A stretch of 64,000 nt of DNA from Setoptus koraiensis (lineage: Eukaryota > Animalia > Arthropoda). Below, piece after piece: positions 1 through 64,000 of the stretch (position 1 is its first letter; each line of letters opens with the position of its first letter). The position numbers and the translations under genes are program-made. Where the stretch lies: positions 14,818,001 to 14,882,000 of the forward strand of contig CM106586.1 in assembly GCA_048013815.1 (NCBI GenBank), read 5' to 3'. The notes below the pieces were generated by a model. It saw only the letters and a program-made list of their open reading frames with translations, was not told the DNA's origin and did no database searches.

Positions 1-1089
1 ACCTGTCGCGTTGCCAACATTATTTGCACCAGCGTTGGTGATTGTTACATAATTCAGTACAGATGACGAGGATTTCAAGCGCATACGTTCACTCATGACA
101 AATTCGCTGAAAGTCTCACTATTAATGAATTCTATGCCTTTCCAATAATCTGATGTCAATTCCGCACCATTATTGCCAGAAAACAACTTTCTTGTGCACC
201 TTATACCGATATCTGAATGGTAATCGCAGATGCCACTGCCCGAGCGTGCCTTACTCCATTGATCACATTGATTAATGGAACTTTCATGGCCTGAACATTG
301 TGGCGATTGCAGCATTAACTGTAGAGACTCATTTCTCTTCTCGAACCATTTATACCAAAGGCCTTCTGTATAACCTAGTTGATTGCATAGCACTTTTATA
401 TCAGTTGTTGTTAAATTTTTAGAATTGGTACACATAGAATGCCATCGGTTGTTGAATCTAATCTGTACACGGCCTTCGTTGGGTGCAGAGCCATCAACCA
501 ATCTAACAAACTGCTTGTAGTTAGCATTATTTTGAGATCTTCGATTAACAATAGATGATTGTGGAGACTTGAGTAGGTCCATTCTTATTCTTTCATCTGG
601 CGCGCCTATAGCTTCAAGTGTTCCATAGACAATAATACCTTTGGTTGGTGCGAAAAAAATTTCAACTCCAGGTTGTATGGTGAGCTTGGACTTTTTGTGA
701 ATAATGATGTCGGTTTTAATAACAATAGGATTGAATTGCTTCGTTATTGTAACATTGCTATCTCTAATAATGCCCCCTCCTCTTTCAATAATTGAGGGCC
801 TCTGGTGGTTTGTGTTCAATGCATTCTGACCACTATTGATAGCACTATCGGCTGGGCCGATGAACATGTTGCTCAATAGCGCAATGAAGATAATTAATAT
901 ACTTGTCTCAATGAATTTAATAGTATTTGAGACCTTTTTTAGCGATTTATTTCTTCTAGTCGAATCCTCCATGACCATAAATTTTCGCCTCGTTTTTGGT
1001 TTAATGAACATGCGAACAGGTGGTGGTGCAGGTGGTAAGATGTAATTCATCTTTGTAAGATGATCTCTATCAATATAAATGAGATCCAT
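1..1089 (-). CDS. bark: Protein bark beetle/anakonda-like (SRCR domain + beta-helix repeats), 5' part; runs off the window edge
   Basis: Hand translation from ATG 1089 is open to base 1 (363 codons; absent from the ORF track because there is no stop in the window). Hydrophobic segment SILIIFIALLSNMFIG, beta-helix-like IIIHKKSKLTIQPGVEIFFAPTKGIIVYGTLEAIG, SRCR VRLVDGSAPNEGRVQIRFNNRWHSMC...VLCNQLGY...CSGHESSINQC...CDYHSDIGIRC, then YWKGIEF. Confidence 0.8.
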   Translation of the reverse strand, partial: MDLIYIDRDHLTKMNYILPPAPPPVRMFIKPKTRRKFMVMEDSTRRNKSLKKVSNTIKFIETSILIIFIALLSNMFIGPADSAINSGQNALNTNHQRPSIIERGGGIIRDSNVTITKQFNPIVIKTDIIIHKKSKLTIQPGVEIFFAPTKGIIVYGTLEAIGAPDERIRMDLLKSPQSSIVNRRSQNNANYKQFVRLVDGSAPNEGRVQIRFNNRWHSMCTNSKNLTTTDIKVLCNQLGYTEGLWYKWFEKRNESLQLMLQSPQCSGHESSINQCDQWSKARSGSGICDYHSDIGIRCTRKLFSGNNGAELTSDYWKGIEFINSETFSEFVMSERMRLKSSSSVLNYVTITNAGANNVGNATG

Positions 1090-2662
1090 GATAGTTTGGT
1101 TGGTAAAATAGCAACCAACTAATTGCGTTGGTCTTGCGCCAATGTGAAAGTTAGTTTTGGATAACAATTAGCAACCGTTGGCTACATGTGTAATTATATT
1201 CATTTGTTGCTTCTTTTGTAAGTGTTACTTTTCGTTGGCTAAATAAATTCAAGATATCTGATCATACCTGTTAGTGTCGCAGTGTTTGTATGTGTATGTG
1301 TGTGTGTTTTTATATGGAACAATATCAAAAGATATATTAATACTCGCTGTTAAAATGATTAAATGGCAGTGAGAATATCATCATGATTTATATCAATCAC
1401 GTCATTTGGTAAGTAGGAAATTCCAATGAATCAATTATGTTGTTATTAGTCATCATGTAGTTGGTTTTGGTGGCAATGATGTGATCTGAGTAGATAGGCT
1501 TGATGACCAAAAAAGTATCTTCAATTGTGGCAATGATCATTGTTGCAATAAATTAATGGTTTCTATGTATGAAAATGGTAGCAGCGTCAATCTGATTGTT
1601 CTCAATTATTGTTTTTGTTTCTACAAAGTATCTTTGGACGCGATGTGTGTGTGTATTTTGTTATCAAGATGGATGGATCATTAAGGACGGGAGGTTACAT
1701 ATAGTGGTCACATTATCGGTTATGAAGTTGCTAATTGATTGGCATTATTATTATTGTTAGCTTTGTTAACCACTGTTGGTGGATTTGCCTGATCTAGACA
1801 CACGCACTATGTTATAGGCACGCACAAAGCCACTGGCAGTGTGACAAGTGTATGTATCATTTATTGCTCTTGTAGTTGTCGAATCCAAACTATTAGCTAC
1901 TGTTGTAATGATGCTCTGATTACATACATTGCAACAGTATGTTATGTGCTGTAGATCCGTTAATAACAGTGCATCATGAGCAGCCAATTTCTATTATTAC
2001 GAGTCTCTTTCATAGTGATGTTGATCTAATTGATGATATGATAAATCTTGTGTATGTATAGTAGCAGTGTTTGCTGATAACAATAACTGTTTGCTCGGCA
2101 ATTTATTTATGTAGTCCGTCAGCCATCAGCAGTCGTTAGTTGGATAGTGCCAACCTCTGAAGCTGTTTTGTCTCCAAATCATCAATGAACCCGTCCGACT
2201 GTCATCTTGCTAAAACGCCAACTGATAGATGATAATGTGACTCTCGTCCTATGCTGGTCTAATAAAAATGAATTTATCTATGCTAACTGGCGTTGTCAAT
2301 TCAAAGTTGTCCCAATAATATAAAAATGGATTCCGTCGAATAATATAGAGGCAAGAAACAAAAACAACTCACGGTCTTGTGTGGAACGAAATGGCATTGC
2401 ATCAAAGAGAATTTTGTGCAAATTCCAACAAAACAGAGCGAATCGAATAATCACTTGATGCTCAATGTGCACACACTCGACCCGCACAGAGTGTCCCATT
2501 GACACTGGTTTCGTGTTCAACTTATCGCTTCACCGATTTTATAACAATACTTTTTGAGCGCAACGCCCAGCGATGCATTGCTGTGTGTGTGTCTGCGTGT
2601 GTAGTTCAGGCAGGTATTCTCCTCTGCTTTTTTGCCAGTGTCTGTGCTGGTGTGCCTATATC

Positions 2663-2663
<1 letters not shown>

Positions 2664-2701
<38 letters not shown>
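2664..2701. repeat. (CA)n microsatellite
   Basis: Uninterrupted AC dinucleotide run of ~38 nt. Confidence 0.95.
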
Positions 2702-2703
<2 letters not shown>

Positions 2704-4094
2704 TCTTTGGTTGCACTAAACACACACAGCTTCATCATTTTTGGTCATCATAGCGACGTGCACACATCGCTCTATGCCGTGTCCCTCTCACAATTCTAAA
2801 ATTGTGTCTGTGTGTGTTGAATGCGTACAATGATGAATAAGGATTCCTTTGCGTGGCAATAGGATTTTACAGCCATTATACACACATGTATACCAGGCCG
2901 TTCATGATGGCTCCAGCTCTGTTGCTGGCTGGCGCCATGTAGACGAGCACAACAAGACACTTGTTTCTCTCTCCCCGGGAGATCACTATGAAACTTGGAT
3001 AATTGGTGGGAGCATAACAGGGAGATCATGTAACCGAACAACTGTAACTAAGCGTAAATGTAGCATAAATTCCTTGTGGTTGCCCAGCAGCACAGGTGGC
3101 TGATTGCGATGCACAGAACAACTCATGTATACAACTGTGCGCCTCTAGAATTATTATGTAAGAATGGTTCACTGGACCGCACTGTTACGCTTGCAGCTAA
3201 AACTTTTGTGTATGCTTTTGTTACGCTACAGGACGCTTTGCCATAACTTTAACCACACACATCATTATATTTGTTATTATTGCATAACATACCTGCGTTG
3301 CATCAATTCATTGGTGTACTGGACTACTGGCTGCTGTACCATCTCGAGATGCTATCTCGTTTGTGCGAATCGCCAGCCATTGCTAACTTTAGACCTGACA
3401 GCTCGACAGAAAGCCTAAACAATCCGTTCCAGTGTTAATGTTTTAGTCGCATCATTTGCATGTTCTTTTCTTATGATTTTTCCACTCACACACACACACA
3501 AACCTGTCCTCAGTTAGATCATGGTCATCATGACCAGTATCATGGACCGAACTTCTTGCGAATACGTGCCCTTATGAAGCTCACGAGCTGCCATATACTA
3601 CTTTCTTTGTGTTTGTGCAACTGACCAACTACCTGTTCGGCTTCTGTGAACAGAGAATGGTTGAAATTTGACAGTGACCATTGTCAGGTTACAGTTAGAA
3701 AATGCGAAAAGTTTTACGTGTTGATGTTATGTGCATGACATTCTTGTAGAAAATTTTGCACTAACAAGTAGGATCCTAAAGGCTCGAGATCCATGAATAG
3801 TGCAATCATTTTTCGAATAACACTAAATGGTTCTGTGTTTTTGTGAGATCAATGCACAGCCCTTACATTATTTTTGAATTGAAAGACTGAATTCTGCGCT
3901 GCACACGGCACGAAATTTCGCACATTTCAACCCAAGACATTCAGGCGGTTTCATTGTGTACATTGTTATCACTTGTTGAACGGTCAAGATTCGCATCAAC
4001 ACCATGGCTCGATATTAATTGTCACATTACTAGAAGGAAATACATTGTCAGACATTCAAAAGTCTTTAATAGTTTATTATAATAATGAAACAAC

Positions 4095-5210
4095 ATGGGA
4101 AAGACATCGCTTAAATCAATTTTACAAGAATTCCTAAATAGATTTGCCCATCTTGAGTCACAGTTGACAGGCCCACCAACCAAAGACGATGGATACTTTA
4201 GAGAGTTTCAAACGTTAAAGGAATTATCGGAGACCCTAAAGAAAGACAAATCGAAAGTTTGTGAAGGCGAACGAGAAATTAATATTAGGAAAAATAGATA
4301 CATAGATATATTGCCATTTGATGGTACAAGAGTTATACTCAATGAATTTCCAGGCATCCCAGGCAGTGATTATATCAATGCAAATTATATTCGTGGACCA
4401 TCTGGTTTTGCAAAAGCTTATATTGCTTGTCAGGGGCCCTTGCAAGGAACTTTAAATGACTTCTGGAGAATGATCTGGGAATGTGATGTCTCAGTCATTA
4501 TAATGGCATGCAATGAACACGAATCAGGTAAATTGAAATGTGAATGCTATTGGCCCGAGCAGAGTGATATAAGTCAACAATATGGAATAATAGAAGTGAC
4601 TTTAGTAAAAATTCGTCAAATTTGTCCAGACTTTTTAGTTAGAAAATTCTGTTTAAGAACAATTGAGGATAGACAAGAAAGAATTGTTTGTCAATTTCAT
4701 TACACCACCTGGCCTGATCATGGAGTGCCCGATTCAGTGCAGCCAATTCTAGAGCTGGTACGCCTCGTTAGAGATGTTCAATCATCTGAAGATAGACCAA
4801 TATTAGTGCATTGTAGTGCCGGATGTGGTCGTACAGGAACCATTTGTGGTATCGATTTCGTATTTGGACTACTGCGTCGTGGCAAACTTGACCAATCGTT
4901 TAGCCTACATCGGGTTATCACCGACATGCGCCTACAGAGAGTGGCTATGGTTCAAACTCTGGATCAATATATACTCTGTCATCGTGCAGTAGCTGCTCTG
5001 TTCAAACAGCAGTTGCGTATTATCGATGATCACATCTACGAGAATCTCAATGATGAAGGTAAGTGTGTACTTTTATTAGATAATTTTATATTTTACCTAT
5101 TTCTTCTTATGAATGCAAACTAATAGATATAGTGTCTTTAACAATACCCTACAGGTGAACCTTTCTCAACTTTACTAGAGGACAATGAAATAGGTCCAGT
5201 ATTTATCTAA
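4095..5210 (+). CDS. Non-receptor tyrosine phosphatase, PTP-PEST (PTPN12/18/22) subfamily; exons 4095-5058, 5155-5210 (~340 aa)
   Basis: KNRYIDILPFD, DYINANY, YIACQGPL, WPDHGVP, VHCSAGCGRTG and VQTLDQY motifs, plus a PEST-type N-terminal helix. GTAAGT donor at 5059 and TACAG acceptor at 5154 keep frame to TAA 5208-5210. Confidence 0.9.
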
Positions 5211-5240
5211 AACTTGATATTGGTCTTTTTGATTTCAATC

Positions 5241-8200
5241 TCAGTCAATGGTCTGGTCAGGCGCTTCATATTTGTAAGGCACAGTTGTATCACATCCTGG
5301 TCTCTCTTGTTGTAATGTATCATGAGCTATAGAGTTAACCATTCCAACGGGTAAAAACATCATCTTCTGGTCTACGGCTTGCTGGATCTTTTCACACCAT
5401 TTAGCTCGATCGTTGGGGGACTGGGCGCCGAGTTCGTACATACGAGGATCTCCTTTTCCAGTTTGTAGAAGATAGAAGGCATTCCCATCTGTAGCTATAT
5501 TGCGTGTTTCCAAATCCTTGTCTACATCAAATATAGGCGACAAAGTTAAAGGTTTTGAACCATCTTGAGAAAAATGTCTCAACTTAAATTTATCTTGGCT
5601 ATCTTTCGTTAAAATAACTAGATAATCTGTCATGAGTAAAACGTGTACATCCACAACCCTATTCCTTAACCTCAGCGCTAGAGGTCCATCGTGTAACAGA
5701 TTTTGATTACTAATATCCATTGATGATAGATTGGCAGGTTTGTTATGCGCCGACGTAACACCTCCCTCATACTCTCTGTTATCTCGCTTAACAGGTTTGT
5801 CTGTTCTTCGCCAAATCTCTAAGAGTCTATGCTGAGATACTGACATCTTAACAGCGTCATCAACGTGGACAAGTATTTCTTTACTCCTATCTAGTGCCTC
5901 TTTAATATTATCATGTTCGATACCATATTTTTCTTTTGGTGTTGCTTTTAAAAGATTTTCCAACAATAACGGATATTTTGTTAGCCGCTGAAAGCATGAC
6001 GCAAGCAGATCTTTTATGCCCAATCGTCCTATTGAGGGCTGATTACCCGCTTGTGCTAAAAAGTCAGCAGCTTTAGAATCCCTTCTGGTCAATTTATTCA
6101 AAACTTCAGAATTTGTTGCTTGGCACGCACAAAATTCGCACGATGCTTGTTCTAGTTGCTTTCCGGTGTCACTGAGGAAGACCTGGATTAATACTTTGCC
6201 TAGAAGGGGCTCTGAGCAAGGCGCAACTGCAGGTCTATCTGCAGTTGATCGATTGTTGTTTCGTGCAGAAATCAAAGTCCGATAGATTGTTTTGTGGATC
6301 TTATATAGTCGTTTGTGACAGGAAAATACAGCATTTGATTGTTCTGGTGTCATCATAGACTCTTTAACTAAAGGCTTATAGAACAAATCATCCAAATGCT
6401 TGAGTCGGCCTACATGGGCTCTTTCTGTCTCTAATAACTCTTTGATTATCTCTAATCTTTTTGTCGTTGATTTTTGTTTACTTATTGGCGGTTGCGACTG
6501 CGGTGGTTGCTGTATGGTTACATTATTATTACTACTAGTTGAATTAGGGTCGAATATATTCGATTGACTATCAGTGTTGTTGTTATTGTTTGGTCCAGAT
6601 AAATTTAAATTATCTGTCTGACTTGAAGTTTGAGATTGTGCGCCGACGGAATTCGTTGAAAGGTTTTGTAAGCTGTTGGTTGATGAGCTTGTAGGTATCA
6701 TTATATTATCATCACAAAATGACAATAAATCCTCGCTGGATTGACAGTTCTTGCTTGATAATATTTTAGTGTCACTTTTCTGAGACTTGTTTGTGTTATT
6801 TGTAGTCGGCGACACGGTTGTTTCGAGATTTGTATCGTAGTACTCAAGCCATGTTGAATCCTGGTCGCAATCAGTGAGACTGCTACTAGATGAAGAGGAA
6901 GATAATGATGCTGAAGCTGGCTGAGCTGTTATCTTGAGAGATTTGAAATCTTCGACTAGTCTTGATTTGAAGTTACGAGGTCTGTATCTAGATCTGGTTG
7001 ACATCTTGCTGGCACGCGATGTAGAGTTACTATTGTTCTTTGTAGTATCTATACAAGCAGTTTCACTGGCCTTCTTTAAACACCATCGATGGGAATAAAC
7101 TTCGCAAGAACTACATGCGTAACTGAACCAAGCAAATAATGGCAATCCACACCCATTACAAAACAATATGGCGGTATCACAACATGACATGAAGTTATGG
7201 CCATTCAGTTCGAACCTATCATTTATCGAGGACTGGTGATTTAGCGAGGCACTACTTGAGTTTGTCTGTTTCAAGCTACCTCCGGTGCTACTCTGAAGTA
7301 AATTCTGCAATGGATGAAGATGGTACGATCCCGAGGCACTTGTTGCACTTTCAACAATATAGTTAGTATTTGTCGAGTTCAAACCATTAGAAGATGCTGG
7401 TAATGATTTGTGACGTTTGTGAGGCTGGTTATTTGACGATTTGTGTGGGGCTAAGTTGGATGTGCCTCCTGTTGCTTGAAGTCCGCCAGGCTCAACACTT
7501 GAGGCGCAACGTCTAGTGGAAGGGTAGTTGGTGGACAAGAAGGTGTCAATATTTCCAGTCACAAGAAGTTGCTGATTAAAGGCCATTCTCAATATTGTTG
7601 CAAATGATGTTATCTGCGCCAACAATGATATAAAATCACGGGCAGGTTCCTCATCTTTGGTTGATACAACGGTCAGCATGACTTGCTCTATTTTGGCAAC
7701 TAGAAGATTAACAGCGTCTGACAATGATACCACCTCTAGTGTAGAATTCCGACCACCTGATGTAGCTACGCTTGATGCTATACTGATGGTGTCACCACAG
7801 TTGCTTGCCGCAGAACTCGAGTTTACAAGCGACGACATCATTGACAAGTTCGATCCACGTTGAGTAAAACCACTGTCAACGGAATTAAGAGTATTTGTGG
7901 TATTTGTATAACTCTGATTGGGATTTGAAGATAGTTTGCTAACAACTATGTCACACAATATTCCCACAATAGCTGTTGAACCAGCGGTTGTAGTTGAATT
8001 GATGACACGATCTCTAAGATTATCCCTGGCAAGGTGCTGCTCGAAATCTTCAATCTGAGCCTTGATTACTTCCGATGTTTGCTTTGACACATTTTCAAAG
8101 ATATGGACTATTGATTGCATATATTCAGTTGAGTTCTTCAGCACAGTGTTGCTAGTGCTATTAGAAGATTGTTCAGTATTGGATGAGTTGGATAGTGTGT

Positions 8201-9617
8201 GAAGTAGAGTTGTGGGGTTGGAAGGATTTGAATTGTGATGGTTTGATGATGGCACTATCAATGCAGGCGAAGATGTAACAAGTAACGAGCTACAAATTGG
8301 AGATTGATTGTTGATTACGTCCGCAATCTTGTCCAGCTTCTTTGAATCAAACTGCAGGAATGCTAATGGGGCGTGTGGTATGAGGAATGTTGAAAATATT
8401 TCAAAAGCCCATCTCTTTACTAAACTTAGTTCGCGTTTATTGCAACGGGTCGAGAGCATCTCGGCAGCTTTAGCTCTGTACAGTTCTGCAATAACGAAAA
8501 ACAAGGTTGGATGTGTTGAGTGGCGTTGAGTTGTCAGGGAATAATGAAAAAATTGCAGTAGTGTTAATTTAATATCTTGATGTCTAATTTCAGTGTTTCT
8601 GGTTATCAATTCCGAGAATAAATTTTCTATTGCATGCCAAACTAGAAGGTCAGTATTGAATTGATTCGAACTAACTTGCTGCTGCTGGTGATGTAATATT
8701 TCTGAGTTAGCTTTGACAAATACAGGGTTCTGATGTGGATGTCCAGAAAATGACCCACTTGGCACCTTTTGACAAGCAACTAGCAACGGATTTGGTCTGC
8801 TAATGACGGGTTTTGAATTAGTATTGTTCATAAGATGATGTAGATTGTGGTTGTGGCAATCGTTTTCAATATTGAACAACCTGGGTGAGGTAATACTGGG
8901 ACATGTCTGGCTATTGATGCTACCCACTGTTGTTATTGTTGGTGAATAACTGGTATGATTGAATGAGCTATTGTTACTCGACAAATTATTTACTGTACTG
9001 ATGATCGATTGGTTGATTTGCGAATGTGTATTAGCAGAATTAGCCCTTGCATTAGCCATATCTTGATTGCCTTGCTGATACCGTTGTTGGTTTTGGGACG
9101 GAATCTGTTGCATCAAATGATGATTAATGAGAGAAGACGGTGGTGGGCTCACTGCAGTTTGTGGCCCCATGGGAGAACATGTTGATTGAGGCTGTAAATT
9201 AATATGGCTTTGTTGTGGGTAAACATTAAGATTGGTTGATGATGCCCGGAGAGCTGCTGATCCAAGTAGTGAGCGGCCTATTAAGGGAGCATCCACGGGC
9301 GAATGCAAGGTTAGATTAACAAATGTCGTGGATGTCTGTATCTTCCCAACAACTGTCTTATGATCCAAGGATTTAACAAGTGTGCCATTGACTTTTATGA
9401 TTAAATCTCCTTTTCTGACGTTGGCCCTCCATGCAGCGCCATTTTCATGAACATAATCAACAAATACGGGATTTTGACCACCGACACGCAATCCGAAACC
9501 ATTTTCATCACGATGTATGATTACTGATTTTTCAAGCCACCTTGTTGGTTGTAGTTGCTGGTCTATTATATTCAATTGCTCGTCAGCCAATGGATCGCAA
9601 AGATTTGCTGCCGCCAT
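5241..9617 (-). CDS. RhoGEF2: RhoGEF2 / ARHGEF11-12-like guanine nucleotide exchange factor (PDZ, RGS-like, C1, DH, PH), intronless 1458 aa
   Basis: PDZ GFGLRV...GAAWRANVRKGDLIIKVNG; RGS-like region; C1 GHNF...CNGC...CSSC...HRWC; DH IIKELLETERAHV...FQRLTKYPLLLENLLKAT; PH LLHDGPL...VLLMTDYLVIL...WCEKIQQA. Confidence 0.92.
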   Translation of the reverse strand: MAAANLCDPLADEQLNIIDQQLQPTRWLEKSVIIHRDENGFGLRVGGQNPVFVDYVHENGAAWRANVRKGDLIIKVNGTLVKSLDHKTVVGKIQTSTTFVNLTLHSPVDAPLIGRSLLGSAALRASSTNLNVYPQQSHINLQPQSTCSPMGPQTAVSPPPSSLINHHLMQQIPSQNQQRYQQGNQDMANARANSANTHSQINQSIISTVNNLSSNNSSFNHTSYSPTITTVGSINSQTCPSITSPRLFNIENDCHNHNLHHLMNNTNSKPVISRPNPLLVACQKVPSGSFSGHPHQNPVFVKANSEILHHQQQQVSSNQFNTDLLVWHAIENLFSELITRNTEIRHQDIKLTLLQFFHYSLTTQRHSTHPTLFFVIAELYRAKAAEMLSTRCNKRELSLVKRWAFEIFSTFLIPHAPLAFLQFDSKKLDKIADVINNQSPICSSLLVTSSPALIVPSSNHHNSNPSNPTTLLHTLSNSSNTEQSSNSTSNTVLKNSTEYMQSIVHIFENVSKQTSEVIKAQIEDFEQHLARDNLRDRVINSTTTAGSTAIVGILCDIVVSKLSSNPNQSYTNTTNTLNSVDSGFTQRGSNLSMMSSLVNSSSAASNCGDTISIASSVATSGGRNSTLEVVSLSDAVNLLVAKIEQVMLTVVSTKDEEPARDFISLLAQITSFATILRMAFNQQLLVTGNIDTFLSTNYPSTRRCASSVEPGGLQATGGTSNLAPHKSSNNQPHKRHKSLPASSNGLNSTNTNYIVESATSASGSYHLHPLQNLLQSSTGGSLKQTNSSSASLNHQSSINDRFELNGHNFMSCCDTAILFCNGCGLPLFAWFSYACSSCEVYSHRWCLKKASETACIDTTKNNSNSTSRASKMSTRSRYRPRNFKSRLVEDFKSLKITAQPASASLSSSSSSSSLTDCDQDSTWLEYYDTNLETTVSPTTNNTNKSQKSDTKILSSKNCQSSEDLLSFCDDNIMIPTSSSTNSLQNLSTNSVGAQSQTSSQTDNLNLSGPNNNNNTDSQSNIFDPNSTSSNNNVTIQQPPQSQPPISKQKSTTKRLEIIKELLETERAHVGRLKHLDDLFYKPLVKESMMTPEQSNAVFSCHKRLYKIHKTIYRTLISARNNNRSTADRPAVAPCSEPLLGKVLIQVFLSDTGKQLEQASCEFCACQATNSEVLNKLTRRDSKAADFLAQAGNQPSIGRLGIKDLLASCFQRLTKYPLLLENLLKATPKEKYGIEHDNIKEALDRSKEILVHVDDAVKMSVSQHRLLEIWRRTDKPVKRDNREYEGGVTSAHNKPANLSSMDISNQNLLHDGPLALRLRNRVVDVHVLLMTDYLVILTKDSQDKFKLRHFSQDGSKPLTLSPIFDVDKDLETRNIATDGNAFYLLQTGKGDPRMYELGAQSPNDRAKWCEKIQQAVDQKMMFLPVGMVNSIAHDTLQQERPGCDTTVPYKYEAPDQTID

Positions 9618-10079
9618 AGTGCTGGCTGAAGTATTAATAATAATTATGGCAACTCTGTATACGATGCTTCAATTTTAATAATAATAAAAATTCACCATCT
9701 AGATGATTGTTATGATAATGATGGAGTTTAAAGAAATATAAATACATTCATTTAGGTAGTATATCGTCATAGTATGTACGTATGTATGTAATAATATTTG
9801 CTTTGATCATATGTATGTAAAGGCAATTTTTTATTAATAATAATAATATAATAATCTATTCAATTTTATTTGTGTCAAATTGACACTGTCAGTGATAGCA
9901 CCTGTAGAATAACACTGACCTGTGTGCTTCTCTATGTACAAGAGTGATCAAAATCTGATCATCAGAATTTGAAAAGATAACTTGAAGTAATTGACAGAAG
10001 AGGGCGCTTCATTCGGAAAAATGAGCACCTGAATCCATTTACAACCCTTTTCCTTGTTCAAATACAGCTGATGAAGCAT

Positions 10080-10964
10080 TCAGTCTTCGTCAGCCTCATC
10101 ACTATCTTCAACTACTTTTAATTGCTTACTTGCTCTTGTTTTTCGTCTACCGAATTCTGGATCACTATCATCGGAGTCATTCTGATCATCAGCTTCGGAA
10201 TCACTATCGTCGTCGCTGTCGACAAATTGACGCGAAGACCCACTTGTGCCACGTCTCCAGGCCTCTCGTTTAATGGCCGACAATGACACACCACCTTCGT
10301 CGTCCTCCTCTTCATAATCCCCTTCAAGATAAGAAGCTGTAGGTCCTTTAGTTTGAGATCTTTCCTGAACTCGGCGGGCTTTTGTTTCCCTCCTGAGTGA
10401 GGCCTTTAGTCTGTCTTCCTCTTTTTTACCGAGTTCGTTCAATCGAGCTTCGGGATCTTGACCGACATTGTGTAATAGGCGAATTTTTTGAGTTTTCTGA
10501 CTACGGTCCGCCAATGAGAGAGTCAATTTGCGGTGAGTAAACGATTCGGTTGAATGGGGTCTGAATGTGAAACAGTTATCGAAAACCGCTTGCCCTTGTA
10601 ACCCTGTGCCTTGCCGAACGAAAATATGATATTTTTTGCCACCAACGGAGTGCTTAATAATATCAAATATCTCCGTTCCGAGATGGAGAGATAAACTTCC
10701 ATCAGACCATTCTACAATGTTGGCATTACTTTCTTTCTTCTCAGTTCCATCGGGATTCTTGACATTCCTCCAACGAATTGTATTTTCCACTCTTAGTTTT
10801 AATCTAGCTCGACCTTCGTCATCCAGTATTTCATCATCTTCTATATCGTCTTCGTACCAACTTGGGTCATAAGGATGAGGATCAATACTCAGGAAATTCG
10901 GCAAGCTGACGTAGGCTTGCTCCGTCCCCACATTTAGACATATTCTCGGTATCTCGCATTCCAT
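10080..10964 (-). CDS. Leo1: RNA polymerase II-associated PAF1 complex subunit Leo1 (short, 294 aa)
   Basis: EIPRI...VSLPNFLSIDPHPYDP...DEEGRARLKLRVENTIRWR...SNANIVEWSDGSLSLHLG...FRPHSTESFTHRKLTLSLADRS, with an acidic tail. Confidence 0.93.
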   Translation of the reverse strand: MECEIPRICLNVGTEQAYVSLPNFLSIDPHPYDPSWYEDDIEDDEILDDEGRARLKLRVENTIRWRNVKNPDGTEKKESNANIVEWSDGSLSLHLGTEIFDIIKHSVGGKKYHIFVRQGTGLQGQAVFDNCFTFRPHSTESFTHRKLTLSLADRSQKTQKIRLLHNVGQDPEARLNELGKKEEDRLKASLRRETKARRVQERSQTKGPTASYLEGDYEEEDDEGGVSLSAIKREAWRRGTSGSSRQFVDSDDDSDSEADDQNDSDDSDPEFGRRKTRASKQLKVVEDSDEADED

Positions 10965-11990
10965 TTTGATAGCGGGGCGTCCAGTTCACGATCTCAAGTC
11001 TTGAGAAATCTTAGACTGTTGAAAAGCGACAATAATCTGAATGAAATTCTCAAACGATGGAACTAAATGATTGAGATAGATTTGGAGTATGGGTATCAGA
11101 CAACATGCCGCGTGTGAATACGAGATCGTGCACTGATTCCTCGTCCCAAGAACAGCTGCCACACTTCAAAGCGCGGAGTTTAAAATGGTGAATAGTGAAC
11201 TTGTGGATAGTACTGGTGATGCCGGGACACCAGAGCTCCCGGCATTGGTGACAACACGCACGAGCAGAGGATTTATTTTATCTCAACGACATTTTTCGCC
11301 TGATCCAAGTGCACCACACATTCAGCACTCAAGTTGGTCATGGATATTCGTTGTAAATATCTGATTCATCTGAAAAAGTTTGCCTCGCAATGTCCCATGG
11401 GTATCGCACAAAAAATCGCGAACTATATGACAACTTGTCCTTTCTCAGCGAACATGTGTGATGGGTTTCGTGAGTTATCGGCCTAGTTTAAACTCTTCGG
11501 TTTCTGGGGGAAACTGTATTGATCTTGTAACTAAGAGATTCATGAATAGCATAGGGGACTATTGAATATTTGGCAAATAGTAACCGACTGTGCGCCGCAC
11601 ACGAATACCACCAAATTTTTGTGTTTAGAAGCACTTTACTAGTACTTCATAGCACTAATAACGGCAATCGCTGCTATAAATGTGCACCCTGTGCGTGGAA
11701 ATAAAATTGGCATGTGCGCTGGTACACTGTGTATCGTAAGGCAAGCAAAAAAATTCAACTAATGTGTTCAGCCCACATTTTCATGGTAGATGTCGGTGAT
11801 ATAAAACCAACAAATTATACTGCACCATACCTAATGTACTTTCTGTAAATGTATACCTTATTATTATTATTATACCCAATATATTCATTGGTTGGCTTAT
11901 TAAATATCCACATGTGTTTAGTTAAGATATGATTATTTTCTTAACATATTGTAAAGTGAACATAGATAATTAGTAATATTAGAACTAACC

Positions 11991-14982
11991 ATGGCATGGC
12001 AACCACAACCTGGTGGTTTAGAGCAAATACTTCAGTTATTAAGAGAATCTCAATCAATTGATTGCGCTGTCCAACGTCAAGTACAATCAAAATTAGAAGA
12101 ATGGAACAAATATCCCGATTTTAACAACTACCTTATTTATATTCTAGCAAATCCTGCTACTGGTGATGAAACAACACGGTCCTTAAGTGGATTAATACTT
12201 AAAAATAATGTTCGTTCGAGTTACCAGTCCTTCCCCGAGGAGATTAGAGAGTATATTAAACGAGAATGCTTGAACTCATTGAGAGACTCATCATCTATAA
12301 TAAGGGCCACTGTGGGAATCATTATAACCACCATAGCAACATGCGGTGAACTTGTCAATTGGACAGAGCTGTTGCCAACATTGTACCAGCTAATATGTTC
12401 AGATGATAATTCAATTGTGGAGGGTGCCTTCGGGGCATTGCAAAAAATTTGCGAAGATCTAGCTGAGGTATTATGTAGTGACACTCTTAGTAAACCGTTG
12501 GAGGCAATGTTACCAAAATTTATACAATTCTTCAAGCACCCGAGCGCGAAGGTCCGATACCATGCCCTTATCTGTGTTAATCAGTTTATTCCCCTGCAAG
12601 CTGAAGCCATCATGAATATTATTGACCAATATGTGGAGGCCATATTCACTTTGGCTAGCGACACGGATACCGAAGTCAAGAAGCATGTGTGCCGATCACT
12701 AGTCGCTTTATTTGAAATCAGGCCCGACACTCTTCTGCCCCATATCTCGCAAGTCATCGAGGTCAGTACAGACTACATAATTTCCCCCTAACCACCTCTC
12801 AATCGCTACATTACACCTGTTGTATTCTAGTTTGTGCTAGAAATGCATCATGATGATGTTATGTTTCAATCCCGAGAGGCAAATCAAACGCGATCTTGCC
12901 CCATTCCTTGTCATCCTATCGATGTATTTAGGAAGTATAGCAGGCTTACAAATACCCTTCTTATGCTCGACTACATCCCCTCCTCTGTTTAAATATATTC
13001 CGACGTTAAGAATAATTATTCTGTTTTTCATTAAATATAAACAGTTCATGATCACAAGGTCACAAGATGAAGACGATACCATCGCACTGGAGGCTTGTGA
13101 ATTTTGGCTGTCGATCCCCGAGCAGGAGATAGGCAAGAATGCTTTAGTGCAGTATCTTCCTAGGCTTGTGCCATTCTTTATGGAAAAAATGAGGTACTCC
13201 CAGGTAGAGTTGGCTGCTATGAAAGCAGATATTGAGGACGATGCAATGATTCCCGACAAAGACGAGGACATTAGGCCACAATTTCACCGGTCCAAAGCTC
13301 ATACCGTTGACAATGGTGATACTCTTAGACAAACTAGTGGAGATAATGAACAGGGAGATGATGATTCTTCAATATCGGATCTCCTAGAGGACGACCAAGA
13401 TGAACGTGATGGGCTCAGTGTCAGTTGGAACCTAAGAAAATGCACGGCAGCAGCTCTCGACTGCTTGGCCAATGTCTATGCTGATGATCTTTTACCTATC
13501 GTATTCCAAGAACTTCAAAAAACACTCAACCATGAAGATTGGATCATCAAAGAGGCGGCAATCTTAGCCATTGGCGCTATTGCCGAAGGCTCTTTGAACG
13601 GAATGACACCTCACCTGCCAGAGATAGTTCCCTATCTTATAACTTGCCTCAGAGACGAACATGCCATGATACGATCGATCACATGCTGGACACTAAGTCG
13701 TTATACCTACTGGATAGTTCAGAAACCTTCCGAAAGACATTTCGAGCCTCTCATCAAAGAGTTACTTTTACGCATCTTGGATTCGAACAAACGAGTGCAA
13801 GAGGCTGCTTGTAGTGCATTTGCTACACTGGAGGAGGGCGCTTGCACGGAATTAGTGCCCTATCTCGATGCTATTTTGGAAACATTAGTCTTAGCGTTTG
13901 GAAAATACCAGCAGAAGAATCTTCTCATACTTTATGATGCTGTTGGTACTCTCGCGGAGTCCGTTAAACACCATCTCAATCAACCGAAGTATATAAGTAT
14001 ATTAATGCCTCCCATCATTGAGAAATGGAATAACCTCAAAGATACAGATAGAGATTTATTCCCATTGTTGGAATGCCTTTCTAGTGTAGCTATTGCCTTA
14101 TGTGATGGTTTCTTGCCTTACAGTGAACCCGTGTTTAGGAGATGTCTTGCCCTTGTTGGACAAACACTAAACCAAACATTAGCTTTTCAAATGGATCCTG
14201 AGAATAATGATTCACCCAATAAGGATTTCATGATCGCGGCACTTGATCTACTTAGTGGATTAGCTGAAGGATTAAATGAGTTGATTGTTGAACTAGTGGC
14301 ATCCTCAAATATCATGGAACTGTTATTCAGATGCATGGTTGATACTCTACCTGAAGTCCGCCAAAGTTCTTTCGCCCTCCTTGGTGACTTGACAAAAGCT
14401 TGTTTCGCCCACGTTAGACCCCACATATCTGAAGTGATGCCCCTGTTAGCCCAAAATCTCCGGCCTGAGCACGTGTCTGTTTGTAACAACGCCACATGGG
14501 CCATCGGTGAAATATCTGTTCATCTGGGACCAGATATGAGACAATATGTATCAATGGTTATTGGTCAACTTTTGTCTACTATGAATCATTCTACCATCCC
14601 TAAAACTTTATTAGAGAACACAGCTATCAGTATAGGTAGACTATCATTCGTGTGTCCTGAGGAATTGGCTCCAACATTGGGTGACTTTATTCGGCCGTGG
14701 TGCGCTTCGTTGAGAGCGATCCGAGATAATGAGGCGAAAGACTCTGCGTTTCGTGGTATTTGTCAACTAATCAAAATAAATCCTGCTGGAGTGGCCAACG
14801 ATTTCCTGTTCTTTTGTGACGCTATTGCCTGCTGGGAAGAACCCAAGCCGGACCTGAAGCAAACCTTTCACGACATACTACACTGCTTCAAAAATCAAGT
14901 CGGGCAACAGAACTGGCAGAACTTCACTCAACAATTTCCACCTCAAATGAAAGAGCGATTAGTCGTTGATTACGGCATCTAG
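11991..14982 (+). CDS. TNPO1: Transportin-1 (karyopherin beta2); exons 11991-12761, 13045-14982 (~902 aa)
   Basis: MAWQP...[24 protein letters not shown], acidic loop [34 protein letters not shown]. Splicing joins VIE|[22 protein letters not shown], matching the family. Confidence 0.95.
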
Positions 14983-15466
14983 TCTAGATCGACTCTACTG
15001 AATAGATTTTATACTGAGATAGATTCCGACTGATTGGCATTGTTCCACAACGACATGACGGGTACACGAAACATGCACCGATCTTGCAGACTTCTAATTG
15101 TCAATTACTTCTTTGTTATGTACCAGCTAATAAAAGAGCCACTAAATAACATAAATTTAAACTTTCGAGAAATCCAATGAGTTATGTAAATTTTTTTAAA
15201 TGATTAAACTTGATGTTTCACCCCATACAATTGACAGTGAATCTCTTTTGAAGATGAAATAATTAATCTTACGTGAAATGTCGGATTTTTTTAATTGTTA
15301 AACTGGTTCCTGAACAGATGTTGAAAATTTAGGGATGGAAACGCATTTACTCTGCGCTATAAAGCGCTTGGAGCGACCACGTGCATAAAACGATTTGTTG
15401 AACATGATCATAGAATTCTTATTGTGTTGAATATTCCAAAAAATTTCTGACATTTAATTATTGATC

Positions 15467-16570
15467 ATGCCTTCATTTGAGGAAGAATTGAAAGATAAAC
15501 TAGGCTCCAAGACTCTGTTACCATTGGACGGCTCTAGCATAGGTGGTGGGTGCATAAGTGAGGCCAAAGGATACAAAGTGGACGATGGAAATATCTTCGT
15601 CAAAAGAAGCAAAGGTCAGCATGCCAGACTCATGTTTGATGGAGAGTTTGAGTCACTAAACTCTATTCATCTTACCAAAACTGTTAAATGTCCTAAACCG
15701 ATAGCTGTCTTGGATGACCCAACCCAAGATCTAGCTTGTGCTATCGTCATGGAATACATGAACTTGTCAAGTCTAACCGATCGAAAAGGCTTCAAGCTGG
15801 GCGAAGATTTGGCCCAATTGCATAAGTATAACGAGCAAGCAATTGCCCACGAAGAGCGTTTGGCTAAATGGGTAGGTAGGAAGATTCCAGTCGCAGTTGA
15901 TTCCAGCAAAGAAAGCAACAAGCTTAACGAGGAGGAAATTATTGCAAAAGCATACAACCTAAAGATTGATCAACAAACTGAAAGTAGCAAATTCGTTGAG
16001 GATCTTCCCTTGAGAGCCCAGCCTAAATTTGGCTATCATGTTCCTACATCTTGCGGTGCGATACCTCAGGTGAATGATTGGTGCGATGATTGGGTAATAT
16101 TCTTTGCCCGCAACAGATTGAACCATCAAATACAAATGTTAATTCAAGATTATGGCGATCGCGAACTGAATGAAAATTGGTCAATTTTACAGGTGAACAT
16201 TGAAAAATATTTCCAAGAATTTCGAGGAAACCAGAATAAAATAAAACCAGCTTTACTACACGGAGATCTTTGGTCCGGCAATGTAGGTATAGTTACCAAC
16301 GGCAACGACGGAGATCCTGTTATCTACGACCCCAGTTCGTTTTATGGTCATCATGAATATGAATTTGGTATAGTATCCATGTTTGGGGGTATACCACAGT
16401 CATTCTATGAGGGCTACTTCAAAGTGTTTAAGAGAAGCAACAACTTTGACAAGCGTGTTAAATTGTACCAGTTGTTTCATCAGCTCAATCATTGGAACCA
16501 TTTCGGCAAAGGCTATCGCGCAAGTACTCTAGACTTGTTCAAACAGTTGAACGCCATGAATTTTCGATGA
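15467..16570 (+). CDS. FN3K: Fructosamine-3-kinase / ketosamine-3-kinase
   Basis: IGGGCISEA, FVK, MFDGEFESL, KFGYHVPTSCGAIPQVNDW, PALLHGDLWSGN, YDPSSFYGHHEYE, LYQLFHQLNHWNHFG. First ATG is at 15467. Confidence 0.92.
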   Translation: MPSFEEELKDKLGSKTLLPLDGSSIGGGCISEAKGYKVDDGNIFVKRSKGQHARLMFDGEFESLNSIHLTKTVKCPKPIAVLDDPTQDLACAIVMEYMNLSSLTDRKGFKLGEDLAQLHKYNEQAIAHEERLAKWVGRKIPVAVDSSKESNKLNEEEIIAKAYNLKIDQQTESSKFVEDLPLRAQPKFGYHVPTSCGAIPQVNDWCDDWVIFFARNRLNHQIQMLIQDYGDRELNENWSILQVNIEKYFQEFRGNQNKIKPALLHGDLWSGNVGIVTNGNDGDPVIYDPSSFYGHHEYEFGIVSMFGGIPQSFYEGYFKVFKRSNNFDKRVKLYQLFHQLNHWNHFGKGYRASTLDLFKQLNAMNFR

Positions 16571-17033
16571 TTGAGGCTCATCAACGAAAAGATTGTATTA
16601 AAATTTGAATAAAATATAAACCGCATATTCTAGAACAATCTGGGTAGAGCAGTTGCTCGGGCGTAGAAACAATCGGACATCAACTAGGTAATCAACAAAA
16701 ATGGACAAAATCTAGTTTAAACGTTGCCTATGAAGCTAGACTACAGTCTACAATAAATTGCATATCTTTATTTTCGATAATATATCTTCATTTTAGAAGC
16801 TACCTGCAGCCATCTTGTTTATTTTCTATCAATAGTAGAATATATTAGAGGAGACAACTCAGACGCTGTTTACTATTCTACTGATTTATTCGGACGATGA
16901 TTATTTTTGCAGTAGTCAGTCAATCGTTCGTGTCTGTCCGACACCCAAAACCGAAACCCGAATGAAAATCTAAATTTATCACCTACCGGTCTGAGCTGCA
17001 ACCTCGGCACCTTTATTCAAGCAAATTAATCCT

Positions 17034-17498
17034 CTATTGCTGCTGGTATCCTCCGTAGCGGGCCTTACATTCTGACAAGACCCTATTGAATCCATCACAC
17101 AAGTTCAAGTCACCCGCTTGATTTTGAGCACAGGCAAGGAATTGCTCCATTTCCATCTTGCAAGGATCCGAACTAGAATTAGACTGCTGGTAGTAGGACT
17201 GCTGAGCGGGGCTGGTTTCGAGAGCCTGATCTTGGGGCTGAGCTACGCTCTCGCTACCGCCGTGTCTTCCCAGGATGGCGCTTGAGATGACATGACCGGC
17301 AGCGACACCGGCCGCCGTAGAGGCTACATTTGATAAAAATCCACCACCAGCTGCCATTGGCGGGGCAACTGCCGAGGCAGCCGGCGGAGGTGCTGGTTGA
17401 ACTGCTTTGGGTGGTGGAGGTTGCGGTCGACTAGCCACTGGTGAAGGTCGTCTAGCCGAAGACATTCCTCCTGATCTTCCTCCCGATCTGCGTGCCAT
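17034..17498 (-). CDS. CHCHD2: CHCHD2/CHCHD10 (Mix17 family) mitochondrial twin CX9C protein
   Basis: Arg/Gly/Ser-rich presequence MARRSGGRSGG, GGGFLSNVASTAAGVAAGHVI helix, twin CX9C (PCKMEMEQFLAC...LCDGFNRVLSEC). ATG at 17498. Confidence 0.92.
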   Translation of the reverse strand: MARRSGGRSGGMSSARRPSPVASRPQPPPPKAVQPAPPPAASAVAPPMAAGGGFLSNVASTAAGVAAGHVISSAILGRHGGSESVAQPQDQALETSPAQQSYYQQSNSSSDPCKMEMEQFLACAQNQAGDLNLCDGFNRVLSECKARYGGYQQQ

Positions 17499-18361
17499 TA
17501 TATTCTTGTCGATTCGAATTAATATATTTACTGGTTGATATTGTTCTAAATACCGATTTAATATGGTTATTGATGATATATTCAGTGATAATATTTTCAA
17601 TTAAATTATTATCTGTTGTGAAGCGACGTGAATTGTAAATGGTTTGTTTACAGCAGTGTTTGTTTCTAGAATGTACCACACGTTTTGTGTGTGTTCCTGT
17701 GTTGCGGCGTAAACAACTCAAGTATAGTACAGGCGAGAGCAGAAAATTCGAAGTTATATTCGCATGTTTTAGCCGCAGAGCGGCGTCTTTATTTTGAATT
17801 TTTTCTTTCTTTGTGTTTTTGATTAGGTAAGATGGGTTGTTCTTGGTTGTGGTTGGGTGCAATTACGTTCACCAAATATTTGAAGAACTAGATTGCTGGG
17901 TCTCGGTATTTTGATCCATTTTTCAAATCTTTTCATATTTGGCCACAGTTACAGTCGAAACAGTTACAATAAACGTCTGCCCTATCATGAATATCTTGTT
18001 TTGTGCATAATAGCGTCACTCACGAACATTACAAAACTCAAAATCTCATCACTTGTCGAAAAGCCAAAACACAGCCATGTTTACACATTGTAGACACATT
18101 CACGAGATGTTGTTCGAGAGGGTTCGAACAATTTTAAAGTCCAGTTCCTCGAGATGAGAACGAATATAGTAAGACGAGAAGAAAAAAAAATCTTAGTATG
18201 GGTAGGTCTCCTCGTCGAATCAACATTGTCTCTCCCGGATTTGATTATAGCGTTGAATAAGTTATAATATGCAATCAAATAATTAGTTTTCTAACTAAAA
18301 TCTTATTCCTAATTATATAAACAAATGCTAGTACCTAAGTAACACAAATATAACAGTTCAG

Positions 18362-20818
18362 TTAAGCCCAGACATTTTCAAATATACAGGCATCCTCAAT
18401 AATATACTCTCTCTGATACGATGAATCATGTTTGGCCAAGACTCTTAGTAATGAGCGCAGTTTGAGCCACCATTGATTACTTGGTATACGATGCTTGAAA
18501 TCTGTCACAGCTTTCAAATCTTTCAGAGGTGTGAAACGATATTGTCTTTTTACAAGACCAAGTAAGACGGCAGTGTCGGGTGAAGAACAGAGTATAGACC
18601 CATTCGGTTGAGTGTGTAGGCTCAACTGAGAAATCAACCAGTCGGCCGCTTTCGCGGCCAATTTCGTACTGAAATTCCTATCGTACGGGGATGGCGAGCC
18701 TCCTTGCTGCATATGACCTAGCTTGTTCATTCTGCTAGTAAATATGTTTCGGCCTTCCTCACTATATAGACGATGAATGAAATCTGTAGTGTAATTAACG
18801 TTAGCGTTTTCATTTCTCAGTATCAATCCTCGTTGTACACCCTCAGCCATCTTTGATTGCATGTGAAATACATCTTCCATGAGATCCTTAATGCTGAACG
18901 GCTCCTCAAAGATGTAGGCAGCATCCGCACCACCGGCAACACCAGCTAGGGTGGCGAGGTAACCGCAATAGCCGCCCATGGTCTCGATAACAAACACTCT
19001 TCGCTTCGTGCCTTGAGCAGATTGTCTTATTCTATCGCATATTTCTGTGATCTCATTGAGAGCAGTGTCAGCTCCAATAGAAAAATCAGTTCCGGGGACA
19101 TTGTTACTGATGGTGGCAGGTATAACACAAATAGGTATTCTCAACTCAGAATATTTATCCCTAGCATCGGCAAATTGGAAGCCAGCTTGATAGGCTTCGA
19201 AACCACCAACAATCAATAAAGCTTGTATGTTGTATTCTCTAATTTTCTCTACGCACAATTCCATGTTATTTCCGTCTCCGGGTAACGTTCTTCTGGTTCC
19301 TAGATTAGCTCCTCCTTGATTTACCCAACCAGCTACCTCTGACCATGGAATTGGTCCCACTTGACCTTCGATGAGGCCATCTATACCTTCATGTATTCCT
19401 AAGACAGTTTCTCCACGAGAGATTGCATTACGGGTGAATGACCTCACAGAGGCGTTCATACCACAACAAGGTGCTCCAATGTGCATGATTGCAAGTCGGT
19501 AACTTGGTCTTCTAGCAGTCTCACTATTCTCTGGTGCCTTGGGTGGCCGGATTCTAGTGAGAAGCTTATAGGTAGATAGATTCCTCTCAAAGCTGCGCCC
19601 TCTCAATTTGACAGCCAGAGCCCAGTCTTTGGCAGCCATAGCAGCAGCCACCTTTTTAGTTCGATCAACACACTGCATGAGAGGTACACGAACAGCTTGG
19701 TTACCATCTAGCGATATGACACAGGCTTCTGTCTCTGGTTTAGCTTCAATGAGAGCCAATACAGCTTCTGCGCCCATTCTACATCCGAGTATCCTATCGA
19801 AGGCGCTAGGAGATCCACCTCTTTGAACATGGCCCAACACTGTAATTCGTGTGTCTTGCTTAAGATGAGTAACTATGTGATCCTTGATTTGATTGGCGGT
19901 TATTGGTGCACCTGTATGGTCAATTGCACCCTCAGCTATGATAATAATGTTGAGTCGCTGTCCGAGTTCTCGCTCCTGTTTTAATTTCTTGCACAATCTA
20001 TCTGGCCAATCAGGCTCGGGTGGCCATTCTGGAATAAATACATAGTCGGCTTCCGATGCTAGGGCGGCCACAAGAGCTAGGTAACCACAATGCCTTCCCA
20101 TGACCTCTAAGATGAATGTCCTTTGATGGCTTGATGCTGTTGTACCGATTGCATCTATGGCCTCAATGATTCTATGTAAGGCAGAATCCGTTCCAATTGT
20201 CATATCTGTTCCGCAAAAATCGTTATCTATTGAGCCGACTAAGCCAACAATATTAAGATGACCACATTCTTGTAGCTTATCAGAGAGAATCCTTTTTTCT
20301 TTGACTAGTTCCTCTAATAATGAGCGCCACTCAACTCTAAATAGGTTGGCACCAGTGAGACTGCCGTCACCACCAATGACGACTAGATTTGTTATGCCGT
20401 GCTGTACAAGATTGTAAGCTGCCTTCAATCTACCGGATCTCTCTTTGAAGTCCATGCAACGCGCACTACCAATAACTGTTCCACCCTTGTGAATAATGTG
20501 TGATACAGACACCCAGCTGGCCTCCACAATATAGTCACCTCCGTCCACCATGCCTTGGTAGCCTTCTTTGATGAAATAAACACGGCAACCAAAATAGAGT
20601 CCCATACGTACAACAGCACGAACAGCTGCATTCATACCTTGTGAATCACCACCAGAAGTGAACACTCCTATGACTTTGTTTTTTGATTTAGACCTTAGAT
20701 TCGGCAAGTCAGTCTTTCCCTCACCACTGATATAATTTGGTGTGCTTGGCTCATCTATGGTGGTTTGTGTGACCAATTGAAAGAGCTGATGGTCTTGTTT
20801 GGTAGAATCGAACGACAT
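18362..20818 (-). CDS. Pfk: ATP-dependent 6-phosphofructokinase, intronless 818 aa
   Basis: [63 protein letters not shown]; second half [27 protein letters not shown]. Confidence 0.97.
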
Positions 20819-22849
20819 GATGGTATTTGCCTGATATGATTATTCGGCCGCGATGAGATTCTGATCGATATTTTGAGGTTATGATTGAGGTAATAATAAT
20901 AACGATAATGATTAAAGAAGATATCGAAACAAATTCATTAGATACATTTAAATGATATGCAGTATTGGAGGTTGATCCGCGCGCGCGCACTAATATACAT
21001 GCGTCCAGGCAAAATTATAACAATTATAGCTTGTGTTATTGTTGCTATTCAAGCTAATTAGTTTTCTTCAGTTGCAAGTGGCTCAAATACACAGCGAGAG
21101 AGCATAAATAAAAAATGTAATAACGTTGTTTCGACATGCCATCAATCAGTGGTTGATATATGAATGTGTCGGAAGTGGCGCGCTTCGGCTGATGATCACA
21201 TCAACAGACTGATGTGATGATTTAGACGGAAGCCAATGGTGTTGGTGTGTTGTGGGTGTAAGTGTCTGTCGTGCGGACACAGTGACTTGTTAGCGCTACT
21301 TACATATTGCTAGAGAGAAAAAAAGATGACGTCCAATTGAGAGTGACGAGGTGCAATGTGAGTGTGTTGAGCTGCAATTTAGTTTACAATTTGTTATTAG
21401 TGAATATAGTTGAATACAAACAAATGTGTTGTATGTGTGTGATTTGAGTTGGTTGCCAGCACAATGTCACCAAGACGGCGAAGCTGTGACGAATTGCCGG
21501 GCGAGCCGCTTGCTTGTGTGAACAATTGACCGCTGTTTGGCGCTAGTTTGGGTTGTACGATGTGTGTGTGTGTGTCTATTCAATAGACTGTATTGTAAGT
21601 TGATATAATTATTAATATTGTAATATTAATATTGCGACGAGTTGCAGGCCACAGTGATGATGGGTGGCCTCCTCCGTCAAAGGTTGTTGATCTCTTTGTG
21701 TTTGTGTGCTACCAGTGAAAGTAAATAAATAAATTGATAGAGCAATTAGAAATACAACTCCGTATGTAATAATATTTGTACTACGACTAACATTCCGATG
21801 TAGGGAGCCTATTGATGACGATCAGTGCGTTCACAAGTGTTGTTGTGTGTATGACGTAATATGCCGTATATATGCCAATTGAATAGACACACAAACAATA
21901 TGCGACACGATTTAGTTACACAATCAAAACAATGATATCAGATAATAATAACGACGACGGTTAATTGAAGGGAAAGCGAGATAGTGATTCCATTAATTTA
22001 GATATTTGTTGAGCAGTGATAAATATCCGAGTTGCTGACATGATAATTACCGATTTTTGTATTGGTCTCCTTCTCTTATGCTGCCTCTTCGTCTGCTATG
22101 CATGCCTCACAATGTGATACGACGCCGATTGTCTAGTGCGGCGCCCGATAGAGAACAAATCAGGCAGCTACTCCAAAGTCGCTTGTTCCAATTTGCCGCC
22201 CCCTCCCCCCGTCGTCATCGCCCAGTGTGTGTGGGCACTTTGCCCCACGGTGATACTGTCTGCCTATGGGCACTGCGGCTGCCGTCCCCCACAAGCACAC
22301 ACACACGCACACACACGCTCAAGCTAACACATGTAAATATAGAATGGAGCGAGCAAGAAAAATATGTAACAACCCGTAGGCATGCATTACGTTGCCACTG
22401 AGTTGCCAGTGCTAACTTGCGGCGGCGGCGGCGGCAGCAGCAAGCGTTGTGTACGTTTTTCCCCCATCATGGGCAAAGTCATAACGCAAACGGCAATAGA
22501 ACTTTCACAGTCTCAAGTTCACACAATCCTATCGCTGTGCACACTATCTGTAACACACACTCAGTTCCTATACTGAGTACAGAGAAGAACGGTACAAGCA
22601 GTACACGCGGTACGCAACACACTCACGCAGTTGTGTGTGGAAAGGCGCTTGTGCTTGCCACCGTCGTACAGCGTGTATCAGCATCTTTGCGCCATAACTC
22701 GCACAGTCTCTAGCTCAACTGTGCGAGCCCCTCGCAAGGCCAGCGCTCACTTGAGTCCAACTCTGAGCACCCTGAGCTTGGCGGGAATTTTCACCGACTT
22801 TCTGCTCGCGTGCACGACAAACTCCCCGATCGGAGTGGCTTGCACTTGA

Positions 22850-22942
22850 AATGGGCCGAATACTCGGAATGGGCCAAACACTTCAAATGGTACAGCGCAC
22901 ACTTTGGACGGGGCAAACACTTTGGATGGGACGAATCAGCCC
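22850..22942. repeat. Degenerate ~18-bp tandem repeat (about 5 units)
   Basis: AATGGGCCGAATACTCGG / AATGGGCCAAACACTTCA / AATGGTACAGCGCACACTTTG / GACGGGGCAAACACTTTG / GATGGGACGAATC... Confidence 0.7.
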
Positions 22943-23055
22943 AACGAGACTGTTCTCACTCTGGCGGTCGCCACTCGCTCGGCCCCACAGCCAGCTGAAA
23001 TAGTTAGTTGAAGTGTAGTTAGTCTGCGTGTTTGCGTCTAGCGTGGATAGAGATC

Positions 23056-23132
23056 GAGAGAGGCAGCGAGAGAGGCAGCGAGAGAGAGAGAGAGAGAGAG
23101 AGGCAGCGAGAGAGAGAGAGAGAGAGAGAGAG
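23056..23132. repeat. Compound (GA)n repeat interrupted by GGCAGC
   Basis: GAGAGAGGCAGC units and long GA runs. Confidence 0.9.
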
Positions 23133-24005
23133 GACTTGCAATTACGTAATACGTACTACTATCGTATGTGCGGGCGTGTGTAGAAGAGGATCTCGAAGAC
23201 GAGAGATTGAAGGGCGAGTGTGGCGTCGAATGAAGGCACAGTTGATCACGAGACCGAGCCAGCAACATATTTCAAGTTCAGCGAGGGGCGCGCGGCGTCA
23301 TTCTCGGATCCGTCTGGACACTCCTTGCAACTCACCTCTACAGTGTAGAGTCTACGCATTCTTCATCTCTCAAATTGAGTGTCTCAATCCGACCGTGTTC
23401 TGTGCGACGGCGGCCAGAACAGGTTGCACAGAACGCACGAATCGCTCAAAGTTTGAGGCTCACAGGATATCGCGACAATCGAGACGTATAGAAAACTCTC
23501 TTATCCGTTAAGTCTCTCCCCTCAGACTGTTGTGTAACACACAACAGGCAAAGTATTAATACTCTTGGCAATAACCAACTCGCTATCTTTCGGTCTAAAT
23601 CCACTCAAATCGCATTACAGATCAAGTGTGTAGTCAGCTGCAACAACTTCTAAATGTGTGTGTGTGTGTGTTGTGATAAATATCTCGAGTAAAATATAAA
23701 CAATTTAATAATGTAGACGGTGGACCAATGTGAGATCTTTGATAGATAGCACATTACAACAAAAATCTTGGCGTATATTTATCTAGGAGAGCGACGTTCG
23801 TAGTATGATTCCAAGGCGGCTTCTGAAATGAATGCGTCCTGTCTTGTCTCGTCTGCTAATAAAAGGCTCACCACCAATGATGATTTCTACCATCGCCAAG
23901 ACAACAACATTAGGCTAACTGCTTGATTGCAAACATTTCCGATTAGCGATGATGGTCGCACTACAGTGAATAGCGCGCCACACCGAATCGCTTCCTCTAG
24001 TGTTG

Positions 24006-24749
24006 CTATTCCTCCATTGCCGGGTACATTGCCATATAATTTTGTATGACTGGTTCGATGTCTGGATGTTTCTCGAAGGGTGTTGCATTGTACAAATCGT
24101 CTATGCTCTTGCCGTAACGTTCCACAATCTTCCTCTCAATGTGGGGCCACAAATTGTCGAATAGCAGCTCGGCGCCATCACGTGACAAATGAAGTCCGTC
24201 GCAGAACAGGCTCCAGAATGGCTCATAAACAGTTGTTATACGATAAAAATCAACGCACGTTATGTTGTAATCTTCTGCTACAGTCTTGACGGCATTAGAA
24301 TACCTCTCAACGCTATGTTTCGTTTTGCTTTTGGGTATTTTAGTCGGGCTAGTTCGAGATCGCACAAAATCTAGCTCGTGGTACCAGGCGGGCGTGATCA
24401 ATATGATCTTCGATGTGTCCAGTCCGTTTCCTCTCAGATATTCAATGATGGCACGAGTGTTTCGTTCGTATTCGAGCACGGGTACGTGCGCGGGCGCGCT
24501 CTGCTCCCACGAGTCATTGTGACCGAAGAACGAAATGAATATATCCACCTTGTCCAAATATGATCTCGGAAACAGTTGCGGCATCAGTTCGAGGGCCCAG
24601 CGCGTGTTGTAGCCCTCGAAGCCGCGCACGTCCACATCGTAACAGTTGAGCGTTTTTTGGGCGATGTGGCCCGCCCAGCAGCCGAAGTCGGGATCCTTGG
24701 ATCGCCGGGTTATGCTGTCGCCGAAACAGGTGATTTTGCGCCACTCCAT
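24006..24749 (-). CDS. IAH1: IAH1-like SGNH/GDSL esterase, copy A, intronless (~247 aa)
   Basis: MEWRKITCFGDSIT (block I Ser), RGFEGYNT (block II Gly), FFGHNDS (block III Asn), FCDGLHLS (block V Asp/His). Start inferred at ATG 24749. Confidence 0.9.
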   Translation of the reverse strand: MEWRKITCFGDSITRRSKDPDFGCWAGHIAQKTLNCYDVDVRGFEGYNTRWALELMPQLFPRSYLDKVDIFISFFGHNDSWEQSAPAHVPVLEYERNTRAIIEYLRGNGLDTSKIILITPAWYHELDFVRSRTSPTKIPKSKTKHSVERYSNAVKTVAEDYNITCVDFYRITTVYEPFWSLFCDGLHLSRDGAELLFDNLWPHIERKIVERYGKSIDDLYNATPFEKHPDIEPVIQNYMAMYPAMEE

Positions 24750-26365
24750 TGTGTGTGTGTGTGTGTGGCTGGGCGCCGATGGTCGAGTGATGACGATTTT
24801 CGAGTGATGACGATGACTGACCGACGACAAGAGTTGAATTTCAATCACTTGAGACGGCTAAATGAACTAAGCTAAATGACGAATTCGCTATGCACGGCGC
24901 TGTTGTTGAATGTTTATTTTGCCAGTCAACGATCCGCTGCACCGGTTCAATGTTGAATGATAAAATGTCTACAAAAACATAGACAGGTGAGAGATTTTTG
25001 TTGAATTCGTGCACGTTGTTGATTGTGTGCGTTCTTGATCAGTTTGTGACAACGACTGTCAGGTTGCAGTCGGTATTTACATGCTGTTAACTATCACTAG
25101 ATTGGTTTTGCTGAACACACCAACATATCGAGGCTTATCTAATATCTAACTGCTGGCTGTTGCTGTTGTAAAACTGAAACTGCGATCGCCATACTCGATA
25201 CTTGTTTTGCGATACACACTGTACACTACGGTGGAGACACAGTGGCGACGGAACCCGCAAGAGGGCTACGTGTTCGCCAGTGGAGTTATGGCTAGTGGAG
25301 TGCTATATGGCACGATCGACACATCAATTCAATATAAACTAATCGATATAACTAATGTCACACGCAAGCGCCAACTGGCCGACATTATTTGTAGTACAAA
25401 TTTTATACTACCTCACATTTTGTTGTTATTATCTCTATATCATGATATGGGCACGAATGGCGTGCTGTTGTCAGATTCGACATAGACTCTATGCCATAGA
25501 GCCCTCTATGACACCGTCCGTGCCCGTTTGCCATTCTAGTTTGCTGTCTAGCTTGCCATTCCACAGACTTTACAGGCAATCAACAAGGTAGTAGGCTCGC
25601 TGACAAATGCTTCCGACGGCTGCCATCTAGCTACTCGCCCAGTGTACCGAATGTTGGTAACCGCGGCGTATTGAAGTGACAGCACAACAAGCTAGTGACA
25701 AGTCGCCCATTGCGTCCACACAATGGATAAACTTGTTCTTGTTACACCATCGCCAGCCTGCTAACAACAACAACAACGATCTGCCAACAATTTCAGTCTA
25801 ATAATCGTATGTACATATCTAACAATTGTAAGAATATCACACCTTTTGTATGCTGCAACTGGGTGCTGCTGCTGGCAACCGCTTGCGCTGGATTAGGCGT
25901 TCGCCAATCCATTTGTGTTCAGCCGATCGATTACTTTTTGTGACTGGCGCATCTTTCGATCGCGTATTACTTTTTACTATTTCTAATGTCAGGCAACAAA
26001 GAAAATTTCTCTCTCTAATCCAGTCACAAACTTGCCAGACTAAACGACGCGAGAACGACGACGTGATGATTTCTTGTGTATCTGTTTGCTAACCTGATGC
26101 GGGCCTCGCGAACAAACAACTAGGCGATGGCCGCTTTTTATTAGTTCTTTCGAAATTATCATTGGGCAAAATGTTGTCTCCTAAGGTGCTAAGTGCTTTT
26201 ACATGTCGACGAGCCGAACAGAAAAATGAAAGCGACCATGTAACAGGTACAAGCTCTAATAAGCGTGCTTCTGTGACGCGACGAATGGTTGAAAATTTCT
26301 CATCATTTAAAACCGAAAGGCGATGGTGGGGCGACTGTGTGTCTGATTTACTGAAAAGAATTTGC

Positions 26366-27415
26366 TCATTTCTTGAGCGACTTCAGTAGGGCTTGTATGG
26401 CCGGCAACACTTCGGGGCGCTTCTCCACGGGCGTAACGTGATAAATGTCGGCCAGGTCCTTGCCGTCGTGCTGAGCGACAATTTTCTTCTCCACCTCGGG
26501 CCACAGATCGTCGAATAACAGCTTGGCGCCCTCTCGCGAAAAGTGAACTCCGTCACAGAACAGACTCTTGAGCGGCTCAAAATCGACCGTTTTACTGTAA
26601 AAGTCCACGCAAGACACGTTGTAGTGTTTGGCGACCCGCTTGACCGCGTCCGAATACTTCACTGCGTCGTGTTTCTTTTTTCCGGCGGGCGGAAAATTGA
26701 TTTGCTTCAGAAATTCCACAAAATCCGGCTCGTAGTACCAAGCGGGCGTGATCAGTATGATCTTGGACGTGTCGAGTCCGTTCGCCACCAGGTAATCAAT
26801 GATGGCGCGGGTGTTTTTCTCGTACTCGTCCACGGGTATGTGCATAGGTGCGTTGGGCTCCCACGAGTCGTTGTGGCCAAAAAACGAAATGAAAACGTCC
26901 ACCTTGTCCAAATACGACTTGGGAAACAGTTGAGGCATCAGTTCGAGGCCCCAGCGTGTGTTGTAGCCCTCAAAGCCGCGCACGTCCACATCGTAATAGT
27001 TGAGCGTCCGTTGGGCGATGTGGCCCGCCCAGCAGCCGTAGTCGGGATCCAGCGATCGCCGGGTTATGCTGTCGCCGAAACAGGTGATTTTGCGCCACTC
27101 CATTTGCTGGTTGCTCAGTTTGGAATTTTTTGGTGCTGCTGCCGTGCGACGACTTGTCGTAGCTAACAATCTGATTGGATTAGTGAATGTGGGGCCCTGC
27201 TCACTGTGTGATCCTGATGGCACAATTGTGTTATTTACAATTCTCGGCGAATCTTCTTTCTTTCTTGTTGGCCGCTGATGATATCCAGCTAGCTGGCTGA
27301 TATTGGTTGCTTTGAAAAATGTTGCTGTTGGTCCTTGCGTCAATGCTGACAATGTTCGTTTGCTGGAATGCTCGCCGATGAACGTCCGTAACACGACTAA
27401 CGATTTTGCTATCAT
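26366..27415 (-). CDS. IAH1: IAH1-like SGNH/GDSL esterase, copy B; core from ATG 27103 with a possible in-frame 104-aa N-terminal extension
   Basis: FGDSIT, RGFEGYNT, FFGHNDS and FCDGVHFS are intact; the frame is open from ATG 27415. The true start codon is uncertain. Confidence 0.88.
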   Translation of the reverse strand: MIAKSLVVLRTFIGEHSSKRTLSALTQGPTATFFKATNISQLAGYHQRPTRKKEDSPRIVNNTIVPSGSHSEQGPTFTNPIRLLATTSRRTAAAPKNSKLSNQQMEWRKITCFGDSITRRSLDPDYGCWAGHIAQRTLNYYDVDVRGFEGYNTRWGLELMPQLFPKSYLDKVDVFISFFGHNDSWEPNAPMHIPVDEYEKNTRAIIDYLVANGLDTSKIILITPAWYYEPDFVEFLKQINFPPAGKKKHDAVKYSDAVKRVAKHYNVSCVDFYSKTVDFEPLKSLFCDGVHFSREGAKLLFDDLWPEVEKKIVAQHDGKDLADIYHVTPVEKRPEVLPAIQALLKSLKK

Positions 27416-28461
27416 TTGCGCTAGCTTTTAATATCGCCAGTCGATAACGCCGTCGCGTCTTGCCAACATGTATTGTATGTACCAATAAAATACTACCTTG
27501 ATTATTATCTGTTGTTGCTGTTGTTGTTGCTGCTGCTACTACTGCTGCGATTATTGTTGTGTAACTTACACATGTGCGAGCGACTGTTGGTTTTCCTTCA
27601 CTGTAGGCACGCACATTGGAGGTGTGTGTATATTGCAAAGGTTTGAGCGTCGCGTATCGCGTCGTCTGTGTCGTCGTCGTGCATCATGTTATGTAACAAG
27701 GCATGTTTGTTATTGCCGTGGCGAATTAGGCACGACAACGTCATGCTCACTAGCTCGCTCGCTCGCTCACTTGCTGCCCCCGCATACTGCTGCCTTTGCC
27801 AGCTGCTCCTTTGGCAGCTTATTATTATTATTGCTAGCTTGCCAATTGGAATAATCATCCAGATGCGCCCTGTTCATATGAGCCCGTTCACCACATAAAC
27901 ACTGCTGTTGCTGCTGCTGCTGCTGCTCCGGCTGATGATGATGATCCGCTGCGGCATGCCAATAGCTTGTGTGCAGCACTATGGGGCGTCTGTCGCAAAC
28001 TCACTTATAATAAAAAGCCTCTATATCATGCTGACGGGCGCCTTCAAGGGCGCCCGAGATAAGCTAACAAGTTTTGAGTGTGCGTTCTTCTGTCTAGACA
28101 CACTTTATAATTAATGGCGCGAAAATTCATGCACAAGTTATACAGTCACTGAATCAATACACTCTTATCATCATCGGGAGTTGGGTAATCTACAAACGAG
28201 ATACACAAATTGATTATAAAACCTTGTAAAACTAGTTAAGATTAGAAAAGTGAAAACGAAGCCATAATCAACAATGAGGCTTCTCATCAGACTTCGTCTT
28301 CATGCTTGGATGCCAAGTCGACACAATGTATGCACCCTGTTTTTAATACTACCAGCAGGATATAATGTTCATATATAGAATGTGGCAAACCAGTTTCCCT
28401 TCATTTGTTCGGTAGTTGCTTATAGCTTGTGTCTAGTGTTGTGACAAAAGGTTCCATTCGG

Positions 28462-28475
28462 CAGATAAAATATGA
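28462..28475 (+). repeat. CAGATAAAA(T/C)ATGA dispersed direct-repeat element, copy 1 of 4
   Basis: Same 14-mer at 28462, 33132, 36631 and 37923, each with homologous flanks. Confidence 0.7.
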
Positions 28476-29141
28476 ACAGGTAAAATTGAAGTTTGACTTT
28501 ACCTGTTCGTATTTGATTGATCGAAGCGTAAATTTGTGCATTGAACAGATAAAGATGCCTCAGTCACTCCAGTAAATCCATGTGCATTGGATGTATTTGA
28601 TGGATGATCTCAATTTTCTACTCACACGGCGAACCCTCTTGGTTGACACCCGGAATATGCCAAACATAGTCTCTTCGGAATGTCGTTTTCACCACGAACA
28701 CGAAGACGCTAGTCTCGTTCTCAACTTCGGCCGAAAAAAAAATAGAGATTTTCCATCGTATATCTTCTGTAATCAGACCCTTCATTTTGATCCACAATGG
28801 TCCCCAGAACATCTACGGATGCGTTATTAGAAAAAAAAATGGAACATTTACTCTGCCACAGTTTAACCCACAATGTAGTCTCTCTTTACGGGTGACATCG
28901 GTTATAACCAGTTTCTGGTCTGTCGCAACTCCCCTGTTTCGGTGAGGCGAGAGAAGGTCTGTCGAAAAGCCGAAAAACGAATATTTTCTGCAATAACCTC
29001 ATTTAACCTTTTCGGTTGTATCGTTTAGTTTAGATTGGTCTGATTTGGTTGTGTTATGCTGACTTGGGTTATATGTATAATAATCAAACCGATTGTTTTC
29101 CTGCAACGTAAAATTGTTGGAGGAAAACAATCGGCGAACAA

Positions 29142-29507
29142 TTAGCACGAAAAGGGTATGAAAGGTTCAATTCGTAACAAGGGGTAAGACATGATAAACA
29201 TTTCGTTGCTCAATTTGGAATTTGCTGCTGCCACCGCCGTAGCTAACAACCTGGCGGTATTAGTGACTGTGGGACTTTTCACACTGAATGATCCCGGCAC
29301 AATATCCGATTTTCTACGCGAATCTAAAACTGCTGTTCGTCGAACCCCGCTGATATTCTTTTCTACGAAAAACGGTGCTGTTGGTCCCTGAGTCAATGTT
29401 CGTTTGCTAGAATACTCGTTAATACTCATTAGTAAATTCGTTAGCGCCACTAACGATTCGATCATTCTACTACCGTCAGCGAAACAGGTGATTTTGCGCC
29501 ACCCCAT
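29142..29507 (-). pseudogene. Chimeric, internally deleted IAH1 remnant
   Basis: MGWRKITCF (IAH1 start) is joined to a homologue of copy B's N-terminal extension (SKRTL..TQGPTA.FF...RLLAT...NSKLSN), then to the out-of-frame IAH1 3' end and a copy C-type 3' flank. No GDS/GxND/DxxH catalytic blocks remain. Confidence 0.75.
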
Positions 29508-29637
29508 TTTGTAAAGACCGGAATTCATTGAGATATTTATTGGGATAAAATGCTACTAAAATATTCGTTTTAAAATATAATATGAATATATAAAGTGAAA
29601 ATTCAAGTTCACTAGTGTAGAGGACTAGTTGCTTTAT

Positions 29638-32428
29638 TCACTCTGATGAGTCCATGTAGATTGGAAATTCTGATGACGATCTAAGACCTCTCAAATATGT
29701 CTTATTGACCTTACCGGTCGAGCGCAATTTCGGTGTTTCGTCTAGAATCATCAACCCTCCAGTCAATTGTTTCTTCCAACTAACCCTACCATTGACATGG
29801 TCATTGATCTGTTTAGCATATTGACTACGCTGTTGTTCCGAATCACCCGATTGAGGTGCTGTCGCCCCGTCAGTCTTCAGCACAATGAATGCACGCGGGC
29901 AATCTATGCCCGGTTCTTTTTTGCTTGGTATACCCAATACTGTCACCTCAAGCACATTTGGTAGCTCTTGAATGATCTGATATATTTGGTTAAGGATGAA
30001 TTGAATCACTTAGTTATCGAATCGATCCCGAAACTGATGAGAAAACAGAAACCAGGAACATCTTGCGATGCTTACCTCTTCGAGTTCCTGGGGTAAAACC
30101 TTTTTAGGGCCTCGACATCTCATTACTTCCTTCATTCGACCTAAACAAAATAATTCCTCCTTGTCGTTCATATAACCAAGGTCGCCTGTGCTATAGAATC
30201 CGTCGTCATCAAAAGTTCCCGGAAAATTAATAAATCTATAATCGGTACCACCATCAGGAATGTGTTTGAAACTGGCATCGTAATAACCCTTGAATGTGGT
30301 TGGTGACCTGACATAGATGAGGCCTGTTTGATTCGGACCCAACAGAGCTCCAGTATCCGGATCGACAATTTTCACTTCAAAGTTCTCCAGTAATGGACCA
30401 CAATTGAGACGATCCGACTTGAGAAATTGTTCTGTTGTCACATGTAGTCTCGCGAGCCCTAAATTGAGAAAACGGTTGATGTTTTGTTGATTATATCATC
30501 ATTCCGGCACCTGAATATAATTAAGACAACCAATCTCTAATTACCTGAAGCTTCTGAAGTCCCATAGCCATTTGAACAATGGGTAATATGTGGATGCTTT
30601 TCTAGAAATTTCGTCAAATCCTCGAACGAGGGTACCCTAGCGCCCATAGGAAATATAGTTCTTATTGAACTTATGTCATATTTGTCTAATTCACTATAGT
30701 TTATAAGTTTATGAATCGCTGACACACCAAGATAGATAACACTAATCTTGTATTTGCCTACATTGGCCAAGAAAGAGGCCAAATCGAAACCGTTCATTAT
30801 AACTGCTGCATAACCTGCGTCAAGGGCTCCGAGTAAAATAATCCTAGCCGACACATAATCAAGGGTTGATGAGCATGAATACACATCCTTGGCATTACGT
30901 CCGACGAAAGTACCTGCACCAGCTATGCAATTTTTATGCGTGGCTATTTATAGAGGAGAAGCAAGTATATCAATTAGATCAAGATTGATTCATCGATAAA
31001 ACGAACACGGACGCTAGTTTAAAAGAAACTGGTATTTATGAGTTCGAGGCGTCACATGTTCTTCCGGGCATCCCTTACATCCCTTACATTCGAATGGAAG
31101 AGAAGGGAGAACGAAATCGTCTACATTCGAACCATTTCGGATAATCATTTTTCAATTTTCTCCAGATCTGAAACCAATGAATTAACATCCGTCTTCGAGA
31201 TTTGATTTAAACGCAAAATAAAAAAAAAATCCCTTTTTATGACGGTAAAGGTCGAAATTCGGTGCATTCGGTGAAAACAAGTATGGTTTCGAAGATAGAT
31301 TTACCCAAGTTTGGGCTTAATATGATGCTTCAAAGCTTTGTCTCAACACGAAAAATCGCGGTTCGGGACAGATTCTATTCTCCCTCTCCGTCATCGAATA
31401 ATCGACAGTCAGCCATAAGATCTAGATCAAACTCACTTGGAATAGCCTTGGGTTTTCCTGTTGTACCTGATGACATAGTTATGAATGCCACTGCATCATC
31501 TTTGTCACCAACATCTACGGGCAATTTAATTGATTCGTCCTCATGCTTCTGATTGAAGATGGAGTCTATATGAAATGTACTGTCGTCCTTCGCTGGCACC
31601 TCATTATCCATCAAGATTGCCTGGTTTTGAAAATGTGGAAGAGTTCGTAAAACGATCAACAACATTTGTGCGGTCACTTGCAGTCATACTGAAACTTACC
31701 TTAACGTTCAGACCAAGGTCCTCGCTGAGACGCTTAGCCCATGACTGGTTTCTAGAGTGACAAAACAAAAATTTCGGCTCAGTCTTTTTCGCCAGGTATA
31801 ATAACTCGGCTTTTTTCGAAGCGAGAAAAAAAGTGTCGAGAAAAAAAAATGCAAAATAATTATCAAATTCGATTGGTCGAACTTGTTGATGCTTTCAAAT
31901 TGCGGCTGAACACTACTCACGGTAAGGATCGAGCGGATATAGCGAGCAAACTACTCCGCCAGCCATGACAATCGCTAGAGCCAACAACACTGTCGTGTCA
32001 CAACTATCATAACTGATGCAACATACATCATGAGGTTTCACACCAATCAGTTTGATCAAGCCAGTGGCGTAACTCTTCACAGTCTCGGAAATATCGGCGC
32101 CTAGGATTATGTTGGCGAGTCAATTGAACCTGATATCAAAATCTTGTTCGCAATGAAATTATCCCATTGAAGCTGTTCGACTTACCGGTCCATTTCCTCC
32201 CTGTGACACCATCAATCTGTTTTGTAAGTTTACTCAAGCATTAAAATAACAATGATGGAACATAGTAATGTTGATGCTTTCGATTTAAGCAGATATGAAA
32301 TTACTTACAAATAAAACATTGTCACGAAACACTTCAAGTCGCTGAAGTAAATATTCACCCAACGATGAATGATTGAAACGCTCACCGTCGTTCACTAGGG
32401 TCCCAAATATTCTACTTGTGTCCTTCAT
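29638..32428 (-). CDS. Luciferase/4-coumarate-CoA-ligase-like acyl-CoA synthetase, copy 1; exons 32428-32309, 32216-32186, 32100-31921, 31809-31700, 31620-31437, 30943-30545, 30458-30076, 29976-29638 (581 aa)
   Basis: All seven introns are GT-AG and phase-consistent (1746 nt). Motifs: MSSGTTGKPKAIPTTHKN, GYGTSE, YSTGDLGY, GRMKE, PQELEE, PKLRSTGKVNK. Confidence 0.88.
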
Positions 32429-33131
32429 CTCTATACTTATGAGTTTGCAATAGTTTTGAATCTTCGCTAACAAACTAATCCTATGAACATCAGTTAGACT
32501 GATTCATGGATAATACTTCACCATTGATTTTGGATGAAATGATGATTCAGATCGCAGCTCAAACTAACCGTTTTGTTGATCCGCAGTTAATCATACTGGC
32601 TCTCTTTGTTACTATGCAACACTGACATTTTTTTATATTTCTGGAGGGCTTATTGAACGCTCATAACAGAAACGATTTTATCATCATTCGTTTAGTCTAT
32701 TCTAGCTTGCCAAATCAGATAATCAAGGTGCTCGATACAACAATACTTTTCAATACACTGTTGCTGACGCACATTACATGCAATGTTCATCATGAGGCCA
32801 TTGCTAAAAAAACTACCTAATAGTATACGCAAATTAGACAGTCAATCAAAGAGCTCCAACCCTTGAAAAATAGAAGCGAAGACACGAGCGGCTCGTTGTG
32901 CCGTCAGTCAGTGGATCGAGGCGCGGGTTGGTTGGTCGGGACGGTAGTACCGATTAGTTTCTCCCCGGTCACTCCGTCACTTTCATGCTTGGGTGCCGAG
33001 CGGATACGATATCCACTTTGTTGTCGTGCAAACTAAGTGCAAGCTAAAGCGTGTAAATAGAGTATATAAACCAGTTTCTATCAGTTTGTTCATTGTTTGT
33101 ATGAAGTTTACAATCAAAAGGATTCATTCGC

Positions 33132-33145
33132 CAGATAAAACATGA
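33132..33145 (+). repeat. CAGATAAAA(T/C)ATGA element, copy 2 of 4
   Basis: Left flank matches the 36631 copy; right flank leads into the 3' end of ACS copy 2. Confidence 0.7.
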
Positions 33146-33209
33146 TAAAACATGAAGTGGAACTGGATGTTTATACAAGTTGAAATGTAGAGGACTAAAG
33201 TGGCTTTAT

Positions 33210-35866
33210 TCACTCTGATAAGTCCATGTAGATTGGGACTTGTGTAGACGATCGTAGACCTCTCAAATAAATCTTGTTAACTTTGCCTGTACGCAATTTC
33301 GGTATCTCGTCTAAAATCATCAATCCTCCGGTCAATTGTTTCTCCCAACCAACCTGGCTATTAACAAAGTCATTAATCTGTTTAGCATATTGACTACGTT
33401 GTTGTTCCAAATCACCCGATTGGGTCGCTGTCGCCCCGTCAGTCTTCAGCACAATGAATGCGCGCGGGCAATCAAGACCCGGCTCCTTTTTGCTTGGTAT
33501 ACCCAATACTGTTACTTCCAGCACATAAGGCAGTTCTTGGATAATCTAATGCGTTCGGTGATGATGGATTGAATCAGATTAATTATTGAATCGACGCCGA
33601 AATTGATGGCAAAACGAAAATAGTCGCATCTCATTATGCTTACCTCTTCGAGTTCTTGGGGCAAAACTTTTTTTGCGAAACGGCATATCATCATTTCTTT
33701 CATTCGACCTAAACAAAATAATTCATTCTTGTCATTGATATAACCGAGGTCGCCTGTGTTATAGAATCCGTCGTCATCAAAAGTTCCGGGCAACTTTATG
33801 AATCTATAGTCAGTGGTCCCTTGATTAGTCGAAGCTGTGCCTGCAGGAATATGCTTGTAAGTGGCATCGTAATAGCCCTTGAATGTGTTATGTGACTTAA
33901 CATAGATGAGGCCCTTTTGATTGGTACCCAACAAAGCTTCAGTATCCGGATCGACAATTTTCACTTGATGGGTCTCCAGTAATGGACCACAATTGATACG
34001 ATCGGACTTGAGAAATTGTTCTGTGGTCACATGTAGTCTCGCGACCCCTAAATTGAGAAAACGGTTGATGTTTTGTTGATTATATCATCATTTCGCCATC
34101 TGAATATAATCGTGAAAAACTTCCTTTAATTACCTGCAGCCTCTGACGTCCCATAGCCATTTAAACAATGGGTAATATGGGGATGCTTTTCTAGAAATTT
34201 CGCTAAATCCTCGAACGAGGGTACCCTAGCGCCAATAGGAAATAAGACCCTGATTGAACTTATGTCATATTTGTCCAATTCACTGTAGTTTATAAGTGTA
34301 TGAAGTGATGCCACACCAACAAGGACAACGTTGATCTTGTACTTGCCTACATTGGCCAAGAAAGAGGTCAGATCGAAACCGTTCATTATAACTGCTGTAT
34401 AACCTACTTCAAGAGCCCCGAGAATAATAATTCTGGCCGACACATAATCAAGGGTTGATGAACAGGAATACACATCCTTGGCACTACGTTCGACGAAAGT
34501 ACCTGCACCACCTAGGCAATTTTTATGCGTGGCTATTTATAGAGGAGAAGCACGTATATTAGATAAAGGTTGATTCATCACAAAGATTATTTCGGGTTAC
34601 AGTTTTCTTGAAATATCAAATCAGGAATCCACGAATCAACGTTCGTTATCGGAATCTAGTTTAACTCCGATTCGGGAAAATTTTTCGGTTTTTTATGACG
34701 GAAAAGGTCGATATTTGGTGCTCTCGGTGAAAACAAAGACGGTTCAAACGATGTATCTACGCAAGTTTGAGTTGACTACTATGCTACCGAGCTCGTCAGT
34801 TCGGAACCGATTCTATTCTCCCTCTCCGTCATCGAATAATCGACAGTCAGCCATAAGATCTAGATCAAACTCACTTGGGATAGCCTTGGGTTTTCCAGTT
34901 GTACCTGATGACATAGTTATAAATGCCACAGCATGATCTATGTCACCAATATCTACGGGCAATTTAATTGATTCGTCCTCGTGCTTATGATTGAAGATGG
35001 AGTAAAAATGAAATGTACCGTCGTCCATCGCTGGTACCTCATTATCCATCAAGGTTGCCTGGTGTTGAAAACGATGACAGATTGGTGAAACGATCAACAA
35101 CATTTGTGCCGTTACTTGCCGTCATACTGAAACTTACCTTAACGTTTATACCAAGATCCTCGCTGAGACGCTTAGCCCATGACTGGTTTCTAGAGTGACA
35201 AAACAAAAATTTCGGCTCAGTCTTTTTCGCCAGGTATAATAACTCGGCTTTTTTCGAAGAGAGAAAAAAAGAGTCGAGAAAAAAAAATGCAAAATAATTA
35301 TCCAATTCGATTAGTCCAACTTGTTGATGCTTTCGAATTTCGTCTGAACGCTACTCACGATAAGGATCGAGCGGAAATAGCGTGCAAACTACACCTCCAG
35401 CCATGACAATCGCTAGAGCCAACAACACTGTCGTGTCACAATTATCGTAACTGATGCAACATACATCATGAGGTTTCACACCAATCAGTTTGATCAAGCC
35501 AGTGGCGTAACTCTTCACAGTCTCGGAAATCTCGGCGCCTAGGATTAGGTTGACGAGTTAATTGGAACCGAAATGAAAATTGTGTTCGCGATGAAATTAT
35601 CCCATTGAAGCTGTTCGACTTACCGGTCCATTTCCTCCCTGTGACACCATCAATCTGTTTTGTAAGTTTACTCAAGCATTAAAATAACAATGATGGAACA
35701 TAGTAATGTTGATGCTTTCGAATTAAGCAGATATGAAATTACTTACAAATAAAACATTGTCACGAAACACCTCAAGTCTATGGAGTAAATATTCACCCAA
35801 CGATGAATAATTGAAACGCTTATCATCGTTCACTAGGGTCCCAAATATTCTACTTGTGTCCGTCAT
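33210..35866 (-). CDS. Luciferase/4CL-like acyl-CoA synthetase, copy 2; exons 35866-35747, 35654-35624, 35538-35359, 35247-35138, 35058-34875, 34532-34134, 34047-33644, 33545-33210 (587 aa)
   Basis: Same 8-exon layout, phase-consistent (1764 nt). MSSGTTGKPK, GYGTSE, TGDLGY, GRMKE and PKLRTGKVNK are intact. Confidence 0.88.
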
Positions 35867-36630
35867 CTCTATACTTATGAGTTTGTAATTGTGAACCCTT
35901 GCTAACAAACTAATTATATAAACATCAGGTACACTATTCCATAAATGATACTTCACAATCAATGTCGGATGAAATGATGATTCAGATCGGTGCTTAAACT
36001 AACCGTTTAGTAGCAATTGGTCACACTGGGACTCTTTGTTGCCATGCAATACTGACAATTTTCTATTTCTAGAAAGCTTACTGAACGCTCAAAGCATAAT
36101 CTCTCATCATTCGTTTAGTTCATGCTAGCTTGCCAAATCAGATAATCAAGGTGCGCAAATCCCAATTATGCTCGTTTCATCAATACATTACATTGTTGCT
36201 GACGCACGTTGTACGCATAGTTTATCATGAAACAGTTGCAACAAACTAACAATAGAAAGGAATGTTAATATATCTTCAAGAGTGCCGGAATTTGTCACGA
36301 CACACTTGATGATCATCGACTGAAATGCACAGATTAGACAGTCAATTTGAGAGCTCGCTTGAAAAATCGAGGCGAAGACATAATCGACTTGTTGTCCCCT
36401 CAATGAGTGAATCGAGTCGGGGATTGTTGGTCGCGACCTTTGTATCGTTTTTCTACTCCCCAGTTCTCCTTTAGTCTCTTCCATTCTCTGGCGCCGAGCG
36501 GGCACAATATCCACTTTGTTGTCTTCGAAACTACGCGCAGGATAGAGCGTGTTAATAGAGAGTGTATAAATCAGTTTCTATCAGTTGTTCGGTGTTTGTA
36601 TAAAGTTTACTATTTAAAGGATTCATTCGC

Positions 36631-36644
36631 CAGATAAAATATGA
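36631..36644 (+). repeat. CAGATAAAA(T/C)ATGA element, copy 3 of 4
   Basis: Lies in an ~80-bp block shared with 33065-33145. Confidence 0.7.
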
Positions 36645-36913
36645 AATTGGTTGTTGATTCATCGAAGCGTAAGCTTGTGCACTCGGATAAATCCATGCGC
36701 CTTAGATGTACGTAATGTCCCACACAAAAATATCTATGTTTTTTTAGAATATCCCAAAAGCCTCACTTCAGGGGCCCTCCAAAATATATGTTATGGATAA
36801 TCTCAATTTTCTGCATACATATGCAGCAATCGCCTTTGCACATTTCAACTCAGTGCAGGCATCGGTGAGAATGTCGAACCTTCTTTTGTTGGGAGAGAAC
36901 AATTGGCGAAGAA

Positions 36914-37633
36914 TTAGAGTTTCGAGAGAAGAGATGCAAATTCGGCGCGCTTCTCAATGGGTGTAACATGATGAATATCCCACAGACCCTTGCCACCGTG
37001 CTGGGCGACAATTTTCTTCTCCACCTCTGGCCACAAATTGTCGAATAACAACTTGGCGCCTTCTCGCGAGAAGTGAACTCCGTCACAGAACAGGCTCTTA
37101 AGAGGCTCGAAATCAACCGTTTTACTGTAAAAGTCCACGCAAGTTATGTTGTAGTCTCTGGCGACTCGCTTGACAGCATTGGAATATTTCACCGCATCCT
37201 CTTTCTTTTTTCTAGTCGGCGGAAAATTTATTCTCGCAAGAAACTCCACGAAGTCTGGCTCATAGTACCAGGAGGGCGTGATCAGTATGATCTTAGACGT
37301 GTTGAGTCCGTTCGCCATCAGATAATCAATGATGGCTCGAGTATTCCTCTCGTATTCGTCAACTGGTATATTGTTGGGTGCGTTCGACTCCCACGAGTCG
37401 TTGTGACCGAAGAAAGAAATGAATATATCCACTTTGTCCAAATACAATTTCGGAAACAGCTGGGGCATCAGTTCGAGGCTCCAGCGAGTGTTGTAGCCCT
37501 CGAAGCCGCGTACGTCCACATCGTAATAATCGAGTGTTTCTTGGGCTATGTGAGCTGCCCAACATCCATGATCGGGGTCTTTGGATCGCCTGGTTATACT
37601 GTCACCGAAACAGGTGATTTTGCGCCACTCCAT
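36914..37633 (-). CDS. IAH1: IAH1-like SGNH/GDSL esterase, copy C, intronless (~239 aa from ATG 37633; frame open to 37771)
   Basis: FGDSIT, RGFEGYNT, FFGHNDS and FCDGVHFS are intact. Confidence 0.9.
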   Translation of the reverse strand: MEWRKITCFGDSITRRSKDPDHGCWAAHIAQETLDYYDVDVRGFEGYNTRWSLELMPQLFPKLYLDKVDIFISFFGHNDSWESNAPNNIPVDEYERNTRAIIDYLMANGLNTSKIILITPSWYYEPDFVEFLARINFPPTRKKKEDAVKYSNAVKRVARDYNITCVDFYSKTVDFEPLKSLFCDGVHFSREGAKLLFDNLWPEVEKKIVAQHGGKGLWDIHHVTPIEKRAEFASLLSKL

Positions 37634-37922
37634 TCTGTATAGCTCGGAATTAACTGAGATACTTATTGAGATGGATTTATTGAGAAGGTTGCCGTTGCTC
37701 TTGCACGGAACTAATTTATTTTTACGACTGGAATGACAATTAAAAGTTTTCAGCTGCAAGGATGTCATCACACATCGGCGGGCTTTGTTGCCCTTGACAT
37801 TTTTGCATGCACGAAGTCTCGATGGATTATTTGTTAGATGAATGAAGACTCTAATGAGTGTATAAACAGGTTTTTTTTATTTTGAAGGTATTAGAATGAG
37901 AGGAGGGATTACTTTCATTTGT

Positions 37923-37936
37923 CAGATAAAATATGA
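37923..37936 (+). repeat. CAGATAAAA(T/C)ATGA element, copy 4 of 4
   Basis: CAGATAAAATATGAGCAGGTAAAATGAA matches CAGATAAAATATGAACAGGTAAAATTGAA at 28462. Confidence 0.7.
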
Positions 37937-38001
37937 GCAGGTAAAATGAAAACAAATATGAGTGTACTTATAGAAATGTGTGCGTGAAAAAGTTGTTTTC
38001 T

Positions 38002-40416
38002 TCACTCTGAGAAGTCCATGTAGATCGGATGTTCGTTAGACGATCTTAAACCCCTCAAATACGTCTTATTAACTTTGCCAGTGGAACGCAATCTCGGTAT
38101 TTCTTTCAATATAATCAATCCTCCAGTCAATTGTTTCTCCCAACCAATCACACTATTAACGTAGTCATTAATTTGTTTGGCATAGTGACTACGTTGTTGT
38201 TCCAAATCATCCGATTGAGGTGCCGTCGCCCCGTTAAGCTTCAGCACAATGAATGCGCGCGGGCAATCTATGCCCGGTTCTTTTTTGTTTGGTATACCCA
38301 ATACTGTTACTTCTAGCACATAAGGCAGTTCTTGAATGATCTAATGCATTCGGTGATGATGTATTGAATTAATTAATTGTTGAATTGATACCGAAATTGA
38401 TGACAAAACGAAAATGTTCGTGTCTCATTATGCTTACCTCTTCGAGTTCCTGAGGCAGAACTTTTTTTGCGCCCCGGCATGCCATTAATTCTTTCATTCG
38501 ACCCAAACAAAATAATTGCCCATTGTCGCTCATATAAGCAAGGTCGCCTGTGTTGTAGAAACCGTCTTCATCGAAAATTCCTGGAAACTTCAAAAATCTA
38601 TAATCGGTAGTTTTCTGGTCTGTCGGACCACCACCATTGGGAATGTGTTCGTAACTGGCATCGTAATAGCCCTTGAATAGGCCTGGTGACTTTATATATA
38701 AGAGGCCTTTTTGATTGGTACCCAACAGAGCTCCAGTATCCGGATCGACAATTTTCACTTGAACGTTCGGCATCAATGGACCACAATTTAAGGGGTCGGT
38801 CTTGATAAATTGTTCTACGGTCAATTTGTTCATCGCGGTCCCTGAATGAATAGAATAGTCGTTGTTTTTAGCGAATTTCGCATCATTTTATCATCGAAAT
38901 GCATCAAAGACATTATATTCTCACTTACCTGCTGCCTCTGAGGTTCCATGGGCCAAAAAGCAATAAGTGATATGCGGGTGGTTTTTTAAGAATCTCGCTA
39001 AATCCTCAAATGAGGGTATTTTACCGCCCATCGGAAATAATACTTTAAGTGAACTTATGTCATACTTGTCCAATTCACCATAGTTTATCATTGTATGAAG
39101 TGATGCCACACCAAGATATACAACACTAATTTTGTATTTGCTTACATTAGCCAAGAAAGAAGTCAAATCGAAACCGTTCATTATAACTGCCGTATCACCT
39201 TGTTCAATAGCACCGAGCAATATCAACCTGGACGATGTATAATCAAGAGTTGCTGAACATGAATAGACTTCCTTGTTGTCACGGGCTACGATAGGTTTCG
39301 CTGAGATCAAACAGCTTTTATGTGTGGCTGTTTATAGAAAAGAAACGCGTCGCTCTATTAGTTCGAATTGCCAATCGAATGATCGACATTCGGGTGAGAT
39401 ATAAATACAACACTCACTTGGGATAGCCTTGGGTTTTCCAGTTGTGCCAGATGACATAGTTATGAATGCCACGGCATCATCGATGTCACCAATATCGACA
39501 GGCAATTTGATTGATTCGTCCACATGCTTACGATTGAAGATGGAGTCGATATGAAATGTACTGTCGTCCATCGCTGGTACCTCATTATCCATCAAGATTG
39601 CCTGGTTTTGAAAACGATGACAGATTGGTGAAACGATCAACAACATTTGTGTCGTCACTTGCCGTCATATTAAAACTTACCTTAACGTTTAGACCAAGAT
39701 CCTCGCTGAGACGCTTAGCCCATGACTGGTTTCTAGAGTGACAAAACAAAAATTTAGGCTCAGTCTTTTTCGCCAGGTATAATAACTCAGCTTTTATTAA
39801 AGAGAGAGGGAGAGTGGAGAAGAAAAATGCAAAATTATTATCAAATTCGATCGGTCGAACTTGTTGATGATTTCAAATTGCGGCTGAACACTACTCACGA
39901 TAAGGATCGAGTGGAAATGGCGAGCAAACTACTCCGCCAGCCATGACAATCGCCAGAGCCAACAAGACTGTCATGTCACAGTTATCATAACTGATGCAAC
40001 ATACATCATGAGGTTTTATACCAATTAGTTTGATTAGGCCAGTGGCGTAACTCTTCACAGTCACTGAAATCTCGGCACCTAGGGTTATGTTTGCGAGTTA
40101 ATTGAAACTGAAATGAAAATCGTGTTCGTAATGAAATTATCCTACTGAAGTTTGTCGACTTACCGGTCCATTTCCTTCCTGTGACACCATCAATCTGTTT
40201 TGTAAGATGACTCAAGTATTAGAACAACAATGATGGATCAAAGATATGTTGACAGTTTCAAGTTTGAGCCAATATGAAATTACTTACAAATATAACTTTG
40301 TCGCGAGACAGTTCAAGTCGTCGGAGTAAATGGTGACCCAATGATAAGTCGAGGCAATGGCCGTTTCCGTTGATTGGGGTTCCAAATATTCTGCCGGTGT
40401 TCGTGGTCACTTTCAT
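38002..40416 (-). CDS. Luciferase/4CL-like acyl-CoA synthetase, copy 3 (most diverged); exons 40416-40288, 40194-40164, 40078-39899, 39790-39681, 39601-39418, 39327-38929, 38841-38438, 38340-38002 (591 aa)
   Basis: Same 8-exon layout, phase-consistent (1776 nt). Motifs: MSSGTTGKPK, AHGTSE, TGDLAY, GRMKE, PRLRSTGKVNK. Confidence 0.88.
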
Positions 40417-41177
40417 TTTTTTAACTTTTTTCAATCGTTTTCAATTTTTACTAATGATCTAACCTTATGAACAACAAGAAGTCTGATTCATGGATGATAC
40501 TTCAAATATGATGTCACACGAATTGTCGATTTAGTTTAGAGTTTATTTTTTTTCTCTATAGCAACAAGATAAAAGTTCTTAAAAGAAACAGACAGAAATT
40601 TCTATAACTATGACCTCATAGCTCAAATCTTCTGCCGCCATCTATCTCACAGCAATAGCGAATATACAAATAACCTGACAAAAATATAAGTTTAGATAAC
40701 CATCAATAAATAAATGCCCAATTACAATGTTATTGAGCTAGTCTCGACGAGTTCACAAGTTGTCAGTCAAATAACCAGAGGCACACCTCGCATTGAATAG
40801 ATAGCATACTATATCGAGTATCTTCAGAATAGACAAATGACGTATACGTTTATTTTATCATTAGATAATTTTCCAGATTGATTCTGATATGATCGAGTTC
40901 TTGAGTACCAATCGGAAGATTCAATGTATCGATCTTTGTTGGCTTGAGTTCAATGAGTGCGATATGACAAATTATGACTCACCCGTTACTTGACAAAACA
41001 AAATGATTTTGTCGTTCAACAAATAATTCTAGTGTCTAATTTAGAAAGTTGCAAGTGCAATATTGGTACCTCACCAATCTTAAAAGAGGTCAAACAATAG
41101 GTCGCTCACCAATTACATGAAATAGATTTTATTTTGCACAGCTTAGTGGATTTGAAATAAAGAGCCTTCCTGACGGG

Positions 41178-41814
41178 CTAAAGTTTTTTATCCTCTATCA
41201 TTATAACATGATAGCCAAAATTAGTTTTAATTGGTGGATCGGTAAATATTGGTTTATCGCAAGTGGATTTGGCTAATGCAAAAGCTGCCTCTTGAAATGC
41301 GCCGACTAATTAGGAAGAAAAAGTTAATAATGTCACATTTAGCAGTTTAGGTTCCTAGATTGACTTGGGGCCTCTATGATATGACCTATATACTCAAACT
41401 CACCCATTGAACCTCTTATTTTCCATCCTAAGTCACCTCCGGCTTTTGCTTTATCCTCTGACATCTCTTGGGCCACTTGATTGCGAAACGATAATTGAAA
41501 GAGAAGAGGCGATAAGTCGGTATGTTGTTCGTTTGTGTCATCAATGATAAGTACGAGTGTAATGTGGTAGCAATAGAGCACTAACCGATATTGAATTTTT
41601 GCCCTTCTCTCAGTTTGGCTATAGCTTCAAGAGCTTTGGATTGTTTGGTGCACAGGATATGTCTAACTTTGACGGCCGTACCGGCGCCGGCCTTGGCGTC
41701 TTTCTTCGCTTCGTCGCCCTTAGGGTTAGCTCCTCCCTTGCTTTTTTTAGCATCCTTATTAGAACTGCCACCTTGGTCCTTTTTCGTTGGCTTGGAATCT
41801 TTCTTGTTAGCCAT
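41178..41814 (-). CDS. PIN4: Parvulin PPIase PIN4; exons 41814-41586, 41475-41404, 41305-41178 (142 aa)
   Basis: Lys/Gly-rich N-terminus, [26 protein letters not shown]|[27 protein letters not shown]. Introns are phase-consistent. Confidence 0.95.
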
Positions 41815-42775
41815 GTCAAGTGAAAATATCAGCCCTGTTGAGATGTTGCCGATGAAGAGGCTTGGGTTAAGGATCGTTTAATAAAGAGCTTTGAATAGGT
41901 AATGAACCGAGGAGGCTAGGCAGCCTTCCTGAGTTACTGCTCAGCAGCACTACATCTTTTTAGAGAACATGCCTTGTACCTTATCGCTGTGAGTTTGTGT
42001 CAAGAATTGACTCTGGCTTATCCGACGCGAATGCAAGTCTTGTAAAAAAAGTTATTATTGATCGAACTGCTTGGTAAGTGAATTATTTTGAATGCGCACA
42101 TATGCCTTCAAATAGGATGGATTTTACGCATTCACCGTGCAAAGATGTGCAAATTCCGATGCAACATGAGCCTCAGTCGCTCGCTCCCGTAGTCAGCGCC
42201 AAATCCCTGCTTCTGGCGACGAAGCCCATTCAGATCGTGTAAATGTCCATTGTTCTCTCTAATTGTTGGACATTGGGTTGAAATTAATAAATTAATAAAA
42301 ATGTCAAATGAACTGGGAGCGTTGTAGATGAGATTGAAAAGATAAAATGAAAATGCGCTGGGGGCTTGTTTCAGCTGGACAACCCAACATTATTGCAGCG
42401 AGCATGTGCTCGTTTTAACATGTGATTAGTCACTCAGCTTTGGCGCAACGTTTTTCATTTGGCGCACTTATACACGCGCTTGTCGAGGGCACATATTTTT
42501 ACAACGGTGACGTTAGCATTTCACAGTTCATAACTCTTCTGATCCACCCATTGTCGAATCATATGCTTTGTGATACAAAGTTTTTACCTTGTAAATATTC
42601 ACTATTATCAGTAAAAACACACTTTATAAACACCTTGTACGTGTACTATCGTTTTTTATCGAACTATTACATACACACACTCAAAAATAAAATTGCGGAC
42701 ACTTGTTAGGAGAATCTAATGTACGAATCTCTAATGCATATTGGATAATAATCGATTATTCACGACGACAAGGTG

Positions 42776-44803
42776 ATGGACGCAACTGTAAATCAACAAC
42801 AATCACAAATGGATTCCGATACAATGACCACGGATAGTGTCGTTGTTATTTCCCTATCAAGTGATGAGGACGATGGCATTATCGTCGAAAATAAAAATGT
42901 TAGTGACAAGACCAAATATATAGACACTCAACGTTCCGAAAACGAATCTAATCCACCAAAAAAGATGAAGAAAAAAAGTGAGCAACCCAAACATAGTTTT
43001 ATGGATAATAGCTCCGACTCCATGGAATCGCTGAAAACCTTCTCTGATAGTGACCAAGATAGTCACTTTAATAACGTGACAGGCACACAAAAAAGCGACG
43101 ACGCTATGGATACTACCATGTTGCCACAACTCAACGAAGAATGTCTTAGGGCTATATTCTCTTATCTGGATCGAGAGGACCTCCTCAATTGTGCTCTGGT
43201 CTCAAAATCTTGGTTACATCTTGTTAGACAAATTATCTCTTTTGGTCACCTTCACATAGATTATAAATTGACCAAGAGGTTGATGAGTAATGAAGCGACA
43301 AAAAAGAAGTCCAAACAAAACGGGGGAGATTCTTCATCATCCAAACCAAAAGATCTATCAACTCTGATCAGGAAATATTACCACCATGCCACTAGTATCA
43401 CTGTCGATTATGGGGTTAAAGTACCGGCGAAATATTTTAACGCTTCATTCTTTCTCAGAACTACACTAAAGCATCTGACAATTTGCGGTTCAATCAAATG
43501 GATCGACTGTCGCTGTAGTCCGGTCTCGAAGAACTATCCAAACATCAACTCTGATGAACTCCACGGTAACCTCGAAAAGCTTGAGACAATCATAGTGTCT
43601 TCAACAACTCAATTGAGTGCATGTTGCTTACTCGACTTGATAAGTCGGTCACCGAAATTGAAAACCATCAAATATCATGGACATTTGGCTTTACCCGGTC
43701 ACTATACCTCTTTTGTGGACAAAACTTTTCCAGGAAACTTGAAGACATTCCAATGGCCTTGGGTTAGGGCCGGTCAATCAGGTACAATCGAGTTGATTAT
43801 CGAGAAGAATCTCAACATAGAAAATATTGATTGTACATCTACAGTGGTTTGCGCCATGCTATCTCAACGCCGGCTGCTCGAGATAAAAAGATTAATTATT
43901 CGACTAGCTGAGATTTGGAGATCTTCAGATATGAACAACCTTCATATTCAAAACATCAAGTATTTAGATCTGGCAAAAAAGCTCATAAGCTTGGAAATAA
44001 GAAGTTATGATTTTCAAGAGCAAGAGCTAGCAGAAGCGTCAACGCAAGAGCGAGAAAGAGTGAGCTTGGAGAAGGAATCTTACATGAGTACGTTCTGGGA
44101 AACTATCGAAAAGATATCAAGTGTGAAGGCCCTGACAGTTTACGGCTGTTGGGACTTTGATAGATCGTGCAGAGAAATATTGAAACATGCTAAAAATGTG
44201 GAATATCTCAAAATCAATTTGCTACCAGAAAATTTCAAAGAAGATAACGATGATAGAGACAGTGGCAACAACAATCGTGTTTTGAATTTGGAGGATGGTC
44301 TTCTAGCACTCAATAAGTTACCCAACCTCAAATCGCTTCACGTTATTTGTGTAGAGAAACTCGGTGACATTAGTTCTATGTCTTGCACTGCTCTTACTAA
44401 ACTGGCCGATAAATTGTGGATATTAGATGTCAAAGTTAATTTAACGGACAATGTAAAGGAATTAATTTTCAACATTCAGAGACGAGGCAATCCTCTGAAT
44501 AGAACCTACAATCTGGTTTTCGATGTGATACCGAGAAATTCAAATTATTGCGAAATTCTCGTTGACACACTCATTGGGACAGAGGGCACTAGGTACAAGT
44601 CAATAGAGGATTTCGAAAGCAATCTTAATAAGTTAGCTCAAATTGAAGCAGCAGAGAGACAAGGAGAGGCAACTGTGAATGCCATCGGCATTTGGGGCCT
44701 GTCGCTGGCATCTTCTGCGAAATGCAAACAATATCATCAATTGAAGACCGATTGGGACTACTACTGTGAACACTTTAATTATGACCGAAAATTACAAATA
44801 TAA
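42776..44803 (+). CDS. F-box protein with putative LRR-like C-terminal region, intronless (~675 aa)
   Basis: F-box LPQLNEECLRAIFSYLDREDLLNCALVSKSWLHLV; downstream LKHLTI, LKTIKY, VKALTV and LKSLHV repeats; basic PPKKMKKK. Confidence 0.8.
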   Translation: MDATVNQQQSQMDSDTMTTDSVVVISLSSDEDDGIIVENKNVSDKTKYIDTQRSENESNPPKKMKKKSEQPKHSFMDNSSDSMESLKTFSDSDQDSHFNNVTGTQKSDDAMDTTMLPQLNEECLRAIFSYLDREDLLNCALVSKSWLHLVRQIISFGHLHIDYKLTKRLMSNEATKKKSKQNGGDSSSSKPKDLSTLIRKYYHHATSITVDYGVKVPAKYFNASFFLRTTLKHLTICGSIKWIDCRCSPVSKNYPNINSDELHGNLEKLETIIVSSTTQLSACCLLDLISRSPKLKTIKYHGHLALPGHYTSFVDKTFPGNLKTFQWPWVRAGQSGTIELIIEKNLNIENIDCTSTVVCAMLSQRRLLEIKRLIIRLAEIWRSSDMNNLHIQNIKYLDLAKKLISLEIRSYDFQEQELAEASTQERERVSLEKESYMSTFWETIEKISSVKALTVYGCWDFDRSCREILKHAKNVEYLKINLLPENFKEDNDDRDSGNNNRVLNLEDGLLALNKLPNLKSLHVICVEKLGDISSMSCTALTKLADKLWILDVKVNLTDNVKELIFNIQRRGNPLNRTYNLVFDVIPRNSNYCEILVDTLIGTEGTRYKSIEDFESNLNKLAQIEAAERQGEATVNAIGIWGLSLASSAKCKQYHQLKTDWDYYCEHFNYDRKLQI

Positions 44804-44849
44804 ACTGACCTCCCACTGATTAGTTGTAACTCAAAAATGATCATTATTA

Positions 44850-45217
44850 TTATTTTAACTTTCTCTCATCTAACGCCTTAGCGCCCTCTTCTTCTAAACG
44901 TTTCTTGAACTTCAGATATTCCCTTCTCCTGTCGAAATGTTCCGTCTGTTTATTTGTGAGATGAAATTTTCCAACGAAATGAGGTTAATATTACAGTTGA
45001 ATACATAGATAACCGTTTAGCTATTGTCGGTTCTGCTGAATCTTACCCATTTATTTCCACAACCAGCGACATATGGTTCTCGTAAGGCAGCGCATTTAGT
45101 TTTGGCAGTTTCGGGATCAGAACTAGATTTTTCAGCCTCGTCCAAACAGGCCCAATATTTGTCCTTGGCATTCCAGCATTCTTGTCTGGCTTGGCGACCT
45201 TTAAAGGGTTCTGACAT
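44850..45217 (-). CDS. COA6: Cytochrome c oxidase assembly factor 6; exons 45217-45047, 44945-44850 (88 aa)
   Basis: RQECWNAKDKYWACLD (CX9C), KCAALREPYVAGC (CX10C), KW|TEHFDRRREYLKFK. Confidence 0.92.
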
Positions 45218-45377
45218 CACTGGGATAATTGAATGACTACAAGATTTAGCTGGTTGGTGTAAAACAGAAAGCTGGCTTCTTTATTTACATCATGGCTTGT
45301 GGAAAAACATGTACAATATTTCATGTTCCAAGACGTGCGCGCTGTGAGAGGCGCGCACAGTTTCAAAAAAATTGTAA

Positions 45378-45860
45378 CTACAGTGTTGAACACGAACTCG
45401 AATTGTTCTCCTTGGAAATTGAGGTCTGAACTCTGAACATGTGAAAACCAAAATGTAACGGAGATATTTCAGGTTGGCTATCGGACGATTTTTGCTGCTG
45501 ATGTTGTTGTTTTTCTGATTGTTGTTGCTTTTCTGATTGTTGTTGTTGTTGCTGTTGTTTTTCTGGTTGTTGTTGCTTCTCTGATTGTTGTTGTTGTTGC
45601 TGTTGTCGTTGTAGTTGTTCTGATTGTTGTTCTAATTGTAGATTTGCTTCTTGAATCTTGGTTAGATATCGTATGTACTTGCCGGCCAACGTGAGCGTCT
45701 GAATCTTACTTTTTTTCTCTGCTATGGGCACAGGTATCTTCTCTCTCAGTAGAGCTAGGGCCTTATTGAGTGATTGCGTCCGTTCGCGCTCTCTTACGTT
45801 AGCCATTACTCTTTGCTTGCCAATATTGTGTCTTGATGTTTTAGCTCGATTTTGAGGCAT
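45378..45860 (-). CDS. Twist-like bHLH transcription factor, short and divergent (160 aa)
   Basis: [17 protein letters not shown]...[17 protein letters not shown], a Q-rich linker, and [11 protein letters not shown] resembling the Twist WR motif LSYAFSVWRME. Confidence 0.8.
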
Positions 45861-47227
45861 TGTATTGAAAGAGGAACGAAATGTGATGCTTGCTCACATC
45901 AGAGACAGAATCCACAAACAAAGGAGGGAAGGGACATAACCGAAACGAGGGGGACGCGGGTTCGCCGGCGATAGCGATGATGATGGTGGACAAGACGAAA
46001 CCGACAGTAGATCGCACCAGATCGTCGTCATGAAACGTCCTCAGCTACTGCTACTGCTACTCATACTAAAAGAATTAACGCTTCTCGTCGCTAGCGATAA
46101 TGAAGCAGCCCGAACAGGCTAAAACCGCATGTCCATCTTAGATTTATTTTTTCAAAACCATCATTAATTAAGTGTTAGTGAAGGGCAGCAGCAGCAATGG
46201 CAAAAGACGAGGCATAGTATAGTTTTTGGTGAAAAAGCAATTCTTTTCGGCACACATGAATACATCTGTTGCTAATTTAAATATACATACGCATAAAGCA
46301 CACACTCAAATGAACGCCTTGCGCATTCTCTCAAGCATCATCACAAATTGTGATTGTGCGTCCCATCTGCATCATCTAAACTCTAAATCACTTTCTCTCT
46401 TGAAACAAACACTCTCGCTTTGGTTGCCATCAACTGCTAAAATCTTTTACTGGCACTACTATAGATTATTGGTGCTGTTAGACATACCCTGTACACATAC
46501 ACATAGAGTGAATGGGCCTGAAGAAGGCGAGCAACAGAATGATTTAGAAGGCGAACGACCATCATCAAAATCGTCAGTGCCGTCGCTTTTGTTGATTAGA
46601 GCGAGCGATCCTAAATGGCTTTTGTGAATTTACGATATGAGCTTTAGATGCCCACCTAAAACGCGCCATCTTTAGCGGACAACATGAAGCCAGAAGATCG
46701 GATCAGAATGGGCAATGTGGATCATTGTCACCATGATTACATCTACACAACAACTTATTCAAATCCATCATGCATTGGCTTATCTTGTCTCACTTACTTT
46801 CCATCTCGCAAATTTTCACCCAAGCGTACGAACAGCAGAATGCGACGAGCAAACTGATTCTACCAGATCAGCATTTCGGCAGAGATTTTGTGATTCGATA
46901 AATATACTTGGATAGTGATCGCTGCACGAGACAAAGAGCTACAGGCACATAAAAGTGATCAGGCTTGCTCAACACAATTATTTTCTATATACTGTGATCA
47001 TTCAACAAAAATTTAGTAAATTTGTATTTATTTATAGTATGTACATATTATATCGTCTGTGCACTACTGTCAGACAATCTCCTTTAGAATTTATAACCAA
47101 TAGTGACTTAATTTAGCTGATCTATATACACACGGAGATGATAAGATGAGCGCAGTTGATTGAGATCTGATAATTAGTTGTAACCAAGCTCTTCTTCTAT
47201 ACAATCATTGTTGTACTTACAAAGGCT

Positions 47228-50031
47228 TTATGTAATCAATCTCTCGCCTCTCATTAGTGACAATGTAACAAGTAAAGGTAAATAGAGTGACAACACGACT
47301 GCCAGGGATTCGCACACTGACTGAGCTGAAGATCCAACCATATCAGAAAAAGAGGGCTCGAATCCAGAATTCAAATTGTTTGGTGGTGCAGTGAACTCGA
47401 TTTCTGAGAAAGGATCTTTAGTTATATCAACGTTTGGTTGAAGTGTCTCGGAGGTGGTCGGCGATTGTGTTGTTTGAGTGTTGCCCGGGATTCTACAAGG
47501 TTTACCACGGTACCATCCTCTGCCTGGAAGATTTGAATCGTCCTCATGCTCTGAAGATGATCCGCTGCTAGCATTGGATCCAGTCGATCCATTCTCATTT
47601 TCATTTTTGTTGTTGTCGTTGGAATTATCACCATCTTCATGATCACTCATAGACTCTTCTGGATCAGTTTCCTCTTCATCTGCACTGTCGTCCTCAGTAT
47701 CGTATTCAGATTCCGTGTCGCTCCCCACTTCATCTCCCCCATCTCCGGAACCGAATTCCTCGTAGTTTTCAGGCACATTAGGTCGTTGAATTCCAGTTGT
47801 TGGTGGATCATTACTTACTTCAGCCAATTTATCAGCCTCAGTACCGACAACGGGGCACCATGGCAAGTTTTCATCTTCTTCAGAACTTGAAGTTTCTGCT
47901 ACCTCAATGGAAGTTGTGGTTGATTGCTGAAGTGTTGATGGCAGAATTGTTGTACTAGTGGGTGGAGCTACTGATACATCTGGTGTACTCGTTTCATACC
48001 AATCAACATCTTTACCTTCCAGTGCCATATTCATTCTGTTAATTGAAAGTTTCAGTATTCCAACTTGTTGTTGAACTGTGAAACTGTGCTTGGCCTCATT
48101 AGCATCCATAACATTCGTCTTCAAATATCGAGAGAGCGATCCGATTTGGCTGTTATCCAGTTCACTATTGATTGATTTGAGAAAGAAAACAATATGAGTT
48201 ACAAATTTGTCACAATTGTCCAAAGAACATAGGTCGACAGATCGACATACAAGAATTCAGATAACATGGAAAATTAAAGAAACTTACCTCAGTTGTGACG
48301 AGTAACAGCTCGGCGGGGTGCTGATTTGCTTACTTGAGTAACCACCGAGAATTTGTTTGCTCAGACAAACATTATTTGGAAGTCGATACCAGAAACCGAT
48401 AGTTTTGTTTATCTGTTGGCGAATTTCGACAACTAGACCAAGAATCTTTTGCTCGTCGTTATTGTTAGTGGTTGAAGCGGCAGTTGCGGGTGTGGACTGG
48501 ATTAGGGGTGATGACTGCAATAACAGTGATGATTGTTGACTACTTTTTGTTATCATAGGGCCAGATATGATGGGTGCACTGAAGTGATTATTAGAAGGAG
48601 GTATCATAATGGGTGCATTCTGTGACACAAATGGTCTCATGCTAGGTGATGACGTCGATGCTGGAACAGCACTAGTCTGTGTGGCTGGTAAAACGGATTG
48701 TGCTCGATTGCGATTGCCTGTTCGTGTTCTTAATACGGCCATCGGAGTAGGATTGCCAGTGTCTCGTTTATGTCTACGAGAGAGTGAATTTGGGGCTATT
48801 CGTAGTAGAGGTGATTTAGGTGCGGATTGAGTCAAGACACTACTGCTTCCAATTTGTGTTGGATAACTCAGTCCTAGATAATGTGCCGTTCGAGGCATAC
48901 CACATGATTGGAACACTTGTTGTTTAATTTTATCACCATTATCCTGGAAGTTCATTATGGCCTCGCTTATTCTCACATCTATTGGATCTACTACAGATTC
49001 TATATTGAGGCTAGTCCGTAATCTGTTAGCTAATTTGACTAATGAATCAACATAACTGTTCCATTCCTTATCTAGATCCTGATTATACTTGAAGCATGAC
49101 CTCTCTAGTACTTGTTCACAAAACTTCAAGCAGGGTGGTCTGTTGACTGGTATGGCGATTCCGATTCCTCCTGGTTGTAGCTGTTGTGTAATTGGAGGTA
49201 CAGGAGCTGATTGCAGTTTCGACTGTATAAAATTTTGACATTGTGTGGACTGACCAAGCTGTTCAAGAATATATCGATAAAAGATTGATGGTTGATTAAT
49301 TTTGTGCATTAAGTATTACGTTCGCAACATAGTGGTTTTGTTAGTCTATAACTTACCTCAATCATGTTGGTGATTATCTCAATGCCAGCATTGAGTGCCT
49401 TCAGGAATGTTCTCGTTGCTATGAATGTTCTTTTGATGTTTGTAATGAAATTGACTGCATAATCGCCAAATGGATTCAATTTTTCCAATTGATCACTTAT
49501 ACAGTTCAGATAGGATTCATCAAAGTCGTATTGTGAGTTAAAAACTTGGAACAGTTTTCTGTATAAAAGTTGGAAGAAACGATCCATCGATTTGTCCAGA
49601 TTGATGTCACCATTGTCATAGTACCGCTCTAGATCTTCGTACATATCAGTGAATATTTGTGAATTCTTTTCATAGTGTAAACCATAGGTAGATACAAACA
49701 TGTGATTGAAATCTCGTTTCGATGAAGACAACAGTTGTCTGAATGATTCGTCGAATTTTGTAGATTTGCTCGTAAAGAATGCTCTCAACTCGAGCAATGC
49801 GGTTCTTGTCGCATTTGAATATTGATTGTGAATTGTTGTTTTTACTGTTTGTGGTGAGATTAACGCTGGTATTGAGACTGGTGACGAATAGGATGTTGAG
49901 GTGCTGTTTGTTAACGATGGTGCACTATTCGTTACTGGTATTCCAACTGTTGCTGTTTCTGAAAATGTCAATTGTGTAACAATAAATATAAAAACAAGTG
50001 AGGTCATTTTGTTTCTCGGAGATCTGTCCAT
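47228..50031 (-). CDS. dlp: Glypican (dally-like/GPC4-6 class), copy A; exons 50031-49357, 49258-48288, 48164-47228 (~860 aa)
   Basis: Signal peptide; FDESFRQLL...MFVSTYG.HY.KN; YLNC...LNPFGD; NIESVVDPIDVRISEAIMNFQDNG; RRHKR furin-type site; acidic GSG heparan sulfate sites; hydrophobic GPI signal. Confidence 0.88.
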
Positions 50032-50690
50032 CTTGAGGCATGCAACTGTCGGAGTGTTCATTTTTTCAGCTGATAAACGATGCTAGTGGGGACTGCTCTT
50101 ACTTTCAACGTTGACCATGTGTACTCTAGGATTCGTGTTGGAAATGGTTCTGCTCTGAATAATATTTGAAATAGTAAAACAAAGTGTTGGACTGCAACAT
50201 CTCAAACTACAGCCACTGAACTTTGGATATTCTTGACATGTTATCATTAAATTTGGTTCTGTTTGTACCTATTGAGAGCCATGTTCATATCAACAATAAT
50301 GATTGATAGTGCTAACAATGATAATAACAGTAATAATAACTGGAGAATAACAATGATAAGTTTCTCGGTTTCTTTCAGTTTCTCCTCTGAATGATTTGAT
50401 CGTTGAATTGATATGCACCACCTCGTACATGTTGCGCAGGCGCATCCTACTTGTTGAATCGCCTGTTCCTTCACCTCAATGATGGACAAAGGAGCATACA
50501 AAGAGAGCGTCCTCTCATTAATACCAGCAAGTTCACCTGGTTTCGCACAAATGGAATTTGTTCGATGCGACAAATTGGGGGAAGGAATATGGTGCGTTTT
50601 GGCTCGTGCTGTTGTGCCAGCCCCTTTTGACGTGCGCGGTGCATGTTAATCTCACTCTGTGGCTCTCGCTCGCTCTCTCTCTCTCTCTCT

Positions 50691-50756
50691 GTAGGCTACT
50701 TAACATTAATTATTCCATTGGAATTTAAAGATGGCGGTCATCTTTTGCGCATAGAG
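50691..50756. promoter_or_regulatory. Conserved non-coding element upstream of glypican A (YY1/Pho-type AAGATGGCGG next to a GA/CT repeat)
   Basis: 65/66 nt identical to the reverse complement of 51882-51947, inside an otherwise diverged spacer. Regulatory role is inferred. Confidence 0.5.
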
Positions 50757-51055
50757 GGGAGATAACTCATCTGAGATAAGTGAAGGTATACACACACACT
50801 CACACACACAAGTTCTGTTGTCATTGAACAAAATGTATGATCGATGTGCGAGTGTTTGTGTGTGTGTGTGTGTGTGTGTTTTTGTCTGCGGATTCCTGTG
50901 CCCCTGGAGGATGCACGTCGCTTTTGGTCGCCGCTCGCATGCATGCTCGCATCTTTATAGGCGCATAGGAATAGGATGATGCCGATGATGAAGCCCGCGG
51001 TGATGCCAACGGTGGTGCCAATAGTGATGGTTAACACACATCAACCTGAACAACA

Positions 51056-51090
<35 letters not shown>

Positions 51091-51881
51091 GCTCACGCAC
51101 ACACACTCGCTCGCAAACACACAAACACCAGTGTGCAGGTTGACCGCACTTTCTCGGACCACCACACACAGTTTTTCGCTTGAAGCCACCTAAAGATCAA
51201 TGCAATTATAAGTATAGGGTGGAGCAAGCAACTGAGCATGTTTCTACTGTTTATGCTACGCTGCCTTCCACAGTGCATTTTCTGCACACACACACTGCGC
51301 GCTGCTTCCAATGTGCACCGATGTTTTAAGAAATATCCAACAGAGGCGCTGCTCACACTTTGTTCAACGAAGAATGCACTGCAGCGCCGCCCTCGCGGAC
51401 CTTTTTTAAACTAATATAGGTGCATCAGAAAAACCCGTGCTTACTCAAATTAACCAAGGTGGGCAATTGCTTGCCACCATGGTGTACACCCTGTACATGA
51501 TGGTGGTCTAGCGAGCGACGTACAGCGTGTTGCGTCACTATGGTCCGCCATTGGCATTGGTGTTGCGGCAAGTGGAAGCACAAAACTTTGCGGAGGCGCA
51601 AGAGAGTGTGGTCAATTTGTAATGGTATTTGTGTGAGTGTTGGTGTTGGTGTGTTTGTCCAAGTTGTGTTATGCGTTAACCATCACCATGGGCAGTGCCA
51701 TGGACATCATCTTTCTATGTGTATACGGACACATTGAGTTCATGTGAGCGGCGACCAAAAGAGACGTGCATCCTCTGACCGAAAGAATTCGCAGACAAAA
51801 ACACACACACACACGCACACACAGATCATACATTTTGTTCGATGACAACAACACTTGTGTGTGTACATTCACCTACCTTCT

Positions 51882-51947
51882 CTCTATGCGCAAAAGATGA
51901 CCGCCATCTTTGAATTCCAATGGAATAATTAATGTTAAGTAGCCTAC
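51882..51947. promoter_or_regulatory. Conserved non-coding element upstream of glypican B (inverted partner of 50691-50756)
   Basis: Contains CCGCCATCTT and is followed directly by (GA)n at 51948-51980. Confidence 0.5.
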
Positions 51948-51980
<33 letters not shown>

Positions 51981-52543
51981 AAGAGATTAACATGCATCGC
52001 GCATTTCAAAGGGGGAGGGAACAAACACACAAGGACCCTTTTCTGTCGCATCAAACGAAATCTATCCCTATGAAACCAGGTGGGTTTCGCCGTGATATAG
52101 TGGAGGAGCTGATATCACTGTGCACTGTCCTTGTTGGTCACTCGCTGTCGCTCTGCTGCTTTGTCCATTAATAAAACGAAGGCACAAGCGATTCAACAAG
52201 TAGAATGCGCCTGCGCAACATGTACGAGGTGGTGTATATCAATTCAACGATCGAACCATTCAGAGGAAAGAGAAGAGGAATGGAACTGAGAATTATCATT
52301 GTTGTACCACTATGTTTATCACTATTCTCATAATGCTATTGTAATTATAAAATTATTCTTGTTACAATTGTCGGGCGCTCGATTGCTACCTAGAAAACAG
52401 CATGTCGTCCAGAATATACAAAGTAATATAGAAATAGCTATTGCAAACTGTAAAAGAGAAGCACTAGATAACTTACTTTTATTATTTTCATTTATGTATT
52501 TATATATTTGAGCTTAACAAAGATGTCAGTTGCATGCCTCAAG

Positions 52544-55333
52544 ATGGACAGATCTCCAAGATACAAAATTGCCTCACTTGTTTTTATTTTTATTGTTACA
52601 CAATTGACATTTTCAGAAACAGCAACAGTTGGAATACCAGTAACGAATAGTGCACCATCGTTAACAAACAGCACCTCAACATCCTTTTCGTCACCAGTCT
52701 CAATACCAGCGTTAATCTCACCACAAACAGTAAAAACAACAATTCACAATCAATATTCAAATGCGACAAGAACCGCATTGCTCGAGTTGAGAGCATTCTT
52801 TACGAGCAAATCTACAAAATTCGACGAATCATTCAGACAACTGTTGTCTTCATCGAAACGAGATTTCAATCACATGTTTGTATCTACCTATGGTTTACAC
52901 TATGAAAAGAATTCACAAATATTCACTGATATGTACGAAGATCTAGAGCGGTACTATGACAATGGTGACATCAATCTGGACAAATCGATGGATCGTTTCT
53001 TCCAACTTTTATACAGAAAACTGTTCCAAGTTTTTAACTCACAATACGACTTTGATGAATCCTATCTGAACTGTATAAGTGATCAATTGGAGAAATTGAA
53101 TCCATTTGGTGATTATGCAGTGAATTTCATTACAAACATCAAAAGAACATTCATAGCAACGAGAACATTCCTGAAGGCACTCAATGCTGGCATTGAGATA
53201 ATCACCAACATGATTGAGGTAAGTTATAGACTAACAAAACCACTATGTTGCGAACGTAATACTTAATGCACAAAATTAATCAACCATCAATCTTTTATCG
53301 ATATATTCTTGAACAGCTTGGTCAGTCCACACAATGTCAAAATTTTATACAGTCGAAACTGCAATCAGCTCCTGTACCTCCAATTACACAACAGCTACAA
53401 CCAGGAGGAATCGGAATCGCCATACCAGTCAACAGACCACCCTGCTTGAAGTTTTGTGAACAAGTACTAGAGAGGTCATGCTTCAAGTATAATCAGGATC
53501 TAGATAAGGAATGGAACAGTTATGTTGATTCATTAGTCAAATTAGCTAACAGATTACGGACTAGCCTCAATATAGAATCTGTAGTAGATCCAATAGATGT
53601 GAGAATAAGCGAGGCCATAATGAACTTCCAGGATAATGGTGATAAAATTAAACAACAAGTGTTCCAATCATGTGGTATGCCTCGAACGGCACATTATCTA
53701 GGACTGAGTTATCCAACACAAATTGGAAGCAGTAGTGTCTTGACTCAATCCGCACCTAAATCACCTCTACTACGAATAGCCCCAAATTCACTCTCTCGTA
53801 GACATAAACGAGACACTGGCAATCCTACTCCGATGGCCGTATTAAGAACACGAACAGGCAATCGCAATCGAGCACAATCCGTTTTACCAGCCACACAGAC
53901 TAGTGCTGTTCCAGCATCGACGTCATCACCTAGCATGAGACCATTTGTGTCACAGAATGCACCCATTATGATACCTCCTTCTAATAATCACTTCAGTGCA
54001 CCCATCATATCTGGCCCTATGATAACAAAAAGTAGTCAACAATCATCACTGTTATTGCAGTCATCACCCCTAATCCAGTCCACACCCGCAACTGCCGCTT
54101 CAACCACTAACAATAACGACGAGCAAAAGATTCTTGGTCTGGTTGTCGAAATTCGCCAACAGATAAACAAAACTATCGGTTTCTGGTATCGACTTCCAAA
54201 TAATGTTTGTCTGAGCAAACAAATTCTCGGTGGTTACTCAAGTAAGCAAATCAGCACCCCGCCGAGCTGTTATTCGTCACAACTGAGGTAAGTTTCTTAA
54301 ATTTTTCCATGTTATCTGAATTCTTGTATGTCGATCTGTCGACATATGCTCTTTGGACAATTGTGACAAATTTGTAACTCATATTGTTTTCTTTCTCAAA
54401 TCAATCAATAGTGAACTGGATAACAGCCAAATCGGATCGCTCTCTCGATATTTGAAGACGAATGTTATGGATGCTAATGAGGCCAAGCACAGTTTCACAG
54501 TTCAACAACAAGTTGGAATACTGAAACTTTCAATTAACAGAATGAATATGGCACTGGAAGGTAAAGATGTTGATTGGTATGAAACGAGTACACCAGATGT
54601 ATCAGTAGCTCCACCCACTAGTACAACAATTCTGCCATCAACACTTCAGCAATCAACCACAACTTCCATTGAGGTAGCGGAAACGTCAACTCCTGAAGAT
54701 GGTGAAAATCTACCTCTGTGTCCTGTCGATGGATCTGGTGAAGTAAGCGCTGATCCCCCAGCGACTGAGGAACAAAATTCAAACATCGATCATGCAAATG
54801 GAGAGGAATTTGGTTCTGGCGATGGCGGCATCGATGATGGAGAGGGTGATGACGAATCAGGTAGTGAAGACGAAAGCACAGCGGATGAGGAGGAAGAAAG
54901 TGATCCAGAAGAGTCATCCAGTGAGCACGAAGATAGTGATTATTCTAATGGCAACAATAACGAGTCCACTACAAGTGGCGGGCCATCTTCAGAGCAAGAG
55001 CAGCAATCAAATAATCCAAACAGAGGATGGTACCGTGGTAAACCTTGTAGAATTCCAGACATTACTCAAACAACACAATCGCCAACTACGTCTGAGACCA
55101 TTCAGCCGAATATTGATATAACTAAAGACCCCATCGACGGAACAGATTTACCACCACCACCAAACACTTTAGGTAGTCCCATCGTCTTGGAAATTGGACC
55201 ATCTCTTTTGAATAATGCCAATCAGTCGGGATCATCGGCGCTATTGTGTAGTCCTATAACACTTATGTTATCTTCATATATACCTTTACTAGTTACTTTG
55301 TCGTTGATAAGAGACGTCCGATGGATCCTATGA
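52544..55333 (+). CDS. dlp: Glypican (dally-like/GPC4-6 class), copy B; exons 52544-53218, 53317-54287, 54412-55333 (~855 aa)
   Basis: Same motifs and intron phases as copy A; DGSGE, GSGDGG and ESGSE sites; GPI signal ...SYIPLLVTLSLIRDVRWIL. Confidence 0.88.
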
Positions 55334-56190
55334 GACCAAGCTGTGACACTGCTTATATAGAAGAAGAGCTTAGTTACAACTAATTATTAGATCTCAATCA
55401 CTTGTGCTGATATTATTATTTATTCGTGTAGATAAATTTATTTAAGAATGATTAGATGAATAAATCCATAACTAAGGTGAATATCATACCTGATAAACTC
55501 AATTGATGCATCATTGTTATGTCTATTCTATGATTGGACCTAGAATTTTTTCGATATATATCTAAATACAACTTCCTATGGTCTCTCTGTCATAATGACG
55601 AGGCTATTTGCCGATGTCGTAAAACTGTGTGAACTTTTCTCGTGGAGAACCGTGTTTCTGATCGACTACATGCAGAATTCGAACTTCAAGTTGTGATGAA
55701 CCTGAACTGCAGATTCATGTGGACGCACTGATTTATGCAAAAGCTATGCTCAACACACTGATGAACAAATCTTCAGATATCTTATCGAACCTTTAAGATT
55801 TTCAATTATAAGATTCACAACGTGGCCTCAGGTCCATTTTATACACGAGTAACATTCCTCATTTGAGAACACGTAACATCCAGTGTCAAGCTTCTACTCA
55901 AAAGACCAGCTCACATTTACAAAATCTTTCGTAATGTTAGGTTGCGCGTTTATATAATCCTGCAGTTCTGATGGGCAAGCATATGAGAACTGCAGGAGGG
56001 TAACACGTGTTATTTATTCAAAATTTGCGCTAACCTGTGAGTTAAATTCGATAATGTAAGCCATTCAGAAGAATCCTACTTGATACATATTATAATATAT
56101 ACAGACACGATTTTATTTTATATATTTATTTTTACACTCCGGCAATCTCACGGATACCTCAGCATATAAGGGAAAGTAATTAATCTCGAC

Positions 56191-56904
56191 ATGGAATTTG
56201 AGGAGGCTATACAGCGTTTGAGCTCAATCTATCCCCATGTGACAATTTGCGTTTTCGATGATATAGAAAAAGAGAGAAGTTGTTATCAACGTTGGAGGAA
56301 ATTACAGGTCACAAAAGACAACGATGAAATTTTACCTATAAATCCAGAACTTATCAATGATTGGCTATTTTGTCACAATCACGATCACAATGAGGTGCGC
56401 GAGGAATGCGAGAAATTGACAACATTGACAACTGTAGGACAAATCAACAAACTACTTATCCAATCCTATGCTACCTATCCGGATGAGTATATATTTGAGA
56501 GTCAGGACGGACAATTCTCTGTGTATGTTTCTGTACAGAATTCATCTTGGTACTTTTGTCATTCCGTAGATACAACCAGCACAGAAACCAAGAGAGTGCC
56601 TTTTAATCTGGTCAAAGCGTCCTATTTACATTACAAGATATATCACAAAGATTCAAACAATTTCAGCGTGCATGAGCTGAGTAATCTACGTCTTTCATTC
56701 ACTGTCGATTGGTATAGAGCATCAAATCAAGTTATTGTTGAGTTAATAGACATTCTGGACGACTCAAATAAACGACTGCAAACGCCCGTCAGGAAAGCGA
56801 CAGCAGTGAAGGCAATAGGAAAGCAAGATGATATGGTTGAGCTAAAATGTGGATTTATCACTAGAGAAGACATTTGTAGTATTTTCCAACGATTGACCAT
56901 CTGA
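56191..56904 (+). CDS. Hypothetical protein (237 aa), no recognised family
   Basis: ATG-initiated, non-repetitive ORF with globular-like composition in AT-rich flanks; not antisense to another gene. Confidence 0.55.
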   Translation: MEFEEAIQRLSSIYPHVTICVFDDIEKERSCYQRWRKLQVTKDNDEILPINPELINDWLFCHNHDHNEVREECEKLTTLTTVGQINKLLIQSYATYPDEYIFESQDGQFSVYVSVQNSSWYFCHSVDTTSTETKRVPFNLVKASYLHYKIYHKDSNNFSVHELSNLRLSFTVDWYRASNQVIVELIDILDDSNKRLQTPVRKATAVKAIGKQDDMVELKCGFITREDICSIFQRLTI

Positions 56905-57357
56905 CAGCATGATGATTCAATTATGAAAAAAAGAAATAAATTATAAAATAAAATAAAATAAATAATAAAGATACGCGCTTTAGGCGACTTTTCGCATTTC
57001 ATCATTTCTTGCTGTTAGCGCGACACACATGGGCTTGTGAATGGGGCGCGTTTGAGGGTCGCGAGTCGCGACTTGTGTCAGAATGCGCCTAGCGCTGAGC
57101 GCCTATTACTTATCGCCTATTGCTTCTCGTCTGGCGCCCATCGAAGCTGCGACGCACACAAAGCGGATAGGGCACACTTTCAATATACGTATAAAAGTAC
57201 TATATACGGGAGGCTCGATGCCTGCAGCCTGTGTGGTGTACATACATATATACACACCGAATATATATATATATATATATTTCGAACGGACTAGTATTCC
57301 GCAGCGGCGCCCTGCGTGAATGTGTGCGCGATAATACCACCGTGGGCCTGCGTGAAG

Positions 57358-57420
57358 TATATATATATATATATATATATAGTTATATATATATATATAT
57401 AACTATATATATATATGTAT
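57358..57420. repeat. (TA)n microsatellite with internal AGTT...AACT dyad
   Basis: TA runs are interrupted by AGTT and its reverse complement AACT, giving a palindromic tract. Confidence 0.85.
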
Positions 57421-58770
57421 ATGACAAACACACACTTTTAGTTTTGTTAGCACACACACACACACACACTGCTGGGCCAGCAGTGCTGGCCCCCTTCTGG
57501 AGCTCATTGAAAGAATCACTGAGACGCAAAACACGCACTCATAAAGACAAACTCGCACAGATAGACAGATATTTAGAGGCGCGCACACACATACACAATC
57601 GCAACAATGCAGATAATTGAGAGTGCTGGGGGGACCTAGCGAATTTTTCAACTACCAACGCTAGCTGAGCACACACACACGCACACGCTATTGCTTCTCT
57701 TTGGTGGCTCGTTCGCTCGCTCACTCCCCTCTCTCGCTCTCTTATTTTTCTCTCGCTTGCCACCCGATTCAATTCAATTCAATCCGATTTAACTCCTACT
57801 CTCACTCCTACTATTGCGCTCCCACACTCACAATTCTCGCCTCCTCCTCCCGCTGCTGCTACAGCCACGGGCACGACTGCTGCTGTTATCGCTGCTCAAA
57901 TATCTGATGATTGTAATAGAGGGGAGCTGGCAATATATATATATATATGTATAAATATATGTATGTATATATTGAGAGAGGGAGAGCGAGAATTGATAGA
58001 ACTACAGAACAGTAATAGATGTGGAACAAAACGATTCGACAGACACACGCACGATTACGCGGAACATATTCGAGAGAACATTTGATAAAATCTATTATAA
58101 ATTCTATTGCATTATAATCATCATCATTATTAATTATTATTATTATTATTAATTTACACACGCATACAATTACACATATAAATACAAATATATATACATA
58201 GACGATTCGACAGCCTAGACCTGGAAGTAGAGCCAATTGTGTTTTGTTTGTTAATGATAATAATTGTACGTCATTCAAAATAATTACTAGATTATAACAA
58301 TTATAACTATTATTACGCAATAATAATAATAGTAGGCGCACAAATCGACATTTTACAATTGTTAGCGTTTTAATAAGAATTTTAAGCAGCTACAAATAGC
58401 TCATCAGCTTCACCATTATACGTACATAGTCGATTTAGTCTATATAGTGTGTCGATGATATATTGTATCAACATAATGCACAAAACCATTAAGCGCAATT
58501 ATAGAGCCATCATTTTTATTGTATCACAGAAGCATCGTTATTAGTTGCGCACCAAACGTCACCAATTGTTTTGTTCTAATCAAATAATATATTTAATAAT
58601 ATTTTTTAAGCCACACACACACACTAACCTAGGAACCTATTATTAATATAATTATTATTACTAATTGCAACTATCAAATTACTTAAAAGCTATCGTCATT
58701 GTAATAGCTAGCTGCTCTACAGCATTAGTTGATATTATTCAGCCACCTAGCGGAGATAGCAGCAGGCAGG

Positions 58771-61700
58771 ATGTCTCTGTCGTCGGGAACGGGCTCCTCG
58801 TCGTCAGGCGGCTCTCTGGGACACGAAGAAACATTTGACAACAACAATAGAAACACCCAAGCTCGAACCACCAATCAGCAACAACAACAACAGCCAATTC
58901 AACAGCAACAACAACAACAACAACAACAACAAGCTCCAGTGCCACAAAACAGATTTGAGCTTTCGTTGGGCGGCACAAACAATCTACTCAATTTGGCCAA
59001 TATTGATCATGCAAATCTTTTGAATCAACAACAACAACTCAGAGCCGACATTCTCGCCGACCAACAACACCAACAACAACAACAACAGCAACAACAACAA
59101 CAAGTCTCGCCATCTTCCGTTCTTTCGCTATCTACTACCGCCTCTATAGACGGTTCGTCGTCATCATCTGGTTCCAATGCCCCATCAACTGCCAGAGGAA
59201 CAGTTGAGACGTTCCATTCGTCTGGCGGCAACGTTTTTCATACCTGTGATGCTGGCCATTACTCCACTCACTCCATGTCGGCCGCCCACAATCAATCGGC
59301 GGCCTCGTCATCCAATTATCAATATACTAGCGATCCAAGAATTTATCCATTGGACTCGCCAGTAGACTCAGCACCGCAATCAATAGGCTCACCACAACAA
59401 CCACATCAACATCCCCATCATCATCATCATCATCACCATCATCATCACCATCATCATCAGCAACATCATCAGCATAGATACAACAACCCAAGTTACCATG
59501 ACACATTACACACAATGTCTGAATCAGACACAACTGCCGATATACAATCAATAACCTCTCAATTCAATTTGTCTGTGTTAGCTCAACCATCACTGTTTGA
59601 TCAGCCAACGCAAGCATCGTCATCGTCGGCCAACCACAACATTAGCTCGTCTTCGTCACAACAACTATTGCAATCGTCGTCGTCCTCATCAGTGGGTTGT
59701 ACATTTGTACAGGGGCACGGGCATTATTTTACTAAGAAGACATTTCACAAGCCCAGCTATTGTCACCATTGTGCCGACCTGTTATGGGGCATCATTGGCC
59801 AGGGTTACATTTGCGAAGTGTGCAATTTCGTTGTCCACGAACGTTGCATGAAAACTGTCGTGTCATGTTGTTCAACTGTTGCCTCAAGCGCCATCAAGAA
59901 CCCAATGCCACACTGTTGGACGGACGCCCATCCAAAAAGAAAATTTTGTAATGTTTGTAGAAAACGCATCGAGGACAATGCAAGCGCCGTAAGGTGTTGC
60001 GTTTGTGAATATTGCGTTCATTTAGAATGCCAAGAGTTTAGTATTAGTGATTGTAAAGAATGTGCAACTTATGTGCCAGATATGAGACTATATGATATTA
60101 ATCAACGGCATCATTGGCGCGAGGGCAATCTGCCGCAGGGCTCAGCAAAGTGTTTTGTTTGCAAGAAGAGCTGCTGGAGCGCCGAATGTATGACAGGTAT
60201 GCGCTGCGAATGGTGCCTAATGACCGCCCATGCCAGTTGCCTGAGAAACGTTCCAAGCGATTGTGATTTTGGAAGCTTGAAATCCATCATATTGCCACCG
60301 TATTGTGTCAGTATTCCGCGAACTGATGTTCCCCTAGAAACTATTATAGGTGTCCAAAATAGATTAGTGTCGAGCACAAACACCGGTGGAAGTGGCGGCC
60401 TATCTAGCGGGGGCGGCGGTAGCTCTGGCAGTGGCGCTAGTGGAAGCGGCGGCATGGGCACCGCTGGCCAGTCCAGTCTAAGCGGCGGAAGTGGAACCAC
60501 TAAAAGGGACAATTTGTCGCCGAGAAGCACCAGTGAAGACTTTGGTCAATTGGCCAATCAGGAGGACTCTATATCGAGGGATAGGGATGAGGAAACGATT
60601 AGAATTTATGATGGCAACAGCGCAATCAAGAAGAGATCCTTCAGATGGGTACAGGTTATGAGGACAGCCAATAAGGAGCAACTGATAGCCGCTTGTTTGC
60701 GGGCGTTTCATGTTCACGACGACGTCAGTCACTATGTGCTCATTGACATAAATGGTAAGTTTTTCTCACGACTCTTCCAACAGCTCTCCCGCTCTTCAAC
60801 CATCACTAAACTAATTAAACTAATTTGATGTGATTTCACAACATTAACGACAATCAACAACAAAAATCAACAGAAACCCCGGAAAGAGAGCTCAACGAAT
60901 CAATGCCCGTGCTAAGTCTGATTAAAAAAGATAAGAGGCCCTCTGTTTTGCTTAGATATCGACCGCCTGACTCAACAATGGGAACAATTAAAGTATATCC
61001 AGGCAGGCTTAATGTGACTGACACTTACTGTTCAGTTCAGGTTACTAGTGATACAAATGTAGATGATGTTATGACGCAGGCCTTAGAGCAATTCCATTTA
61101 GATTCAACTGATCTAAATAGATATAGACTAGTTGAAGTGTCTTTAGATAAGGGGTCCTCGGTTCATGAGAGGACAATGGATAATCAGGAGTGCCCATGGG
61201 AAATTATTAAAAATGTTGCCAGGGAATCTGTGAGACAAAAAGAGAACACAAGATTCTATCTGCAACAAAAAGATGAAGTTTACTGCTCAAGTGTAGCCAT
61301 GTTTGTTGGAAATTTACCTATTGGATTAAATCAAATACAAACAGAGTCCCTTTTGACAGACCTATTGGGTAAACCGTATCGCTTCAAAGAGTGCAATCCA
61401 ATCTATTATGAGTATGGCTCTTGCATAATAACTTACGATAATGCAGACATTGCGGTCAAGGCTTTTTACATGCTACGCAATGCAGTTATTAAAGATGGTG
61501 ACGAAAGTCGCAATCTGCTAGTGTTGTTACTGCCGAACATTATGGCCGACATGATTCCCGAAGGCGTTAAGGTATGTTCCCATTCATCAACCATCTGCAT
61601 CGACAATCAAGACAATTAAAAAATTAATCAAATCATCATCTCATAATCTATCTATCGCCTCTCCACCCTAAATAGCCTCTTTTGGTGTTTGTCAACGTGA

Positions 61701-63476
61701 AAAGTGGCGGATGTCAAGGTCTGGAGTTGATAACTTCATTTAGGAAATTGCTAAATCCCTACCAAGTGTATGACCTTGAGAACGGGGGACCTTTACCAGG
61801 TCTATATGTATTCAGGAAAATTCGCGACTATAGAATATTAGTGTCAGGAGGAGACGGATCAGTGGGTATGTACCATCGACAACGTTTGAGATAATATATA
61901 AGGAGGCTGAGTTACAGATATATCATTCAATGGTTAACACGAATCATTGCATTTGTCTCGTAGGTTGGGTGCTTCAGTGTCTGGACAACGCCGGCCAAGA
62001 ATCCGAATGCCAATCGCCCCCTTGCGCTGTCGCTCCACTAGGTACTGGCAACGATTTAGCCAGAGTACTGAGATGGGGCTCTGGATATACAGGAGGTAGG
62101 TCGAATAGAATATTTTATGCTTTTATTTGTATGTGTTTATTTGCGAGATAGACAAGCATATAATAATCAAATTATTTCCTGTACTCGTTCTGTACAAACT
62201 AAAGCCGAGGATCCTCTCAATCTATTGAAGGATGTCATTGATGCCGAAGAGATAATTCTAGATAGATGGACCGTGGTATTCCATCCAGATGAGCCAAATA
62301 AACAGGAAGTGCCCACTTCTCTTACCATAAAGCCGGGAACAAGCAGTGGCGCTGAGGACAATACAAACATGCTAGTCATGAACAATTATCTTGGCCTCGG
62401 TATCGATGCTGATTTATGTCTCGGTTTTCACAATGCTAGAGAGGAAAATCCAGATAAATTCAATTCCAGGTAAAAATCATTCATTAACGTCAAAAAAGAC
62501 AAATTAACTGATTTTTTTGTGACGCCCTGCTAATTGTTTTATCACCAACTAAACATCTGATCGAACAGATTACACAATAAGGGAGTTTATGTTAAGCAAG
62601 CCTTCAGGAAGATTGTGAATCGTAAGCCGTGGAGTAATCTTAACAAAGAGATTGTGCTAGAGGTGGATGGCAAGGTTGTTAATCTACCTCATATAGAAGG
62701 AATAATAATACTCAACATTCTAAGGTTAGTCACATGCTGAGTTGGGTGTTGTCTAGCTAAAATCAAGATATGAACGAACAAAATAATCAACCAAAACTCG
62801 AAACCCTTTATCACCAGTTGGGGCTCTGGGGCTAATCCTTGGGGCCTTGATGCCGAAGATAGGTTTGCGAAGCCTAACCACTATGATGGTTTACTCGAAG
62901 TTGTCGGAGTGACAGGCATTGTTCACATGGGTCAGATACAAGGAGGCATAAGTAGAGGAATCAGAATTGCTCAGGGAGGCCAGGTAGGTTTGACTATGAC
63001 AATTTAATTACTCTATTATTTTTTCATTCAAAATCAACAAAGCTTTAGAATAACATTATGTTCTTCTTAAATCCATTCTTAATTCTATTCAATGAATAGA
63101 TAAAGATTCGTCTTAACACCGAGATGCCAATACAAGTTGATGGAGAACCTTGGGTCCAGACTCCAGGTAGAGTGAATATAATCAAATCAGCACTCAAAGT
63201 AAGTAGTCGGGGTTCAAGATAAACAAATGCATATTTACACATATTTAGTATTGAAGTAAAATACCGCTGACGTAATATAAATTGACTAATAAATCAACTT
63301 CTTATTATTATAATAATTACCAATTGTCTCCAATTAACAACTAGGCGACTATGCTAAGGAAAACCAAAATGAAACGACGTAATACGGAGCCCACATTAAC
63401 GCAAGCAGAAAGATTGTTAAGTGTAGACAAGGCGAACGCTGATAAATGTATCACCAATGAGAAGCTTGAAGAATGA
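58771..63476 (+). CDS. DGKQ: Diacylglycerol kinase theta; exons 58771-60754, 60874-61571, 61676-61865, 61964-62095, 62205-62469, 62569-62724, 62818-62983, 63100-63198, 63345-63476
   Basis: Three C1 domains ([18 protein letters not shown]; PHCW...FCNVC; [15 protein letters not shown]), two RA domains, an RRM-like segment, [61 protein letters not shown]. All introns GT-AG and phase-consistent; start codon uncertain. Confidence 0.93.
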
Positions 63477-63620
63477 ACAAAACGAGTTCGTTTTGATAGT
63501 AGCTAATTAACAGCCGACATATTGGCTATACACGTTAGACCAAAGTGGCCTAGTTCTATCATATTTTCTTCTTTTTACTATACACACAATATATATATAA
63601 TAGATAGTCAACAGGGTCTA

Positions 63621-64000
63621 TCAACTTTTTGCCTTCTTCCTTTTAGCGCCTGAGTTGTCAGATGCTTTGTTAGCGGTTTGTGAAACATCACTTTCATCGA
63701 TGTCTATGGGAGGATCGATAATTTTAACAATAACTCTTTCTGAAAATCTAGATGTTTTTGCGTCATCTGAGTCGCTTGAAGCAAGTGATATATCTACTTT
63801 TATCTTATCAAACTGGCGGATGGACTTTTTACTGGGCAGGTAAATTTGTTCTCTGGAGTCCGGCTCGAATTGCCAGTCCTTAGCCGGATTCAAAAAGTAT
63901 GTATGCTCGAAGGCTATCCTTGGAATCAGTATTTGAAGAGCATTCTGGCGAACATAAAATATATAGGCATCCTCATTATGTAGGATCTTTTTTGATTTGA
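63621..64000 (-). CDS. DIS3: Exosome exonuclease DIS3/RRP44, 3' end (S1 domain and basic tail), partial
   Basis: KSKKILHNEDAYIFYVRQNALQILIPR...IRQFDKIKVDI...VIVKIIDPPI...GAKRKKAKS matches the DIS3 C-terminus. Confidence 0.85.
   Translation of the reverse strand, partial: KSKKILHNEDAYIFYVRQNALQILIPRIAFEHTYFLNPAKDWQFEPDSREQIYLPSKKSIRQFDKIKVDISLASSDSDDAKTSRFSERVIVKIIDPPIDIDESDVSQTANKASDNSGAKRKKAKS

What the first reader, a model, noticed from the sequence alone, without database searches (positions are those of the whole stretch)
24006..40416. Co-duplicated acyl-CoA ligase + SGNH esterase cassette: candidate animal metabolic gene cluster
Seen: on the minus strand the order is ACS3 > IAH1-C > ACS2 > ACS1 > IAH1 remnant > IAH1-B > IAH1-A. 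All are co-oriented, with three intact ligases and three intact esterases. Shared flanks show the ligase+esterase pair was the duplicated unit. Known: ANL-superfamily ligases activate carboxylic acids to CoA thioesters; SGNH/GDSL enzymes can be ester hydrolases, acyl-CoA thioesterases (E. coli TesA) or acyl-CoA-dependent acyltransferases (TcGLIP in pyrethrin synthesis). Inference: the pair could act on one pathway, either ester -> acid -> acyl-CoA (host-plant volatile or hormone esters) or acid -> acyl-CoA -> ester (pheromone or effector synthesis). I do not know of such a linked pair in arthropods.
Basis: partly seen in the sequence, partly recalled or inferred. Interest (0 to 1): 0.75.

Follow-up and report, generated by a model that had tools for sequence, protein, structure and literature searches.

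The report
Tandem ligase and esterase gene array
A gall-mite-type (eriophyoid) genome carries three acyl-CoA-ligase genes and three IAH1-type esterase genes side by side. The array is real, but related mites keep the two gene families apart, so it looks like a young local duplication and not a proven metabolic gene cluster.

Summary
On the minus strand of 24006-40416 lie three intact 8-exon AMP-binding (4CL/luciferase-like) ligase genes, three intact intronless SGNH/IAH1 esterase genes and one esterase remnant. All are co-oriented and all pairs show purifying selection (dN/dS 0.10-0.29).

- In six related eriophyoid mites IAH1 has no ligase within reach; in four of them it sits directly upstream of phosphofructokinase, as here.
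- In three relatives with reciprocal-best ligase orthologs, Fragariocoptes setiger among them, no IAH1 lies nearby. One of these has two tandem ligases without an esterase.
- Only the closest relative (contig L007) may share the adjacency, and its contig ends just before the expected esterase.

Within the array at most one duplication carried ligase and esterase together, and one of the two esterase copies from it has decayed. The ACS2/ACS1 duplication (3.5 kb) carried no esterase, and IAH1-A/B duplicated without a ligase. Esterase copies are older (dS 0.8-1.1) than ligase copies (dS 0.3-0.6). Only two enzyme classes are present.

Best reading: two unrelated neighbours, juxtaposed by a lineage-specific rearrangement and then amplified by unequal crossing-over. 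Functional coupling is not excluded (about 10-15%). The scan holds no other note on this locus.

The parts
38002..40416 (-). ACS3, a 4CL/luciferase-like acyl-CoA (ANL) ligase of 591 aa. Exons: 40416-40288, 40194-40164, 40078-39899, 39790-39681, 39601-39418, 39327-38929, 38841-38438, 38340-38002.
   Evidence: Four-way DNA alignment and splice model with all introns GT-AG and no internal stop. Pfam matches by exon. Core motifs present. The model aligns end to end with the single-ORF ortholog P0052 at 44.5% identity.
36914..37633 (-). IAH1-C, an intronless SGNH esterase of 239 aa. A possible 45-aa extension starts at ATG 37768.
   Evidence: PF13472 E 7e-19. Aligns with yeast Iah1p 3MIL over residues 1-206, E 4.5e-13, with the GDS, G, GxND and DxxH blocks.
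36123..36644 (-). Spacer S between IAH1-C and ACS2. It contains the conserved element E2 at 36123-36191.
   Evidence: Homologous to 32830-33145 at 77.6% identity, to 28416-28475, and to the tail of L007.
33210..35866 (-). ACS2, ligase of 587 aa. Exons: 35866-35747, 35654-35624, 35538-35359, 35247-35138, 35058-34875, 34532-34134, 34047-33644, 33545-33210.
   Evidence: Best solved relatives of exon 7 are plant 4-coumarate-CoA ligases (E 4.5e-12 to 5e-10), ahead of luciferases.
32690..33145 (-). Spacer S' between ACS2 and ACS1. No esterase sequence lies here. The S-type sequence starts 65 bp after the ACS2 stop codon.
   Evidence: BLASTN blocks 32830-33145 = 36330-36644 and 31234-32823 = 34690-36255. 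TBLASTN with the IAH1 ORFs finds nothing significant here.
29638..32428 (-). ACS1, ligase of 581 aa. Exons: 32428-32309, 32216-32186, 32100-31921, 31809-31700, 31620-31437, 30943-30545, 30458-30076, 29976-29638.
   Evidence: A 21-nt in-frame deletion in exon 7 relative to ACS2 and ACS3.
29199..29546 (-). Composite IAH1 remnant. rem1 (29546-29475) is the 5' flank plus 11 codons, MGWRKITCFAD. rem2 (29471-29199) is a homolog of the IAH1-B N-terminal extension. No SGNH domain follows.
   Evidence: BLASTN 29471-29546 = 37597-37672 at 85.5% identity. TBLASTN of B_orf residues 3-108 gives 47% identity, E 7e-15. No Pfam match.
27684..28486 (-). Spacer S'' upstream of IAH1-B, with element E1 at 27822-27893 and a post-E block at 27684-27739.
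   Evidence: Matches the L007 tail collinearly at 79-82% and 72-73% identity. Repeat family D12.
26366..27415 (-). IAH1-B. The short form runs from ATG 27103 (245 aa). The long form runs from ATG 27415 (349 aa) and adds a 104-aa basic, Ser/Thr-rich extension.
   Evidence: PF13472 E 6e-18. ORF listing. The make-up of the extension is shared with at least 20 homologs.
24006..24749 (-). IAH1-A, SGNH esterase of 247 aa with no N-terminal extension. A stop codon lies 36 codons upstream of the ATG.
   Evidence: PF13472 E 7.9e-17. Sequence read directly.
18365..20683 (-). Context: phosphofructokinase, the conserved downstream neighbour of IAH1 in relatives.
   Evidence: 87-88% identical to the PFK that follows IAH1 in L004, L006, L010 and L011.
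41150..45208 (.). Context upstream of ACS3: a small conserved gene (about 41150-41880), an F-box gene (about 42750-44847) and COX6B (45002-45208).
   Evidence: Collinear with relative contig L007 positions 1-5990.

Best explanation
The locus is a young, lineage-specific tandem array of two unrelated enzyme genes that happen to be neighbours. It is not a demonstrated pathway cluster.

Origin (shown). In eriophyoid mites the ancestral arrangement is a single IAH1 directly upstream of PFK, and the 4CL-like ligase lies elsewhere.

Origin (inferred). In the lineage of this genome a rearrangement placed the block COX6B, F-box, small gene, ligase next to IAH1-PFK. The closest relative L007 probably shares this.

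Amplification (inferred from homology blocks and dS). IAH1 multiplied first (dS 0.8-1.1). The ligase then multiplied by unequal crossing-over on the repeated spacer S (dS about 0.6 for ACS3 versus ACS1/2, about 0.3 for ACS1 versus ACS2). One of these events carried an IAH1 copy along: IAH1-C stayed intact and its twin behind ACS1 decayed to the remnant. Gene conversion homogenised exons 2-5 of the ligases.

Enzymology (inferred from family membership). Each ligase adenylates a carboxylic acid with ATP and passes it to CoA; all adenylate-forming core motifs are present and the acid is unknown. Each esterase is a Ser-Asp-His SGNH hydrolase of the IAH1 type that cleaves small esters.

All six genes are under purifying selection. 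The copies seem to have diverged in role. The ACS1/2 lineage evolved faster in protein sequence. The three esterases differ in a presequence-like N-terminal extension: B has the full one, C a short one, A none.
For: - Gene identity and intactness.
- Repeat architecture.
- Selection and ages: dN/dS 0.10-0.29; dS for ACS and for IAH1 as above; ACS versus L007 dS 1.1-1.5.
- Conversion tract.
- IAH1-A, B and C form one clade (SH-aLRT 98) among 44 eriophyoid homologs.
- IAH1 to PFK synteny without a ligase in L004/L017, L006, L010 and L011. L012 shows MFS upstream of IAH1; L005/L018 shows other downstream neighbours.
- Ligase orthologs P0052 and P0057 are reciprocal-best to this array. They, and P0149 (not checked reciprocally), have no IAH1 in their contigs. 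L014 has two tandem ligases without an esterase.
- The ortholog of the upstream MFS gene lies 1.8 Mb away in this genome, and Tmemb161 lies on the other chromosome.
Against: - No expression, localisation or enzyme data exist, so a functional link cannot be excluded.
- The adjacency probably predates the split from L007 (ligase dS about 1.2), so it has persisted for some time.
- One duplication did carry both genes.
- The copy numbers are equal (3:3).
- The order of the duplication events is inferred from homology blocks and is not unique.
- Gene conversion lowers the ligase dS, so the age gap between the two families may be overstated.
Confidence: 0.72

Rival explanations
1. This is the first reader's view: a functional two-enzyme module. 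The ligase and the SGNH enzyme act on one pathway. One route is ester to acid to acyl-CoA. The other is acid to acyl-CoA to ester or free acid, with the SGNH protein acting as an acyl-CoA-dependent acyltransferase or thioesterase. Linkage and co-amplification are then selected.
For: - The genes are co-oriented and adjacent, and one ligase-plus-esterase junction is shared between two units.
- All six genes are under purifying selection.
- The adjacency is probably shared with L007.
- These three genes are the only GDSL/SGNH loci in the genome.
Against: - The adjacency is absent from six IAH1 contigs and three ligase contigs of relatives.
- The co-duplicated esterase behind ACS1 decayed, and the ACS2 unit never had or lost its esterase.
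- dS and GC3 differ between the two families.
- IAH1-B carries a presequence-like extension that the ligases lack, which hints at different compartments.
- Only two enzyme classes are present.
Confidence: 0.13
2. Parallel adaptive expansion. Both families were amplified independently under host-plant or xenobiotic pressure, because ester hydrolysis and acid activation or conjugation are both useful in detoxification. They do not need to share a pathway, and physical proximity only made joint unequal crossing-over easy.
For: - Duplications are lineage-specific in both families.
- Protein evolution accelerated in the ACS1/2 lineage: dN/dS about 0.3 between paralogs against 0.13 versus L007.
- An independent tandem ligase duplication exists in relative L014.
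Against: There is no evidence of positive selection, since all dN/dS values are well below 1. No expression data are available. This reading overlaps largely with the best explanation.
Confidence: 0.12
3. Assembly artefact: collapsed or expanded haplotypes give false extra copies.
For: None found. It was considered only because tandem arrays are prone to mis-assembly.
Against: The copies differ by 11-27% in nucleotide sequence, with in-frame indels and different flanks. Each copy is independently intact. This is far beyond allelic divergence.
Confidence: 0.02

Closest known systems
Plant 4-coumarate-CoA ligases and arthropod luciferase-like acyl-CoA synthetases (PDB 3A9U, 5BSM, 3TSY; Drosophila CG6178, 7KYD)
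   Same: These are the best solved relatives of ligase exons 6 and 7. The two-domain ANL layout and motifs A3, A5, A7, A8 and A10 are present. The F. setiger ortholog is annotated as 4-coumarate-CoA ligase 3.
   Different: - Identity to non-eriophyoid ANL proteins is only about 25-29%.
- No curated NCBIfam model reaches its cut-off for the orthologs.
- A 20-25 residue loop in exon 7 is absent from 4CL.
- The C-terminus (-FSE, -LSE, -SSE) is not an SKL-type peroxisomal signal.
- The substrate is unknown.
Yeast isoamyl acetate-hydrolysing esterase Iah1p (PDB 3MIL) and animal or plant IAH1 homologs
   Same: Full-length alignment at E 4.5e-13 with the SGNH blocks conserved. Named database hits are IAH1 from Aceria tosichella and a bird, and plant At5g45920-like proteins.
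   Different: Identity to non-eriophoid IAH1 is about 30%, and the eriophyoid clade sits on a long branch. Many members carry a 48-135 residue basic N-terminal extension. There are three copies here, against one per contig in every relative contig examined.
Plant and fungal metabolic gene clusters
   Same: Non-homologous enzyme genes are physically linked and co-oriented, and local duplication is involved.
   Different: One preprint's working definition requires at least three different enzymes of one pathway (abstract of 10.1101/2022.09.05.506152). Here there are two classes, no known product, and the linkage is not conserved in relatives.
   Same: Same SGNH fold family. An acyl-CoA made by an adjacent ligase would be a conceivable substrate.
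   Different: The sequence is closest to IAH1-type esterases, not to TesA or plant GLIPs.

Membership tests
ANL superfamily (adenylate-forming acyl-CoA ligases) | AMP-binding N-terminal domain plus AMP-binding_C domain | tested here: met
   PF00501 matches exons 3, 5 and 7, and PF13193 matches exon 8 of ACS3. The genome-wide PF00501 search did not list this array among its 14 best matches, probably because the exons are short. Orthologs P0052 and P0057 carry PF00501.
ANL superfamily (adenylate-forming acyl-CoA ligases) | Core motifs: A3 P-loop, A5, A7 TGD, A8 hinge and A10 catalytic Lys | tested here: met
   SSGTTGKPK, GTSE, TGD, GRMKE and TGKV are present in ACS1, ACS2 and ACS3.
ANL superfamily (adenylate-forming acyl-CoA ligases) | CoA thioester formation, and which acid is activated | not testable with these tools
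   Needs enzyme assays. No curated equivalog model is matched.
SGNH/GDSL hydrolases, IAH1 type | Pfam GDSL domains above the curated cut-off | tested here: met
   PF13472 scores 62.8-69.4 bits against a cut-off of 32.9, and PF00657 scores 49-54 bits against 23.6, for all three copies.
SGNH/GDSL hydrolases, IAH1 type | Blocks I (GDS), II (G), III (GxND) and V (DxxH) with the Ser-Asp-His triad | tested here: met
   FGDSIT, RGFEGY, FFGHNDS and CDG(L/V)H(L/F)S are present in A, B and C. They align to the same blocks of 3MIL.
SGNH/GDSL hydrolases, IAH1 type | Orthology to IAH1 as opposed to another SGNH subfamily | tested here: inconclusive
   The best solved and best named relatives are IAH1, and these are the only SGNH loci in the genome. 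Identity is only about 30%, and no reciprocal search in a reference animal genome was possible.
Metabolic gene cluster | At least three non-homologous enzyme classes of one pathway in one locus | tested here: not met
   Only two classes are present. The flanking genes are PFK, an F-box gene, COX6B and a small gene without a Pfam match.
Metabolic gene cluster | Linkage retained in related genomes | tested here: not met
   Absent from six IAH1 contigs and three ligase contigs of relatives. Possibly present in L007 only.
Metabolic gene cluster | Co-expression and a shared substrate or product | not testable with these tools
   No transcriptome or biochemical data are available here.
Tandem segmental duplication array | Direct repeats that include genes and shared non-coding flanks, with graded divergence | tested here: met
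   Sixteen direct-repeat families and BLASTN blocks at 70-87% identity that include introns and spacers.

The most novel reading that the evidence does not exclude
An incipient two-enzyme module born in one eriophyoid lineage. After a rearrangement put a 4CL-like ligase next to the mite's only SGNH hydrolase gene, the pair became functionally coupled. One possibility is acid to acyl-CoA, followed by SGNH-catalysed transfer or hydrolysis, acting on a host-plant acid, hormone or ester. Selection would then have kept and amplified the linkage.
Probability: 0.1. Interest if true: 0.65.

Novelty: new member of a known kind. Interest (0 to 1): 0.27.

Why it matters
If the pair were coupled, it would be a rare case of a metabolic gene cluster caught at birth in an animal, in a plant-manipulating mite with a streamlined genome. 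As the evidence stands, the locus is mainly a clean example of how rearrangement, unequal crossing-over and gene conversion build a mixed tandem array that looks like a cluster. It also gives three concrete leads. The mite's entire GDSL/SGNH complement is three IAH1 copies that differ in a presequence-like extension. The ligase keeps seven introns here, while orthologs in other eriophyoids are intronless. The ACS1/2 lineage evolved faster in protein sequence.

Tried and rejected
- Rfam and tRNA scans of the window found nothing, so the conserved 70-nt spacer element is not a known RNA.
- Pfam on ten intergenic ORFs between the genes found nothing.
- The cluster-member look-up gave no sample accessions, so I could not find the IAH1 of the L007 species.
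- A look-up of the L007 last-exon protein returned only the same contig.
- The metagenome scan with an IAH1 alignment returned only contigs of organisms already seen (L017 = L004, L018 = L005) plus distant non-mite SGNH genes.
- The protein tree put ACS3 with L007 (SH-aLRT 94), which suggested an older duplication. The AU test does not reject monophyly of the three window copies (p 0.27). Synonymous distances favour a duplication after the split, with faster protein evolution in ACS1/2. I therefore did not adopt the older-duplication reading.
- Horizontal origin of IAH1 was considered because the genes are intronless with high GC3. Relatives show normal GC3 and conserved synteny, and the nearest outgroups are eukaryotic IAH1, so I dropped it.
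- Assembly artefact was rejected on divergence.
- Literature searches found no report of this pairing.
Full report
**What is there**

The window is G000:C2:14818001-14882000 of a 48.8 Mb genome held as two contigs. The best named esterase hit is Aceria tosichella IAH1, and the closest ligase with a name is from Fragariocoptes setiger. The host is therefore an eriophyoid mite. Size and chromosome number fit the published Setoptus koraiensis assembly (47 Mb, two chromosomes, PMC11920263), but I could not verify the species.

Stop-to-stop ORFs and Pfam confirm three intronless GDSL/SGNH genes and three multi-exon AMP-binding genes, all on the minus strand. A four-way DNA alignment of the three ligase loci with a relative's locus (L007) gave one consistent model:
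- 8 exons and 7 GT-AG introns at identical positions;
- no internal stops;
- proteins of 591 aa (ACS3), 587 aa (ACS2) and 581 aa (ACS1).

All adenylate-forming core motifs are present. The model aligns end to end with single-ORF orthologs from other mites at 35-45% identity. The esterases align over their full length with yeast Iah1p (3MIL) and keep all SGNH blocks.

**A procedural point**

The spliced ligase protein has no reference. I therefore searched it exon by exon, by reference. The joined protein was not sent to any database, family or structure tool, and that step is left out. The joined models were built only inside scripts from the window file. There they were used for dN/dS, for local BLAST against proteins already fetched, and for a tree.

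**Architecture of the array**

Read along the minus strand, self-BLASTN gives this order:

ACS3, IAH1-C, spacer S, ACS2, spacer S', ACS1, remnant, spacer S'', IAH1-B, IAH1-A, a 3.3 kb GC-rich spacer, PFK.

- ACS2 and ACS1 are a plain 3.5 kb tandem duplication of spacer plus ligase. The two units abut, and no esterase sequence lies between them. The S-type sequence starts 65 bp after the ACS2 stop.
- ACS3-IAH1-C and ACS1-remnant share the junction from the ligase 3' flank into the IAH1 5' flank and first codons (85.5% identity over 76 nt). One duplication therefore did carry both genes.
- The remnant is composite. Eleven IAH1 codons are followed, in the same open frame, by a homolog of the N-terminal extension of IAH1-B. 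No SGNH domain follows.
- IAH1-A and IAH1-B share only coding sequence.

The phrase "co-duplicated cassette" thus describes at most one of at least four events, and one esterase copy from that event has since been lost.

**Ages and selection**

| Pair | dS |
|---|---|
| ACS1 vs ACS2 | about 0.3 |
| ACS3 vs ACS1/2 | about 0.5-0.66 |
| ACS copies vs L007 | 1.1-1.5 |
| IAH1 A vs B | 0.80 |
| IAH1 B vs C | 0.98 |
| IAH1 A vs C | 1.10 |

All pairwise dN/dS values are 0.10-0.29, so all six genes are constrained. CDS positions 150-600 of the ligases, with the introns between them, are 90-95% identical among all three copies, against 72-85% elsewhere. This is a gene-conversion tract, and it lowers the ligase dS.

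The protein tree joins ACS3 with L007 (SH-aLRT 94). The AU test does not reject monophyly of the window copies (p 0.27). Synonymous sites place the paralogs closer to each other than to L007. The simplest reading is a duplication after the split, with faster protein evolution in ACS1/2. IAH1-A, B and C form one clade (SH-aLRT 98) among 44 eriophyoid homologs.

Contigs that carry IAH1 homologs:

| Contig | Arrangement |
|---|---|
| L004 / L017 | MFS, IAH1, PFK |
| L011 | MFS, IAH1, PFK |
| L012 | MFS, IAH1 |
| L006 | other upstream gene, IAH1, PFK |
| L010 | choline transporter, IAH1, PFK |
| L005 / L018 | IAH1, TPR, patatin, GH2 |

TBLASTN with every minus-strand ORF of the region found no ligase in L004, L005 and L006. 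For L010, L011 and L012 the absence of a ligase rests on the Pfam annotation of the called genes. PFK lies downstream of IAH1-A in the window too, at 87-88% identity.

For the ligase, a profile of exon 6 searched against 1.84 billion representatives found about ten eriophyoid-type homologs. I used this large search because the word search had found only two fragments, and because the claim rests on absence of adjacency. P0052 and P0057 hit this array best in the own genome. The contigs of P0052, P0057 and P0149 hold no IAH1:
- F. setiger L013, with 10 kb downstream of the ligase;
- L014/L015, which hold two tandem ligases followed by an ASC channel gene and LCAT;
- L016.

In this genome the MFS ortholog is 1.8 Mb away, and Tmemb161 is on the other chromosome. 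A rearrangement therefore created the ligase-IAH1 junction.

**The one possible exception**

Contig L007 (9.3 kb, Logan run SRR33593474) is collinear with window 45630 to 37983. It carries COX6B, the F-box gene, a small gene and a single ligase with the same seven introns. Its 965-bp tail matches, in order, the proximal part of spacer S, element E, and a block found only upstream of IAH1-B at 27684-27739. By window spacing, an IAH1 start would fall about 50 bp beyond the contig end. The adjacency therefore probably predates that split, but this is an inference. I had no look-ups left to find the continuation.

**Mechanism and verdict**

Most likely (0.72), two unrelated neighbours were joined by a lineage-specific rearrangement and then amplified by unequal crossing-over on the repeated spacer. 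Gene conversion and loss of one esterase copy followed.

The ligases are expected to make acyl-adenylates and CoA thioesters of an unknown acid. The esterases are expected to hydrolyse small esters. Both statements are inferred from family membership, not shown.

A functional ligase-esterase module remains possible (about 0.1-0.13) but lacks its main comparative support. The locus also fails a cited working definition of a metabolic gene cluster, which requires at least three enzyme classes of one pathway (abstract of 10.1101/2022.09.05.506152).

**Side observations**

- The three IAH1 genes are the only PF13472/PF00657 matches in the genome.
- Eriophyoid IAH1 proteins commonly carry a basic, Ser/Thr-rich, acid-poor N-terminal extension ahead of a conserved internal Met. 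This looks like a targeting presequence with a possible second start. B keeps it, C has a short one and A has none.
- IAH1 GC3 is 0.58-0.73, against about 0.4 for the ligases and PFK. This contrast is not seen in relatives and is unexplained.

Noticed in passing
window 27104-27415 (IAH1-B), 37634-37768 (IAH1-C); proteins P0001-P0035: IAH1-B has a 104-aa N-terminal extension rich in K/R/S/T and poor in D/E, ahead of the conserved Met of MEWRKIT. At least 20 eriophyoid homologs carry 48-135 aa extensions of the same make-up, many starting ML(R/L)K. This looks like a targeting presequence with a possible alternative start. IAH1-A lacks it and IAH1-C has only 45 aa.
   Followed up: partly
whole genome G000: The three IAH1 genes of this window are the only matches to the GDSL/SGNH Pfam families PF13472 and PF00657 in the 48.8 Mb genome.
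   Followed up: yes
window 24006-27103 and 36914-37633 versus 29638-40416 and 18365-20683: GC3 of the IAH1 copies is 0.58-0.73. The ligases have 0.41-0.43 and PFK has 0.38. In relatives IAH1 GC3 equals that of its neighbours. The cause is unknown.
   Followed up: partly
window 39418-40194, 34875-35654, 31437-32216: Exons 2-5 of the three ligase genes and the introns between them are 90-95% identical, against 72-85% elsewhere. This is a gene-conversion tract.
   Followed up: yes
window 27822-27893 and 36123-36191; L007 8875-8947: A non-coding element of about 70 nt is conserved at 82% with the relative L007 and repeated in the spacers. It has no Rfam or tRNA match. It may be a regulatory element.
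   Followed up: partly
L014 11-1506 and 2331-4190 (also L015): Another eriophyoid species has two tandem copies of the orthologous ligase, encoded without introns, followed by an ASC channel gene and LCAT. This is an independent tandem duplication without any esterase.
   Followed up: partly
window 29638-40416 versus L014, L016: The ligase keeps seven introns in this genome and in L007, whereas the orthologs in L014 and L016 are single ORFs. This fits the intron loss reported for eriophyoids.
   Followed up: partly
window 20684-24005: The IAH1-A to PFK spacer is 3.3 kb with GC near 0.49 from about 22 kb on, (GA)n and other low-complexity runs, and no Pfam-matching ORF. The same interval is 0.5-1.2 kb in relatives.
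   Followed up: partly
window 29142-29552: The IAH1 remnant is still an open frame of 128-136 codons that fuses 11 IAH1 codons to an extension-like segment. It is probably a pseudogene, but it has not accumulated stop codons.
   Followed up: no
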